Shown here piece after piece: positions 1 through 64,000 of a stretch of 64,000 nucleotides of DNA. Positions within the stretch are counted from its first letter, which is position 1. Each line of letters begins with the position of its first letter. The notes under the pieces were generated by a model. It did no database searches. It saw only the letters and a list, made by a program, of their open reading frames with translations, and had not been told where the DNA came from. The translations under genes and the position numbers were made by a program. The stretch comes from Candidatus Foliamicus sp. (GTDB lineage Bacteria > Pseudomonadota > Gammaproteobacteria > Steroidobacterales > Foliamicaceae), in the NCBI GenBank assembly GCA_965249285.1, contig OZ252226.1, forward strand, positions 1,256,068 through 1,320,067. The letters are read 5' to 3'.

Positions 1-292
1 AGTAATCGGCGGCCTTGCCACGCATGCTGGCAATATACAAACGGGAATGAACCGGGTCGAAGGAGAGATGCTGCGGCTTCCCCATCCAATCGAGTGGATC
101 CGATACGCCTTTCACCTCACCTGCCAGCAGGTCCACTCGATACACCCTGTTATCCTGAAAATTGCCGTCACCGCATACGACGTAGGCCATCGGACGCTGC
201 TGCGACGCCTCCTCCGCCATCAGCGGACCGGCCGCGAGCAGGAGCAACGCAACAACCAGCACTCCCGTGGACACCCCGTTGCTTTTGTTCAT
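1..292 (-). CDS. 5' part of a secreted protein gene that runs off the left edge
   Basis: Absent from the ORF track because there is no stop in the window. Reverse-strand ATG at 292-290 follows a GGAGAAAG Shine-Dalgarno. My translation is MNKSNGVSTGVLVVALLLLAAGPLMAEEASQQRPMAYVVCGDGNFQDNRVYRVDLLAGEVKG..., which has a typical signal peptide. Confidence 0.5.
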   Translation of the reverse strand, partial: MNKSNGVSTGVLVVALLLLAAGPLMAEEASQQRPMAYVVCGDGNFQDNRVYRVDLLAGEVKGVSDPLDWMGKPQHLSFDPVHSRLYIASMRGKAADY

Positions 293-337
293 AACTTCTT
301 TCTCCGCCCGCGAAGTAACTGTAACGCGACTGAAGCT

Positions 338-450
338 CTTGCATGGAACAACCTGGGAACGAGGGCATCTTGCCCTCGCCGAGGGCTGGAAGCCCTCGTT
401 CCCAGCGTTGGTTCCCTGCGCGTCAGCGCAGCGGCGCCTGCTGCGAAAAC
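338..450. repeat. Composite REP-like element (modules C+A+B)
   Basis: The sequence reads ttgcatggaaca / ctgggaacgagggcatcttgccctcgccgagggctggaagccctcgttccca / gttccctgcgcgtcagcgcagcggcgcctgctgcgaaaac. The same modules recur at 10 or more other intergenic sites in the window. Confidence 0.85.
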
Positions 451-497
451 ACCTGGCGGCCGACGGCATAAATGGCCCCCAAGTCGTTTTCGTGTTT

Positions 498-523
498 ATT
501 TTGGACTAAAATAGTCCTGTATT
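498..523 (+). promoter_or_regulatory. Probable Rrf2/IscR type-1-like operator upstream of the suf operon
   Basis: Perfect palindrome GGACTA-AAA-TAGTCC at 503-517, flanked by ATTTTG and CTGTAT. This resembles the published IscR type 1 motif ATASYYGACTRWWWYAGTCRRSTAT. It lies 17-40 nt upstream of the Rrf2 gene ATG at 540. Confidence 0.55.
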
Positions 524-539
524 CATATGGAGCCGCAGA

Positions 540-994
540 ATGCTCAGAGTCAGCAGGCTTACCGACTACGGGACAATGATCCTGGGTTGCCTGGCCCAGG
601 GCGACGAACAATCGCTTTCCGCCACGCGCATTGCTCAGGCAACCGGGCTCAGGCTGCCTACTGCCCAGAAGCTGCTCAAGCAATTGGCCGGCGGCGGCCT
701 GGTGCGTTCCGAACGCGGCGCAACCGGCGGTTATCGGCTCGCGCGGCCTGCCGGCGACATCAATGCCGTGGAGATCCTCGAATCGCTGGAAGGGCCTATG
801 GCGCTTACCGAATGCAGCCACTCCGAGGGGCAATGCGAGCTGGAGTCTTTCTGCTCCGTGGGCGGCGCTTGGCAGCAGATTAATCGCGCGCTTCGCGGCG
901 CGCTGACGGAAGTTACGCTGGCCGACCTCAGGCGATCCGCGCCGAGCTTCCGTACTCCGAAGCTGGCGGCGGATATGACCGCGAGGATGGGACG

Positions 995-998
<4 letters not shown>
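540..998 (+). CDS. Rrf2 family (IscR-like) Fe-S-sensing transcriptional regulator
   Basis: N-terminus [19 protein letters not shown] is typical of an Rrf2 wHTH. The Cys cluster [14 protein letters not shown] resembles IscR cluster ligands. It is the first gene of the suf operon and overlaps the sufB start. Confidence 0.85.
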
Positions 999-2448
<1,450 letters not shown>

Positions 2449-2452
<4 letters not shown>

Positions 2453-3210
2453 GCGCGCCGTTGCTCGACATCCGCGACCTGAGAGTCAGCATCGACGGCA
2501 AGGAAATCTTGAGCGGCCTGTCACTTCAGGTTGGGGCCGGAGAAGTGCACGCGATCATGGGGCCGAACGGCGCCGGCAAGAGCACCCTGGCGCAAACACT
2601 GGCCGGGCGCGACGGCTACGAGGTTACCGGCGGCAGCGTGTTGATGGACGGCAAGGACCTGCTTGATATGAGCCCCGAAGAGCGCGCCTGCAGGGGATTG
2701 TTTCTGGGATTCCAATACCCGGTAGAAATTCCGGGCGTAAGCAATATGTACTTGCTGCGCTCCGCCGTAAACGCTCAGCGCAAGGCGGCGGGACAGCCGG
2801 AGATCAATGCCGCAGCCTTTCTGAAACAGGCCCGTCAGGAAGCGGCCCGGCTCAAGCTCAAGCCCGAGCTTCTGAAGCGCGGCGTCAACGAGGGCTTCTC
2901 CGGCGGCGAAAAGAAGCGCAACGAAATCCTTCATCTCGCGGTACTCAAGCCACGCCTGGCGGTGTTGGACGAGACGGATTCGGGGCTGGATATCGACGCC
3001 CTCAAGGTGGTCGCGGCGGGTATTCGCGCGTTGCGGGACGGACAACGGGCGTTCGTGCTGATCACGCACTACGAGCGAATTCTGAACCTTGTGTCTCCAG
3101 ATAAGGTCCACGTGCTGGCGGCAGGCCGAATCGCACGCTCCGGCAGCGCCGAGCTGGTGGGTGAATTGGAAGCCTCGGGCTACGAAGCATTCCTGCCGGA
3201 GGCGGCATGA
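2449..3210 (+). CDS. sufC: Fe-S cluster assembly ATPase SufC
   Basis: Walker [13 protein letters not shown] signature [12 protein letters not shown] and Walker [13 protein letters not shown]. It is flanked by sufB and sufD. Confidence 0.95.
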
Positions 3211-4070
3211 GCACCGAAGTTGTGGAGATCATCGTTCCATCCGGACAGCGGCGCTCGGAAATTGTGCGCATCGACCATCGCGCGGGAACGCCCCAAACGC
3301 AGGCCCTGCGTGTATTACTTGAACCTGGCAGCGCGCTGGACTTGCAGGAGCTTCACCAGGGTAGCGGCGCCTCGGTCACATGCCTGCGCGTAGATATGGA
3401 ACTGGAGCCTGGCGCCAGCATGCGTCACGTGGCGGTGGTGGACGATGACGGCGAGGGCCGTTTCGAGATCGAACGGCAGGTTCGTCTGGCCGATGAAGCG
3501 CGCCTGGATTACACCCGGGTGGGCTCCGGCGCGGCCAGCGACTACGAGCTGTTGCACACCCGCATGGACGGACCGCGTTCGCGTTTCCGGCATGGGGCGC
3601 TGATGATGGTGGAGTCGGACCGGCGGGCCGAGCTGGACCTGCAAATCGCCCACCACGCGCGGCATGCCGAAAGTGAGAGTCTCTGCCGATGCGTTCTGAG
3701 CGGCAACGGCAACGGCCGATTCACCGGAAAGATCTTCATTGCCCCGGACGGCCAGGGGGCTAACGCTCAGCTTCGCAACGACAACCTGCTGCTGGACGAA
3801 TCCGCGCACATGGAAACCCGTCCCGAGCTTGAGGTGTATGCCGACGAGGTGCAGTGCGCCCACGGCGCAGCCACCGGCGCGCTGGACGAAGCGGCGCTGT
3901 TCTATCTGATGACTCGCGGCCTGTCGCCGCAGCAGGCGCGCGCGATGCTGGTAAGGGCATTTGCCTCCCGGATCAGCGACGCCATCGAGCTCGCCGAGGC
4001 AGGAGAAATGGCCACCGCCATGCTGAGCCGCGCTTTCGCCGCCGCCGAGCCGCAAAGGCTGGCGGCCTGA
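3207..4070 (+). CDS. sufD: Fe-S cluster assembly protein SufD (short form, 287 aa)
   Basis: SufBD-family C-terminus (ELEVYADEVQCAHGAATGALDEAALFYLMTRGLSPQQARAMLVRAF). The position between sufC and sufS fits. Confidence 0.85.
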   Translation: MSTEVVEIIVPSGQRRSEIVRIDHRAGTPQTQALRVLLEPGSALDLQELHQGSGASVTCLRVDMELEPGASMRHVAVVDDDGEGRFEIERQVRLADEARLDYTRVGSGAASDYELLHTRMDGPRSRFRHGALMMVESDRRAELDLQIAHHARHAESESLCRCVLSGNGNGRFTGKIFIAPDGQGANAQLRNDNLLLDESAHMETRPELEVYADEVQCAHGAATGALDEAALFYLMTRGLSPQQARAMLVRAFASRISDAIELAEAGEMATAMLSRAFAAAEPQRLAA

Positions 4071-4075
4071 GCCTC

Positions 4076-5329
4076 ATGAGCAGCGCCACCGCCCGTCTCG
4101 CCGCGGTCCCGGAACCGCTCTCGGTGGAACGACTGCGCGGCGACTTTCCCAGCCTTGCTACCCGCGTGCATGAAAAGCCGCTGGCCTACCTGGATAACGC
4201 CGCCTCCACCCAGCGGCCGCAGGCGGTCATGGACGCGGTCACCCATTACGAAATCGAAATGCACGCCAATGTGCACCGCGGAGTGCATGCGCGATCCGAC
4301 CGGGCCACTGCCGCCTTCGAGGCGGCTCGCGACCGCACGCGGGCCTGGCTGAATGCGGCTGCCAGCGAGGAAATCGTGTTCACCCGCGGGGCGACCGAAT
4401 CGATCAACCTCGTGGCTCGCTGTATGGATGCCCGCATGGACGCCGATTCGGAAATCCTGCTAACTCAGATGGAGCACCATTCCAATATCGTGCCCTGGCA
4501 GCAGCTATGCCAGCGCACCGGAGCCCGTATTCGGGTGGCCCCGGTGCTGGACTCGGGAGAACTCGACCTTGAGGCATTTCGTGGGCTCATCGGCCGCAAT
4601 CTCAAGTTGATTGCGGTGACCCACGTGTCCAATGCGCTCGGCGTGATCAACCCGGTTGCGGAGATTTGCCGGCTGGCGCGGCAATCCGGCGTTCCGGTTC
4701 TCATCGACGGCGCCCAGGCCGCCGGGCATATTTCCCTGGACGTGCAGGAACTGGACTGCGACTTCTACGCACTGTCGGGGCACAAGATGTACGCGCCCAC
4801 CGGCATCGGGGCGCTGTATGCGCGCAAACCCTGGCTGAATGACCTGCCGCCGTTCCTTGGCGGAGGGGAGATGATCCTCGAAGTGCGCTTTGACGGCACC
4901 ACCTACAACGATCCACCGCATAAGTTTGAAGCCGGGACCCCCAACATCTCCGGCGCCATTGGCCTGGGTGCGGCCATCGACTATCTGGCCGAACAGGGGC
5001 TGGAGCGCCTCGCGGCGCTGGAGCACGACCTGTTGCGGCATGCTACGGAGCGCTTGCAGGCCATTCCCGGCCTCAGGATCATCGGCACGGCGGAGCCCAA
5101 GTCCGCGGTTGTGTCGTTCGTGATCAACGATATTCATCCACATGACCTGGGGACCATCCTCGACCACGAAGGAATCGCTATCCGCGCCGGTCACCATTGC
5201 GCCATGCCGCTTATGGATCGATTTGGCCTGCCCGGTACCGCGCGCGCATCGTTTGCCTTCTACAACACCCACGACGAGGTGGACCGGCTGGCGGAAGGGA
5301 TAACAACCGCCCGGAAACTGTTCGGCTGA
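4076..5329 (+). CDS. sufS: Cysteine desulfurase SufS (class V aminotransferase)
   Basis: The track ORF 3854-5329 overlaps sufD, so I use the in-frame ATG at 4076 (MSSATARLAAV). Motifs seen are AYLDNAASTQRP, SGHKMYAPTGIGALY (PLP lysine) and RAGHHCAMPL (catalytic Cys loop). Confidence 0.93.
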   Translation: MSSATARLAAVPEPLSVERLRGDFPSLATRVHEKPLAYLDNAASTQRPQAVMDAVTHYEIEMHANVHRGVHARSDRATAAFEAARDRTRAWLNAAASEEIVFTRGATESINLVARCMDARMDADSEILLTQMEHHSNIVPWQQLCQRTGARIRVAPVLDSGELDLEAFRGLIGRNLKLIAVTHVSNALGVINPVAEICRLARQSGVPVLIDGAQAAGHISLDVQELDCDFYALSGHKMYAPTGIGALYARKPWLNDLPPFLGGGEMILEVRFDGTTYNDPPHKFEAGTPNISGAIGLGAAIDYLAEQGLERLAALEHDLLRHATERLQAIPGLRIIGTAEPKSAVVSFVINDIHPHDLGTILDHEGIAIRAGHHCAMPLMDRFGLPGTARASFAFYNTHDEVDRLAEGITTARKLFG

Positions 5330-5333
5330 AGCG

Positions 5334-5936
5334 ATGGGCGCGGACCTGCAAAGCCTGTATCAACGCACCGTGCTGGAGCACTGCCGCTCGCCACGCAACT
5401 TCCACGTAATCGAAGCTGCAGACCGGGTAGCCGAAGGATTCAACCCCCTGTGCGGCGACAAGGTTACCGTGTACCTGCGCGCATCCCCCTCCCCTGGGAA
5501 AGAGGGCATCCTGCCGCCTGGGAAGGAGGGCATCCTGCCCTCCAGCGAGCGCGAATCCCCCTCCCCTGAAAAGGAGGGCATCCTGCCCCCTGGGAAAGAG
5601 GGCATCCTGCCCTCCATCGAGCGCGAAACGCCCTCGCTCCCAGCATTTATTACCGAGCTGAGCTTCCAGGCCTCCGGATGCGCCATCTGCCTGGCTTCGG
5701 CGTCGATGATGATGGAATTGCTGGGTGGCGAGACGGCGGATGAAGCGCGCCGCCGCTCGGAGCAGGTACTCGGCGCGTTTCATCCGGGAGTCGAAGACGG
5801 TCTGAGCAACCTGGGCGACATCGTGGCGCTGGGAAGCGTTCGCGCCTACCCCTCCCGTATTCGCTGCGTCACCCTGCCGTGGAGAACCCTCACCGCCGCG
5901 CTGGACCGCGAACCAAACACGGTGAGCACGGAGTAA
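5334..5936 (+). CDS. sufU: SufU/NifU-N-type sulfur acceptor or scaffold with an in-frame repeat insertion of about 50 aa
   Basis: Three conserved Cys contexts are present: NPLCGD, SGCAICLASASMM and RIRCVTLPW. The length is 200 aa, against about 140-150 aa for B. subtilis SufU as recalled. The excess is the repeat at 5484-5627. Confidence 0.85.
   Translation: MGADLQSLYQRTVLEHCRSPRNFHVIEAADRVAEGFNPLCGDKVTVYLRASPSPGKEGILPPGKEGILPSSERESPSPEKEGILPPGKEGILPSIERETPSLPAFITELSFQASGCAICLASASMMMELLGGETADEARRRSEQVLGAFHPGVEDGLSNLGDIVALGSVRAYPSRIRCVTLPWRTLTAALDREPNTVSTE
5484..5627 (+). repeat. 2 x 72-bp tandem repeat inside sufU, derived from the REP family
   Basis: Unit 1 (5484-5555) and unit 2 (5556-5627) encode SPSPGKEGILPPGKEGILPSSERE and SPSPEKEGILPPGKEGILPSIERE. 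The string agagggcatcctgccctccatcgag (5598-5622) is identical to the intergenic REP copy at 31056-31080. Confidence 0.85.
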
Positions 5937-5940
5937 CTCG

Positions 5941-6492
5941 ATGTTCGGCAACCAGAGCGAACCGGTCACGCTGACCCGCGACTGCAAGGCAGTCATTATT
6001 CCCGCCGGCGAGGAAGCGCAGTTGCGCGCCGGACAACTGGTGTTCATCACCCAGTCCATGGGCGGCAGCTTTACGGTCTACGTGGACGGCTGGCTATACC
6101 GAATACCCGGCGCTGATGCCGACGCGCTGGGCAAGAGACCCGTGGAGCCCCCGAAACTGCCGGCGAACGCAGGCGACTCGGACGTGGAGGCCTTGGTGTG
6201 GGAGCAGATGAAGACCTGTTACGACCCGGAAATCCCGGTGAACATTGTCGACTTGGGACTGGTGTATTTCTGCGAGGTCAAGGGGCGCGAAGACGGCGAA
6301 CGCAACGTAGCGGTGGAAATGACGCTTACGGCGCCCGGCTGTGGCATGGGTGAAATCCTAGTGGAGGACGTGCGCGAGAAAATCGGCATTATTCCCACCA
6401 TCAAGGAGGTGTCCGTGGAACTGGTGTTCGACCCGCCCTGGAATCAGAGCATGATGTCCGAAGCGGCGCAACTCGAAGCCGGATTGATGTAG
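5941..6492 (+). CDS. sufT: Fe-S assembly protein SufT (long form with C-terminal DUF59/MIP18 domain)
   Basis: 183 aa. The C-terminal motif CYDPEIPVNIVDLGLVY...TLTAPGCGMG is DUF59-like. It is the last gene of the suf cluster. Confidence 0.8.
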   Translation: MFGNQSEPVTLTRDCKAVIIPAGEEAQLRAGQLVFITQSMGGSFTVYVDGWLYRIPGADADALGKRPVEPPKLPANAGDSDVEALVWEQMKTCYDPEIPVNIVDLGLVYFCEVKGREDGERNVAVEMTLTAPGCGMGEILVEDVREKIGIIPTIKEVSVELVFDPPWNQSMMSEAAQLEAGLM

Positions 6493-6502
6493 ACCACTAA
6501 CC

Positions 6503-6555
6503 CCTGGGAACGAGGGTATCTTGCCCTCGTCGAGGGCTGGAAGCCCTCGTTCCCG
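6503..6555. repeat. REP-like element (module A)
   Basis: Sequence cctgggaacgagggtatcttgccctcgtcgagggctggaagccctcgttcccgg, immediately after the sufT stop. Confidence 0.85.
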
Positions 6556-6619
6556 GCGGATGCCGAGCACATGTTTGCGTCTGCTACGATATGGGTGAGA
6601 TTGGAGAACATTTGGGTGG

Positions 6620-9600
6620 ATGTATGCAGGAATTGACATGGATACGCACGCTGAACCTCAAAGTAAGAAAGGCTTTTCCAGAGCTTCCGTCAAGAACAGA
6701 TTCCCGCTCAGATTCGTAACCGCCGCGAGCCTTTTTGACGGTCACGACGCCGCGATCAACGTGGTGCGGCGCCTGCTGCAGGCGGCCGGCGCGGAGGTCG
6801 TGCATCTCGGTCACAACCGCTCGGTCGAGGAAGTCGTAAGCGCCGCCATACAGGAGGACGTGCACGCAATCGCACTCAGTTCCTACCAGGGCGGCCACCT
6901 CGAATACTTCCGCTACGCCCTCGACATGCTGCGGGAGCGCGGCGCCGGCCATATCCGCATCTTCGGCGGTGGTGGCGGGGTAATCATCCCCGAAGAAGTT
7001 CGAAAACTGCATGAGTACGGCATAAGCCGTATCTACACGCCGGAAGACGGCCAGAAGATGGGTCTGAAGGGCATGATTGTCGACCTGTTCCGCAAGGCCC
7101 GCAAAGCCTTCAGTGACGACATGCTGTGCGTCTCCATGGAAGGTCTGGAAAACCGCGATTTCGGCGCGCTCAGCCGCGCCATTACATGCATAGAGCAGGG
7201 ATTGACGGATTCCATCGACTGGCCAGTCTCGGCGCGCGCGGCCCCGGTACTGGGTATTACCGGCACCGGCGGATCCGGCAAGTCGTCACTTACCGATGAA
7301 CTGGTGCGCCGTTTTCGCCTCTGCTTCGACGATCGTTTGCGGATCGCCATTATCGCCGTGGATCCTACGCGCCAGCGCACCGGCGGAGCACTGCTGGGCG
7401 ACCGCATTCGTATGAACGCAATCGACCATCCGGGCATCTTCATGCGCTCGCTGGGGACCCGCGCGTCAGCCCGCGAAATCCCCCTCGCCCTGCCCGAAAT
7501 CATCACGGCCACGCAGCTTGCCGGTTTTGATCTGATCATGGTTGAGACTTCCGGAATCGGACAGGGAGACGCCGCCATAACGTCCCATGTGGACACCAGC
7601 CTGTACGTAATGACACCGGAATTCGGGGCGGCGACCCAGTTGGAAAAGATCGACATGCTGGACTTCGCCGATGTTGTCGCCATCAACAAGTTCGACCGTA
7701 AGGGCGCGGCGGACGCTCTCAGAGACGTGCGCAAGCAGATGATCCGCAACCGGGAAGCGTTCGGAACCGAGCCCGAAGCAATGCCGGCGTACGGAGCCAT
7801 CGCCTCGCGGGTCAACGATAACGGGGTCACGGCCTTGTTCTACGGTTTGCTTGATACCCTGCGCGAGAAAGGCTTTGCTCCCGCGATCAAGGCCTGGGGC
7901 AAGCCGCTCATCGCGCCGGTCCAATCCAAGGTATCCTCGCGCGCCTCCGCGGTCATTCCCCCCGGGCGAACCCGCTACCTGGCGGAGATTGCCGAGACGA
8001 TTCGTGCTTATCACGACCGCGTCGCCCGGCAAAGCACGCTCGCCCGCGAGCGGCAAAGGCTCCGGGATGCGCATCGCTTGCTGGCGGAGGCCGGCGAGAA
8101 CAGCACGGATGAGTTGCAAGACCGGCTGGTATCTCTGGCACGCGAGCGCGACGCGGCTCTGGACCCAGACGCAGGCGAGCTGCTTGAGGAGTGGCCGGCC
8201 GTGCGCAGCGCTTACTCCGGAAAGGAATACCGGAAGAGCTCAAGCAAGGGCGAGACTCGAAACCCGCTTACCTACACCACGCTCTCCGGCAGCGAGTTGC
8301 GCAAGGTGTCCCTGCCCCACTACAGCGACGACGGCGACCTCCTTGCCTGGCTGATGCGGGAAAACCTGCCGGGGCGCTTTCCGTTTACGGCCGGGGTGTT
8401 TCCGTTCAAGCGCACGGGCGAGGATCCCTTGCGCATGTTCGCCGGTGAAGGTGACCCGGCGCGCACCAACCGGCGGTTTCACTATCTCTCGCGGCACTCT
8501 GAGGCGAAACGCCTGTCGACGGCGTTCGATTCGGTCACGCTGTACGGCTTCGATCCCCATCACCGCCCGGACATTTACGGAAAGGTCGGAAACTCGGGCG
8601 TTTCGATTGCCACCCTCGAAGACATGAAGGTGCTCTACGGGGGCTTCGAGTTGTGTAATCCCACCACTTCCGTTTCCATGACCATCAACGGCCCCGCGCC
8701 GACCATTCTGGCCATGTTTCTGAACACGGCGATCGACCAGCGGCTGGAAGCATTCGCATCCGAGAAGGGACGTCCGGCGGAAAGCGGAGAGGCCGAGGCA
8801 ATCAGGGCAGATGCGCTACAGCGGGTGCGCGGAACGGTGCAGGCGGACATCCTCAAGGAAGACCAGGGTCAGAACACCTGCATTTTTTCCACCGAGTTCA
8901 GCCTCAGGATGATGGGCGATGTTCAGGAGCACTTCATCCGGAAACAGGTCCGGCACTTCTACTCCGTTTCAATTTCCGGCTATCACATTGCCGAGGCCGG
9001 GGCCAACCCGATCAGCCAACTGGCCTTCACCCTGGCCAACGGCTTCACTTACGTTGAGGCCTACCTCGCGCGGGGCATGAATATCGATGAATTCTCCCCG
9101 AATTTCTCATTCTTCTTCTCCAACGGCATGGAACCCGAGTATTCGGTGCTTGGCCGGGTCGCGCGGCGCATCTGGGCGGTGGCCTTGCGCGACCGCTACG
9201 GCGCCAACGAGCGAAGCCAGAAACTCAAGTATCACGTGCAGACGTCGGGACGCTCGCTACATGCCCAGGAAATCGAATTCAACGACATCCGCACCACCCT
9301 GCAGGCGCTGATCGGCGCCTACGACAACTGCAACAGCCAGCACACCAACGCCTACGACGAAGCCATCACCACGCCCACTCAGGAAAGTGTGCGCCGGGCG
9401 GTGGCGATACAACTCATCATCAATCGAGAATGGGGATTGGCGAAGAACGAAAACCCCAATCAGGGTTCATTCGTGATCGAAGAGCTCACGGACCTGGTGG
9501 AGGAACAGGTACTACGCGAGTTCGAACGCCTGTCCGAGCGCGGCGGCGTGCTGGGCGCCATGGAAACGGGCTATCAACGCGGCAGAATCCAGGACGAGTC

Positions 9601-9931
9601 CCTGGACTACGAACAGCGCAAGCACGACGGCAGCCTGCCGATCATCGGAGTGAATACTTTCCTGCTCGATGAGCCGGCGGAAACGGTTTCCACAAGCATC
9701 CCCCTGGCCCGCTCCACCACGGAGGAGAAAGAAGGCCAGATTCGGCGCCTGGAAGCGTTTCACAAGACCCACGCGAACGAGGCCCCGGCAATGCTCGAGC
9801 GACTCCGCAACGCCGTAATGAGCGACGAAAACGTATTCGATGTCCTGATGGACGCGGTTCGCTGCTGCTCCCTGGGCCAGATTACCGACACCCTGTTTGC
9901 AGTAGGCGGCCAATACCGGCGCAACATGTAA
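6620..9931 (+). CDS. icmF: Fused isobutyryl-CoA mutase IcmF (B12-binding domain + MeaB-like GTPase + mutase catalytic domain)
   Basis: 1103 aa. The N-terminus has the B12-binding DGHDAAINV motif. The middle has the P-loop GTGGSGKSSL and NKFD. The C-terminus is a methylmalonyl-CoA-mutase-like barrel (FTAGVFPFKR, ISGYHIAEAGA). The alternative ATG at 6638 is equally possible. Confidence 0.9.
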   Translation: MYAGIDMDTHAEPQSKKGFSRASVKNRFPLRFVTAASLFDGHDAAINVVRRLLQAAGAEVVHLGHNRSVEEVVSAAIQEDVHAIALSSYQGGHLEYFRYALDMLRERGAGHIRIFGGGGGVIIPEEVRKLHEYGISRIYTPEDGQKMGLKGMIVDLFRKARKAFSDDMLCVSMEGLENRDFGALSRAITCIEQGLTDSIDWPVSARAAPVLGITGTGGSGKSSLTDELVRRFRLCFDDRLRIAIIAVDPTRQRTGGALLGDRIRMNAIDHPGIFMRSLGTRASAREIPLALPEIITATQLAGFDLIMVETSGIGQGDAAITSHVDTSLYVMTPEFGAATQLEKIDMLDFADVVAINKFDRKGAADALRDVRKQMIRNREAFGTEPEAMPAYGAIASRVNDNGVTALFYGLLDTLREKGFAPAIKAWGKPLIAPVQSKVSSRASAVIPPGRTRYLAEIAETIRAYHDRVARQSTLARERQRLRDAHRLLAEAGENSTDELQDRLVSLARERDAALDPDAGELLEEWPAVRSAYSGKEYRKSSSKGETRNPLTYTTLSGSELRKVSLPHYSDDGDLLAWLMRENLPGRFPFTAGVFPFKRTGEDPLRMFAGEGDPARTNRRFHYLSRHSEAKRLSTAFDSVTLYGFDPHHRPDIYGKVGNSGVSIATLEDMKVLYGGFELCNPTTSVSMTINGPAPTILAMFLNTAIDQRLEAFASEKGRPAESGEAEAIRADALQRVRGTVQADILKEDQGQNTCIFSTEFSLRMMGDVQEHFIRKQVRHFYSVSISGYHIAEAGANPISQLAFTLANGFTYVEAYLARGMNIDEFSPNFSFFFSNGMEPEYSVLGRVARRIWAVALRDRYGANERSQKLKYHVQTSGRSLHAQEIEFNDIRTTLQALIGAYDNCNSQHTNAYDEAITTPTQESVRRAVAIQLIINREWGLAKNENPNQGSFVIEELTDLVEEQVLREFERLSERGGVLGAMETGYQRGRIQDESLDYEQRKHDGSLPIIGVNTFLLDEPAETVSTSIPLARSTTEEKEGQIRRLEAFHKTHANEAPAMLERLRNAVMSDENVFDVLMDAVRCCSLGQITDTLFAVGGQYRRNM

Positions 9932-9952
9932 CCCCTGGTAGTGAAGGAGCCC

Positions 9953-10080
9953 CCCTGGGAACGAGGGCTTCCAGCCCTCGACGAGGGCAAGATGCCCTCA
10001 TTCCCGAGCGTGTTCCCTGCGCGTCAGCGCAGCAGTGCCTGCTGCGAAAACTCCCAGGGAGGGCAGGATGCCCTCGTGCC
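9953..10080. repeat. Composite REP-like element (modules A+B+half A)
   Basis: Sequence ctgggaacgagggcttccagccctcgacgagggcaagatgccctcattccc + gttccctgcgcgtcagcgcagcagtgcctgctgcgaaaac + cagggagggcaggatgccctcg. It lies between the convergent icmF and hydrolase genes. Confidence 0.85.
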
Positions 10081-10086
10081 GTTGGG

Positions 10087-10830
10087 TCAGGAAGAAGACC
10101 GGGCGGCAGCCAAAAAAAGGTCGGCGCAAGCTTGCGGTTCGGTAACCATGGCGTCGTGGCCGGTCTCCAGTTCCTCATACCTCCAATCCGGGTGCACCTT
10201 CGCGAATCCGGCGTTATCCCTTATTCCGCTGTAGGGCATTTCTGGGTTGGTGCAGCGAATGAATGTTCTCGGCACTCCCTCTTCTCCGCCGTTCTCCAAC
10301 CGCAGCGGATCAAGCCAGCTCTTGAGGGGATGTGAAGTAAGCCGCCGGTCCACCCAGGCGAGGACTTCCGGGGGATCGGGCGGAATACCGTAAATGGCGC
10401 CTGACCGGGCCACAATGTACTTACCGTCCGGCGACATGCGGCGCCTGCGCTCCATGTCCGCATCCTTTTCCTCAATGCTGATCCGCCTGCGGGAAGAAAC
10501 CAGGCTCTCACCATCACGCAAAACCACCGTGTCCAGGTATACCAGGTGCCTCAGCCTTTCCTTTGCCCGGTCCACCACTCCGGAAATCACACACCCGCCG
10601 TAGGAATGACCCACCAGAACCACATCCTCCAGCTCTTCGAATTCAAGCGTGTTGACGATATCCAGAATGTGGGTTTCCAGTCCGATGTCGGGATGAAGCA
10701 GATGGGAGCGCTCGCCGCAGCCGGTCAGGGTAGGCGTGTAAACGCGGTGCCCCTGCCCCTCCAGGATTTCTCGCACGAATTTCCAACACCAGCCACCGTG
10801 GCCCGTGCCGTGAACCAGGACAAACGTCAT
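10087..10830 (-). CDS. Alpha/beta hydrolase (cytoplasmic paralogue)
   Basis: MTFVLVHGTGHGGWCWKF at the N-terminus and nucleophile elbow LVGHSYGG. It is highly similar to 10952-11797 but has no signal peptide. Confidence 0.85.
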   Translation of the reverse strand: MTFVLVHGTGHGGWCWKFVREILEGQGHRVYTPTLTGCGERSHLLHPDIGLETHILDIVNTLEFEELEDVVLVGHSYGGCVISGVVDRAKERLRHLVYLDTVVLRDGESLVSSRRRISIEEKDADMERRRRMSPDGKYIVARSGAIYGIPPDPPEVLAWVDRRLTSHPLKSWLDPLRLENGGEEGVPRTFIRCTNPEMPYSGIRDNAGFAKVHPDWRYEELETGHDAMVTEPQACADLFLAAARSSS

Positions 10831-10885
10831 TCCTTATCTCCGATTGGTGGATGCCCGCATGGAGGAACCAGCGCGAGGGCGCCCC

Positions 10886-10945
10886 GCTGGGAACGAGGGC
10901 TGGAAGCCCTCGTTCCCAGGGAGGGCAGGATGCCCTCGTTCCCAT
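10886..10945. repeat. REP-like element between the two hydrolase paralogues
   Basis: Sequence ctgggaacgagggctggaagccctcgttcccagggagggcaggatgccctcgttccca. Confidence 0.85.
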
Positions 10946-10951
10946 GGGTCA

Positions 10952-11797
10952 CTAGGAGGATCGGGCGGCGGCCAGGAACAGGTCGGCGCAAGCTTGCGGT
11001 TCCGTGACCATGGCGTCGTGGCCGGTCTTCAGTTCCTCGTAGCGCCATTCGGGGCTTTCCTGCGCGAATTTGGCGTGATTGTTCAGCCCGCTGCCCGGCA
11101 TTGAAGGTTCGGTGCAGTTGATGAAGGTGCATGGCACACCTTGTTCGCCTCCGTTTTCGAACCTGACCGGGTCCAGCCAACTCTTCAGCGGGTGCGGGGT
11201 AAGCCGGCGATTCACCCAGGCCAGCACGTCGGCCGGCTCCGTAGGAATCCCGAACCGTTCGCCGGCAAAGCCCACGACGTAGTTCCCGTCCGGCGCAATT
11301 CGACGAAGCCGCTCCTTGTCCGCGGCGACATCCTCAGCGCTGATGTCCCGGCGCGCCGTCAGCAGGCTTTCTCCGTTGCGCGGAATGATCGCGTCGAGGT
11401 AAACCAGGTGGCGCATGCGCGCCTTCTCCCGGTCCGCGACACCGGAAATCACCAAGCCACCGTAAGAATGACCCACCAGCACGACGTTCTCGAGTTCTTC
11501 CCAAATCAGGGTGTTGACGATATCCATGATGTGGGTCTCGAGTCCGATATCAGGGTGAAGCAAATGGGCCCGCTCGCCGCAGCCGGTAAGCGTCGGCGTA
11601 TAGACTCGATGACCCTGTTCCTGAAGGATTTCGCGCACGAATTTCCAGCACCAACCGCCGTGGCCGGTGCCATGAACCAGAACAAACAGCACACTTTCCT
11701 CGGATCGCTCATGCGCTACGGCGCCCTGCACCCCGGCCGCCGCAACGGCCGCCCCGATAAATGCTCTGCGTGTTGCGGGAGACATAGTCCTACTCAA
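10952..11797 (-). CDS. Alpha/beta hydrolase with a twin-arginine (Tat) signal peptide
   Basis: N-terminus MSRTMSPATRRAFIGAAVAAAGVQGAVA matches S/T-R-R-x-F. The remainder is paralogous to 10087-10830 (LFVLVHGTGHGGWCWKF, LVGHSYGG). It overlaps the upstream permease stop by 8 nt. Confidence 0.85.
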   Translation of the reverse strand: MSRTMSPATRRAFIGAAVAAAGVQGAVAHERSEESVLFVLVHGTGHGGWCWKFVREILQEQGHRVYTPTLTGCGERAHLLHPDIGLETHIMDIVNTLIWEELENVVLVGHSYGGLVISGVADREKARMRHLVYLDAIIPRNGESLLTARRDISAEDVAADKERLRRIAPDGNYVVGFAGERFGIPTEPADVLAWVNRRLTPHPLKSWLDPVRFENGGEQGVPCTFINCTEPSMPGSGLNNHAKFAQESPEWRYEELKTGHDAMVTEPQACADLFLAAARSS

Positions 11798-13244
11798 CCT
11801 CCGCGCGGCGGCGACTAGCCAGCCACGTTACCACCAGCCCGGCCTGCAGCCAGGCCGAAATCGCGCCGATGATCAAGTTGCCGGTCGCCTCGGCTGTCGC
11901 AATCGGGGAGAACAATATGTAAAGCTCAAACCCTCCCACGGCAGCATCGGAGCCGTTCAAGGCGCCGGGCACGAACAGCCCCAGCACCAGCCAGGATGCC
12001 AACGCAGCCAATTCAGGCCAGCGGCGGACCCGGCTCAACAGCACCAGGAAAAGTATCCCCATGTCCCGCACAAGGAACCCCAGCAGGCTGACGGCCCAGA
12101 AATTCTGTTGCATATAGCCGAGTTCTGCATCCGTTGAGAACAAACCCGAAATCAGGTGCACTACGACGGTAGCGGCCGCCAGAAGCAGAATCAGCAGCCA
12201 GGCCGGTGCAGCTCTCAGGCTGGGAGCAGCCAGGAATTCACGGGCCCTTCTCCGGTCCACGCGTTCAGCCACCCCCCATAAGTACGCGATTGCGACCAGT
12301 ATCAGAAGCAATGCCGCGATACCTGTCCGCCCGGGGCCGTAACCCGCTTCAATCAATGTTAAACCCCCGCCGCCGCCCGCTGCGCCTCCCATCGCATAGG
12401 CCATACCGGCCCACCAAAGCCCGACACCAAGTCCAACCACCACAGCCTCTACGGCAAAGCGGCCCCTGCTCAGGGTCTCGCGCGCGGCGCACCAGCACCA
12501 GCATGCCGCCATTGCCACGAACAGGAGCCCGCTTACCGCCCAGAAGGCGTCGCTGTCCACCGGCAAAATGCCGAACCAAAAGGGCGTTACATCGGTCTTA
12601 AACGCGAACGGCCCGGTCAGCGTTTGCCGCAAAACCATCAGCGGGCCGCTCAACAGCAAGGCCAGCAGGATCGCGACCACAAAGGAGCGCCCCCGGGCCG
12701 CCTTCGACCGATCGCAATTGCGGATCGCCAGAGCCAGGGCGAGGAAGCGCGCGAACAGATTGGCGCAGACCATCAGCCAGGCGTCAAGAGGAAAACCCGA
12801 CCGCTTGCGCTGCATCATCTCCTCAACCTGCTCGGCCGGTATCCCCGGCCCTATGTTCACCAGGATTTCGGACGGCATGTATACGCCCAACCCCCAGCAG
12901 ACCAGGGCGCAAAGCGCCGCCAGGTCGGTCAAGGCGGTGGCGCCGAAAGCCTTGCCCAGCATCAACTGGGTCGAGCTCAACGCGCTCATGCGCTGACGTT
13001 GCCAGGTGTGGCGGGTATGTTCTTCCGCTATCGCGCCCACGATTCGGATGGGCGTAACCACAAAGCTGAAGATTCCGAAAGCAAGCGCCCCGACATTCCC
13101 CACGGCGCTCCAATCCCAGGCGAGCTGGATACACCAGGCCACACCCAGCGACAGGAGCAGCGTTATCGCCAGGCGCAAGCGGGTGGCTTCGGCTCGCCAG
13201 CCCCGCAACAGCTCCGGATTCAGGCGGGCCAGGAGTTCAGTCAT
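11790..13244 (-). CDS. Polytopic membrane protein, probable permease partner of the upstream ABC ATPase
   Basis: I chose the start at MTELLARLNPELL (13244), which overlaps the ATPase stop. The sequence is very hydrophobic with many predicted TM helices. No specific family was recognised. Confidence 0.65.
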   Translation of the reverse strand: MTELLARLNPELLRGWRAEATRLRLAITLLLSLGVAWCIQLAWDWSAVGNVGALAFGIFSFVVTPIRIVGAIAEEHTRHTWQRQRMSALSSTQLMLGKAFGATALTDLAALCALVCWGLGVYMPSEILVNIGPGIPAEQVEEMMQRKRSGFPLDAWLMVCANLFARFLALALAIRNCDRSKAARGRSFVVAILLALLLSGPLMVLRQTLTGPFAFKTDVTPFWFGILPVDSDAFWAVSGLLFVAMAACWCWCAARETLSRGRFAVEAVVVGLGVGLWWAGMAYAMGGAAGGGGGLTLIEAGYGPGRTGIAALLLILVAIAYLWGVAERVDRRRAREFLAAPSLRAAPAWLLILLLAAATVVVHLISGLFSTDAELGYMQQNFWAVSLLGFLVRDMGILFLVLLSRVRRWPELAALASWLVLGLFVPGALNGSDAAVGGFELYILFSPIATAEATGNLIIGAISAWLQAGLVVTWLASRRRAEVE

Positions 13245-13980
13245 TGCTTCCCCCACGGGCCTGTTCGCGCAATTCGTGATATACGTCGCGCAGGCTGCCC
13301 GGTGACAATCCACTGCGTTGCGGAAGCGTTGCACCTTCCTGCATCACCACCAGGTCGGTGGCATATTCCTCCAGTTCGGCCAGGATGTGCGACGAAACCA
13401 GGATTGAACGGCCCTCATCGCCCAGCTTCCCGAGCCTCGCGGCCAGTTGCTCCCGGTGATCGGGATCCAGTCCCGACGCGGGCTCGTCGAGCAGCAGCAG
13501 CGGAGGATGGGAAACTTCCACTTCGGCGATGGCGAGCAACTGCCGCTGGCCGCGCGACAGCGAGTCCAGCTCCTTGTCCAAGAGGTTCGCGACCATACAC
13601 TCTTCGGCGACCTGTTCGATTGTTTCGGTGCGCGCGGCCGGAGAAAGCAACTCCGGAAAAGCGCGTGCCCGGGACTGCGCTGCATATTCCATGCTTTGGC
13701 GCGCGGTCAATCCGGAATACAGCCCGTAGTGCTCCGAGAGGAACCCGGTCTGCGCCCGATGCCGGCGCAAATCGTCGTGAACGTCGACACCCTCCCGGCC
13801 GATGGAACCTGCCTGCGGTTCAAACAGGCCCGCAAGGCAGTGGATCAGCGTAGTTTTGCCGGCCCCGTTGGGGCCGACCAGGGCGACGATACTCCCGGGC
13901 GCGACTTGCACCCTGGCATTGTGTACAGCGGGTTGAGCCTGGCCCCAATAGCTGTATGTAATATCTTTCGCTACCAGCAT
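13237..13980 (-). CDS. ABC transporter ATP-binding protein
   Basis: Walker A GPNGAGKTT, signature LSRGQRQLL and Walker B LLLLDEPASGLD. Confidence 0.9.
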   Translation of the reverse strand: MLVAKDITYSYWGQAQPAVHNARVQVAPGSIVALVGPNGAGKTTLIHCLAGLFEPQAGSIGREGVDVHDDLRRHRAQTGFLSEHYGLYSGLTARQSMEYAAQSRARAFPELLSPAARTETIEQVAEECMVANLLDKELDSLSRGQRQLLAIAEVEVSHPPLLLLDEPASGLDPDHREQLAARLGKLGDEGRSILVSSHILAELEEYATDLVVMQEGATLPQRSGLSPGSLRDVYHELREQARGGSND

Positions 13981-14011
13981 CTACAAACGTCAGTCCAGGA
14001 ATCCTGCGGGA

Positions 14012-14150
14012 CTTGCATGGAACAACGCTGGGAACGGGGGTGAGAACTTTCATGGAACCGGAACGACGGCGTCCCGCCCTCGGCGACGGCAGCATGCCCT
14101 CGTTCCATTGTTTCCTGCACGCCAGCGCAACGGCCCCCCGCTGTGAATAC
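14012..14150. repeat. Degenerate composite REP-like element
   Basis: Sequence cttgcatggaacaacgctgggaacggggg ... gcagcatgccctcgttcca ... tttcctgcacgccagcgcaacgg. These are recognisable but eroded copies of modules C, A and B. Confidence 0.6.
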
Positions 14151-14174
14151 TTCAAAGGCCATTCGCGAAAACGG

Positions 14175-16028
14175 CTACTGTACTGAGCACTCTGCGCACA
14201 GGTAATAGTAGCCGCGCGGATCGTTGAACAGCGCCAGTCGTTCCAGCTCCGTGTTGATGACCCGGCGTGCCTGCTGCACGGTGTCCATGAACCGGTCCGG
14301 CTCGGCGCGAAGACCAAGCCGATACTTCAGCCGGGCCCAGCGTACCTGCAGGAAGTCGTTTAAGCCGGTAAAGAAGGGCCGCTTGCGTTTAATGCGCTTC
14401 GTCCCATACTTCCCCTCCTCCAGACCGGCCAGCGCAGCGGCGCTGGCGATCGCGTCTTCCAGGGTGCCCAGGCTATCCACCAGGTTCAGGGATGCGGCAT
14501 CCGTGCCGGCCCAGACTCGCCCACGGCCAATTGCGTCCACTTCCTCAAAGGTCATGGCCCGCCCCAGCGAGACGTGGCCCACGAATCGATCGTAGACTCG
14601 GTCGACCTGCGCCGTTATTTGTCTGCGGGCATCGTCTTGCAGGTCCCTGCCCTCAAGCATGAGTCCCGACAGCGGGGTTGTTCCCAGGCCGTCCTGGGAA
14701 AAACCAATACGTTCAAATAGTAGTGGCGCCGTAAGAGCTAACGTTCCGACTCCGATCGATCCCGTTATGGTGCCTGGATAGGCCCAGATTTCGTCGGCCT
14801 CGGCCGCGACGTAGTAACCACCGGAAGCCGCCACGCTGCTCATCGATACCACGACCGGCTTGCCGGCTTCGGAAACGGTCGACACTGCAGCCGAGACCAC
14901 CTCGGACGCAAAAGCGCTTCCCCCCGTACTGTCGACCTGCAACACCAGGGCTTGCATGGATTCGTCCTCCGCGGCGTGGCGCACCAGCTTGGCGATGCTG
15001 TCACCGGCGGCCGTACCAGGACCCGCGCTGCCGTCGGTAATCGAGCCGACAACCGCAACGACCGCAACATTGTTGTCGTCATCCTTGTACGGAGGGTTCT
15101 CCCGGTCGGCCGTCTCAAGATAGCCAGCAAAGGGAACCTTGTTGTAGTCCCCATCTTCAGGGTCGCCGAAGCGTTCTTCCATGTATTCGGAAAACGTCTC
15201 CTCGTTGTAAATCGCGTCTACCAGGCCGGCCTCCACCTGTAGATTCGCAAGGTCGCCCCCAGCTTCCTCCAGGGTTTGCGTCAGGCCCGCCGCATACTGA
15301 TCCAATGCATCCGGAGCAAGCCCGCGTGCCTCAATAACCTCACGCTGGTACTCGCCCCATAGAACCCCCAGCCACTGTTCCGCGCTCCGGCGGTCCTCGT
15401 CCGACATGTTGCTGCGGAAATAGGGCTCCAGGAACGACTTGTATTCGCCTACGCGGAAAATATGCACATCGACGCCGAGTTTCTTGAATGCATCGCCGTA
15501 GTAGTAACCCCATCGTCCGTAGCCACGAATGTCCACGCCGCCCAGGTCATGCACGAACACCTCGTCGGCTTGCGCCGCAAGCAGGTAATCGGACTGGCTG
15601 TAAAAGCGGGCGTAGCTGATCATCGGCTTTCCCGATTCCCGGAACTTGCGCATCGCGGCGGCGATGTCCTGAAGCTTGGTAAAACCGCCGCCCGCAAGAT
15701 TCTCGGTATCCACCAGCACAGCGGTAATTCGATCGTCCTCAGCAGCGTGCTCAAGCGCCCGCACCACGTCCCGCACCAATGTCTCGGGTGGCGGCTCACC
15801 ACTCATGCGCTGCAATTCCAAGTCGAGCTCCCCGGCCTTGAGTTCATGCACCAATACGCCCGAAGGATTCAACAGTAGAACGCTGCCCGGCGTGATCTTC
15901 ACCGGAGACTTGCCTGATCCCAGCGCTGCAAGAATCATCACAAACACGAAAATCATCAGGACCAGGTGTATGACCTTGCGGAAACCGTCTACACCCGCCC
16001 AAAGGAACCCAAAGAATTTCTTTACCAC
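14175..16028 (-). CDS. sppA: Signal peptide peptidase SppA, 67K type (two tandem S49 domains)
   Basis: 617 aa with an N-terminal TM anchor. The two S49 halves carry GGFTKL.. and ASGGYYVAAEADEIWAYPGTITGSIGV. Confidence 0.9.
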   Translation of the reverse strand: MVKKFFGFLWAGVDGFRKVIHLVLMIFVFVMILAALGSGKSPVKITPGSVLLLNPSGVLVHELKAGELDLELQRMSGEPPPETLVRDVVRALEHAAEDDRITAVLVDTENLAGGGFTKLQDIAAAMRKFRESGKPMISYARFYSQSDYLLAAQADEVFVHDLGGVDIRGYGRWGYYYGDAFKKLGVDVHIFRVGEYKSFLEPYFRSNMSDEDRRSAEQWLGVLWGEYQREVIEARGLAPDALDQYAAGLTQTLEEAGGDLANLQVEAGLVDAIYNEETFSEYMEERFGDPEDGDYNKVPFAGYLETADRENPPYKDDDNNVAVVAVVGSITDGSAGPGTAAGDSIAKLVRHAAEDESMQALVLQVDSTGGSAFASEVVSAAVSTVSEAGKPVVVSMSSVAASGGYYVAAEADEIWAYPGTITGSIGVGTLALTAPLLFERIGFSQDGLGTTPLSGLMLEGRDLQDDARRQITAQVDRVYDRFVGHVSLGRAMTFEEVDAIGRGRVWAGTDAASLNLVDSLGTLEDAIASAAALAGLEEGKYGTKRIKRKRPFFTGLNDFLQVRWARLKYRLGLRAEPDRFMDTVQQARRVINTELERLALFNDPRGYYYLCAECSVQ

Positions 16029-16106
16029 GATTGCTTTCTCCTGAATTTGTTGCGGCGCCTGTTGTTCGAAGGCGAATAGTGTACGGCATCGCGCCTTTCA
16101 GCTACG

Positions 16107-16343
16107 AGTTTTCGCAGCGGGCGCCGCTACGCTGACGCGCAGGGAACCATGGAGCGAGGGTATCTTGCCCTCGTGGAGGGCCAGCTCCCCGACCCTGATC
16201 GGGGAGCTGGAAGCCTCCTCCCCAGGAAGTTGTCGCCCCCGTTCCGGCGGCGCTGACGCCCTCGGAACACGCCCTGGGAACGAGGACATCCTGTCCTCGA
16301 GGAGGGCTGGAAGCCCTCCTCCCCAGGTTGTTCCATGCAAGCG
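16107..16343. repeat. Largest REP cluster in the window (modules B, A, variant A, A, C)
   Basis: Sequence gagttttcgcagcgggcgccgctacgctgacgcgcagggaac + gagcgagggtatcttgccctcg.. + ggggagctggaagcctcctcccc + ctgggaacgaggacatcctgtcctcgaggagggctggaagccctcctcccc + aggttgttccatgcaagcg. Confidence 0.85.
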
Positions 16344-16364
16344 CTGTTTGCAAGCCGTTTCCGA

Positions 16365-17465
16365 TCAATTTCCGCTGTATCGCACGCGGTAAACCACGCC
16401 GCGATGGTCGTCGCTGATCAGCAGGTTCCCAGCGCCATCCACCAATACGTACGCAGGCCTGCCGAGCGTTTCCTCGCCGCTCAGCCAACCCTCGGCAAAC
16501 GGCTCGTAGCTCACCACCTCATCGCCCTCTAGCTCGAGCATCATCACCCGGTAGCCGATCTTCTCGCTGCGGTTCCAGCTGCCGTGCTCGGCAATGAACA
16601 AGCGCCCCTTGTACTCGGACGGAAAAGCCTCGCCGGTATAGAACGCAAGGCCGACCGGCGCCACGTGCGGTCCCAGCTCCTGCGCCGGGGGAGTTGCCGC
16701 GGCGCATTCGCCCAGGTCGGCCCACTGCGGGTCCGGATCGGCAATGTCGGTACCGTGGCAGAACGGGAAACCGAAGTGCATCCCGGAGCGCGGCGCATGA
16801 TTGAGCTCGCAGGGCGGAATATCGTCGCCCAGCAGATCGCGGCCGTTGTCGGTAAACCATAGCTCGCCCGTCTCCGGGTGCCACGCCAGGCCTACGCTGT
16901 TGCGCACCCCGCGCGCCCAGACCTCCCGCTCCCCGCCCTGCGGCGGAATCCGGTCAATCGTGGCGTGCATGGCGCAAACGTTGCAGGGCGCGCCCTGGGC
17001 AACATACAGCCAACCATCGGGCGCAAAGCCCATGGCGCGCCAGCCATGGTGCCTGTCCGTGGGCATTCCGTCATGAAAAACCTTCGGAGAATTGCGCTGA
17101 CCCAAAAGCTCTTCGACGTTCTCGTATTCCAGGATGCGATGCACTTCGGCCACGAACAGCGAAGAACCCCGCACCGCCACCCCGTTCGGGCTGATAAGAC
17201 GCGACGCCAGATCGATGACTTCCTGGTTCGGCCCGCCGGGATCGCGCACTGCGTAAACCTTACCCACGGTGCGCGTGCCGATGAACAGCGTGCCGTTCTC
17301 TCCGATGGCAAGTCCACGGGCGTTCTTTACGCCCGTTACGTATTCCTCGATCTCGAAGCCGTCCGGCAAACGAATGGCGCCAAGGTCAAAATCGGCCCGG
17401 GCCTGACCGGCGCCGACGAACAGTACAGTCAGTACGAGGAGAGCAAGAGTTATTTTCGGTTTCAT
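16365..17465 (-). CDS. PQQ-dependent sugar (glucose/sorbosone) dehydrogenase family beta-propeller protein, secreted
   Basis: Start at MKPKITLALLVLTVLFVGAGQARA (signal peptide); the ATG overlaps the dctM stop as ATGA. Typical segments are FGFPFCHG and AEHGSWNRS. Confidence 0.8.
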   Translation of the reverse strand: MKPKITLALLVLTVLFVGAGQARADFDLGAIRLPDGFEIEEYVTGVKNARGLAIGENGTLFIGTRTVGKVYAVRDPGGPNQEVIDLASRLISPNGVAVRGSSLFVAEVHRILEYENVEELLGQRNSPKVFHDGMPTDRHHGWRAMGFAPDGWLYVAQGAPCNVCAMHATIDRIPPQGGEREVWARGVRNSVGLAWHPETGELWFTDNGRDLLGDDIPPCELNHAPRSGMHFGFPFCHGTDIADPDPQWADLGECAAATPPAQELGPHVAPVGLAFYTGEAFPSEYKGRLFIAEHGSWNRSEKIGYRVMMLELEGDEVVSYEPFAEGWLSGEETLGRPAYVLVDGAGNLLISDDHRGVVYRVRYSGN

Positions 17466-18715
17466 ATTCCAATCATCCAAAGAGAAAGCGAGGGCCAGAA
17501 GGCGATCAGCAGCACTGCTGCCATGAGCACCAGCAGGAACGGCAAGCTGGCCAGATATACGCGCACGATCGGCTGCTCGAACCTGTAACTGGCAATAAAC
17601 AGATTCAGACCCACCGGGGGCGTGAGGTAACCGAGTTGCATGGTCGCCAGGAATACGATGCCTAAATGAACCGGATGCACGCCGAATTGGGCGGCGATCG
17701 GAAGGATCAGGGGCACTATCAGGACTATGGCGGAAAAGACGTCCAGGAAAGCGCCCAGGATCAGCAGGAATATCAGCAGGGCGACCATGAAGCCCAGCGG
17801 CCCGCTGACGTATTCGCCAATTACCGACAACAGGCGCTGAGGGATTTCGGCGTCGATTATCAGGTTGGTGGAAGCCAAAGAAACCGCCAGGATCAGCAGG
17901 ATCCCGCCTACCAGGGTCATGGAATCGCGCATGATCAGGGGCAGCCGCGCAAGTGGAATCGCCCGGCGGATAAAGACTTCAACAACAACCACGTACAGGG
18001 CCGTGACCGCCGCCGCTTCCGAGATCGCGAAATAACCCGAATAGATTCCGCCGAGGACAACAGCCGGCAGCGGCAGTTCCCATCCAGCCGCCTTGAGGGC
18101 GCCGGCGGCTTCGCGCCAATCAAAACTCGCCAGGGGCTGGCGCTCGCTGCGATTGACCCAAAGGCAGTACGCGGACAACAGGACAATCATGATCAGGCCC
18201 GGCAGCACTCCGGCCAGGAACAGGGAGTCGATCCGGGTCTCGGACACCACGCCGTACAGGATCAGCGGCAAGGACGGGGCGAACAACAGACCGAGGCTGC
18301 CGCCGGTCGTGACCAGCCCGAGGGAGAACCGTTCCGAGTATCGCGCCTGTTTCAGCGCCGGGTAGAGCAATGCGCCCATGGCGATGATGGTGATGCCGGA
18401 CGCGCCGGTGAATGCCGTAAACAACGCGCATACCGCCAGCGCGAATATCGCCAGTCCGCCCGGCATCCAGCCAAACAGCGCTTCGCTGAGGCGCACCAGC
18501 AGCTTCGGCGCAGGACTTTCCGCCAGCACGTAGCCGGCAAAGCAGAACAGGGGAATCGCGACCAGCGTCGGCAGGGTGGCCACGCCCAGAATCTCCACCG
18601 CGATGGATGCCAGGGGCACGTCGGCCCGCAAGTACCCCAGGATTGCGCCGCCGGCAATGATTGCAAACAGCGGTACGCCCACGACGGCCAGCAGGGCAAG
18701 AAGAATCCAGTGCAT
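17462..18715 (-). CDS. dctM: TRAP transporter large permease subunit
   Basis: Start taken at MHWILLALLAVVGVPLFAII, just after the dctQ stop. The sequence is a typical DctM polytopic protein. Confidence 0.9.
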   Translation of the reverse strand: MHWILLALLAVVGVPLFAIIAGGAILGYLRADVPLASIAVEILGVATLPTLVAIPLFCFAGYVLAESPAPKLLVRLSEALFGWMPGGLAIFALAVCALFTAFTGASGITIIAMGALLYPALKQARYSERFSLGLVTTGGSLGLLFAPSLPLILYGVVSETRIDSLFLAGVLPGLIMIVLLSAYCLWVNRSERQPLASFDWREAAGALKAAGWELPLPAVVLGGIYSGYFAISEAAAVTALYVVVVEVFIRRAIPLARLPLIMRDSMTLVGGILLILAVSLASTNLIIDAEIPQRLLSVIGEYVSGPLGFMVALLIFLLILGAFLDVFSAIVLIVPLILPIAAQFGVHPVHLGIVFLATMQLGYLTPPVGLNLFIASYRFEQPIVRVYLASLPFLLVLMAAVLLIAFWPSLSLWMIGI

Positions 18716-18720
18716 GCGTT

Positions 18721-19236
18721 TCAGGCGCCCTTTGTCATGACATCGGTGTTCGGTGCGCCTGCCATTCGCCCGAAACGCAGAAGTGAGACCATATGACTGC
18801 AATGGGCGCCGGCCATTACGGCAAAAGCTGCGGGCAGGATAGTTTCAAGGATCCAGCGGGGAACCCTGCCCAGGGTGGTCTCCCCATAGCCCATGGTGTC
18901 GATCCAGTAGGCCCCGGTAATGAACAAAAGCGCCAGGCACACGGTCATGGCGAACAACTGGGCCACGATCGCGGCCCATCGCCGGCCGGTATCCGAGAGC
19001 ACATGAGAGAGCGCATCAATCGTGATATGCCGGCTTCCGGCGCTGGCTGCGATGGCGCCCAACATCGCAATCCAGAGCACCAGCCACTCCAGCAGTTCCT
19101 CGCTATGAGGAATCGCCATGCGGAAGGCGTTGCGCCAAAGAATCTGCGCCGCCGCAACCACCAGCATGGCCGCCAGGCACAGGGCCAGCAGGCCTGTCAG
19201 CGCCCGTCCCGCAACCTTGCCCGCCCTGCCCAGCAC
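18721..19236 (-). CDS. dctQ: TRAP transporter small permease subunit
   Basis: 171 aa, four hydrophobic helices, located between dctP and dctM. Confidence 0.85.
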   Translation of the reverse strand: MLGRAGKVAGRALTGLLALCLAAMLVVAAAQILWRNAFRMAIPHSEELLEWLVLWIAMLGAIAASAGSRHITIDALSHVLSDTGRRWAAIVAQLFAMTVCLALLFITGAYWIDTMGYGETTLGRVPRWILETILPAAFAVMAGAHCSHMVSLLRFGRMAGAPNTDVMTKGA

Positions 19237-19251
19237 CGGCGCTAGATCGGT

Positions 19252-20277
19252 TTAGCCGGTACCTTGATCGGCGCGGAATTGCTCGAGCAATTCCATGATT
19301 TGCTTATGCAATTGCGGCGACATGCCTGCTCTCCGAACAATTTCCGGATAAATCCGCTCGAAAGCCTGTCGCCAATTCTGAACTTCCTCCTCGGAGAGCT
19401 CGAGATATTCCAGGCCGGATGTTCTCAGAGCCCTGCTGGCCTCGGCGTTCTCTTCAACATCCCGGCGGTCGAGCTGCGCCACCAAGCGCGAAAAGGATTC
19501 GCGCGCGATCGCCTGGTTCTCCTCAGAAAGCCTTGCGAACGCCCGGCTGTCCATCGCCAGCAGGCCGAACGCGAACACCACCGGAAAATCCGTCACATAA
19601 CGCAACCGCGTATGCCATTGCAGCAAAATCGCCCCGGAAGGCGGCGTCGCGATCACTTCCACGAGGCCCTGTTGCAACCCGATCAATACGTCGGAGATCG
19701 GCAGAGACACCGGCGCCAGGCCTACCGAACGCATTGCCTGCAGGGCAATCTTGTCGCCCTCCGGCACCCAGATTTTCAACCCGCGCGCATCCTCCAGCTT
19801 CACTATGGGCTTTTTCCGAGACATGATTCGGGCAAAGCCGAGGCTGCCGAAGCCGAAGGACTCAAAGCCCCGCTGACGCAGGCCTTCCGCGAAAATCGGG
19901 TCCAAATGCTCGCGGACGTAAAGCATTTCGTCCCTGGTATGGAACAGCAGCGGCAAACCGTACTGCAGCATTTCAGGATACCTGCCGGCCAGCGCGCTGG
20001 AGGCAAGAACCGCGCCGTGCAATTGACCGGTCCGGACCTTGCGCAAAACCCGCAAATCGTCACCCATCACTCCGCCGGGGTACAACTTGACCTTCACCTG
20101 CCCGCCCGTGCGTTCCGCTATCTCTGCAGCGGACGCCCGCATATCCCGCATCCATGCCGATCCCTCCGGCGCCACTGTGGCAATCTTGAGGGTTTGTGAC
20201 CAGGCCGGCCCCGCCACCAGCAGCGCGGCCAGCAACAGGGCGCCTCGGCGCTTCGTACCGAACCTAGAAGTAGTCAT
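19252..20277 (-). CDS. dctP: TRAP transporter substrate-binding protein (TatP/DctP-like)
   Basis: Start taken at [27 protein letters not shown] (signal peptide). The fold pattern is DctP-like and the operon context fits. Confidence 0.85.
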   Translation of the reverse strand: MTTSRFGTKRRGALLLAALLVAGPAWSQTLKIATVAPEGSAWMRDMRASAAEIAERTGGQVKVKLYPGGVMGDDLRVLRKVRTGQLHGAVLASSALAGRYPEMLQYGLPLLFHTRDEMLYVREHLDPIFAEGLRQRGFESFGFGSLGFARIMSRKKPIVKLEDARGLKIWVPEGDKIALQAMRSVGLAPVSLPISDVLIGLQQGLVEVIATPPSGAILLQWHTRLRYVTDFPVVFAFGLLAMDSRAFARLSEENQAIARESFSRLVAQLDRRDVEENAEASRALRTSGLEYLELSEEEVQNWRQAFERIYPEIVRRAGMSPQLHKQIMELLEQFRADQGTG

Positions 20278-21112
20278 CGGCAAGATCCAGCAGTTCCCTG
20301 GCGTCGGCCTTGGCAAGATTGTTGAAGAGGGTAAGCCGCGGCTGCTCGGTGTCGGCGCTCAGCACTTCTTCAAGCAGCCTGTCGTGCAACTCCCGATCGC
20401 CCAGCAGGCGTGCACAGCTGCGGGCATATTCAACCTGCACGCTCAGGTCCCTGCGCCCGGTAAGGCGCAAGGCTTCCTCAAAATTCCGCGTGCCTGCTTC
20501 CGGATCGCCGCCCAGGGCAGCCGGACGGAGGCATTGCAGGTTACCTATATACATGTGGGCGCGACCCCGGAGATCCGCGGATGCAGCGGCAAGCAGGCGC
20601 TGCAGCGCCAGTTGCAGCCGCGGCAGCTGCGCCAGTGCATCGTAATCGGCGCGGGCCTGGATCCAGGCCAGGTAGCCTATGACGTAATCGTATAAAGCCT
20701 GCATTTTTGCGTCGGGAATTTCGCCGATTCGGACTTCGTATTCGTCAAAATTCAGCTTCTCCAGCCCGCAGGAGGCGCGATCTGCGGCGCACAGGGCTCT
20801 CTTGCCGTAACCGTAGGCCCGCTCGGTCAATTTGCGGGACCGCTCAGGGTCGTTGACGAACACGACGCCGTAAGCCGCGTAGAGCTGAGCCGCGGAACCC
20901 AGCACGGACGGACTTGCGTCCTCGTCCGCCAGACTGTCGATCAGGATCAGCAGCGTGGGCACGGCTTCCCGGACCAGTTCCGGATCGTCGTGCCCGAGAA
21001 CCGCATCGCCCAGCTGTTCGGCAAGAGCGCCTGTGGCGGATTGGATCAGTGAACCGCAGCCCGCCAGGCCTATTGCCGCAAAGGCAAGCGCTAGCAGTCG
21101 GCCGGGCCTCAC
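20264..21112 (-). CDS. TatT-type TPR lipoprotein (T component of a TPR-protein-associated TRAP transporter)
   Basis: Lipobox [10 protein letters not shown], about 280 aa, helical and TPR-like, directly upstream of dctPQM. Its GTG start overlaps the rplS stop as GTGA. Confidence 0.7.
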
Positions 21113-21453
21113 AGCTTTTCGCGAATCCTCGCGCTCCGTCCGCGACGCTGCCGGAGGTAATAGAGCTTGGCGCGCCGCACGTCGCCTCGGCGCTTGACTG
21201 TTACTCCGGCGATCATCGGACTGTGGGTCTGAAACACCCGCTCAACCCCTTCTCCGTGTGAAATCTTGCGCACGGTGAACGACGAATTGAGGCCGCGGTT
21301 GCGCTTGGCGATCACGACGCCCTCGAAGGCCTGCAAACGCTGGCGCTGACCCTCGCGTACCCGTACCTGCACGATTACCGTGTCTCCCGGTGAAAACTCC
21401 GGAAGGTCCGTGCGAAGCTGCTCCGCTTCCAATTGTTCAATGATGTTGCTCAT
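21109..21453 (-). CDS. rplS: 50S ribosomal protein L19
   Basis: [13 protein letters not shown]...[16 protein letters not shown], ending in RRAKLYYLR. Confidence 0.95.
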
Positions 21454-21470
21454 CGTTCGCATCTCGTATT

Positions 21471-22256
21471 TTAATGTTCCGTGGGGTCCCTGGTAACACC
21501 CGCCTCGGGCCCGCATGCGCTGCCCGATTCGGCCTGGAATTCCTCCAGAAGACTGCTTTCCTGTTCGTTCAGGCGCCGCCCGCTCAACAATTCCGGCCGG
21601 CGCATCCAGGTCCGCCCCAATGACTGCTTGAGCCGCCAGGTGCGTACCTGATCATGATTGCCGCCCAGAAGAACCTCGGGCGCCGCCCGGCCTTCCACTA
21701 CCGAGGGCCGAGTGTACTGCGGAAAATCCAGAAGGCCAGAGGAAAATGAATCTTCCTCGGCCGAACGCTCGTCCCCAAGCGCCCCGGGCAGCAGACGCAC
21801 CACCGCATCAATAACGACGCACGCGGCCAATTCACCACCGCTTAAGACAAAGTCACCCAGCGACAACTCCTGATCCGCTTCCATTTCCACCGTCCGCTCG
21901 TCGAAACCCTCGTAACGTCCCGCTACCAGCAGCAGGCCGGGTGCGGCCGCCATTTCCCGAGCGCGCTGCTGGGTAAAGCGCTCGCCCTGGGGGGTAAGAA
22001 AGATGACCGGAGTGCCCTCAGGCGCCTTGGCGCGGGCGGCCCTCACCGCCGCCAGCAACGGCTCGGGCCTGAGAACCATACCGGGGCCGCCGCCGTACGG
22101 GCGGTCATCCACGCTTCGATGCGGCCCGCCGGCGAAGTCGCGCGGGTTCACGCACCGAAGCGAAGCCACGCCGGATTCCAGCGCGCGCCCGCAAACGCCT
22201 CTCTTGAACGCATCAAGGACCATTTCGGGGTGTAGGCACACGGTGATGATATGCAT
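21471..22256 (-). CDS. trmD: tRNA (guanine37-N1)-methyltransferase
   Basis: Contains [13 protein letters not shown] and [14 protein letters not shown]. The start at MHIITV overlaps the rimM stop. Confidence 0.93.
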
Positions 22257-22258
22257 GG

Positions 22259-22828
22259 CTAATCCGCCGCGTCCCAATCCACAACCAGACGGCGATCGGC
22301 GAGATTGACCTCCCGCACCCGGCTGCCGGGCAGGAACGGGATCAGCCGCCGCCGGTCCCCCTCGACGATCAGCACATCGTTGGCCCCTGTGGCCATCAGA
22401 CCGTTGACGGCGCCCAGGTGCTGGCCGGCAAGATTGCTCACTTCCAGGCCTTCGAGGTCAGCCCAATACCATTCATCCTTCCCGGCCGGCGGCAGGGCGG
22501 CGCGATTCACATGGATTGCCGCCCCGTTGAGGGCCTCCGCCGCTTCCCGGGTTTCGATGTCCTCAAGCCGGCATGCAAACCCATTGCCGGCCGTGCGAAG
22601 GCTCCGCAAAGTCACTTCTTTGTGCTGATCATTCACCAGGAGGGTCCAGTGACGGTAATTCTGCAGTTGCTCCGGGGGGTCGGCGTAGGACACCACCCGC
22701 AGCCAGCCCGCCAGTCCGTGAGCCGCGCCGAGGCGGCCCATGGGAATCAATGTCGCTTCGCGGGAAGCGTCGTCCGGCTGCTTCGGTTCAGCCGGAGTCC
22801 TTGTCGGTTTGAGTGGCGTTTTCGCCAT
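22259..22828 (-). CDS. rimM: 16S rRNA processing protein RimM
   Basis: Contains [18 protein letters not shown] and a PRC-barrel C-terminus. The start is uncertain. ATG 22828 overlaps the extended rpsP tail by 41 nt, and ATG 22741 would cut into the conserved N-terminus. Confidence 0.8.
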
Positions 22829-23636
22829 TTTCCTGTCCGCCGTCGTCGGCTGGCGTGGCCTCATCAGTTGCCTCATCTGCCGTAGTGGCGGCCTCTACCT
22901 CTGCTTCTTCGGTACCTGCTTCTTCCGAGGCGGCGACCTCTGCCTCAGCTTTCTGCCCTTGTGCTCCTCCCTCGGCGGCAGCTTCCTCCACTGCCTCGGG
23001 AGCGGCAGCTTTCGCTGTCTCAGCCTCTACTTCTTTTGCAGCGTCTTCCTCGGATACTGCTTCCTCTGCCGGATCTGCCTCCTTGGCCGGAGCTGCCTCC
23101 TTGGCCGGAGCTGCCTCCTTGGCCGGAGCTGCCTCCTTGGCTGGAGCTGCTTCCTTGGCCGGAGCTGCCTCCTTGGCCGGAGCTGCTTCCTTGGCCGGAG
23201 CTGCCTCCTTGGCCGGAGCTGCTTCCTTGGCCGGAGCTGCTTCCTTGGCCGGAGCTGCCTCCTTGGCCGGAGCTGCCTCCTTGGCCGGAGCTGCTTCCTT
23301 GGCCGGAGCTGCTTCCTCTGCCGGAGCCGCTTCCTCGGTGACTGAGGCCGCCTCAGTAACAACTTCCTGCGGCGCCTCGGCAATCGCACTGCCTTCTATG
23401 CGGCGGCGGCGAATCAATTGCCGCACCCGCTCCGAAGGCTGGGCACCCTGCCCCAACCAGTAATCGACGCGGTCCAGCGATAGTTGCAGGGGCTGCTCGC
23501 CACCGGTCGCGATCGGGTTGTAGAAACCGAGGCGCTCGAGAAACCGCCCGTTGCGCTTATTGCGCCGGTCGGTTACCACGATGTGATAAAAGGGTCGTTT
23601 CTTGGCCCCGTGACGGGATAGCCGTATGCCTACCAT
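22788..23636 (-). CDS. rpsP: 30S ribosomal protein S16 with a low-complexity C-terminal extension of about 200 aa
   Basis: The N-terminal 80 aa are canonical ([41 protein letters not shown]). After that the frame stays open through an E/A/P/K-rich tail, giving 282 aa in total. Confidence 0.85.
23067..23336. repeat. 15 tandem 18-bp repeats (ggccggagctgc[c/t]tcctt) inside rpsP
   Basis: Direct reading of the sequence. The repeats encode (K/E)EAAPA hexapeptides on the minus strand. The main inter-unit variation is c/t at one position, which is synonymous (GAG/GAA). Confidence 0.95.
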
Positions 23637-23881
23637 GGAAAGTGGTCCCGCGGCAGCGCCGCTCGCTTATAAACCGACGCATTGTAGCAAAATTCCGGGC
23701 GCCACCGGTACTTAAGACGCGTCCTACTACGGACATGAGCCTGAGCACAGAGAGCGAGATTAGGCAAGTTAGTGCGAACCGAGGTGGTCCGCGGGATGAC
23801 AGGCGCTGATGGTGCTGGAACGGTGAAAAAAGATGCGAAGATAGTTGAAAACATATTCCTAATACTTATACTATTGCCGTC

Positions 23882-24085
23882 ATGAAAACGACAATTGATA
23901 TTCCTGATCGCGAGTTGCGGGAAGCTATGCGATTTACCGGTGCAAAAACCAAGCGCGGGGCCGTTGTGGGCGCACTTTCGGAATTCAACCGCCACAAACG
24001 CATGGCGGAACTCATCAAGTACTCGGGCACATGCCGGGAACTGATTAGGCCCGAACAGCTTTATTCCTTGCGGCGCAGGGGTTAA
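23882..24085 (+). CDS. vapB: Type II antitoxin, VapB-like (DUF2191-type)
   Basis: 67 aa starting MKTTIDIPDRELREAMRFTGAKTKRGAV. It lies immediately upstream of a PIN-domain gene. Confidence 0.75.
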   Translation: MKTTIDIPDRELREAMRFTGAKTKRGAVVGALSEFNRHKRMAELIKYSGTCRELIRPEQLYSLRRRG

Positions 24086-24089
24086 CTCT

Positions 24090-24458
24090 TTGATTCTCAT
24101 CGATACATCGTCCTGGATTCACATGCTTCGCCAGGATGGCGACCCGTCGGTCCGCGCTCGCGTTGAAACAGCGTTGACCGTTGGCGAAGCATGCTGGTGC
24201 CCGCTAATTCAGTTGGAGTTATGGAATGGAGCGCGGGGTGAGCGCGAGAAGAAGGCGTTGCGCGACATGGGCAATGCACTCGCCGAACTTCCCATCAACG
24301 AGGAAGTCTGGCGCATGGCGTACGATCTTGCCCAACGGGCCCGCGCGCAAGGAATTACTGTGCCGGCAACGGATTTGGTAATCGCAGCTTGCGCCCGTTG
24401 CCACGGCGCCCACCTGGAAACCGCCGACCAGGACTTCCGCCTCCTGGCATCCGTTTAG
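24090..24458 (+). CDS. vapC: Type II toxin, PIN-domain ribonuclease VapC
   Basis: 122 aa with a TTG start. ILIDTSSWI supplies the first PIN acidic residue. LWNGARGE, ATDLVIAACA and LETADQDF are further PIN-like motifs. Confidence 0.8.
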   Translation: MILIDTSSWIHMLRQDGDPSVRARVETALTVGEACWCPLIQLELWNGARGEREKKALRDMGNALAELPINEEVWRMAYDLAQRARAQGITVPATDLVIAACARCHGAHLETADQDFRLLASV

Positions 24459-24590
24459 CAGTCAAGTCCGTCGGTCAATGCCTGGATGACAGGCTGGCGC
24501 GTCAATCCTTACCGGCGCCCGCAAAACAAATGGGTTTTTGCCGCTGCCTCTTCGGAGCAAGGGTGTCCAAGATAGCGGCGCCAATTCTCT

Positions 24591-27500
24591 TCAGGCGCGA
24601 CCCAACCTCGGAGTGAACCGCGCCGTGTGCGGCGCCGCGGCTGGGGCGGGGCCCAGGGAACCGAGCAGATCCGACAGGTTTTCCATGCGGCGGGCCACAA
24701 GGTGAATGACGTCGTTCTCGCGCTGCACCTCGCCGCGAACGCCCAGTAGCACGGATGACATCAGGGTGTCGCGATAGCGCTGGAACACACCGAGCCAGGT
24801 CACCACGTTCACCACGCCGGTCTCATCCTCCAGGGTGAGAAACACGACCCCCTCGGCACTCTGGGGCGCCTGCCGGACCAGGACCAAGCCGGCGGCGGCG
24901 CACAATTCTCCGGCCGCGGCTTCGGCAATCATTGCCGCGGTCCAGTATCCCACTGCGCTCAGTTGCGCCCGTGCAAACGCCAGCGGGTGGCCCTTGAGAC
25001 TCAAGCCCAGCGCGCCGTAGTCCCGCAGGACCCGCTCGCCCGGCGGTTCTTCCGGCAGCGGCGCGGGCTGCTCGCCGGGCAATTCGTCCAGGCCCACCGA
25101 CGAAAACAGCGGCAAGGGCCGTCCTACCGGCAAGCGCTCCACTTCCCAAAGGGCGCGCCGCCCTGCAAGTCCCATGGACGCGAAAGCATCGGCCCGCGCA
25201 AGACAGCGCAATGCGCCCTTATCAAGCAGGGAGCGGCGCCGCAAGGTGGGAATGTCGGCGTATCCAGCCTCCCTCTCGCGTACCAGGCGTTGCGCCGCAG
25301 CCGAGCTCAAGCCGCGCACTTGCCGTAACCCGAGGCGCACCGCAAGCCTGCCGTCGCCATCCGGGGCCAGGATCGAGTCCACGTCGCTCTCATTCACGTC
25401 CACCGGCATCACTCCGACGCCGTGATCGCAAGCATCACGGACAATCTGCGCGGGTGCATAAAAGCCCATCGGCTGGCTGTTGAGCAGGGCGCAGGCGAAC
25501 ACCTCCGGGTAGTGATGCTTGAACCACGCCGAGGCATAGACCAGGATCGCAAACGATGCCGCATGGCTCTCGGGGAAACCGTATTCTCCGAATCCCTCAA
25601 TCTGGCTGAAGCAGCGTTCCGCGAACTCCAGGGTATAACCACGCTCCTTCATTCCGTCGACAAACTTGTCGCGAAACTCCTTCACCGTGCCGGCATGCCG
25701 GAAGGTTGCCATGGAGCGGCGCAGGGCATCCGCCTGCGCCGGGGTAAAACCGGCCGCCACCACGGCAATCCGCATGGCCTGTTCCTGAAACAGCGGCACG
25801 CCCAGGGTATTGGCCAGAACCCGGCGCAATTCCTCCGATGGGTAGGAAACCGGCTCCTTGCCGTGCCTGCGGCGCAGATAGGGATGCACCATGCCACCCT
25901 GGATCGGGCCCGGGCGCACGATGGCTACCTCGATCACCAGGTCGTAGAAGCAACGCGGCCGCATGCGTGGCAGAAAGCTCATCTGGGCCCGGCTTTCCAC
26001 CTGAAAAACCCCAACCGAGTCGGCCCGGCAAAGCATGTCGTAGACGCCCGGATCCTCCGCCGGTATCGCCGCCAGCGTCAGCTGCCGGTCATAGTGCCGC
26101 TGCAACAGTTTCAGACACTTCCTGAGGCAGGTCAGCATGCCCAGGGCCAAAACGTCCACCTTGAGCATTCCCAGGTCGTCGAGGTCGTTCTTGTCCCATT
26201 CGATCATGGTGCGACCGGCCATCGCCGCATTCGAGATAGGGGCCACTTCATCCAGCCGGCCGCTGGTCAACACCATGCCGCCCGGGTGCTGCGAGAGGTG
26301 CCGCGGGAACCCCACCAGTTCCCCGGCCAGTTTGATTGTTGCGCGCAGCCGCGGGTGCTCCGGGTCCAGGCCCAGGGCCCGCAAGCGGGCTTCGTCCGGC
26401 CAACCGCCTTCGCGCCCCCAGATGCGGCCGGCCAGCGCATCCAGGGTTGCGTGCGGCAAACCCAGCGCCTTGCCGGCTTCGCGCAAGGCGCTACGCGGCC
26501 GGTAGTGAATGACCGTGGCGGTCATTCCCGCGCGCTCGCGGCCGTAGCGCCGATACAGGTATTGAATGACCTCTTCGCGCCGCTCATGTTCGAAGTCGAC
26601 GTCAATGTCCGGGGGTTCTCCGCGATCGCTGGAAATGAAGCGCTCGAACAGCAGGTCGATTTTTTCCGGATCCACGGCGGTAATGCCGAGGCAGTAACAC
26701 ACTGCCGAATTGGCCGCGCTGCCCCGGCCCTGGCAAAGGATTCCTTCTTTCCTGGCGTGACGCACCAAGTCGTAGATGGTCAGGAAATACGGCGCGTAAT
26801 CCAGCTCACAAATCAATTCGAGTTCATGTGTGACCATCTTCCGCACCCGCGTGGGCACGCCCTGGGGATAGCGTTTTGCCGCCAACTCCCAGGTCAAATG
26901 CTCCAGCCAAAGCTGGCGCGTATAGCCTTCGGGCGCCTGTTCGTCGGGATATTCGTAACGCAGCTCGTCGAGGCTGAAACTGCATTCTGCCGACAACTCC
27001 ACGCTCCGGGCCACCGCATGCTCATATCCCTCGTACAAGCGGAACATTTCAGCGGCGCCGCGCAGATGCCGCTCGGCATTGGCCTTGAGCCGGAATCCCG
27101 CGCTATCAATCGTTACGCCTTCTCGCACGCACACCAGCGTGTCGGCGATCGGTTTGCGCTCCGGCACATGCATCCAGGCATCCGCTACCGCCACCATGGG
27201 CATGGACCATTCCTTCGCCAGCCCTTCAAGCCGCTTCAGCCGGCGGGCGTCCCCGCCGTCAAACCACAGCGACGCAGCCAGGCCCACCCGGTCGGCGCCG
27301 GCGTTGGTAAGGCGAAGCAAATCGGCGACTTCGGTTGGATTCGGGGGCGGGACTACCAGCAACACCTGCCCTTCGGCATGCGCGCACAGTTCCGTCAGGC
27401 TGAAGTCGCATTGACCCTTGGCGGCACGGCGCTTGCCCAGCGTCAGCAGGCGGCAGAGCCTTCCCCAAGCGGCACGGTCGCGCGGGTAGCAAATGACGTC

Positions 27501-27725
27501 CGGGCCATCACGCGGCTGCAGACGCGCGCCGGGCAGAAATCGGATTCCCGCTTCACGCGCTGCGGAATGGGCCCGCACCACCCCGGAGACGCTGTTGCAA
27601 TCAGCCAGCCCGATCGCTTCAAGCCCCAGTTCCGCGGCCCGCGAGATTATTTCCCGCGGGTGCGAGGCGCCGCGAAGAAAGGAGTAGTTGCTCGCCGCCG
27701 CCAGCTCGGCATAGGCAGGTTTCAT
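24591..27725 (-). CDS. dnaE2: Error-prone DNA polymerase III alpha-like subunit DnaE2 (ImuC)
   Basis: 1044 aa. PHP domain start YAELAAASNYSFLRGASHP, then a PolIIIA core (GRGSAANSAVCYCLGIT, DIDVDFEHERREEV). It lies downstream of imuA-imuB. Confidence 0.93.
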   Translation of the reverse strand: MKPAYAELAAASNYSFLRGASHPREIISRAAELGLEAIGLADCNSVSGVVRAHSAAREAGIRFLPGARLQPRDGPDVICYPRDRAAWGRLCRLLTLGKRRAAKGQCDFSLTELCAHAEGQVLLVVPPPNPTEVADLLRLTNAGADRVGLAASLWFDGGDARRLKRLEGLAKEWSMPMVAVADAWMHVPERKPIADTLVCVREGVTIDSAGFRLKANAERHLRGAAEMFRLYEGYEHAVARSVELSAECSFSLDELRYEYPDEQAPEGYTRQLWLEHLTWELAAKRYPQGVPTRVRKMVTHELELICELDYAPYFLTIYDLVRHARKEGILCQGRGSAANSAVCYCLGITAVDPEKIDLLFERFISSDRGEPPDIDVDFEHERREEVIQYLYRRYGRERAGMTATVIHYRPRSALREAGKALGLPHATLDALAGRIWGREGGWPDEARLRALGLDPEHPRLRATIKLAGELVGFPRHLSQHPGGMVLTSGRLDEVAPISNAAMAGRTMIEWDKNDLDDLGMLKVDVLALGMLTCLRKCLKLLQRHYDRQLTLAAIPAEDPGVYDMLCRADSVGVFQVESRAQMSFLPRMRPRCFYDLVIEVAIVRPGPIQGGMVHPYLRRRHGKEPVSYPSEELRRVLANTLGVPLFQEQAMRIAVVAAGFTPAQADALRRSMATFRHAGTVKEFRDKFVDGMKERGYTLEFAERCFSQIEGFGEYGFPESHAASFAILVYASAWFKHHYPEVFACALLNSQPMGFYAPAQIVRDACDHGVGVMPVDVNESDVDSILAPDGDGRLAVRLGLRQVRGLSSAAAQRLVREREAGYADIPTLRRRSLLDKGALRCLARADAFASMGLAGRRALWEVERLPVGRPLPLFSSVGLDELPGEQPAPLPEEPPGERVLRDYGALGLSLKGHPLAFARAQLSAVGYWTAAMIAEAAAGELCAAAGLVLVRQAPQSAEGVVFLTLEDETGVVNVVTWLGVFQRYRDTLMSSVLLGVRGEVQRENDVIHLVARRMENLSDLLGSLGPAPAAAPHTARFTPRLGRA

Positions 27726-27727
27726 TG

Positions 27728-27992
27728 GGGCCTGTTACCACTATGGGAAGCCGCTCTGCCGGGTCTATTTTTTTGTCCGGCAAGGCACCGCGAGCGCCGT
27801 GTGGCCGGCCCACATAAGCGAGCGGCAACACCGCCGGGCGGAAAAATAGACCCGGCCCTGTGGGTTGAGTCTGTTACGGCGCCACTCATCGTTACTCGTC
27901 GCTCATTTGGAATCACCAAACCGCGCTCCTCGCGCCTTGATTGGCGCCGTAACAGATTCAACAGAGCGGCTTCCCATAGTGGTAACAGGCCC
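27728..27992. repeat. 265-bp nested palindromic element (MITE-like or structured RNA) filling the imuB-dnaE2 gap
   Basis: Perfect 31-bp inverted repeat gggcctgttaccactatgggaagccgctctg (27728-27758) pairs with 27962-27992. There are two internal 14-bp stems, 27759-27772/27842-27855 and 27870-27883/27942-27955. Confidence 0.8.
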
Positions 27993-28005
27993 GAGTTAAG
28001 GCGAA

Positions 28006-29379
28006 TCAGGCGGCCAGCGCCTGCACGTGCCAGCGGAGGGACTCGTCACCGGGCCGCTGCTTGCAGTACAGATAGAAGCACCGGCCGCGGTCATCCTCCA
28101 CCAGCCAGTATTCCCGGCCACCTCGCTCGTCGCCAAGCCACCATTCCGGCAATATCCGACTGGGGCCCTGCGCGCGTACCAGTGAGTAGCGGTTGCGCCG
28201 CCAGCGTATCCAGGCCGGCGGGCCAGCCGCCGCCGTGGCGGCCGCATCCACAGGCTCGGCGTCCAGCAACAATAGCGGAGCGCGCAACGCCTTCTCATGC
28301 TGCTCAAAGAGAAGTTCCGTGGGCCGGTAATCCAGTGCTGATACAAGGCGCCACCGCCGCTCGGGCAAATGGCTGGCTTCCGGCACGGGCATCCGAACCG
28401 CTTCGGGACCCAGGCGGCCGCAAAGTCGATCCACCAGGCGGGCGAAATCACCCTTGAGGTTTCCCGAGGAAGCACCCGAAAGCCAATCCGCCTGTTCGGC
28501 AACCACGGCCTCGGTGTCGTATGCAAGCAGGCTGACGGCGTCGAAACCCACCCCGCGATCCGTTTCCGGCCCGTTCGCCTGCAACTTTTCATCCAACAGC
28601 TCCGCGAGTTGCGGCGCCGGCTGAATGAGCCGCGCGGTGCGTAAGCCGTGCCTTATACATTGGCTGTCCGAACGATGCAGTCGCAGTTCGAAACGGCGTG
28701 AACCCACGCCCGCGGCGGACAATTGATCGCAAAGCTGAACAGTCAACTCGACAATCGCCGCCTGCAGCGGCTGCTTAAGCACGACGGGGCTTTCAAATTC
28801 CAACCGCGCCTTGAATTCCTGAGGCGGCGGCAGGTAGTCCAGGGGCTCGGGAGCGAGACCTGCCGCCTGCTGCAGGCGCACCGCCGTCTCGGCGCCGAAC
28901 CGGACCTGAAGGGATTCCGGCGGAACCCGTCCCAGGGCGCCGATCGTGTCCAGGCCCAGTTCCCGCAGGGTAGCGCAAATGTCCGCATCGAGCCGTAGTG
29001 TTTCGACCGGCCAGGCGCTCATGGACTTGAGGCCGGCGCCCGGCGGCAGAATGGTCACAGGCTCGGAAGCGGCGCGCGCACCGGCCCAGGCGGCGGCGGG
29101 AGTGTCGGCCAGGAACACTCGGGCCGGCTCGCCGCTGCGTTCCAACTCGGCCAGCACCTCCTCAAGCAGCCTGCCTTCGCCGCCGAACAGGCCGATGGAA
29201 CCGGAAACATCCAGGAAAAGACCGTCCGGGGGCGCAAGCGCAATTCTGGGCGTAAAACGCCAGCACGCATGCGCCCGGCGCAGAAGGCGCTCTGCGCGCA
29301 GCCGCCCCGCCGATTCAGCCGGCGGCGCGGACGGTGCTCGCTTCAGCAGGCGATGCAGCCATACGCAAGCGATTCTCAT
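28006..29379 (-). CDS. imuB: ImuB, Y-family-polymerase-like protein of the mutasome
   Basis: Located between imuA and dnaE2. Start taken at MRIACVWLHRLL. The track ORF extends further, to 29433. Confidence 0.8.
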   Translation of the reverse strand: MRIACVWLHRLLKRAPSAPPAESAGRLRAERLLRRAHACWRFTPRIALAPPDGLFLDVSGSIGLFGGEGRLLEEVLAELERSGEPARVFLADTPAAAWAGARAASEPVTILPPGAGLKSMSAWPVETLRLDADICATLRELGLDTIGALGRVPPESLQVRFGAETAVRLQQAAGLAPEPLDYLPPPQEFKARLEFESPVVLKQPLQAAIVELTVQLCDQLSAAGVGSRRFELRLHRSDSQCIRHGLRTARLIQPAPQLAELLDEKLQANGPETDRGVGFDAVSLLAYDTEAVVAEQADWLSGASSGNLKGDFARLVDRLCGRLGPEAVRMPVPEASHLPERRWRLVSALDYRPTELLFEQHEKALRAPLLLLDAEPVDAAATAAAGPPAWIRWRRNRYSLVRAQGPSRILPEWWLGDERGGREYWLVEDDRGRCFYLYCKQRPGDESLRWHVQALAA

Positions 29380-30079
29380 GCTCGCTCCACTCGATGTTCC
29401 ATGCTCCGGGCGTCCAGCCCGGGGCCCGCGCAAGGCTCACGCGCCAGCTTCGTGCCCCGGGCAATTCAAAGCCACGCCAGACCAGGCCGGAGGGTGCGCT
29501 CGGCGCCGGTTCCACCCGCCAGCGGGTCTGGGCCGAGGTGGCTTCGCGAAGTTGGGCGCCGCGCGCCAGAAAAACCCTCGATCCGCCGCGCAGGGCGCGC
29601 AGCGACAGCCGCCGCGAAGCGGTAAAACCGTAATGCCGCTCCACCTCGGGCAGACAGCCCACCACCGCCAGCAATCCGGAGCAATCCAGAGCTTGCTCCA
29701 ACGACCAGAGCAACTCGCGTTCATTCTCCGGCTCAACGAACAGCACGCTGCGGGGGTCAAGTCCGATGGATTCCAGTCCCTCACCGCAGGGCAACCCCCA
29801 CCGGCGGGAAGCGGCGCGGGTCTGAACCCATACCAGGCGTAGTTCCGATGCCCCCGGCAGCTCCGCAGCGCAGCACATAAACAGCGAAAGCGCGGCCGCC
29901 CGGCCGGCGCCCCGCCCCCCCAGAAACTCATGAACGCCGGGGTGCGCAAGCGCCGCAAGCGGCCAGCTACGATCCGGCGCCGGGCGGGATACCCCGGTCA
30001 AAGACTCAAGCCGCGCGCTCAAACAGCGCCTCCCTGCGGCCACCGATCCAGCCCGACGGCCTGCTCGCTCCAGTCCCAC
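29315..30079 (-). CDS. imuA: ImuA, RecA/SulA-like translesion-synthesis protein
   Basis: About 235-254 aa, first gene of the imuA-imuB-dnaE2 cassette. The start is ambiguous. ATG 30079 lies inside the SDR gene, while TTG 30022 overlaps the SDR stop as TTGA. Confidence 0.7.
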   Translation of the reverse strand: MGLERAGRRAGSVAAGRRCLSARLESLTGVSRPAPDRSWPLAALAHPGVHEFLGGRGAGRAAALSLFMCCAAELPGASELRLVWVQTRAASRRWGLPCGEGLESIGLDPRSVLFVEPENERELLWSLEQALDCSGLLAVVGCLPEVERHYGFTASRRLSLRALRGGSRVFLARGAQLREATSAQTRWRVEPAPSAPSGLVWRGFELPGARSWRVSLARAPGWTPGAWNIEWSEHENRLRMAASPAEASTVRAAG

Positions 30080-30927
30080 AGCCGCTCCATTTCCGAGCGG
30101 TCGTAGGATGCCGGCGAGCTCTCCTTGGTGGCCAGGTGCTCCCAGTACTTGCCGTTCTCATCCGCCACCATCGGGGAGGCCGCCATGTACACATAGGTCT
30201 TCACCGAGCGCTCCGGATCGTTGAAGAACGGCCTCAGCAGCTTGCAGCCCAGGCGGAACAGCCCGCGCATATTGTCGTACACCGTGGTTTTGATGAAGAA
30301 GCCCGGAGAAATCGCATTGACGGTCACGCCGCTGCCCTCCATGCGGCGGCCCATCTCGTAGGTTGTGAGCGTCATGGCCAGCTTGGATTGCTGGTAGGCG
30401 GCGAAGGCGCCCCGGTTGGAGATCGAGCGCCGCCCCCAGGGCTTTCTGCATTCCATGTCGTCCCAGTTCAGGGGGCCGCCGGCCTTGTGCCCGTCCGAGG
30501 AAATCATCACCACGCGCGCCGGCGCCGACTCCTTCATGCGATCCAGCAGCAGCCGGGTCAGCAGGAAATGACCCAGGTGGTGCACGGCCATGTGCTGCTC
30601 GAACCCGTCCTCGCTCAGCCCGTACACGGGATTGACGACCCCGGCGTTGTTGATCAGCACGTGGAGTTTGTCGTAATGCTCAAGCACATGCCCGGCGAGC
30701 GAGCGCACCTGCGTAAACGAGGAGACGTCGCAATGCACGAATTCCAGTTGATCGTTGCCGGTCAGCTCGGCGATTTCGTCGCGCGCCTGACGACCTTCCC
30801 CGTCCTTGATATCGACCAGGATCAACCGCGCGCCCAGCAGAGCCAGCTCGCGCGCGGCGATCCGCCCCATGCCCCGGGCAGTGCCGGTAAGAAGACAGGT
30901 CTTACCGCGCATGCTCTGCTCAATCAT
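30019..30927 (-). CDS. SDR family oxidoreductase (retinol-dehydrogenase-like)
   Basis: Cofactor motif TGTARGMG, NNAG, and catalytic Y..xK in AYQQSK. Confidence 0.85.
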   Translation of the reverse strand: MIEQSMRGKTCLLTGTARGMGRIAARELALLGARLILVDIKDGEGRQARDEIAELTGNDQLEFVHCDVSSFTQVRSLAGHVLEHYDKLHVLINNAGVVNPVYGLSEDGFEQHMAVHHLGHFLLTRLLLDRMKESAPARVVMISSDGHKAGGPLNWDDMECRKPWGRRSISNRGAFAAYQQSKLAMTLTTYEMGRRMEGSGVTVNAISPGFFIKTTVYDNMRGLFRLGCKLLRPFFNDPERSVKTYVYMAASPMVADENGKYWEHLATKESSPASYDRSEMERLWDWSEQAVGLDRWPQGGAV

Positions 30928-30976
30928 CGTTCACACGCCTCTCACTTGACCTTTAAGTTTATCCCCGTATAGCACT

Positions 30977-31125
30977 TGGGAGAGAGGACTTCCTGCCCTC
31001 CACCTGGGAGAGAGGACTTCCTGGGAGGGAGGGCTTCCAGCCCTCCACCTTGGGAGAGAGGGCATCCTGCCCTCCATCGAGGGCTGGAAGCCCTCGATCC
31101 CAGCGGGGAAGCCCTCGTTCCCAGG
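30977..31125. repeat. REP cluster, gggaga/ctcc variant
   Basis: Sequence tgggagagaggacttcctgccctccacc x2, gggagggcttccagccctccacc, tgggagagagggcatcctgccctccatcgagggctggaagccctcgatccca, ggggaagccctcgttccca. Confidence 0.85.
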
Positions 31126-31126
31126 C

Positions 31127-32416
31127 TTAAAGGGCGTTGAGGCGCAGTTCCTTTGCGGCGGACAACAGGTAATTGCGCGCCTGGGGGTTCTCCAAGCCTA
31201 GCGCCATGCCCTCAAGGGCTTGCGCCTTGCGTTCGAAGTGACGCTTCTCCGAGGGCTCGATCAGCATCAACTGGTCGGCGAGATACGCTGCCCAGCGATA
31301 ATCCGTAAGCAGCAGCGCGCTGTCCAGCGCCTGATCCAGCGATATATTGCCGCTGGCCAGTTCGTGCAGTCGCCAGGCCAGTGTCCGCGGAGACAGCGGA
31401 ACGAGGCTGCCGGCCTTGCCGTCAAACCAGCCCATGTGGCGGGCATAAACCGAGCGCACGGCCCATTCCAGGGCGCCTTGGGTCTGCGCCAGCACCGGGC
31501 TGCCGGCAAGCTCTTGAGGCAGGCGTATCGCAGCGGCCAGTTCGCCGGGCCCCAGGCCTGCATCGATGCCCCGCAAGGTCTCGTCCCGCACGAAGCGAAG
31601 CGCCGCGGCATAGTCGGCAAGCGCACGGTCGATCACGGCCGCGCCATACAAGGGCCGGGCGTGACCCGGAATCAGCACTTCGGCCTTCTCGGCCCGCATG
31701 CGATCCAGACTGCGGGCCCACTCCTCAAGGTCCGCGCCGTAGTCGCCGATACCGTCGAGGTCGCCGGGAAAGGCCGGGTAGAAATTACCGCCCGTTATCA
31801 GCACCTTGCGCCGGGGCAGCCACACGTAGAGCTGATCCTGCGCCTCACCCGGGGCGGCGATAAGCTCCAGGTGCACCCCGGCAATGTGCACGCGATAGCG
31901 GTCGCCGTAGATCAGCTTGTCGGGAGGCAGGTAGCGATCCCCCGAGTCTTCATCCTGCGGCAAGGGGTCGATCAGCGTGGCGGTGCGTTGCTCCTCCTCA
32001 AGCAGCAAACCTTTCTGCCGCTGGCGACGCTTGCGCGCCTCCACGCCGACGACGCTACGGCGGAGTCTGAAGTTGCTGCGGGCGTAAATGTCCGGAAGGA
32101 AGAAGCGCCCGGTGAACGCCGCCGCGCCTGCCACGTGGCTCTGATCGCCATGGGTGTAGACCACCGCGACAAAGGGCAGATTCACCACTTCACGATAGGC
32201 GGCGGCGGCTCTTTCGGCCGCCTCGCCGGAGTGGTGCGCATCGACCAGAATCACCGCATCCCGGCCCACGATCATGACCGAGTTCGAAGGCCCGAAACCG
32301 ATTGCCGCGTATACCCCCTCGGCGGCCTTTACGACCTCCGCGGGCAGGCAATGCGGGGCGGAGAAGAACCCCAGCGCGGCAACAAGGATGCCCGCCGGCA
32401 GGCGGCGGCCGGTCAT
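31127..32416 (-). CDS. Secreted MBL-fold protein of the alkyl/aryl-sulfatase type (MBL + dimerisation domain, no SCP2 domain) with a degenerate metal motif
   Basis: Start at MTGRRLPAGILVAALGFFSAP (signal peptide); the ATG overlaps the upstream stop as ATGA. Where HxHxDH is expected the sequence reads YTHGDQSH. The C-terminal ENPQARNYLLSAAKEL resembles the alkyl-sulfatase dimerisation domain. Confidence 0.65.
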   Translation of the reverse strand: MTGRRLPAGILVAALGFFSAPHCLPAEVVKAAEGVYAAIGFGPSNSVMIVGRDAVILVDAHHSGEAAERAAAAYREVVNLPFVAVVYTHGDQSHVAGAAAFTGRFFLPDIYARSNFRLRRSVVGVEARKRRQRQKGLLLEEEQRTATLIDPLPQDEDSGDRYLPPDKLIYGDRYRVHIAGVHLELIAAPGEAQDQLYVWLPRRKVLITGGNFYPAFPGDLDGIGDYGADLEEWARSLDRMRAEKAEVLIPGHARPLYGAAVIDRALADYAAALRFVRDETLRGIDAGLGPGELAAAIRLPQELAGSPVLAQTQGALEWAVRSVYARHMGWFDGKAGSLVPLSPRTLAWRLHELASGNISLDQALDSALLLTDYRWAAYLADQLMLIEPSEKRHFERKAQALEGMALGLENPQARNYLLSAAKELRLNAL

Positions 32417-33063
32417 TCCCAAGGCGCGAGGACCCGTGATACGGAAAGCCAGGACCCCACCGGAACAATCATGGATTGCAGCCGCTTCTCGGTTGCGATG
32501 CGTTGATTGAAGACCTGGATACCGTATGCGGGATGGCCGGGAGCCAATTCCTCGTGGCCATGGCCGAAGCAATTGGTGTTGTCGCCAAGGATCAGGCCTC
32601 CGGACCGCGTATGCTCAAGGGCGAAATCCAGCGCGTCGCTGTAGATTTCCTTGGCGGTGTCGATAAACACCAGGTCGAAAGGAGCGTAACCGGCAAGTTC
32701 CGGCATCACGTCCAGGGCGCCGCCCAACACGATCCTGACCCGATCATCCACGCCGGCGCGGCGAAAGTTCTCGCCGGCGACTTCGGCGTGCAGGGGTTCC
32801 CATTCATTCGTCACCAGCAGACCATCAGGCGGCAGGGCCCGCGCCAGCCAGATTCCGGAATAGCCGGCCAGGGTGCCGAATTCGAGAATCCTGCGGGCTC
32901 CGATAAGGCGCGCCAGGAGATTCAGCGCCTGCCCGGTTTCGGCATTGACGGAAATATCGGGCATCCCGCGCTCGACCGCCGCGGGCATGATCCCGCCGAG
33001 CAGTTCGTCCTCGTAGTCGAACAGGCTGCGGCGGTAGGCCTCAAGATCTGGATAGGCAGTCAT
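32413..33063 (-). CDS. Class I SAM-dependent O-methyltransferase (catechol/caffeoyl-CoA OMT-like)
   Basis: Start taken at MTAYPDLEAYRR. SAM motif ILEFGTLAGYSGIWLA, and DLVFIDTAKEIY is typical of the cation-dependent OMT family. Confidence 0.8.
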   Translation of the reverse strand: MTAYPDLEAYRRSLFDYEDELLGGIMPAAVERGMPDISVNAETGQALNLLARLIGARRILEFGTLAGYSGIWLARALPPDGLLVTNEWEPLHAEVAGENFRRAGVDDRVRIVLGGALDVMPELAGYAPFDLVFIDTAKEIYSDALDFALEHTRSGGLILGDNTNCFGHGHEELAPGHPAYGIQVFNQRIATEKRLQSMIVPVGSWLSVSRVLAPWE

Positions 33064-33122
33064 AGGCAAGCAGGAAAAAACACCACGGCGTAGTATATCG
33101 GCCAAACCGAACGGAGGATTGC

Positions 33123-33359
33123 ATGGCCACGGCAAGCGAGAAAAAGTGGATCGTTGAGGATTTTCTCAAGCGCTGCAACGACTACGCGGCGGACATGATT
33201 GTGAAGTACCGCAAGTCGCTGAGCGCAGCGAACGCGGAACAGGAACTCGCGCTGCAGGACAAGATCAGCCACTGGGTGGCGTATCGCGCCTTCAACGAGC
33301 ACGCCATCATGGAACTTCACGGCGCCGAACTCGACGAGTGGTTCGATGACGATGACTGA
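33123..33359 (+). CDS. Small acidic hypothetical protein (78 aa)
   Basis: Clean ORF ending in ...LDEWFDDDD. It overlaps the decarboxylase start by 14 nt. No family was recognised. Confidence 0.5.
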   Translation: MATASEKKWIVEDFLKRCNDYAADMIVKYRKSLSAANAEQELALQDKISHWVAYRAFNEHAIMELHGAELDEWFDDDD

Positions 33360-34755
33360 ATGCCTGGATACCGCGGCGTTCCGGCGCCACGCTCACGAGG
33401 TGGCGGACTGGATTGCCGACTATTTCGAAACGGTGGAGCGCTACCCGGTGCGCTCCCGGGCGCAACCCGGCGACCTGCTTGGCGCGCTTCCGGCCAACGC
33501 GCCGGAGCAGGCCGAGCCGATGGAGCGCATCCTGCAGGACTTCCGCCGGTTGATCCCGCCGGGCATCACCCACTGGCAGCACCCTTCCTTCTTCGCCTTT
33601 TTTCCCGCCAACTCCAGCCCGCCATCGGTGTTGGCGGAAATGCTGACCGCGGGAATCGCCGCCCAATGCATGCTTTGGGAAACCTCCCCGGCCGCCAACG
33701 AGCTGGAAGCGCGCATGATACAGTGGCTGCAGGACCTGCTGGGACTGCCGAGTGACTGGCGGGGCGTGATCCAGGACTCCGCCTCGGGCGCAACGCTGTG
33801 CGCAATGCTTGCGGCTCGCGAGAAGGCGCGCGAGCAGGCAAGCCTCGACAAGCTGACCTTCTACACCTCCGGAGAAGCCAATTCCTCGGTCCACAAGGGC
33901 GCCCGAATTGCCGGTTTCCCGCTGGACTTCATTCGCAGCATCGAGACCGACTCGCGGCAACGAATGATTCCCGCCGCCCTGGCCCAAGCAATCGAGGCCG
34001 ACCGGCGAGCGGGCAGAACGCCGGCATGCGTGGTCGTTACGATGGGAACCACGGGCACGGGCGCCGTGGACCCGCTGCAGGAAATCGGCGCAATCTGCCG
34101 CCGCGAGGACGTCTATCTGCACGTGGATGCGGCCTGGGCCGGCAGCGCTGTGATACTGCCGGAATATCGCCACCTGCTCGACGGCATGGAGCAAGCCGAT
34201 TCCTTCGTGTTCAATCCCCACAAGTGGATGTTCACCAACTTCGACTGCTCCGCGCACTTCCTCAAGGACCCGGAATCGCTTCAGCGTTCGCTCTCGATCA
34301 ATCCCGTCTACCTGCAGAACACGCGTGATGAAAAGATCACCGAGTACCGGGATTACGGAATATCGCTGGGCCGCCGTTTTCGGGCGCTAAAGCTGTGGTT
34401 CGTGATTCGGGCTTTCGGCGCCGAAGGTTTGCGGGAAAAGATCCGCTCACACATCCGCTGGACCAAGGACCTGGCGCGGGAGATTCAGGCCGCCGAAGAT
34501 TTCGAACTGGTCACGGGCCCCAACCTGGCGCTGATCACCTGGCGCTACGCCCCGCGCGGAGTCAACTCTGAATCGCTGGACCCGCTAAACGAACGCCTGC
34601 TGCAAGCCATCAACGACGACGGGCGCCTGTACCTCACCCGTGGCTCCGTGGACGGCCGCATGGTCATCCGCTTTTCCATCGGCCAGACCTGGACCGAAGC
34701 CAGGCATGTGCACTCCGCCTGGAAAACGATTCAGGAAATCTCCATAACACTCTAA
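33346..34755 (+). CDS. PLP-dependent aromatic-L-amino-acid/tyrosine decarboxylase family protein (group II)
   Basis: Contains HWQHPSFFAFFPANSSPPSVLAEML and the PLP-lysine motif FNPHKWMFTNFDCS. Confidence 0.88.
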   Translation: MTMTECLDTAAFRRHAHEVADWIADYFETVERYPVRSRAQPGDLLGALPANAPEQAEPMERILQDFRRLIPPGITHWQHPSFFAFFPANSSPPSVLAEMLTAGIAAQCMLWETSPAANELEARMIQWLQDLLGLPSDWRGVIQDSASGATLCAMLAAREKAREQASLDKLTFYTSGEANSSVHKGARIAGFPLDFIRSIETDSRQRMIPAALAQAIEADRRAGRTPACVVVTMGTTGTGAVDPLQEIGAICRREDVYLHVDAAWAGSAVILPEYRHLLDGMEQADSFVFNPHKWMFTNFDCSAHFLKDPESLQRSLSINPVYLQNTRDEKITEYRDYGISLGRRFRALKLWFVIRAFGAEGLREKIRSHIRWTKDLAREIQAAEDFELVTGPNLALITWRYAPRGVNSESLDPLNERLLQAINDDGRLYLTRGSVDGRMVIRFSIGQTWTEARHVHSAWKTIQEISITL

Positions 34756-34765
34756 TTAAGTTGAG

Positions 34766-36694
34766 CTAGTGCTGTTCAGCAGGTTTGCCGATGTCGGCTG
34801 CCGGTGGGCGTTTGCGCTTCTTGCGCTTGGTCTTCTTTTTGTTGTCCTGCTGATTCCAGTTGGGAGGGGGACTGGGCTCCTGCCCGTCCATGATCTCCTT
34901 GATCTGAAACTGCTCAAGGGTCTCATACTTCAGCAGCGCCCCAGCCATGGCGTGCAGGCGATCCGTGTTGGTTGTGAGAATCGTCCTGGCGCGCTCATAG
35001 GCAGTGTCAATCAGCTCGCGCACTTCCTTATCGATGGCGTGCACCGTGGCGTCCGATACCTGCTTGTGCTGGGTTACCGTCCGGCCCAGGAACACTTCGC
35101 CGTCCTCCTCGCTGTAGGTCTGCGGGCCCAAACGCCTGGAAAGTCCCCACTTGGTAACCATGTTGCGCGCGATCGCCGTGGCGCGCTCGATATCGTTGGC
35201 CGCTCCGGTGGTCACCGCATCCTTGCCGAAAATCAGCTCCTCAGCGACCCGGCCGCCGAACAGGCTGGTGATCTGGCTGATCAGACGCTGCCTGGAATGG
35301 CTGTGGCGGTCGGCTTCCGGCAGAAACAGGGTCACGCCCAACGCCCGCCCGCGTGGAATGATGGTGACCTTGTGCACCGGGTCGTGCTCGGGCACCTTCA
35401 GGCCCACGACGGCATGTCCGGATTCGTGGTATGCCGTGAGCTTGCGCTCCTCGGGGCTCATCACCATGGACTTCCGTTCGGTGCCCATCAGGATCTTGTC
35501 CTTGGCTCGCTCGAATTCGTCCATGGTTACCGAGCGGGCCCCTGTCCGTCCGGCAAGCAGGGTTGCCTCGTTGACGAGATTGGCGAGATCGGCGCCCGAG
35601 AATCCCGGCGTGCCGCGCGCCAGAGTGTTGACTGAAACGCTCTCGTGCATCGGGACCTTGCGCATGTGGACCTTCAGGATCAATTCGCGCCCGCGAATGT
35701 CGGGCAGCGGCACGACCACCTGGCGGTCGAAGCGTCCGGGGCGCAGCAGGGCCGGATCCAGCACGTCCGGACGGTTGGTGGCGGCGATGACGATAGTGCC
35801 GTCGCTGCCGGCAAAGCCGTCCATTTCCACCAGCAGCTGGTTGAGAGTCTGCTCGCGCTCGTCGTGGCCGCCGCCCAGCCCGGCGCCGCGGTGGCGTCCT
35901 ACCGCATCGATCTCATCGATGAAGATGATGCAGGGCGCTTGTTTCTTGGCCTGTTCGAACATGTCGCGCACCCGCGATGCGCCCACGCCCACGAACATTT
36001 CGACGAAATCGGAACCGGAAATCGTGAAGAACGGCACGTCGGCCTCGCCCGCGATGGCGCGCGCCAGCAGCGTCTTGCCGGTGCCCGGCGGGCCCACCAT
36101 CAGCACGCCCTTGGGAATCTTTCCGCCCAGGCGCTGAAAACGGGAGGGGTCCTTGAGGAATTCGACCACCTCGGCCACCTCCTCCTTGGCCTCTTCCACG
36201 CCGGCGACGTCTTCGAAGGTCACCGGCGTCTGGTCCGGATTCAGAAGGCGTGCCCGGCTGCGCCCGAACGACATGGCGCCGCCCCGGCCGCCGACGCCGC
36301 CGCCCTGCATCTGGCGCATGAAATACAGCCAGATACCGATCAGCAGCAAAAACGGCAGAAGATTGAGCAGAAACGACAGCCAGGCATTCTCCGACTTCGG
36401 CTTGGGAGAACTCACCACCGCGCCGCCCTCGCTAAGCTGGCGCACCAACTCGGAGTTGTCGGTGGAAGGCGGGCTGTAGGTTACGAACTCCTGTCCGCTG
36501 ACCTGTGTTCCGCGTATCGTGCGGTCTTCAAGAATCTCAACCTCCTTGACGCCACCGTTGCGCGACAGCTCAAGGAATTGCGAGAAATTGATCTCCTCGG
36601 TCTCATTGGTACGGTTGTTCAGAGGCTGCAGCAACATCATCAGGGCGAGTGCAATCACCAGCCATAAAAACAGATTCTTGGTCAACTTGCTCAT
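34766..36694 (-). CDS. ftsH: ATP-dependent zinc metalloprotease FtsH
   Basis: Walker [15 protein letters not shown] region, and zinc motif HESGHAV. Confidence 0.96.
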
Positions 36695-36814
36695 TACTTA
36701 CATCGGGCGGGGGAACATTCGGCCTCAACAGGCAACCTTACACGATCAGGCCAGCCCGCGGCTGTCGCGCGGTCCGCCTGCTGAAGCATTATCACCTGAA
36801 TTGAGAACCTGATC

Positions 36815-37474
36815 TCATTTCGGCTGCGGCACGATCCGCAGGTAGGGCTTGGGCGCTTCCCAGCCGTCGGGAAACTTTTCCTTGGCCTGTTCATTGGAAA
36901 CTGCCGGAACGATGATGACATCCTCGCCCCAGTTCCAGTTCACAGGCGTAGCCACCTGGTGCGCCGCGGTGAGCTGGCAGGAGTCCAGAAGCCTCAGTAC
37001 TTCGTTGAAATTTCGCCCGGTGCTCATGGGATAGGTCAGCATCGCCTTGACCCGCTTGTCCGGCCCGATCAGGAACACGGAACGAACGGTGGCGTTATCG
37101 GCCGGCGTACGCCCTTGCGATTGGTCGCCGGCCGCGGCCGGCAGCATGTTATAGAGCTTGGCGACTTCCAGCTTGGAATCCCCGATCAGCGGATAGTTCA
37201 CGGCGTGCCCATGGGTCTCTTCGATATCCCGGACCCATTCCTTGTGATCGGTAACCGGATCGACGCTCAGTCCGATCACTTTGGCATTGCGTTTGTCGAA
37301 TTCGGGCTTGAGCCCCGCCATGTAGCCGAGTTCGGTGGTGCATACCGGCGTGAAATCCTTGGGGTGCGAAAACAGAATCACCCAGCCGTCGCCGATCCAG
37401 TCATGGAAACGGATCTCTCCTTCCGTAGTCTGGGCGGTAAAGTCAGGCGCCTCGTCGTTGATTCTCAAGCTCAT
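36815..37474 (-). CDS. 1-Cys peroxiredoxin (Prx6-like)
   Basis: Start at MSLRINDEAPDF. The active site is HPKDFTPVCTTELG. Confidence 0.9.
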   Translation of the reverse strand: MSLRINDEAPDFTAQTTEGEIRFHDWIGDGWVILFSHPKDFTPVCTTELGYMAGLKPEFDKRNAKVIGLSVDPVTDHKEWVRDIEETHGHAVNYPLIGDSKLEVAKLYNMLPAAAGDQSQGRTPADNATVRSVFLIGPDKRVKAMLTYPMSTGRNFNEVLRLLDSCQLTAAHQVATPVNWNWGEDVIIVPAVSNEQAKEKFPDGWEAPKPYLRIVPQPK

Positions 37475-37582
37475 TCGGCTTCTCCTTGATTGTCGGGAAA
37501 CATGGGCCGCAGGTCCCGAATGGCCTTCGAATTGTAGCAAGACACGTTTTCACCGCCTTTGACCGGCCTGACTCACACTCTT

Positions 37583-38449
37583 CTATTTGGGGGCGTTCAG
37601 GGGAATCCTCAAGTAGCGGCGCCCATTGGCTTCGGCCGGCGGCAGGCGCCCGCCCCGAATATTCACCTGCAGGGCCGGAAGCATCAGGCGGGGTGTGGAC
37701 AGATTTGCGTCCCGTTCCCGGCGCAGGGCGATGTATTGATCGCGCGAGATGCCGTCCCGGCAGTAGATGTTGTCCCGGCGCTGCTCTGCGACCGTGCTTT
37801 GCCAGGCGACTGCGCGCTTGCCGCCCGCCCCGTCATCGTGACCCACGAATACCCGAATGGCCGGATCCAGCGCAAGAATCCGGGTCAGCGATTGGTATAG
37901 AACGGCCGCCGAACCGCCGGGAAAATCGCTCCGCCCGGTTCCGGTGTCCGGCATCAGCAAGGTATCGCCGACAAAAGCAGCATCGCCGAAGACGTAACAA
38001 GCGCAGGCCGACGTGTGTCCGGGCGTGTGCAAGACACAAGCCTTGATCTCGCCCAGTCTGAATTCCTCAAGATCGGCAAACAAATGATCGAATTCGGAGC
38101 CATCGGCCGCAAAATCGTCTTGCAGATTGAACACATCGCCGAAATGCCGCTGCACCGATGTCACTCCGGCGGATATTCCGAGGCGTCCTCCGAGCCGCTC
38201 CTTTACGTATTGCGCCGCGCTGAGATGGTCCGCATGGACATGCGTCTCAATGATCCAGTCAAGGGTAAGCCCGGCTCCCTCCACCGCTGCAATGGCCCGC
38301 TCGACCGGCCGATAGCTGGTTTGCCCCGACGCCGGATCGAAGCCCAGCACCGGGTCGATCAGCGCGGCGCGTCCTGTTGCCGGGTCGCTCACCACGTAGG
38401 AAACGGAATGGGTCACCGGGTCCCGGAATGCTTCGACCAACGGTTTCAT
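37583..38449 (-). CDS. MBL-fold hydrolase, glyoxalase II / persulfide-dioxygenase-like
   Basis: Canonical THVHADH motif followed by TPGHT. Its start overlaps the rlmE stop as ATGA. Confidence 0.8.
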   Translation of the reverse strand: MKPLVEAFRDPVTHSVSYVVSDPATGRAALIDPVLGFDPASGQTSYRPVERAIAAVEGAGLTLDWIIETHVHADHLSAAQYVKERLGGRLGISAGVTSVQRHFGDVFNLQDDFAADGSEFDHLFADLEEFRLGEIKACVLHTPGHTSACACYVFGDAAFVGDTLLMPDTGTGRSDFPGGSAAVLYQSLTRILALDPAIRVFVGHDDGAGGKRAVAWQSTVAEQRRDNIYCRDGISRDQYIALRRERDANLSTPRLMLPALQVNIRGGRLPPAEANGRRYLRIPLNAPK

Positions 38450-39033
38450 GCCTGGCCTACCAGGTAGGTTTCGCGGCTGGCCCGCCTCGATGCCGAGGGG
38501 GTGCGAAGGCGCACTGTGGCCAGCCGGCCGCGCGCGCCGGCCACGAATTCCTCAAAGCCGCTTCCCTGAAAGAGTTTGGCCACAAACCAACCGCCCGGCC
38601 GCAGCAACGCCAGGGCTACCTCAAGTGCCATTCCGGCCAGCTCCATGGATCGCGCCTGATCAGCGTCCCGGTTCCCGCTCAAGCGCGGCGCCAGGTCCGA
38701 GATTATGGCATCGGCCGGGCCCCCAAGGGCGTCACGCACTCTAGCCAGAATTGCCTCGCATGTGACGTCGCCACGCAGCACACAAACTCCCTCAAGCGCC
38801 CTCATCGGTTCGATGTCCACCGCCACCACCGTTCCCCCGGGCGCCACCTTGCGGGCTGCGTACTGACTCCAGCCGCCGGGCGCCGCGCCGAGATCCACAA
38901 CCCGAGCTCCACGAGCCAGCAGGCGGTCACGGCGATCCAGTTCCGCAAGCTTGAAGGCAGCCCGCGAGCGCCATCCCTCGGCCTTGGCGCGCCGTGTCCA
39001 ATGATCCGCCCATTCGTCCGCTCTCTTCTTCAT
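38446..39033 (-). CDS. rlmE: 23S rRNA U2552 2'-O-methyltransferase RlmE (FtsJ)
   Basis: Contains GWRSRAAFKLAELD and VVDLGAAPGGWSQY. Confidence 0.92.
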   Translation of the reverse strand: MKKRADEWADHWTRRAKAEGWRSRAAFKLAELDRRDRLLARGARVVDLGAAPGGWSQYAARKVAPGGTVVAVDIEPMRALEGVCVLRGDVTCEAILARVRDALGGPADAIISDLAPRLSGNRDADQARSMELAGMALEVALALLRPGGWFVAKLFQGSGFEEFVAGARGRLATVRLRTPSASRRASRETYLVGQA

Positions 39034-39078
39034 GTATATTATCGATATATATTTTATAATATTGATATATATTGTTTT
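39034..39078. other. Extremely AT-rich 45-nt spacer between the greA stop and rlmE start
   Basis: Sequence gtatattatcgatatatattttataatattgatatatattgtttt has only 5 G/C in 45 nt. It contains two 14-nt direct repeats, TATCGATATATATT and TATTGATATATATT. Confidence 0.9.
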
Positions 39079-39551
39079 TTACTCATACTCCACGGCGAGT
39101 ATCTCAAAGCGCTTTACACCACTGGGAGCACTGATCTCCACTTCATCGCCTGCGTACTTGCCGATCAGCGAGCGGGCCATAGGCGAAATGAAGGAGATAG
39201 CGTCGTCCCGAACTCTGGCCTCATCTTCGCCCACGATCTGGTAGCGCACGTCGCTGCCACCGTCCAGGTTCTTGAGTTCCACCGTCACCCCGAACACCAC
39301 GCGCCCATCGTGCGGAATGCGGGCCAGGTCGATTACGCGAGCATGCGCCAGGCGGCTTTCGATGTGGCGGATGCGCGCCTCAACCAGACCCTGTTGCTCC
39401 TTGGCGGCGTGGTACTCGGCGTTCTCGCGCAGATCGCCGTGCTCGCGGGCCTCGCCGATTGCCCGGGCCAGGCGCGGGCGTTCCTTGTTCCTCAGCCGCT
39501 TGAGTTCCTCGCGGAGCGCCGTTTCACCGACGCGCGTCATAGGCACTTGGG

Positions 39552-39555
<4 letters not shown>
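39079..39555 (-). CDS. greA: Transcription elongation factor GreA
   Basis: 158 aa with ...[14 protein letters not shown]... and a C-terminal FKBP-like domain. Confidence 0.95.
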
Positions 39556-42762
<3,207 letters not shown>

Positions 42763-42773
<11 letters not shown>

Positions 42774-43860
42774 GGCGTTGCATCAGTCCTGCAAAGCGGT
42801 CGAAAGCGTAGCCCAGGTCATGCGGCCCGGGGCTGGCCTCCGGGTGGCCCTGAAAGCTGATGGCGGGCCGGCTGCGATGCGCCAGACCCTGCAGGGTTCC
42901 ATCGAACAGCGAGCGGTGCGTGGCCCGCAGGCAATCAGGCAGGCTGGCCTCTTCCACGGCAAAGCCGTGATTCTGACTGCTGATCGCGACTTCGCCGTTA
43001 TCCAGGTCAACAATAGGATGATTGGCGCCGTGGTGTCCGAATTTCATCTTTATTGTCTGCGCGCCGCAGGCCAGACCCAGCAATTGATGACCCAGGCAGA
43101 TACCCAGTATGGGTGTTCCCGAGTCAAGAATTTCCTGAACTGCTTCAATGGCGTACACGCAGGGTTCCGGGTCTCCGGGCCCGTTGGAGAGGAATACGCC
43201 ATCGGGTTTCAGCGCCAGGGCCTCGGAGGCGGGCGCTTCGGCCGGCAACACGGTCACACGGCGCCCCAGGCGGGCCAATGAACGAAGAATATTGCGTTTG
43301 ATTCCGTAGTCGTAGGCCACGATCCGGCCGGACCCGGATTCCGCGCCATCCACCGGCCACTCGTAGGCTTGCGCCGTGGTGACCACGCGAGCCAGGTCCA
43401 TCCCTACGATTTCCGGCGCGGCGCGGGCCTTGGCCAGGGCTTCGTCGCTACGCCCCGGCCCGGTCAGAATGCAGCCCGGTTGGGCCCCCTGTTCGCGCAG
43501 GATGCGGGTCAGGCGGCGAGTATCGACGCCGGCGATCGCCACTGTGCCCTCATTGCGGAGAAAGTCGGAGAAAGCAATGTCCTTGCGCCAATTGCTCTCA
43601 GCCACCGGCAAATCCCGGATGACCAATCCGGACGCATACACGCGGTCGGATTCGTAGTCTTCCCGGTTGGCGCCGGTATTCCCCACGTGGGGCACCGTCA
43701 ACGTGATGATCTGGCGGCAATAGGAAGGATCGGTCAGGATTTCCTGGTAGCCGGTCATTGCGGTGTTGAACACCACTTCGCCCTGGGACTCTCCCTCGGC
43801 GCCGATCGACCAGCCTCGAAATACGGCCCCGCCCGCCAGGGCTAGCACCGCCGGGGTCAC
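42763..43860 (-). CDS. carA: Carbamoyl-phosphate synthase small (glutaminase) subunit
   Basis: Contains GICLGHQLL (catalytic Cys) and HGANHPV-like [10 protein letters not shown]. Confidence 0.95.
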
Positions 43861-44660
43861 TGCGGGGACGCCATCACGGAAGATAAATCGTACATTCCGG
43901 GCGGGCGGCCCACAATCCAGCGCGCCGCGCGCAGCGCTCCGGCAGCAAAAACGCCGCGGCTCAAGCTCTGGTGACGCAATTCGAGCACTTCGTCGTTGCC
44001 GGCCAGCAAAACCGAATGATTGCCCGAAAAACCGCCGCCGCGAACCGCGCTGAACCCGATCGACCCCTTTGCGCGCGCCCCGGTCTGACCGTGGCGCTGA
44101 AAAACCGCCACTTCGGAGAACTCACGGCCGCGCGCCGCTGCCGCCGTACGGCCGAGTTGCAGCGCAGTACCGGAAGGCGCGTCAGCCTTGCCGCGATGAT
44201 GCGTCTCAATGATCTCGAGATCGTAGTCTTCGCCCAGCTGCGCGGCCGCCCGGCGCAATAATTCGTCAAGCACATAGACGCCCAGGCTCATGTTGCTGGC
44301 TTGCAGCACGGCCACTTCCCGAGCGGCGTACTCAAGAGCGGACTGTCCACCTTCGCTTATTCCCGTCACACCCTCCACCAGCGCACAGCCGGCATCGGCG
44401 CAGGCCGCGGCGATTTCGCCGGTGGCGCCGGCGGACGAGAAATCCACCGCGACATCCGCACCCGAAATGCTCTCCTCAGGCGAACTCGTAACGATTACCC
44501 CGGTAGCGCCCATCCCGGCGGCCAGGCCGGCATCCAGGCGGATCCACGGGTCGTCCGGAGCGGCCAGCGCTCCGACAAGCTGCAAATCATCGGCGGCGGC
44601 CACCCTCGCCAGCAATTCGCGGCCCATGCGGCCGCTGGCGCCCAGCAAACTGATCTTCAT
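43857..44660 (-). CDS. dapB: 4-hydroxy-tetrahydrodipicolinate reductase
   Basis: Start at [13 protein letters not shown]. The [15 protein letters not shown] motif is present. Confidence 0.93.
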
Positions 44661-45793
44661 GAGGCCCGCCTTCCTGAGTCCTGGCCTTTCTTGAGAGCCC
44701 AATCCAGCCATTTCGCCCGGCGTGGCTGCTGCCGATCACCGCCGCGTTCGACCTGGTTGGCAAATTCCTTGAGCAAGCGCTTCTGGGTCCGGTTCATTTC
44801 CACCGGCGTTTCCACTTCCATGTGGCAAAACAAGTCGCCCTTGCGCCCGCCCCGCGCCGGCTTCACGCCACGTCCGCGCAGGCGGAATACGCGGCCCGAC
44901 TGCGTGCCGGCAGGGACCTTGAGATTCACGGATCCGGTCAGCGTAGGCACTTCCACCTCTCCACCTAAAGCTGCGGTCGTAAAGCTTAAAGGAAAGCGGC
45001 AGTGCAAATTGGCGCCATCCCGTTCAAAAAACGGATGCGGCCGGACCTGCATTTCCACCATCAAGTCTCCGGCAGGCCCGCCACGCTGCCCAGCGTTACC
45101 CTTCCCGCGGACCCGGGAGCGGTCGCCGGTATCCACTCCAGGCGGAATTTTCAGCGAAATCTCTTCGTTCTTGCGTACCGCGCCCTTGCCGGAACAGTCC
45201 CGGCAGGGGTCGGACACTACCCTTCCCTCGCCGCCACAGGCGCCGCAAGTCTGCCGGATCGAGAAAATCCCCTGGCGAATCTGAGTCTGACCGCTGCCTC
45301 CGCAACGCCCGCAGGTACTCATTCCCGTGCCGGGACGAGAGCCGGAGCCGGCGCAGGTCGAGCAGGCCACGGTGCGTGGAATCGTGATCCGCACGTCGTC
45401 GCCGAATATGGCCTGGGTGAAGTTCAGGTCAAGACGGTAGCGCAGGTGAGCTCCACGGCGGGGCTGACTGCTTGCGCCGCGCCGGCCACCGAACACTTCG
45501 CCGAATATATCGCCGAATATGGTGTTGAAGGGATCGGACGACCCGCCGCCCGCGCCCGCGCCCGCCTCCACACCGGCATGGCCGAATTGATCATAGGCCG
45601 CGCGTTTCTGGCTGTCGCTCAAGACTTCGTAGGCGCGCTTTGCCTCCTTGAACTGATTCGCGGTTTCGTCGCTCTGGTCGGGATTCCGATCCGGGTGATA
45701 GCGCATAGCCAGGCGCCGAAACGCCTTCTTGAGATCAGCCTCCGAAGCGTTGCGGTCCACGCCCAGGACTTCGTAGTAGTCCCGTCCAGACAC
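44657..45793 (-). CDS. dnaJ: Chaperone DnaJ
   Basis: J domain with HPDRN, a G/F-rich region and four CxxCxGxG zinc motifs. Confidence 0.97.
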
Positions 45794-45870
45794 TTAACTC
45801 TCTCCCGTAGCGGCGCAGCGCGCCCGTCTGTTGCGGGGGAATCGCGCGAAATGCACCGGCCGCGCGCGTT

Positions 45871-47811
45871 TCAGGCGGATTTCTTCTGATCGTCCGGAGT
45901 TACGTCCTCAAACTCCGCATCGGTCACGTCGGGGGCGTCGCCGCCCGCATCCGTGTTCGCACCGGTTCCGTCAGCGTCTCCCTCTGCCTGCGCCTGTTCC
46001 TGGTACACCCGCTGCGCCATTCCGGCCGCTGCTTCCGACAGCGCTCGGCTCTTGGCCTCGATCACAGCCTTGTCGTCGCCCTTGAGTGCGGTCTTCAGGT
46101 CGGAGATCGCCGATTCGATGCTCGCGCGCTCTTCCGGCTGCACCTTGTCGCCCAGGTCCGAAAGCGCCTTCTCGCTGGAATGCACCAGGCCGTCGGCCTG
46201 ATTGCGCACGTCCACCAGCTCGCGGAACTTGCGATCCTCCTCGGCATGCATTTCGGCCTCCTGCACCATGCGTTCGATCTCCTTGTCCGCCAGCCCGCTG
46301 GAAGCCTTGATCACGATCTTCTGCTCGCGCCCGGTGGCCTTGTCCTTAGCCGAAACGTTGAGAATGCCGTTGGCATCGATATCAAAGGTGACCTCGATCT
46401 GCGGAACGCCGCGCGGCGCCGGAGGAATATCGGTGAGGTCGAAGCGCCCCAGCGACTTGTTGTCCGAGGCCCGCTGCCGCTCGCCTTGCAGCACATGAAT
46501 GGTTACGGCGGATTGGCCGTCATCGGCAGTCGAGAACACCTGGTTGGCGCGCGTGGGTATGGTGGTGTTCTTGTCGATCAGGCGAGTCATCACCTGGCCC
46601 AGCGTCTCGATGCCGAGCGATAGCGGCGTTACGTCCAACAGCAGCACGTCGCGCACCGAGCCCGACAACACGCCCGCCTGGATGGCGGCGCCCAGAGCCA
46701 CGGCCTCGTCGGGATTCACATCCCTGCGCGGGTCGCGGCCGAAAAAGTCCCGGACTGCCTCCTGCACCTTGGGCATGCGGATCTGACCGCCGACCAGGAT
46801 CACGTCCTTGATGTCGCCCACCGAAAGGCCCGCATCGGCCAGCGCCGTGCGGCAGGGTTCGATGGTGCGCGCAATCAGGTCTTCCACCAGCGCTTCCAGC
46901 TTGGCCCGGGTGAGCCGGATGTTCAAATGCTTGGGGCCGGATGCATCCGCGGTAATGAACGGCAGGTTGATTTCGGTTTGCTGCTGCGACGACAGCTCGA
47001 TCTTGGCTTTCTCCGCGGCTTCCTTGAGACGCTGCATGGCCAGCGGATCCTTGCGGACATCCACGCCGTGCTCTTTCTCAAACTCCCCGGCCAGGTAGCC
47101 AATCAAACGGTTGTCAAAGTCCTCGCCGCCCAGGAAAGTGTCGCCGTTGGTGGCCAGCACCTCGAACTGCGTCTCGCCGTCAATCTCGGCAATCTCGATA
47201 ATCGAGATATCGAAGGTGCCGCCGCCCAGGTCGTAGACGGCAATCTTGCAGTCGCCGCGCTGCTGGCCCATTCCGTACGCCAGCGCAGCCGCGGTCGGCT
47301 CGTTGATGATGCGCTTGACCTCCAGCCCGGCGATCTTGCCGGCATCCTTGGTCGCCTGCCGCTGGGAGTCGTTGAAATACGCCGGCACCGTGATTACGGC
47401 CTCGATCACGTCCTCGCCCAGGTAATCCTCGGCGGTTTTCTTCATCTTCTGCAGCACCCGCGCGGAAATTTCCGGCGGTGCGATCTTGCGGCCATTGACC
47501 TCCACCCAGGCGTCGCCGTTGTCCGACCCGACCAGCTTGAACGGCACCAGCTCGATATCGCGCTGCACCACGCTGTCCTTGAAGCGCCGCCCGATCAGGC
47601 GCTTGATGGCGTACAGGGTGTTGGTGGGATTGGTTATCGCCTGGCGCTTGGCCGACTGGCCCACCAGGATCTGATCGTCCTTGGCGAAGGCCACGACGGA
47701 TGGCGTGGTGCGATCGCCTTCGGAATTCTCAATAACTTTGCCTTGCTGACCGTCCATTACGGCCACGCAGGAATTCGTGGTGCCCAGGTCTATGCCGATT
47801 ATTTTGCCCAT
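45871..47811 (-). CDS. dnaK: Chaperone DnaK (Hsp70)
   Basis: Contains [18 protein letters not shown] and [10 protein letters not shown]. Confidence 0.98.
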
Positions 47812-47879
47812 GCGTATTTCTCCATGAACTTAAGTGACTTGCTTGCCTATACCCGATATGAGGATTCAAGGCGCGCAAT

Positions 47880-48467
47880 TCAATCCATTTGATCTTTCTC
47901 GCCGGTTTCTACTTTCGGCGCTTGGGGCGGCCCCGAACAAACCACCACCCGGGCTGCCCGCAGCAGCCGGCCCTGCATGAGATAACCCTTCTGCATCACC
48001 GAGATCACGCAATCCGGATCGACCGCGTCCGACGGCTGAAGACCCACCGCTTCGTGTTGCTCGGGATCGAAAGGCTCGCCTTGGGACTCCACCGCTTCCA
48101 CCCCGAACGTTTCCAGGACCTTCTGCATTTGGCGCAAGGTGGCGTGTTGCCCTTCCATTAGACTCTCGGCGGTCGCCGATTCCGCGGAACTCAAGCCCAG
48201 CTCCAGGCTGTCCACGGCCGCCAGCAACTCACGCACGATCCGCCGCTGTCCCCGCCCGTAAGCCTCGCTGACGTCCCTCTGGGCTCTCCGGCGAACATTC
48301 TCGGCTTCGGCGACGGCCCTCAAATGTGCTTCGTGCTGATGATTCAGGGCGAGCGTAAGGCGCTCGATTTCCACCGCCGGATCATCCGGCTCGGATTTTT
48401 CCTCGGACCTGGCCGCCTCAGGTGTGGCGGCCTCGTCAGCTGCTTCAGACTTGGTCCGCTTGCTCAT
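47880..48467 (-). CDS. grpE: Nucleotide exchange factor GrpE
   Basis: 195 aa with an acidic N-terminus, a coiled coil and GYLMQGRLLRAARVVV. Confidence 0.93.
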   Translation of the reverse strand: MSKRTKSEAADEAATPEAARSEEKSEPDDPAVEIERLTLALNHQHEAHLRAVAEAENVRRRAQRDVSEAYGRGQRRIVRELLAAVDSLELGLSSAESATAESLMEGQHATLRQMQKVLETFGVEAVESQGEPFDPEQHEAVGLQPSDAVDPDCVISVMQKGYLMQGRLLRAARVVVCSGPPQAPKVETGEKDQMD

Positions 48468-48489
48468 CTACTGGCTCCCCTACGGTGTC

Positions 48490-48568
48490 GGGAGCGAGGG
48501 CGTACCCGCGCTTGACGAGGGCAAGATGCCCTCGTTCCCAGGCTCTCGGTGCAATGTGTTCCATGCAG
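48490..48568. repeat. REP-like element in the grpE / nadK divergent region
   Basis: Sequence gggagcgagggcgtacccgcgcttgacgagggcaagatgccctcgttccca ... gtgttccatgcagg. Confidence 0.75.
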
Positions 48569-48644
48569 GGGTACTATTGTGCATGATTCCTGTTTTTCAA
48601 GGCCCAAACGGCTTTCGCATAGGCCCCGAATAGAGATTCCGGAC

Positions 48645-49508
48645 ATGCCGCAGATTCAATTCCAAAGAGTGGCGATACTGGCGCGCAAGGGCCACGAACC
48701 GATTGAGCAGGCAGCTTCTGAATTGGCGGCTCACCTGGAACGGCTGGGCTGCTCCGCCTCGCTGGCGCACCAGGCCGAAGACCGGCCAACTGCCCAAGGC
48801 GCTCAATTGATTATCGCCATGGGCGGTGACGGCGCCATGCTGCGGGCCGCCCAGATTGCGGTACGGCGCAAGACGCCCTTGCTGGGCGTCAACCTCGGAA
48901 CGCTGGGGTTTCTGGCGGACCTGGGCCAGCAACGATTCGAATCGGAACTGGCCTCCCTGCTCTGCGGACAGTACTTCTCGGAGCGCCGCATGCTGTTGGG
49001 CGCCCGGCTGACCCGGCGGCAGGGCAAGGTTCTGCGGGCCACGGCGCTGAACGACGTAGTGGCGCATCGCAGCGGCGGAGCGCGCATCCTGGAGCTGTCC
49101 ACGACCGTGGACGGGCGCCATATCGCCACCCACCGCGGCGATGGATTCATCGCCGCCACGCCTACCGGTTCCACCGCCTACGCAATGAGTTGCGGCGGTC
49201 CGATCGTCGACCCGCGCCTCGATGCCACCGTCATGGTGCCGATCTGTCCCCACAAACTGGACGATCGCCCCCTGGTCATACCCGGCAGCGCCAAACTCTC
49301 GCTGACCATTCCAACAGATGCCGCGGTGACCGCGGCCGTCAGTTGCGACGGGATCGACCTGGGCGTGCTGGAGTATGGACAGACACTTCACGTGTCACGT
49401 TCTTCGCGCAGGCTTGAGTTGATCCATCCGACCGACTACAACTACTTTTCGGTGCTGCGGGAAAAACTGAATTGGGCCAAGGGTCCGGCCACGCAGGACT
49501 CAGGCTGA
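48645..49508 (+). CDS. nadK: NAD kinase
   Basis: Start at MPQIQFQRVAIL. Motifs GGDGAML, NLGTLGFL and ATPTGSTAYAMS are present. Confidence 0.93.
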   Translation: MPQIQFQRVAILARKGHEPIEQAASELAAHLERLGCSASLAHQAEDRPTAQGAQLIIAMGGDGAMLRAAQIAVRRKTPLLGVNLGTLGFLADLGQQRFESELASLLCGQYFSERRMLLGARLTRRQGKVLRATALNDVVAHRSGGARILELSTTVDGRHIATHRGDGFIAATPTGSTAYAMSCGGPIVDPRLDATVMVPICPHKLDDRPLVIPGSAKLSLTIPTDAAVTAAVSCDGIDLGVLEYGQTLHVSRSSRRLELIHPTDYNYFSVLREKLNWAKGPATQDSG

Positions 49509-49518
49509 TCCGGCCACA

Positions 49519-51231
49519 ATGCTGACCCACCTGGCGATCCGAAACCTGGCGGTTGTCGACACGGCAGAGTTGGATATGGAGCCGGGATTTACCACCCTTA
49601 CCGGCGAGACAGGGGCGGGAAAATCCATCCTGGTGGAAGCACTGGCTCTTGCAACCGGCGAGCGGGCCGACTCAAAGCAGGTGCGCACGGGCGCGAAGCA
49701 GGCGGACATCACTGCCTGTTTCGAAATCCCCGCCGGCACGCCGCTGCCTCCCTGGGCAGAGGAACACGACCTGCACGAAGAATGCATCATGCGGCGGGTG
49801 ATCCGGGCGGACGGCCGTTCGCGCGGTTCCCTGAACGGAGTGCCGGTTCCGGCGCAAAGGCTGCGCGAGATCGGCGCCTGCCTTATCGATATCTGCGGGC
49901 AGAAGGCGCACCAGGCGCTGCTGCATACCGGCGCGCAACTCCGGATTCTGGACGAGTACGGCGGACTGACTGAATCCGTACAGGAATTTGCCGATTCGTT
50001 CGCTGCCTTGCGGCAGGCCGAACAGCAATGCGAAGCGCTGAAGCAACGCGCCGGGGAGCGGGCCGTGCGAGTGGAGCTGCTCAGCAGTTGGATCACCGAA
50101 CTCGAGGCCCTGAGTCCCCAGGCAGGCGAGCTTGAAGAATTGAACCGGCTGCGCCTGCGCCTGGCCAATCGCGCCCGTTTGCTGGCCGCCATGGGCAGCG
50201 CTCTGCATAGCCTCAGGGAGAGCGAGCAATCCGCCGGCAGTGCGCTTGCTTCCGCCCGCCAGGAAATCGAGGGAGCGGCCGCGTTCGAGCCGAAGCTGAC
50301 GGAGGCGGCGCGGCTGCTGAGCGAATCCGAGGTCCTGGTGGAGGAAGCGGTGGCGACGATCCAGCACCTGGGCCTGGACCTGGATGAAGACGACGGCAGC
50401 CTGGATGAAATCGAGCAACGCCGCCAGGCCTTGCTGGCCGTGGCGCGCAAGCATGGCAAAACCCAGGAAGAATTGCCGCAGCTGACGGGCGAGTTGAAGG
50501 CGGAGAAAGAGGGGCTGGAAACACTCGACGAGCGACTCTCGCAGGCTCGCGCCGGGCGCGATGCGCTGCGTGAAGAAGCGGAAACCCGCGCCGCCGGCCT
50601 TTCCGAGGCGCGCAGTCGGGTCGCTTTGGAGTTTGCCGAGCTGGTATCCGAACGCATGCAGGGGCTGGCCATGGAAGGCGGGCGCCTGTCCGTTCGCCTC
50701 AGCGAGGCGAGCAATATCGGTCGCCGTGGACGCGACCGGGCGGAATTTTTTGTGGCGCTCAACCCCGGTCAGGCAGCACGCCCCCTGGCGCGTTATGCAT
50801 CCGGAGGCGAATTGGCGCGAATCGGTTTGGCAATCCAACTGGCGGCGGTCGGAGCCCGTCAACCGCCGACCATGATCTTCGACGAGGTCGATTCCGGAAT
50901 CGGCGGCCGGGTAGCCGAAGTCGTGGGCGCCGGACTGGCGGAACTCGGTAAGCGGGGCCAGGTGCTCTGCGTAACTCATTTGCCGCAGGTTGCCAGCCGC
51001 GCCAGCAGGCAGATCCGGGTCACCAAGGTGGTTCGGGATGGAGGGACCCGGACGGTTTCGGCGCAACTCGAAGACAGCGAGCGCGTGCGTGAAGTAGCGC
51101 GTATGCTTGGGGGGGTGGAAATCACGCCACGCACGCTTGCCCATGCCGAAGAGATGCTCTCCCGGGGTGGTGTCTGGCAATCCTCCGACAGCGCCGGGTT
51201 ACAGGGTGGCGCGGCCGCCACGGGCAAGTGA
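49519..51231 (+). CDS. recN: DNA repair protein RecN
   Basis: SMC-like protein with GETGAGKSIL, a long coiled coil and SGGELARI. Confidence 0.95.
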   Translation: MLTHLAIRNLAVVDTAELDMEPGFTTLTGETGAGKSILVEALALATGERADSKQVRTGAKQADITACFEIPAGTPLPPWAEEHDLHEECIMRRVIRADGRSRGSLNGVPVPAQRLREIGACLIDICGQKAHQALLHTGAQLRILDEYGGLTESVQEFADSFAALRQAEQQCEALKQRAGERAVRVELLSSWITELEALSPQAGELEELNRLRLRLANRARLLAAMGSALHSLRESEQSAGSALASARQEIEGAAAFEPKLTEAARLLSESEVLVEEAVATIQHLGLDLDEDDGSLDEIEQRRQALLAVARKHGKTQEELPQLTGELKAEKEGLETLDERLSQARAGRDALREEAETRAAGLSEARSRVALEFAELVSERMQGLAMEGGRLSVRLSEASNIGRRGRDRAEFFVALNPGQAARPLARYASGGELARIGLAIQLAAVGARQPPTMIFDEVDSGIGGRVAEVVGAGLAELGKRGQVLCVTHLPQVASRASRQIRVTKVVRDGGTRTVSAQLEDSERVREVARMLGGVEITPRTLAHAEEMLSRGGVWQSSDSAGLQGGAAATGK

Positions 51232-51641
51232 AGAGAAACATTCCACGCAAGAACCTGCAGGCGGTGGGGCTCAAGGTTACCCAGCCGCGCCTGAGCATCT
51301 TCCGGGTTCTGGCGCAAAGCCGTGAGCGCCACCTGAGCGCCGACGATATCTACCTGCAACTGGCGGCCGATGACAACGATGTCCCGCTGGCGACGATTTA
51401 CCGCGTGCTGACGCAGTTCGAACAGGCGGGACTGGTCACCCGCCATAACTTCGAGAGCGGCCATTCGGTCTTTGAACTGGACTCGGGCGATCACCACGAT
51501 CACATGATTTGCGTGGAATCCGGCGAGGTCATGGAATTCGTCAACGAGGAAATCGAGCGCCTGCAGGAAGAAATCGCAGGGGCGGCGGGGTATGAACTGA
51601 TCGACCACAGCCTCGTGCTGTACGTCCGCAAGCGGCGCTGA
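51228..51641 (+). CDS. fur: Ferric uptake regulator Fur
   Basis: Contains GLKVTQPRLSIFRVL and HHDHMICVESGEVMEF. Its GTG start overlaps the recN stop. Confidence 0.9.
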   Translation: MKRNIPRKNLQAVGLKVTQPRLSIFRVLAQSRERHLSADDIYLQLAADDNDVPLATIYRVLTQFEQAGLVTRHNFESGHSVFELDSGDHHDHMICVESGEVMEFVNEEIERLQEEIAGAAGYELIDHSLVLYVRKRR

Positions 51642-51691
51642 AAGGGAGAGATGGGCAAGCCCCCCTTGGACTGCTATACTGCGCCCCCGCT

Positions 51692-52012
51692 ATGAAGCAT
51701 TCTCAACAATGGCGCCGACTGGCGCTGGCCGCCGCCGCTTGCGCCTTGCTGGCTGGCTGTGTCTACAAGGTCAACGTGTTCCAGGGCTCAATCATTGATC
51801 CCGACGACATCGAGAAAGTGGAACTCGGCATGACCCGCGAGCAGGTCGCATACATTCTGGGCACGCCCACGGTGCGCGATCCCTTTCACGCCGACCGCTG
51901 GGACTACGTCTTTACCAGCGGAACCCTGGAAGGCCAGCGCCGGATCGTTGTGATCCGCTTCTCCGAAGAAGGCGTAAGCTCGGTCGACATTACGACCGCG
52001 CCGGACGACTAA
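51692..52012 (+). CDS. bamE: Outer membrane protein assembly factor BamE (SmpA/OmlA lipoprotein)
   Basis: Lipobox LLAGCVY, GMTREQVAYILGTP, and DRWDYVF. Confidence 0.88.
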   Translation: MKHSQQWRRLALAAAACALLAGCVYKVNVFQGSIIDPDDIEKVELGMTREQVAYILGTPTVRDPFHADRWDYVFTSGTLEGQRRIVVIRFSEEGVSSVDITTAPDD

Positions 52013-52021
52013 CTTCGGCAT

Positions 52022-52078
52022 CCCCGGGAACGAGGACATCCTGTCCTCGACGAGGGCTGGAAGCCCTCCTTCCCGGGG
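52022..52078. repeat. REP-like palindrome between convergent bamE and rnfH
   Basis: Sequence ccccgggaacgaggacatcctgtcctcgacgagggctggaagccctccttcccgggg. It fills the whole convergent gap, so a bidirectional terminator role is plausible. Confidence 0.85.
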
Positions 52079-52354
52079 TCAACTTGCCGCCCGGCGGCGT
52101 GCGTCCATCGGATCGTTCTCCAGGGGCCGGTATATCTCAAGCCGGTCGCCGCCCTTGGGCCGGTAGTCATCGTCGACCCTGGCGCCGAACACGCCGATCG
52201 GGCAGGTCGCAGCATTGATTTCCGGGAACAAGGCCGCCATGCACGACAGCTTGACGGCCTGGCGTGCGGTGCAATCGCGCGCAACACGCAAGCGCAGCAC
52301 ACGCTGTGCGCCGGGCACCGCGTAACTCACTTCAACAGCAAGCTCATCACCCAT
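52079..52354 (-). CDS. rnfH: RnfH family ubiquitin-fold protein (UPF0125/RatB)
   Basis: 91 aa, downstream of and overlapping ratA, as in E. coli. Confidence 0.85.
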   Translation of the reverse strand: MGDELAVEVSYAVPGAQRVLRLRVARDCTARQAVKLSCMAALFPEINAATCPIGVFGARVDDDYRPKGGDRLEIYRPLENDPMDARRRAAS

Positions 52355-52784
52355 TTCGGGACTCGATCACTTTCGCTCGGTTGAGAAAATCCTGCACCAG
52401 GCGGTCGCACATGGCTCGAAAACTCTGGCTCAACAACATTTCCCGGGCCTTGCTGTCAAACTCGAACTGAATTCGCAAGGAGACCCGGCATCCCGTGCCA
52501 ACCGGATCAAAAAGCCATTCCCCCTGCAGGCTCCGAAACGGCCCTTCGCTTAAGTTCATCACCAGGCGGTGGGGGCGCTCCATCCGGTTCAGCGTAGTCA
52601 GGCGCTGCCGAAAAACGCCGCCGCGCAGGTCCAGGCTGGCCAGAGCCTCGTGTTCGTCTTGCCGGTGCAATTCCGCACCCACACAGCCACGCAGGAAGCG
52701 CGGATAGTCCTCCACGGCCGCCACGAGATCGAAAACGGTCTCGGGAGAACACGCCGTCAAGGCTTCTCTGAATATCTCACGCAT
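52347..52784 (-). CDS. ratA: SRPBCC/START-fold protein RatA (CoQ10-like ubiquinone-binding family)
   Basis: 145 aa containing VEDYPRFL. It is conserved next to smpB. Confidence 0.85.
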   Translation of the reverse strand: MREIFREALTACSPETVFDLVAAVEDYPRFLRGCVGAELHRQDEHEALASLDLRGGVFRQRLTTLNRMERPHRLVMNLSEGPFRSLQGEWLFDPVGTGCRVSLRIQFEFDSKAREMLLSQSFRAMCDRLVQDFLNRAKVIESRNG

Positions 52785-52986
52785 TCGTTCTCAAGGCGCC
52801 GGTTTGGGCCGGCGCCTTTGCCGTATAGGGAACGGCCCCGCTATATTGGTATGGTGTCCCGCAAATGGCTGTTGATCCAGCTTGCCCCATCACGCCGGAA
52901 TCTGCGCGGTCCGTTTTGCGCGCAGCGGCGTTATTGTACTGCTCTGGCTAAAGGCGCCTGCTGCGCCGACGAATGACTTACCCACC

Positions 52987-53466
52987 ATGGCACGCAAATC
53001 GCAACCCGGACGTATTGCCGTAAACCGGCGGGCCCACCGCAGTTTCGAGATTCTTGAAGAACTCGACGCGGGGCTGGCTCTCCTGGGCTGGGAGGTCAAG
53101 GCCCTGCGGGCCAACCGCGCGAGCCTGGTTGAGGCCTATGTCGCCATAAAGGAACAGGAAGCCTGGCTGGTGGGCGCCAACTTTGCGCCCCTGCCCAACG
53201 CCAGCAAGCACCCGCCGCCGGTCGCGGACCGCAGCCGCAAACTGCTGTTGCACCGCTACCAGATCGACCGGCTGGCCGGAAAAGTGCAGCAACGCGGACT
53301 CACCCTGGTGCCGCTGGCGCTGTACTGGGGCGGACCGCGCGCAAAGCTGCGCATTGGCTTGGGACGAGGACGCAAGCAATACGACAAACGCCGGCTGGAC
53401 CAGGAACGCGATTGGCAGAGAGAAAAGCAGCGCCTTGCGCGCCGCACTCTGCAAGGCCGTTCGTGA
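52987..53466 (+). CDS. smpB: SsrA-binding protein SmpB
   Basis: Start at MARKSQPGRIAVNRRA. Contains GWEVKALR and LLLHRYQI. Confidence 0.93.
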   Translation: MARKSQPGRIAVNRRAHRSFEILEELDAGLALLGWEVKALRANRASLVEAYVAIKEQEAWLVGANFAPLPNASKHPPPVADRSRKLLLHRYQIDRLAGKVQQRGLTLVPLALYWGGPRAKLRIGLGRGRKQYDKRRLDQERDWQREKQRLARRTLQGRS

Positions 53467-53534
53467 CTGAAACCGGCACGCTAGTGTTAGGCTACCGGCC
53501 TCGCACCAGCAGTCCGTAGAAAAATCCCCGCTGG

Positions 53535-53605
53535 GAGTTTTCACAGCAGGCGCCGCTGCGCTGACGTGCAGGGAACACGTTGGGAACGAGGGCATCCTGC
53601 CCGCG
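53535..53605. repeat. REP-like element (module B + half of module A)
   Basis: Sequence gagttttcacagcaggcgccgctgcgctgacgtgcagggaacacgttgggaacgagggcatcctgccc. Confidence 0.8.
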
Positions 53606-53665
53606 CTCTAATGCGTTTTCCAATGGACTGCCAGGGGAAAGGCAATGCCTGAGAGGGGGGTTCCC

Positions 53666-54553
53666 ATGCGATTGGAGTGGACCATTACGGCCATTGGCGT
53701 CTTGCTGGCGATCGGCCCTGCGTTTGGCGAGACAAACGGCGCGGAAAACGCAATGCCAATGCGTTCCGGATGGTATGCAGGCGCCGGCCTCGGTGCGAAT
53801 TGGGGATCCACACTCGACCAGGAAGGCTGGAACCGGGAAGGCACCTGCTATCCCGATGAAGCTTGCTGCGACCAGGACCCCATGCCCGCCGTTTCGGGCT
53901 ATCGGTGGCGCTACGACATCGACCTGGACACCGGCGCCGCGTTCGAGATTTATGCCGGGCGTATTTTCGGGCGTACCCGCCTGGAGTTGGCTTTCTCTCA
54001 GCATAAGAACGACGCCACGCAGGTGTTCAAGGGCATCAGTTACTACGACGGTTCACCCATTCTCCCGCGTTCCGGCGGGACCGTATCGTCCGGAAGCCAG
54101 GCCTACGTCGATAATTTCAACGCCCGTTCGATCCTGCTGAATGCCTGCTACGACTTCCCCAACGCCTGGGGCCGGATTACCCCCTACCTGGGCGCCGGCC
54201 TGGGCGTGGCTTCCCTGGAGATGGGGGGAGTGTATTTTTCCAGCGATTACCGGGACTCGGCGGGTGCGACCTACGATCCGCCGCTGTCCTACTACAACTC
54301 CACCCAGAACGGCGATTTCCGCGAGACGCGGTTTGCCTGGCGACTGTACGCCGGCGCCGACTACCACGTGGGCTTGAACCTGCTGCTGGGACTGAAACTG
54401 ACCTACGCTGCAAGTGGCGATTTTGAAGACTCAGGGAGGTACGACACGCACCCCTTTCACGCGCAGGATCCCGACTTCACCAACACCAACCGTTTCGGCG
54501 GCCCGCGTGACCTCACGCTGGCGGTTATGGTCAAGCGACTTCTCGGACGCTGA
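53666..54553 (+). CDS. Outer-membrane beta-barrel protein (OmpA-beta-barrel/opacity-like)
   Basis: The ATG at 53666 follows GAGAGGGGGG. There is a signal peptide (MRLEWTITAIGVLLAIGPAFG), alternating aromatic/Gly beta-strand patterns (WYAGAGLGANWG, RLYAGADYHV) and a beta-strand-like C-terminus. Confidence 0.75.
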   Translation: MRLEWTITAIGVLLAIGPAFGETNGAENAMPMRSGWYAGAGLGANWGSTLDQEGWNREGTCYPDEACCDQDPMPAVSGYRWRYDIDLDTGAAFEIYAGRIFGRTRLELAFSQHKNDATQVFKGISYYDGSPILPRSGGTVSSGSQAYVDNFNARSILLNACYDFPNAWGRITPYLGAGLGVASLEMGGVYFSSDYRDSAGATYDPPLSYYNSTQNGDFRETRFAWRLYAGADYHVGLNLLLGLKLTYAASGDFEDSGRYDTHPFHAQDPDFTNTNRFGGPRDLTLAVMVKRLLGR

Positions 54554-54621
54554 TCAGCAAGACCAGCACCACGGAATTCGTGCAGAATTACAGTGCGCAC
54601 CAGGAGGGAGGGGGGTTCTCC

Positions 54622-56385
54622 ATGAGCGTTAAATCCGGCAATCACGCCACCAACGTCCGCTACGAGCCCGACGATCAGCTTCCCAGGCCGCTTGCCGTGG
54701 GCCTCGGCCTGCAATTTGCGGTGCTGTGCATTGCCGGGATCGTGCTCACTCCGGCAATTGTGATCCGGGCCGGCGGCGGTAGCGAATCCTACCTGTCGTG
54801 GGCGGTATTCGCCGCGGTCGCAATCAGCGGCATTACCACGCTATTGCAGGCTATCCGGGTTGGCCGTTTCGGGTCGGGTTACGTGCTGGTCATGGGCACG
54901 TCAGCTACCTTTATCGCGGTATGCATCGCCGCAATCAAGCAAGGCGGCCCGGCGCTCCTGGCCACCTTGGTGTTGGTGTCTTCCCTGTTCCAGTTCGTGC
55001 TTTCGGGCCGGCTCTCGCTGCTGCGCCGCATTCTCACCCCAACCGTGTCGGGAACCGTAATCATGCTGATCGCGGTTACGGTCATGCCGGTAGCCTTCGA
55101 CATGATCGAGGATGTGCCGCAGGACACGTCGGCACTGGCGGCGCCCCTGAGCGTGGTTGTTACCCTGCTGTTCATCCTCGTTATCGCGCTTAGGGGAAGG
55201 TCGGCGCTGCGCCTGTGGGCCCCAATGATCGGCGTTGTGGCGGGCTCGCTGATTGCCGGATATTTCGGCATATACGACATGGCCCGGGTCGCCGAGGCAG
55301 CTTGGATCGGATTGCCCCAGGGCGATTGGCCGGGACTCGATCTTCAATTCGGGCCGGCATTCTGGGCGCTGCTTCCCGCTTTTGTCTTTGCGACCTTAGT
55401 CGGCGCCATCGAGACGATCGGCGATGGTCTGGCTATCCAGCGGGTGTCATGGCGCAAACCTCGGGCGCCCGATTTTCGGGCCGTTCAGGGCGCGGTGGGC
55501 GCCGACGGAATAGGCAACCTGTTGTCGGGCCTCGCCGGGACCGTGCCGAACACCACCTATTCCACCAGCGTCTCGGTCACCGAACTTACCGGCGTCGCCG
55601 CCCGCAGCGTCGGGATCGCGGTTGGGGTGGTGTTCATGTTGGTCGCCTTTCTGCCCAAGGCCCTGGCCTTGGTCCTGGCAATACCCGGGCCGGTCGCGGC
55701 GGCCTACGTCATTGTGCTCATGGCGATGCTCTTCATCGTGGGGACAAAACTGATCATCCAGGACGGGATGAACTACCGCAACGGCTTGATCTGCGGAGTC
55801 TCTTTCTGGGTGGGAACCGGGTTTCAGGCCGGCGTGATATTCCCGGAATTTTTCTCCGGGTTCGCCGGCGGCATGCTGGAGAACGGAATGACCGCCGGTG
55901 GCTTGACGGCCGTTCTGATGACGCTGTTCGTGGAACTGACCGCGCCCCGGCGCAGCCGGATGCAGGCGGACTTCGGCGTCTCGGCGTTACCCCAGATCAT
56001 GAAATTTCTCCAGACCTTCGCGGCCCGCAGCGGCTGGGGAAAGGCGATGACCAGCCGCCTGGAAGCCGCCAGCGAAGAAACGCTGCTGACGCTGCTGGAT
56101 CATCGCGGCGAGGAAAAAAACGCAAAGCGCCGCTTGCTGCTGATTGCGCGCAAGGAGGGAGGCGAAGCGGTGCTGGAGTTCATCGCCACGCCCGGCGAGG
56201 GGAACGTGGAGGATCGTATTGCATTGCTCGCCGAACAGACTTCCTCGGTTGCCGTCGAACAGGAAGTATCGCTTCGCCTGCTCCGTCATCTCGCGTCTTC
56301 GGTGCACCACCAGCAATACCACGATACCGACATCGTGACCATTCAAGTGGATGCCCCAAAAGGGAGTAGCGCCGGTGAAGCCTAG
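54622..56385 (+). CDS. NCS2/xanthine-uracil-permease-like transporter fused to a cytoplasmic C-terminal domain of about 140 aa (copy 1)
   Basis: The ATG at 54622 follows GGAGGGAGGGGGG. The polytopic region is NCS2-like (GLQFAVLCIAGIVLTP..., VTELTGVAARSVG). The C-terminal soluble domain starts near SALPQIMKFLQTFAARSGW. Confidence 0.75.
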   Translation: MSVKSGNHATNVRYEPDDQLPRPLAVGLGLQFAVLCIAGIVLTPAIVIRAGGGSESYLSWAVFAAVAISGITTLLQAIRVGRFGSGYVLVMGTSATFIAVCIAAIKQGGPALLATLVLVSSLFQFVLSGRLSLLRRILTPTVSGTVIMLIAVTVMPVAFDMIEDVPQDTSALAAPLSVVVTLLFILVIALRGRSALRLWAPMIGVVAGSLIAGYFGIYDMARVAEAAWIGLPQGDWPGLDLQFGPAFWALLPAFVFATLVGAIETIGDGLAIQRVSWRKPRAPDFRAVQGAVGADGIGNLLSGLAGTVPNTTYSTSVSVTELTGVAARSVGIAVGVVFMLVAFLPKALALVLAIPGPVAAAYVIVLMAMLFIVGTKLIIQDGMNYRNGLICGVSFWVGTGFQAGVIFPEFFSGFAGGMLENGMTAGGLTAVLMTLFVELTAPRRSRMQADFGVSALPQIMKFLQTFAARSGWGKAMTSRLEAASEETLLTLLDHRGEEKNAKRRLLLIARKEGGEAVLEFIATPGEGNVEDRIALLAEQTSSVAVEQEVSLRLLRHLASSVHHQQYHDTDIVTIQVDAPKGSSAGEA

Positions 56386-56455
56386 CGGCGCCAACCTTGT
56401 GTGTTCGGTTTGGGCACGCGGCAATGCCTGATGCAGCGCTTACGCGGGCCAACCC

Positions 56456-58234
56456 GTGGGGGCTGCCAAAGGGGCGGCTAGCGACCGCAATCAGCCCGTG
56501 ACTATTCGCTACCAACCGAACGAGAGGCCTCCCCTGCCGCTCGCTCTTGGCGCCGGCCTACAGCGCGCGATGCTCAACATCTCGGGCATCGTCTTGATTC
56601 CAACCGTCATTGTGCGGGCCGCCGGCGGGACCGATGCAATGCTGGCATGGGCCGTGTTTGCCTCAGTCGCGATCAATGGCGCCACAACGATCCTGCAAGC
56701 GGTTCGCCTGGGCCGGATCGGATCGGGTTATCCGCTCGTGATGGGCGCATCCGGAACTGCCATCGCGGTGAGTGTTACAGCCGTCGCGGAGGGCGGTTTG
56801 GCGATGCTCGCCACTCTCACCGCCTTTGCATCGCTCTTGCAGTTTGCGCTTTCCGCGCGCCTGTCGCTGTTCCGCCGGGTCTTGACCCCGACAGTGGCGG
56901 GCACCTTCGCCATGCTCCTGCCGGTGACCGTGACCCCTGTCGCTTTCGATTTGCTCAAGGATACGCCCAGCGACGCCTCCAGCTTCGCCGCTCCGCTAAG
57001 CGCTCTGACCGCCGCACTCGTTATCGTCTGCGTTGCCCTTAAGGCATCCGGCGCATGGCGTCTTTGGGCGCCCGTAATCGGCATCGGCGCCGGCGCTGCA
57101 GTTGCGGGGCTGTTTGGTGTCTACGATGTGGATCTGGTCGCCAACGCTTCCTGGGTAAGCCTTCCTAAAGCCGGGTGGCCAGGCCTTGATCTCGAATTCG
57201 GGCCGGCTTTCTGGTCGCTGGTTCCGGCATTCGCGTTGGTGAGCGTGATTACCTCCAGCCAAGCAATTGGCGCTTCGATCCTCATGCAGCATGTGTCCTG
57301 GCGCAAGCCCAGGGCGGTCGATTTTCGAGCGGTTCAGGGCGCCGCCGCCGCGCATGGAGTCGGCAACCTGCTTGCCGGTCTCATGGGGACAGTCCCGAAC
57401 GTGGTCAGGACCGGCAGCGCGGCGGTCACCGAGCTTACGGGAATAGCCGCTCGCGGCGCCGGAATCGCCACTGGCGCAATAATCTTTGCTCTGGCGTTTC
57501 TCCCCAAGACGCTTGCCGTTATCCTGGCAGTGCCCGGCCCTGTTATCGCAGCCTTTCTCATCGTCATCATGTCCTCGCTCTTTTGGGCCGGCATACGGAC
57601 GGTTTTCCGTGGCGGTCTGGACTATCGCAGGGGCCTGATTTGCGGGACCTCATTCTGGATCGGAGTCGGCTTTCAGAACGGCGTGATTTTCCCCGAGTAT
57701 TTCTCGGAGTTCGCCGGAGGCATGCTGGAAAACGGAATGACGGCCGGCGGCCTGACGGCCTTACTGATGACTCTTTTCGTGGAGTTGACAGGCCCCCGCC
57801 GCAGGCGGCTTAAGGCCGTGTGCGATGTCTCGGCCCTTCCCCAGATCAGGAAGTTTCTCCAGACCTTCGCCTTGCGCAGCGGCTGGGACAAAGCGATGGC
57901 GAGCCGCCTGCAAGCGGCCAGCGAAGAAACGCTGCTGACACTGCTCGAACATCGCGGCGAGGAACAACACGCCGAGCGCCGCTTGCTGCTGATCGCGCGC
58001 AGGGAAGGCGGCGAAACGGTATTGGAGTTCATCGCCACGCCCGGCGAAGAAAACATGGAGGATCGCATTGCGCTACTCCCCGAGCAGGTCTCCTCCGTTG
58101 CCGTGGAACAGGAAGTGTCGGTTCGCCTGCTGCGTCATCTCGCCTCTTCCGTGCACCACCAGCAATACCACGACACCGATATCGTGACCATTCACGTGGA
58201 AGCCCCAAAAGGGAGTAGCGCCGGTGGCGCCTAG
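56456..58234 (+). CDS. NCS2-like transporter with C-terminal domain (copy 2, tandem paralogue)
   Basis: GTG start as given by the track. It is collinear with copy 1 over its full length, and the C-terminal domain is nearly identical. Confidence 0.75.
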   Translation: MGAAKGAASDRNQPVTIRYQPNERPPLPLALGAGLQRAMLNISGIVLIPTVIVRAAGGTDAMLAWAVFASVAINGATTILQAVRLGRIGSGYPLVMGASGTAIAVSVTAVAEGGLAMLATLTAFASLLQFALSARLSLFRRVLTPTVAGTFAMLLPVTVTPVAFDLLKDTPSDASSFAAPLSALTAALVIVCVALKASGAWRLWAPVIGIGAGAAVAGLFGVYDVDLVANASWVSLPKAGWPGLDLEFGPAFWSLVPAFALVSVITSSQAIGASILMQHVSWRKPRAVDFRAVQGAAAAHGVGNLLAGLMGTVPNVVRTGSAAVTELTGIAARGAGIATGAIIFALAFLPKTLAVILAVPGPVIAAFLIVIMSSLFWAGIRTVFRGGLDYRRGLICGTSFWIGVGFQNGVIFPEYFSEFAGGMLENGMTAGGLTALLMTLFVELTGPRRRRLKAVCDVSALPQIRKFLQTFALRSGWDKAMASRLQAASEETLLTLLEHRGEEQHAERRLLLIARREGGETVLEFIATPGEENMEDRIALLPEQVSSVAVEQEVSVRLLRHLASSVHHQQYHDTDIVTIHVEAPKGSSAGGA

Positions 58235-58239
58235 GAGTG

Positions 58240-58423
58240 GTCACAGCGGTTCCCGCTGCGCTGACCGCAGGGAACACGCTGGGAACGAGGGCTTCCAGCC
58301 CTCGGCGAGGGCAAGATGCCCTCGTTCCCGGGTTGTTCCATGCAAGTGTTCACCACGGTTCCCGCGGCGCTGGCCGCAGGGAACAAGCGCTGGATTTTCC
58401 CACCTTTTGTTCCATGCAAGCGT
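58240..58423. repeat. Composite REP cluster (B, A, C, B-variant, C)
   Basis: Sequence gtcacagcggttcccgctgcgctgaccgcagggaac + ctgggaacgagggcttccagccctcggcgagggcaagatgccctcgttccc + gggttgttccatgcaagtg + ..ggttcccgcggcgctggccgcagggaac.. + ttgttccatgcaagcg. Confidence 0.85.
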
Positions 58424-58578
58424 GCGCCATAGAAGGCTGGTCGCACCTCGGGGTGGAAAATAGCCCCTAAAAGGACAGCAGAAAGAGTCTCGTGGTGGGG
58501 AACAGCGTCTTACTTCTGGGCATATGTGAGGTTCTTGTCCCAACACAATTTTCTACGGCGCAGGCATACTAGCACGTA

Positions 58579-60363
58579 GTGCTTGCCAAACCAGCATCTT
58601 CATGCAGCCCCGCGGGCGCGCTACCCCTGGCCTGCTTCAGCGCCCTGCTCTTGGCCGCTTGCGGAGGGGGTGGCGGCGATTCCTCCGGGCCCCTGCCACC
58701 ACCACCACCACCACCGCCTCCGAATACGGCTCCGACGATTTCCTCCACGGAAATCACATACACAGGCGAGCTTTTGGCCGAGGGCGTGACCTACTTGAAC
58801 GCCGGCGACACGGTGACCGTAGAACTCACCTTCAGCGAGTCCATCGCGAACTCGGCAACCGTGCAGTTCCTGGACGGCACAACCAACCTCGGCAGCGCAG
58901 TCACGTCGACGCGCAACAGCGCCAACACGGAGCACACGGCCACCTACACGGTAGTCAATAGCGACACCGTTGCCTCGGGCAACCTGAAATACGACGTGAC
59001 CAACGAGAGCCAGCTTACCGACAGCGCGGGCACTGCGCTGGCGGACCGGGCTGCCGCAGACATTTCCAACACCGCCATCGACACAACGGCGCCTACCGTG
59101 GCAAGCATCGCCGGGCGGGGCAGTGTTCAGTTTGGCGCTTTTGAAGTCACCGTTACTTTCAGCGAGGACGTCACCGGCTTTGATAGCGCGGAGGACTTGC
59201 TGGTAACCGGCGGTACTGCGGAAGGCCCGGCGGCCGACGGCGGCAGCAAGACCCGCTACACCGCAACGGTGACGCCGGCTGCAAGCGCCGCAAGGGTGAC
59301 CGTGCGCGTGCCCATGGCCGCTGCCGCGGACCTGGCCGGAAACGACAGCACCGCCTCGGCCGATGGCGACACATTTTCGGTATCGGTAGGCTCCGAACCG
59401 GCCTGGGAAGTGATTCGGCCCGGTGGAGACACCCAGTGCGCGGACGGCAGCGATTTCCGCTTCTTTGTGCGCAAGAACGACCCCGCGCGGCTGCTCTTCT
59501 TCCTGCAGGGCGGCGGCGCCTGTTGGTCGCGCTCTACCTGCGATCCCGGTTCCTCAACCTACATCAACAACCTCGACGATTTCGATTCCATAGATGATCT
59601 GCGGACTCAAGGCATCTTCGACTACGACCGCGCACAGAATCCGTTCCGCAACCACTCGGTCGTGTTCGTTCCCTATTGCACAGGCGACGTGCATTTGGGC
59701 GACAATGACCGAGACTACCCGGGCACCGATGGCTCCTCGCTCACGATCCAGCATCGCGGCTTCGCCAACGGAATGGCGGCGGTCGAACACGCCGCCGAAA
59801 CCTTCGGCGCGCTTGATTCCATCTTTGTGAGCGGGTCCAGCGCCGGGGCGATCCCATCTCCCTACTACGCGGTCAAGCTCGCCGAGCGCTACCCGGACGT
59901 GCCGGTTGCGCAACTGGGTGACGGCGCCGGCGGGTATGGAAGGTCCCAAACACAAAGCGATAGCTGGGGCACCTTGCAGTACCTCACCCAAACGCCAGCG
60001 TTTTCCCAGCTGACGTCCGCTACGTTCGACTTTCAGCAGCTGTATATTGCCGCCGGCAAGGCCTACCCCGAGTTTCGCCTGGCCCGCTACGACGCGGAAG
60101 AAGATGGGACCCAAAGGTTGTTTCTGTCCCTCGCGGGCCTGCCCGTAAGCAGCCTGCGTCCATCGCTGGACGCCAACAACGCTGAAATCCGCGCGGAAGT
60201 AACCGATTTCAGGGAGTTTATCGACTGCGGGACCAGCCACACCATTCTGGCCTATCCACGGTTCTACACTGCCTCCGTGTGTGCAACCAACTTTCGGGAC
60301 TGGGTCGCCGACCACGCCGAACGCAAGTCCATCCAGGACCGTTCCTGCGGGAACTGCCAATAG
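58579..60363 (+). CDS. Secreted lipoprotein: poly-Pro linker, Ig-like repeat region, C-terminal pectin-acetylesterase/Notum-like (PAE family) hydrolase domain
   Basis: GTG start, lipobox LLLAAC, then GGGGGDSSGPLPPPPPPPPPN. The middle has repeated T/V-rich beta segments (TVTVELTFSE, FEVTVTFSEDV, YTATVTP). The C-terminus has LLFFLQGGGACWS, VFVPYCTGDVHLGD and FVSGSSAGA, which resemble PAE motifs. Confidence 0.65.
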   Translation: MLAKPASSCSPAGALPLACFSALLLAACGGGGGDSSGPLPPPPPPPPPNTAPTISSTEITYTGELLAEGVTYLNAGDTVTVELTFSESIANSATVQFLDGTTNLGSAVTSTRNSANTEHTATYTVVNSDTVASGNLKYDVTNESQLTDSAGTALADRAAADISNTAIDTTAPTVASIAGRGSVQFGAFEVTVTFSEDVTGFDSAEDLLVTGGTAEGPAADGGSKTRYTATVTPAASAARVTVRVPMAAAADLAGNDSTASADGDTFSVSVGSEPAWEVIRPGGDTQCADGSDFRFFVRKNDPARLLFFLQGGGACWSRSTCDPGSSTYINNLDDFDSIDDLRTQGIFDYDRAQNPFRNHSVVFVPYCTGDVHLGDNDRDYPGTDGSSLTIQHRGFANGMAAVEHAAETFGALDSIFVSGSSAGAIPSPYYAVKLAERYPDVPVAQLGDGAGGYGRSQTQSDSWGTLQYLTQTPAFSQLTSATFDFQQLYIAAGKAYPEFRLARYDAEEDGTQRLFLSLAGLPVSSLRPSLDANNAEIRAEVTDFREFIDCGTSHTILAYPRFYTASVCATNFRDWVADHAERKSIQDRSCGNCQ

Positions 60364-60376
60364 CCAAGGAAACGAA

Positions 60377-61243
60377 ATGAGCAAGTTTGCCAAGATCATG
60401 TCAGTAGGCGCGCTGGCGGGAGCGTGCATTTCGGCCACAGCGGGCGAAATACATACGGAAATTTACGCCGAGGGCGCCACCGGCGAAGGCTCGAAAGTCC
60501 TCTACTGGGACATCTACGCCGCCGTGGCCCCAAGCGAAGGACAAGCGCTGGTTCTGCTGCACGGCGGCGGCTGCCGGAGCGGATCACGAACCGACCCGCA
60601 TCTGGTTGAACTGGCGCAGCAGCTGGCGCTGGACGGTATCACCGTTGTAAGCCCCGACTATCGTTTGCTTGCCGACAAACCCGCGCCGGAACCGGGCTCC
60701 ATAGCGAGCATGGCGGAAGCGGCCACGGATGTCTGGCTTCCCCGCATCGAGGCAAGCGGAAACAGCGGGGAGGGCGCACAGGAAATCCTTCAGACTCGCG
60801 TCACCGCGTGCGCAGCAGCGGCTGAAGACGCCCTGGCAGCCTTGCGCGCCCTTCGCAACCGGGCGCCGGAGCTTGGATTGGACCCCGAGCGCATCGCCCT
60901 TGGCGGCTCATCGGCCGGCGCAATCGCTTCTCTTGTGGCGGCCTACGAACTGGCCTCGGACGATGAACGCCCGTGGGCGGTCATTTCCCTGTGGGGAGCA
61001 GCTCCCGGACTCCCCTTCACCCACGGAGGCCCGCCGCTGTGGGCGCTGCATGGGGCGGAAGATTCCATAGTGACTTTGGCAGCGGCAACCACAACCGCGA
61101 ACCGGGCACGCCAGGCCAACGTATGGGCCACGCTTAATGTGCAGCAGGAAGCAGGCCACGGCTGGAGCGAGGTGGACCTGCTTGAAACCGGGCCCGACGG
61201 CAAGACGCACTACCAATCACTGCTCGACTTCCTGCGCATGTGA
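60377..61243 (+). CDS. Secreted alpha/beta-fold esterase/lipase
   Basis: The ATG at 60377 follows AAGGAAA. Signal peptide MSKFAKIMSVGALAGACISATAG, oxyanion-type LVLLHGGGC, and nucleophile elbow GGSSAGA. Confidence 0.8.
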   Translation: MSKFAKIMSVGALAGACISATAGEIHTEIYAEGATGEGSKVLYWDIYAAVAPSEGQALVLLHGGGCRSGSRTDPHLVELAQQLALDGITVVSPDYRLLADKPAPEPGSIASMAEAATDVWLPRIEASGNSGEGAQEILQTRVTACAAAAEDALAALRALRNRAPELGLDPERIALGGSSAGAIASLVAAYELASDDERPWAVISLWGAAPGLPFTHGGPPLWALHGAEDSIVTLAAATTTANRARQANVWATLNVQQEAGHGWSEVDLLETGPDGKTHYQSLLDFLRM

Positions 61244-61539
61244 TCCGCAGGTTTTTCGGCTCCACGTGGGCAATGCTGCCGGAGACGCCGTAACGCACAA
61301 CCGCCCACGACCTCCGCACGCTTATCACACCCCGACCGCCTGCAACTTCCGCACGCTTTTCGTGCCTCGACCGCCCTACAGATCGTTTCAAGCGGCGTCA
61401 TCCCGACCCAATGAAAGTCTATTTACCATTTGGTCGGACCAAATGTAAATTACGCCTATGATTCGGGCCCCACGCCGTGCATGTTCTGCGTCCGTTCCGC
61501 GGAGGAACGAGCGGAGAGTTCGTGAGCCGGGTCCAAGTG

Positions 61540-62030
61540 CTACGCCTTCGACACGGGCTTCGTGACCTTTGAAAAAGCCTCGAGCCTGCGTGGTGCGTCG
61601 AAATGAAATGGTCGGATCAGGTTGCAGGACATCCGTAAGCACTTCAAAGCCTGACGTCGTTCTCGCGGCGGCATCCCCGAGCGAATTTGCTGATTACTAC
61701 ACGCACCCGCTTTGCGGAGAACTTTGGCTGGGGCCAGGAGGCGCGTCTTGATCTGTTGCCTACCAGCTTGTACTGCTTCGCCGTCGGGCATCGCGCAGTT
61801 CACGATCCCACGGCCGATACGCCATTTTTTGCACTTGCACACGATTGACGCACTGCCCTGCTTCCATCACCAGTGAGCCTATCAGGCGCAAATAGCCGCC
61901 GTTCCCATACAAACACCGTCGGGTGGCTCAGACCCACACTGCGCGCGATCCGCCGAACGCTCAACCCCAACTCCCACTTCTGACGCAGAATTTCTCTGAC
62001 TTGACGCATGGATAATCTCGACCTGGGCAT
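61540..62030 (-). pseudogene. IS21-family transposase (IstA-like) N-terminal remnant, frameshifted and truncated
   Basis: The 61800-62030 frame gives SMRQVREILRQKWELGLSVRRIARSVGLSHPTV, which matches the IstA HTH consensus as I recall it. The reading then breaks, and a second frame (61540-61842) carries ...AMPDGEAVQ.... There is no intact catalytic domain and no istB. Confidence 0.5.
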
Positions 62031-62600
62031 CTGCCGAATCCTCTTGTTGAAAAGGCGGCAGAGTACTCAGCCCGTCATCCGCGCCGAAACCTCCAAGGCG
62101 GTAACTTTGCCGTGGAATCAGTGGTAGCTTCCGCGTGGAATACGCAGTCGCGCCCAGAGCCTTGGCATGCACGGCAATCAGCAGATCGTTTTGGCCGATA
62201 GGTTGCTCGGTTCGTTCCAGGCCTATGCCTTGAGTCTCAGCTCGTCAAGTCAGAATAATGTGCGGTTAAGCACAAACGTGGATCGCACAGCTTGGCAAAA
62301 CCCGTTTGACCGATGTCCTGAACGACTCTCGATCCCGTGGTTGGCATAGAGTTGAACGGCGTTGGTGACTCGCATATAGAATTGAAGTAACGGATGTCGC
62401 CGCATGGAAATGCAAGCTGCGGGTCATGAGAGCAAGCAAGATGCAGAAACGGCATGGGATGCCCGGATCGAGAGCGTGAGAAGAATCTCAACCGTGCGCC
62501 GCCGAATAGAACAATCAGTCGAATCGGGCACACACAAGCGTGATCCCCTGGAAGGGTTCGCAGGCTCACGCAATGTAAACACTCAACACGCGTAATCCAA

Positions 62601-64000
62601 ATGCCCGATCCTGTTTTATCGACTCTACTCTTGGCGGTCAAGGCGTTTGCTCCCCGCGTTTTGGCGCGTGCGAGGAGGCTTAATGCGGAGCGGAAGGCGG
62701 GAACGACGCAGTCTTCCACCGATCTTATGGGCATAAATCTCCATGCAACACTCAACCGATTGCGCGGAAGACACATTGACGATTCGTGGTGGCGGAACAT
62801 TCTTAACCGGATTGGGCACGAATACATCGCCCCGCCGGATTTTCTAAACAATTCGACTGTTCAAGAGTGGCTCGCTGATGACGTTGTTGCTAGCAACTTG
62901 AAAAGCCTGGCGAAAAACATCGTTATAGGTGGAAGCCGTGATGATCCCGATACCCGTGCGCGACTAGAGGGCAGTTGGTTACCGGCAGCGGCTCAAGACG
63001 CTCCGCCTGGCACCGATGTCATAGACGATGTGGTCGCCATCCTCGCGGCGGGCTACATCGCATCCATTACTGCTGATCAATTGCCGGTAGCCGCCATGCT
63101 GCAGGAATCGTCGAGTCAAATGCATGAGCCCTTTGATAGCCTGGAAGAACGTCTTCGATCAAATTCTGCATACTCAGAGCCCCAATTAAGTCCCACTATC
63201 CAGCAACTCATTGCGCATCAGGCGAAGCAAGAGTTGTCCGGGATCCTTTCACTCCGAGCCTTCGACGCGAGCCGTGCGCGAAGTCAAATCGGGAAGTTGC
63301 TGAAGCGGACAAAAGCTGGCGATCTTGCCGCCGCCGACAACGCAATCAAGATCGAAGTGCTGTATTGGGCCGCCAGACTCTATGCTACGGACAAGGAGAC
63401 CCTTCCAATAGCCAAGCAACTCCGTGACGACCTCAGGCAAACCAGCCCGGACAAAGACTTATCCATCTTGGATGCCTTGTTTGCCGAGAAGGATAGCGAT
63501 GGAGAAAAGGCTCTCCGGCTTCTCCGCGATTGCAGCGATCCCGATGCCCGATCGGTGTGGTTCGGCCTGCTGGATCGTTTGAGGGGCCAACAGGCCGCCT
63601 GGGACTGGGTTCGAAAACAAGACCTGCAAGATGAACACTTGTTCGCGCCTGCGGGGTGGCATAACTGGGCCATTCTCGCGGTGAAGTTGCAAAATTGGGA
63701 CGAAGCCTGCCTACGATTGGGCAAGCTGGAAAATCTCTGGGAAGAGATGCCCAGGCTTGCGTTTTTGGAGGGCATCATTAACGCGGCAATGCTTCTGCCA
63801 AAAGAATTCCGCCAGGAGGTGCTGAACGGCATCCCGTTTGTTAACAGCATGTCTCCCAACCAAGACACGATGGCCCAACGCCATCACTTCCGCGCCACGA
63901 CCTGCTTTGAATTCGTTGCCCGCTGGCTAGAAAAACACGGTGATGTCGATCCAATTTGGACGAAGGCGATCGCCGATTGGGATCTTTGGCTGCGACTGAT
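62601..64000 (+). CDS. Long uncharacterised ORF (more than 466 codons, open at the window end), all-helical and TPR-like by eye
   Basis: Absent from the ORF track because there is no stop in the window. My translation from ATG 62601 is MPDPVLSTLLLAVKAFAPRVLARARRLNAERKAGTT...WDWVRKQDLQDEHLFAPAGWHNWAILAVKLQNWDEACLRLGKLENLWEEMPRLAFLEGIINAAML...DWDLWLRL, with no stop through 64000. An in-frame upstream stop lies at 62541. GC is visibly lower than in the core genes. Confidence 0.6.
   Translation, partial: MPDPVLSTLLLAVKAFAPRVLARARRLNAERKAGTTQSSTDLMGINLHATLNRLRGRHIDDSWWRNILNRIGHEYIAPPDFLNNSTVQEWLADDVVASNLKSLAKNIVIGGSRDDPDTRARLEGSWLPAAAQDAPPGTDVIDDVVAILAAGYIASITADQLPVAAMLQESSSQMHEPFDSLEERLRSNSAYSEPQLSPTIQQLIAHQAKQELSGILSLRAFDASRARSQIGKLLKRTKAGDLAAADNAIKIEVLYWAARLYATDKETLPIAKQLRDDLRQTSPDKDLSILDALFAEKDSDGEKALRLLRDCSDPDARSVWFGLLDRLRGQQAAWDWVRKQDLQDEHLFAPAGWHNWAILAVKLQNWDEACLRLGKLENLWEEMPRLAFLEGIINAAMLLPKEFRQEVLNGIPFVNSMSPNQDTMAQRHHFRATTCFEFVARWLEKHGDVDPIWTKAIADWDLWLRL

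Follow-up and report, generated by a model that had tools for sequence, protein, structure and literature searches.

The window (the whole 64,000-nucleotide stretch of DNA analysed here) contains a suf gene cluster in the order rrf2 regulator, sufB, sufC, sufD, sufS, sufU and sufT. The order from sufB to sufT was common to the window and its relatives, and sufU lies beside sufS in the suf operon, as is characteristic of SufU. The product of the ORF at 5334-5936 scored 100.9 bits with TIGR01994, above the cut-off of 92.5. We take this to be the family of SufU, which transfers sulfur in a zinc-dependent manner in the SUF pathway. The match was in two stretches split by an insert; Pfam NifU_N matched this ORF as well. 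No second sufU/iscU-like gene was found in the 64-kb window. In the alignment to the PDB entries 5xt5 and 1xjs, query residues 2-49 corresponded to residues 4-50 of B. subtilis SufU and query residues 106-193 to residues 56-143, the latter nearly without gaps, which indicated that the SufU-type Cys2-Cys3 segment is present. Between Cys40 (NPLCGD) and Cys116 (GCAIC), 56 query residues stand in for 5 of the B. subtilis protein. C40, D42, C116 and C178 align with the B. subtilis ligands C41, D43, C66 and C128 and are conserved. This was in agreement with the preliminary description of the locus, in which the insert was placed at the turn between the first cysteine and the GCxxC strand, replacing a short turn, and all three cysteines were said to be kept. 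With the insert left out, the sufU core had a dN/dS of 0.09-0.26 in comparison to relatives, indicating purifying selection; from conservation only, we infer that the full-length product is probably translated.

Tandem Repeats Finder (TRF) identified a repeat at 5477-5635 with a period of 72 nt (2.2 copies, 89% matches, 0% indels, score 255) and, nested within it, 5.1 copies of a 24-nt period at 5491-5612. Units 5484-5555 and 5556-5627 both begin at codon boundaries of the ORF (Table 1); 6 of their 72 positions are mismatched, without any indel. The two in-frame 72-bp units and their peptides, as first described, were confirmed by TRF and by the codon register. The half-sites reported in these units are also present; however, the repeat-derived DNA is longer than the two units, extending to 5645, and its last 57 nt (5589-5645) are a whole repeat doublet and not only half-sites. 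The RNA fold of this doublet had an energy of -28.8 kcal/mol (z = -4.67), with 0 of 200 shuffles as stable. The repeat is open in all six frames, and the tract in sufU is free of stop codons. In a scan of positions 5200-6700 for promoters and terminators, nothing resembling either was found in the sufU tract.

Table 1. The sufU region and the copies of the palindromic repeat family in the window, with the evidence for each
Feature	Position	Strand	Evidence
Canonical intergenic doublet, upstream of rrf2 regulator	352..408		nhmmer 67.4 bits; RNA fold -45.2 kcal/mol, z = -7.7
sufS, cysteine desulfurase; partner of SufU, encoded upstream	4076..5329	+	TIGR01979 559 bits
sufU CDS, 200 aa, host of the insert	5334..5936	+	TIGR01994, Pfam NifU_N, core dN/dS, AF2 core vs SufU structures
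Whole repeat-derived in-frame tract, residues 50-104, 24-nt register	5481..5645	+	TRF periods 72 and 24; nhmmer with intergenic-only profile; PDB alignment gap at query residues 50-105; pLDDT 47-58 coil
72-bp tandem unit 1, encodes SPSPGKEGILPPGKEGILPSSERE	5484..5555	+	TRF, codon register
Left half-site copy, profile positions 1-23	5493..5515	+	nhmmer E = 5e-4
Left half, spacer and start of right half, profile positions 1-40	5517..5555	+	nhmmer E = 2.5e-6
72-bp tandem unit 2, encodes SPSPEKEGILPPGKEGILPSIERE, 66/72 nt identical to unit 1	5556..5627	+	TRF, codon register
Left half-site copy, profile positions 2-24	5566..5588	+	nhmmer E = 0.026; exact 14-mer
Complete in-frame repeat doublet PGKEGILPSIERETPSLPA, right mini-hairpin degenerate (GAGCGC-GAAAC-GCCCTC)	5589..5645	+	nhmmer profile positions 1-56 of 57, 35.8 bits, E = 4.3e-10
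sufT (FeS_assembly_P), downstream of sufU	5941..6492	+	TIGR03406 257.6 bits
Intergenic doublet between sufT and icmF	6503..6558		nhmmer 65.3 bits
Intergenic doublet with extra half-site, between icmF and hydrolase gene	9954..10079		14-mer search, nhmmer
Intergenic repeat cluster, TRF period 26, between two hydrolase genes	10885..10945		TRF, nhmmer
Intergenic repeat copy	14060..14106		nhmmer
Two intergenic repeat copies	16151..16328		nhmmer
Intergenic repeat cluster with tandem left half-sites	30975..31125		TRF, shared 25-mer, nhmmer
Intergenic repeat copy between grpE and NAD kinase gene	48489..48542		nhmmer
Intergenic doublet	52023..52079		nhmmer
Intergenic repeat half-site downstream of smpB	53581..53604		nhmmer
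Intergenic doublet	58279..58333		nhmmer

The unit of the repeat family is a doublet of ~55 nt, in which two GAGGGC-N5-GCCCTC mini-hairpins lie within an outer CTGGGAAC/GTTCCCAG stem. The 14-mer GAGGGCATCCTGCC has four exact copies inside sufU; with up to 2 mismatches allowed, it occurs 30 times in the window in comparison to 1.33 expected, and none of 100 shuffles reached 30. The 25-mer AGAGGGCATCCTGCCCTCCATCGAG is identical at 5597-5621 in sufU and at 31057-31081 between genes; this identity had been noticed before, but with the intergenic coordinate one base off (31056-31080). The intergenic doublet concerned (31049-31105) also has a 4-nt CATC spacer in common with the sufU copy. A nhmmer profile was built from seven intergenic doublets only, leaving out the sufU copy, and it matched 5589-5645 (E = 4e-10) and three partial copies in the sufU tract. 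The excess of the 14-mer, the shared 25-mer and the intergenic-only profile thus support the initial proposal that sufU contains DNA of the REP-like family.

Eleven of the loci of this family in the window are intergenic and one is coding, meaning that the copies are many and mostly intergenic within 64 kb, as for REPs, and the canonical doublet of 55-57 nt is, as in REPs, a GC-rich imperfect palindrome with a stable stem-loop. However, there is no conserved GTAG/CGTC head as in REPs: the window copies start with (C/T)(C/T)GGGAAC and have the centre CGNCG with a variable N, and GTAG was seen beside the stem only in one single-hairpin copy of relative L007. The HUH...Y..NP motif of RAYT/Y1 transposases was not found in the six frames of the window (~2% of the 3.2-Mb chromosome). 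A Pfam scan of 10 repeat-flanked ORFs gave housekeeping families only and no RAYT, and no Rfam family matched anywhere in the window at the gathering score. Since no RAYT gene was seen in the window and the head tetranucleotide is missing, the membership of the family among REPs/REPINs is unproven.

A repeat-derived insert of 6-91 residues was present at the same codon position in relatives of 55-100% identity (Candidatus Foliamicus and allied MAGs). The insert-bearing clade includes more than 100 protein clusters, down to ~55% identity, and the homologues are 151 to 232 aa long, with all length variation at one site. The commonest class of insert is a single doublet, TPGxEGVPPSxEDGTSSLPGVIAE. 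The number of units ranged from 0 to ~11 among orthologues, some of which had almost no insert, and remnants only were left in some members of the clade (one hairpin in L005, the right end in L006, the left half in L007). The insert was missing from the nearest outgroups, P0121 and P0123, and most of the 50%-identity representatives measured 145-156 aa. The presence of the insert at the same site across the clade and its absence from the nearest outgroups show that the occupancy of this site in sufU is old. On the question of whether the insert is lineage- or strain-specific, it is therefore neither recent nor specific to a strain, and only its copy number is strain-specific.

The copy number changed even between very close relatives. 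The core of L081 differs from that of the window by a dS of only 0.009, yet its insert differs by 96 nt, and the window and five of its closest relatives have, every one, a different insert allele. Every period of the coding tracts (21, 24, 48 or 72 nt) is divisible by 3; the intergenic arrays in the window had periods of 26, 45 and 17. In L085, a 3-nt spacer was offset by a 6-nt loop and the frame was kept. The only out-of-frame allele among those examined was that of L088, in which the loss of one G from a GGG run in the tract produced a 23-nt unit and a frameshift that splits the gene. The contig naming of L088 points to error-prone long reads. This deletion may be either a sequencing error or a sign of a real cost of the tract.

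The synonymous positions of the stems were strongly constrained: GAG was used in 38 of 39 cases (background 49%), GGC in 27 of 27 (55%) and CCC in 38 of 44 (40%), and the residue pair D/S versus G/P, which corresponds to an A-T versus a G-C stem pair, was paired in 60 cases and unpaired in 9 across homologues, although these codon and covariation counts take in paralogous units and related genomes and are therefore not independent observations. The coding copies also kept the hairpin fold (z = -4.7 to -5.8). The loop type of the sufU copy was that of the flanking intergenic copies in all 10 genomes compared in this way. Thus in L001, at a dS of 0.10 from the window, all copies were GTCCC/GGGAC, whereas all those of the window were ATCTT/ATCCT/TGGAA, and the two residues encoded by the loop varied with the repeat subtype of the genome (IL, VP, FQ, TL). 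The more distant L004 and L087 had a near-perfect palindrome in sufU, with few or no other copies within 10-20 kb. In the insert, it is thus the nucleotides and not the peptide that are conserved.

The structure of the protein was predicted with AlphaFold (AF2) from an alignment of 125 sequences that included the representatives at 50% identity. The model had a mean pLDDT of 84.7, with the core at 90 or above, and the core matched 6jzv, 5xt5 and 2qq4 with target-normalised TM scores of 0.85-0.90. Residues 53-103 were modelled as coil with a pLDDT of 47-58, between the strands 42-52 and 104-114. The model thus puts the insert, as a coil of low confidence, at the beta2-beta3 hairpin tip and distant from the Zn/Cys site. 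By prediction only, it would form a surface loop that does not disturb the SufU fold, as had been suggested from the sequence. In M. tuberculosis SufU, the listed residues in contact with SufS all surround the Zn site (PMC10216065). We also noticed other inserts at the same turn in unrelated SufU lineages.

The most likely explanation, to which we give a probability of about 0.8, is that a palindromic intergenic repeat lies in frame at the beta2-beta3 turn of SufU as a tolerated passenger and not as a functional domain. The tract would grow and shrink by replication slippage or unequal recombination between the directly repeated half-sites, and gene conversion, template switching or re-insertion may maintain its likeness to the intergenic family. 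Selection on sufU could act as a filter only, by which out-of-frame variants would be purged, and the encoded segment, rich in Pro, Gly, Glu and Ser, would be a disordered loop. SufU may tolerate such a loop because the loop extends outwards from the hairpin tip, with the SufS contact residues and the Zn/persulfide site at the opposite end of the hairpin. The preliminary description spoke of domestication; the data do not demonstrate that the insert has gained a function, and they fit a tolerated passenger that goes on being exchanged with the intergenic family, or homogenised by it. The derivation of the intergenic family from sufU was rejected as the main direction, given the outgroup SufUs without the tract and the many intergenic copies. 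However, the intergenic copy at 31 kb has the CATC spacer in common with the sufU copy, and thus exchange could go either way.

It is possible, though on balance rather unlikely, that the site in sufU is a long-lived and still active landing pad, where a coding piece is repeatedly rewritten by the turnover of intergenic copies, or/and that the hairpin is selected as a cis-element of suf. An active landing pad is suggested by the switch of subtype within a dS of ~0.1, by an inverted orientation and by compensated frameshifts. Taken by itself, selection of the hairpin as an RNA or DNA cis-element in the suf operon (for processing, stability or pausing, or as the site of a repeat-binding protein), with the peptide as a by-product, seems improbable. 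The fixation of synonymous stem positions far beyond codon bias and the covarying stem base pair would agree with it, as would the near-perfect palindromes of L004 and L087 despite the scarcity of other copies nearby. However, the right mini-hairpin of the window is degenerate (-28.8 versus -45.2 kcal/mol for the canonical copy), the number and arrangement of copies vary freely among close strains, and L005, L006 and L007 have only remnants. Homogenisation by the intergenic family, which the subtype follows, accounts for this tracking without a function, and the tract has neither terminator-like nor promoter-like signals nor a match in Rfam.

Alternatively, the repeat may be a selected protein module, with the PGKEGILPS units serving as a flexible linker or interaction motif and the likeness to intergenic DNA being secondary. 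The segment has been held in frame over a long divergence, and the peptide of the single doublet is alike in many clusters. We nevertheless consider this very unlikely: conservation extends to third codon positions, the loop residues switch with the repeat subtype of the genome, the unit number can fall to none and some orthologues have almost no insert, the segment is predicted to be unstructured, and the 64-kb window has this sequence at 11 intergenic loci. The very fast turnover of alleles, together with the frameshifting 23-nt unit of L088, could be taken to mean that the tract is a contingency locus, in which SufU is switched or tuned by frequent changes of length including frameshifts, as in phase variation. 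But the other alleles examined are all in frame, which is not the pattern of phase variation, the sole frameshift is a G lost from a homopolymer run and may be a sequencing error, and on/off switching of a gene of the core Fe-S pathway has no obvious benefit; we therefore regard a contingency locus as still harder to accept than a protein module. Tandem repeats are prone to mis-assembly, and the tract could be an artefact of this kind, or sufU a pseudogene. This is barely credible, as the same kind of tract occurs at the same site in more than 12 independent assemblies, including megabase contigs, the 159-bp tract is shorter than any long read, and sufU has been kept in frame under the constraint on its core given above.

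Palindromic repeats in frame within genes have already been described (Rickettsia RPEs and intragenic REPs), and the sufU case is an instance of an uncommon phenomenon; its supposed rarity holds to this extent, but it is not new (R. bellii RPEs, PMC1458961; intragenic REPs, PMC3733652). In R. bellii, 53 of 526 RPEs lie in protein genes (PMC1458961), and the in-frame presence of RPEs in protein genes was reported by Ogata et al. 2000, as cited in PMC3184786 and PMC3733652. Both the Rickettsia RPEs and the sufU repeat belong to a genome-wide palindromic family with some copies in ORFs, in frame and compatible with the function of the host protein. In common with RPEs and intragenic REPs, the sufU tract is a copy of its own family inside an ORF of a known family, in frame and stop-free, in a host gene under purifying selection. 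However, the RPEs are of ~105-146 bp and single insertions in the cases described in the accessible text, whereas in sufU a doublet of ~55 nt has expanded into an array in which half units and whole units stand in tandem and the copy number of which varies among near-identical strains. The hosts also differ, a reduced obligate intracellular genome in the case of RPEs and a free-standing 3.2-Mb gammaproteobacterial genome in the case of sufU.

According to Di Nocera et al. 2013 (PMC3733652), intragenic REPs with GTAG/CGTC tags add 20-30 residues to a protein, and their clusters in Thauera and R. conorii add 43-82; the authors took them to be tolerated decorations. These REPs, as presented there, and the sufU repeat are short stem-loops, often in dimers or clusters, inside known protein genes; the sufU family differs in that a clear head tetranucleotide, GTAG or CGTC, is missing. 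No NifU, SufU, IscU or other Fe-S assembly gene appears among the intragenic REPs that PMC3733652 lists in its supplement. Persistence at one codon throughout a clade, variation in copy number at the strain level and tracking of the subtype are features of the sufU case that the accessible text of that paper does not mention. As PMC3733652 and PMC8049555 summarise them, the REP/REPIN-RAYT systems known from Escherichia and Pseudomonas resemble the sufU family in that their units are short GC-rich imperfect palindromes, mostly intergenic and often in inverted pairs, that evolve as a population within the genome. Classical REPINs are reported as extragenic, whereas the sufU family has a coding copy. 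Our search of the literature for 'Foliamicus' returned no paper.

In variable-number coding tandem repeats, slippage adds or removes in-frame units and so produces low-complexity segments of polymorphic length, classically in surface or secreted proteins. The sufU tract likewise consists of in-frame units in a length-polymorphic segment; however, its unit is demonstrably a copy of a palindromic repeat found between genes, and it lies in a small, conserved housekeeping enzyme partner.

For copies of repeats inside genes, it is rarely possible to tell a frozen relic from a living member of the repeat population, and the more than 12 genomes compared here settle this question for the copy in sufU, whose copy number shifts faster than point substitutions build up. 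The locus offers a compact natural system for studying how selfish repeats add sequence to essential proteins and how much loop the SufU beta-hairpin can tolerate. If the site is indeed a landing pad or/and its hairpin is selected, the natural series of alleles, from 0 to ~11 units, would make it possible to watch a selfish palindromic repeat in the act of creating protein sequence. At the orthologous sites of the intergenic doublet 6503-6558, the flanks were conserved in relatives and the repeat content varied. In practical terms, the sufU tract can mislead gene callers, also through homopolymer errors of long reads, and in one relative sufU was called truncated and frameshifted.

The open reading frame carrying the tract was read directly from window region 5100-6100 and identified as sufU by its match to TIGR01994 (100.9 bits, cut-off 92.5) and to Pfam NifU_N, in the operon order rrf2 regulator, sufB, sufC, sufD, sufS, sufU, sufT. 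The preliminary description of this DNA had reported two in-frame 72-bp tandem units within the gene. Both units begin at the first base of a codon, translate to the peptides given for them and differ from each other at 6 of 72 positions. sufU contains four exact copies of the 14-mer GAGGGCATCCTGCC; when as many as two mismatches are allowed, the window has 30, where 1.33 are expected. sufU and an intergenic copy share the 25-mer AGAGGGCATCCTGCCCTCCATCGAG without a mismatch, as described, but the second coordinate had been one base off. The observation was thus confirmed.

The canonical intergenic doublet (the full unit, with two GAGGGC-N5-GCCCTC mini-hairpins) has about 55 nt, CTGGGAACGAGGGC-ATCTT-GCCCTCGnCGAGGGC-TGGAA-GCCCTCGTTCCCAG, and as RNA folds into one long hairpin (-45.2 kcal/mol, z = -7.7). 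A profile made from 7 intergenic doublets, with the sufU sequence excluded, matched 11 intergenic loci within the window as well as sufU, and found no copy at E < 1e-3 in any other window gene. These matches indicate that the sufU tract consists of two times [left half][left half + spacer + right-half start], followed by a complete doublet; the repeat DNA is thus real, but it extends further than the 72-bp units first described. The terminal doublet translates to PGKEGILPSIERETPSLPA and retains its fold (-28.8 kcal/mol, z = -4.67) with a degenerate right mini-hairpin. The canonical doublet has no stop codon in any of the six frames; therefore spurious ORFs traverse intergenic copies, and an in-frame copy is viable. 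In one intergenic cluster the last doublet has an unusual 4-nt CATC spacer and shares the 25-mer with sufU; the comparison suggests exchange between the two copies, in either direction.

Repeat-related and other features in the window and in relatives (L numbers)
Feature	Positions	Details
sufU ORF	5334-5936 (+)	200 residues
72-bp units	5484-5555, 5556-5627	
Period 72 (Tandem Repeats Finder)	5477-5635	2.2 copies, 89% matches, 0 indels, score 255
Nested 24-nt period (Tandem Repeats Finder)	5491-5612	
Left half-site	5493-5515	intergenic-only profile match
Partial match	5517-5555	profile positions 1-40, E = 2.5e-6
Left half-site	5566-5588	intergenic-only profile match
Full doublet match	5589-5645	profile positions 1-56 of 57, 35.8 bits, E = 4e-10
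Shared 25-mer	5597-5621, 31057-31081	
Intergenic cluster	30975-31125	tandem left half-sites, periods 17 and 45
GTTCCCTGCGCGTCAGCGCAGC	411-432, 10012-10033, 16126-16147, 53555-53576	
icmF-type gene	6620-9931 (+)	1103 aa
Ribosomal protein S16 gene	22788-23636 (-)	282 residues
S16 tail repeat	23057-23335	18-bp unit, 15.5 copies, 93% matches
L001 intergenic sites	11107-11197, 14620-14676, 15504-15555, 18633-18685	compared with window 6503-6558, 9954-10008 and others
L088 split sufU	2885-3558	
L085 sufU doublet	10156-10213	opposite orientation

Alignment to solved structures paired query residues 2-49 and 106-193 with B. subtilis SufU 4-50 and 56-143. As proposed earlier, the insert takes the place of a short turn: 56 residues stand for the five-residue LDGDI, which follows the Cys41/Asp43 strand and precedes the Cys66 strand. 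An AlphaFold model built on a 125-sequence alignment with diverse representatives (34 close relatives alone gave mean pLDDT 41) had a mean pLDDT of 84.7 and at least 90 in the core, which superposed on SufU crystal structures 2qq4, 6jzv and 5xt5 with target-normalised TM-scores of 0.85-0.90. The expected surface loop was predicted as low-confidence coil (residues 53-103, pLDDT 47-58) linking strands 42-52 and 104-114. In M. tuberculosis SufU the SufS-contact residues Leu5, Tyr9, Cys40, Gly41, Asp42, Gly66, Cys67, Ser68, Arg128 and Cys131 encircle the zinc site (PMC10216065), and their counterparts are conserved in the window SufU. By hairpin geometry, the insert turn would lie at the far end of the hairpin from Cys40 and Cys116. 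The beta2-beta3 turn is generally permissive, since unrelated SufU lineages (proteins P0133, P0183, P0190, P0195) carry low-complexity inserts of other kinds there. A second insert site was seen in unrelated SufUs P0154, P0197, P0200, P0213 and P0236, between Cys2 and Cys3, where low-complexity or repetitive inserts occupy the SufU-specific segment preceding the third cysteine; P0126 has an apparent internal duplication of its C-terminal half.

We found 1040 SufU homologues in a large protein collection. The best 120 of them have 113-232 residues (151-232 where the whole query is covered), and nearly all of this variation falls at the insert site, with inserts of 6 to 91 residues across homologues; the most frequent class, with 19 clusters, has one doublet (TPGxEGVPPSxEDGTSSLPGVIAE). 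The closest genomes in the genome collection are MAGs of 'Candidatus Foliamicus sp.' and unclassified Gammaproteobacteria. In a scan of 50%-identity representatives, most SufUs are 145-156 residues long; they lack the insert and align to the query on either side of it. Because homologues in the clade carry the insert and the ordinary short turn is found in P0121 and P0123, the nearest outgroups, repeat occupancy of the site is old and clade-wide. Orthologue alignment, suggested earlier as the check for strain specificity, therefore shows that the insert is not strain-specific, since relatives have repeat DNA at the same site. Recognisable remnants survive in short orthologues: L005 has one hairpin, L006 the right end and L007 the left half.

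When orthologue inserts were laid out in codon register, the window showed seven 24-nt rows, L081 three, L082 ten and L002 eleven, and 21-nt periods were present in L001 and L084. Every sufU period (21, 24, 48 or 72 nt) is divisible by three; the window's intergenic arrays have periods of 26, 45 and 17. Over sufS-sufT, L081 and the window share 98% identity, with one synonymous change in 142 core codons (dS 0.009), yet the L081 sufU is without 96 nt of the insert. The window, P0002-P0006 and L088 each have a distinct sufU allele. Core dN/dS against 10 relatives was 0-0.26 (0.09-0.26 in the nine with measurable divergence); sufU is thus functional, and its tract changes much more quickly than the remaining sequence of the gene. 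In L088 one 23-nt unit lacks a G from a GGG run, which splits the gene and yields the gene caller's truncated 185-aa protein P0015 with an out-of-frame N-terminus; either a genuine frameshift or a sequencing error in the homopolymer could account for the missing G.

Repeat-stem codons in sufU inserts were strongly biased: GAG in 38/39 (background 49%), GGC in 27/27 (55%) and CCC in 38/44 (40%). At the fifth stem base pair of the right half, the encoded residue pair was D/S (GAC...TCC) in 39 cases, G/P (GGC...CCC) in 21 and mixed in only 9. These counts are suggestive but not independent, because paralogous units and related genomes are included. Two loop residues vary with repeat subtype (IL, VP, FQ, TL). 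The insert is conserved as nucleotide sequence rather than as peptide. In a census of mini-hairpin loops, the sufU subtype equalled the flanking intergenic subtype in 10/10 genomes having both. L001 (dS 0.10 from the window) has GTCCC/GGGAC loops in its 2 sufU copies and in 8/8 flanking copies. The window's sufU loop is ATCCT, with ATCTT/ATCCT/TGGAA-type loops in 18/19 intergenic mini-hairpins, and this type is common to L083 and L002, although they are more distant relatives. In the orthologous sufT-icmF spacer the flanking sequence can be aligned, and the repeat content differs. In L085 the sufU doublet is inverted, with its TTCCA loop first; a canonical 3-nt spacer and a 6-nt loop make a compensated frameshift, and the peptide becomes PGKEGFQPSSRAGTPSFPA. 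Codon bias, subtype tracking, spacer and L085 together show that the sufU copy is no frozen relic and is part of the family's turnover, apparently under a filter that preserves the frame. L001, about 95.5% identical to the window in sufS-sufT, has GTCCC/GGGAC at orthologous intergenic sites versus the window's ATCTT/TGGAA; all of its repeats seem to have been exchanged in situ over a short divergence.

We favour, with a probability of about 0.8, a joint explanation in which an old in-frame copy sits at the permissive tip of a hairpin, the tract would expand and contract through slippage or through unequal recombination of direct half-sites, a putative process of conversion, template switching or re-insertion would homogenise it with the intergenic family, and the encoded peptide is predicted to be a disordered, tolerated loop. 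The preliminary interpretation is supported, with corrections to how old and how long the insert is and to the word 'domestication'. The main rival, selection of the hairpin itself as a cis-element, could draw on the fixed synonymous stem sites and on near-perfect palindromes in L004 and L087, which have few other copies nearby; it is nonetheless unlikely, as the window's sufU copy is degenerate, copy number varies freely and some orthologues hold remnants. That the repeat is a selected peptide module is very improbable, and a phase-variable switch slightly more so; an artefact, or sufU as a pseudogene, is scarcely credible.

The sections of the literature considered here describe in-frame palindromic repeats inside Rickettsia genes (RPEs; Ogata et al. 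2000, as reviewed in PMC3184786), with 53/526 RPEs of R. bellii in protein genes (PMC1458961), and GTAG/CGTC REPs inside genes of several species, whose clusters encode 43-82 residues in Thauera and R. conorii (PMC3733652). The sufU insert is a further case; no SufU/NifU entry was found in the supplementary lists of PMC3733652. Three features are additions relative to those sections: clade-wide persistence at one codon position, strain-level copy-number variation of an in-gene repeat, and an in-gene copy whose subtype follows that of the other repeats in its genome. Like REPs mobilised by RAYT transposases, the family is palindromic and abundant between genes, but it has no GTAG/CGTC head; no RAYT motif was found within the 64-kb window. 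The family is a candidate member of that group.

GTTCCCTGCGCGTCAGCGCAGC, a portion of a longer GC-rich palindromic motif, directly adjoins four palindromic repeat copies (4 matches versus 0.01 expected), and both repeats may be parts of a single composite element. Directly 3' of the suf operon, with repeat copies flanking both ends, lies the icmF-type gene, which, judged by the Pfam families recorded for orthologues, encodes a B12-dependent mutase fused to a MeaB-like GTPase domain. Another coding repeat is in the S16 gene, where Pfam Ribosomal_S16 covers residues 8-68 and the acidic, Ala/Glu/Pro-rich tail has about 15 tandem EAAPAK copies.
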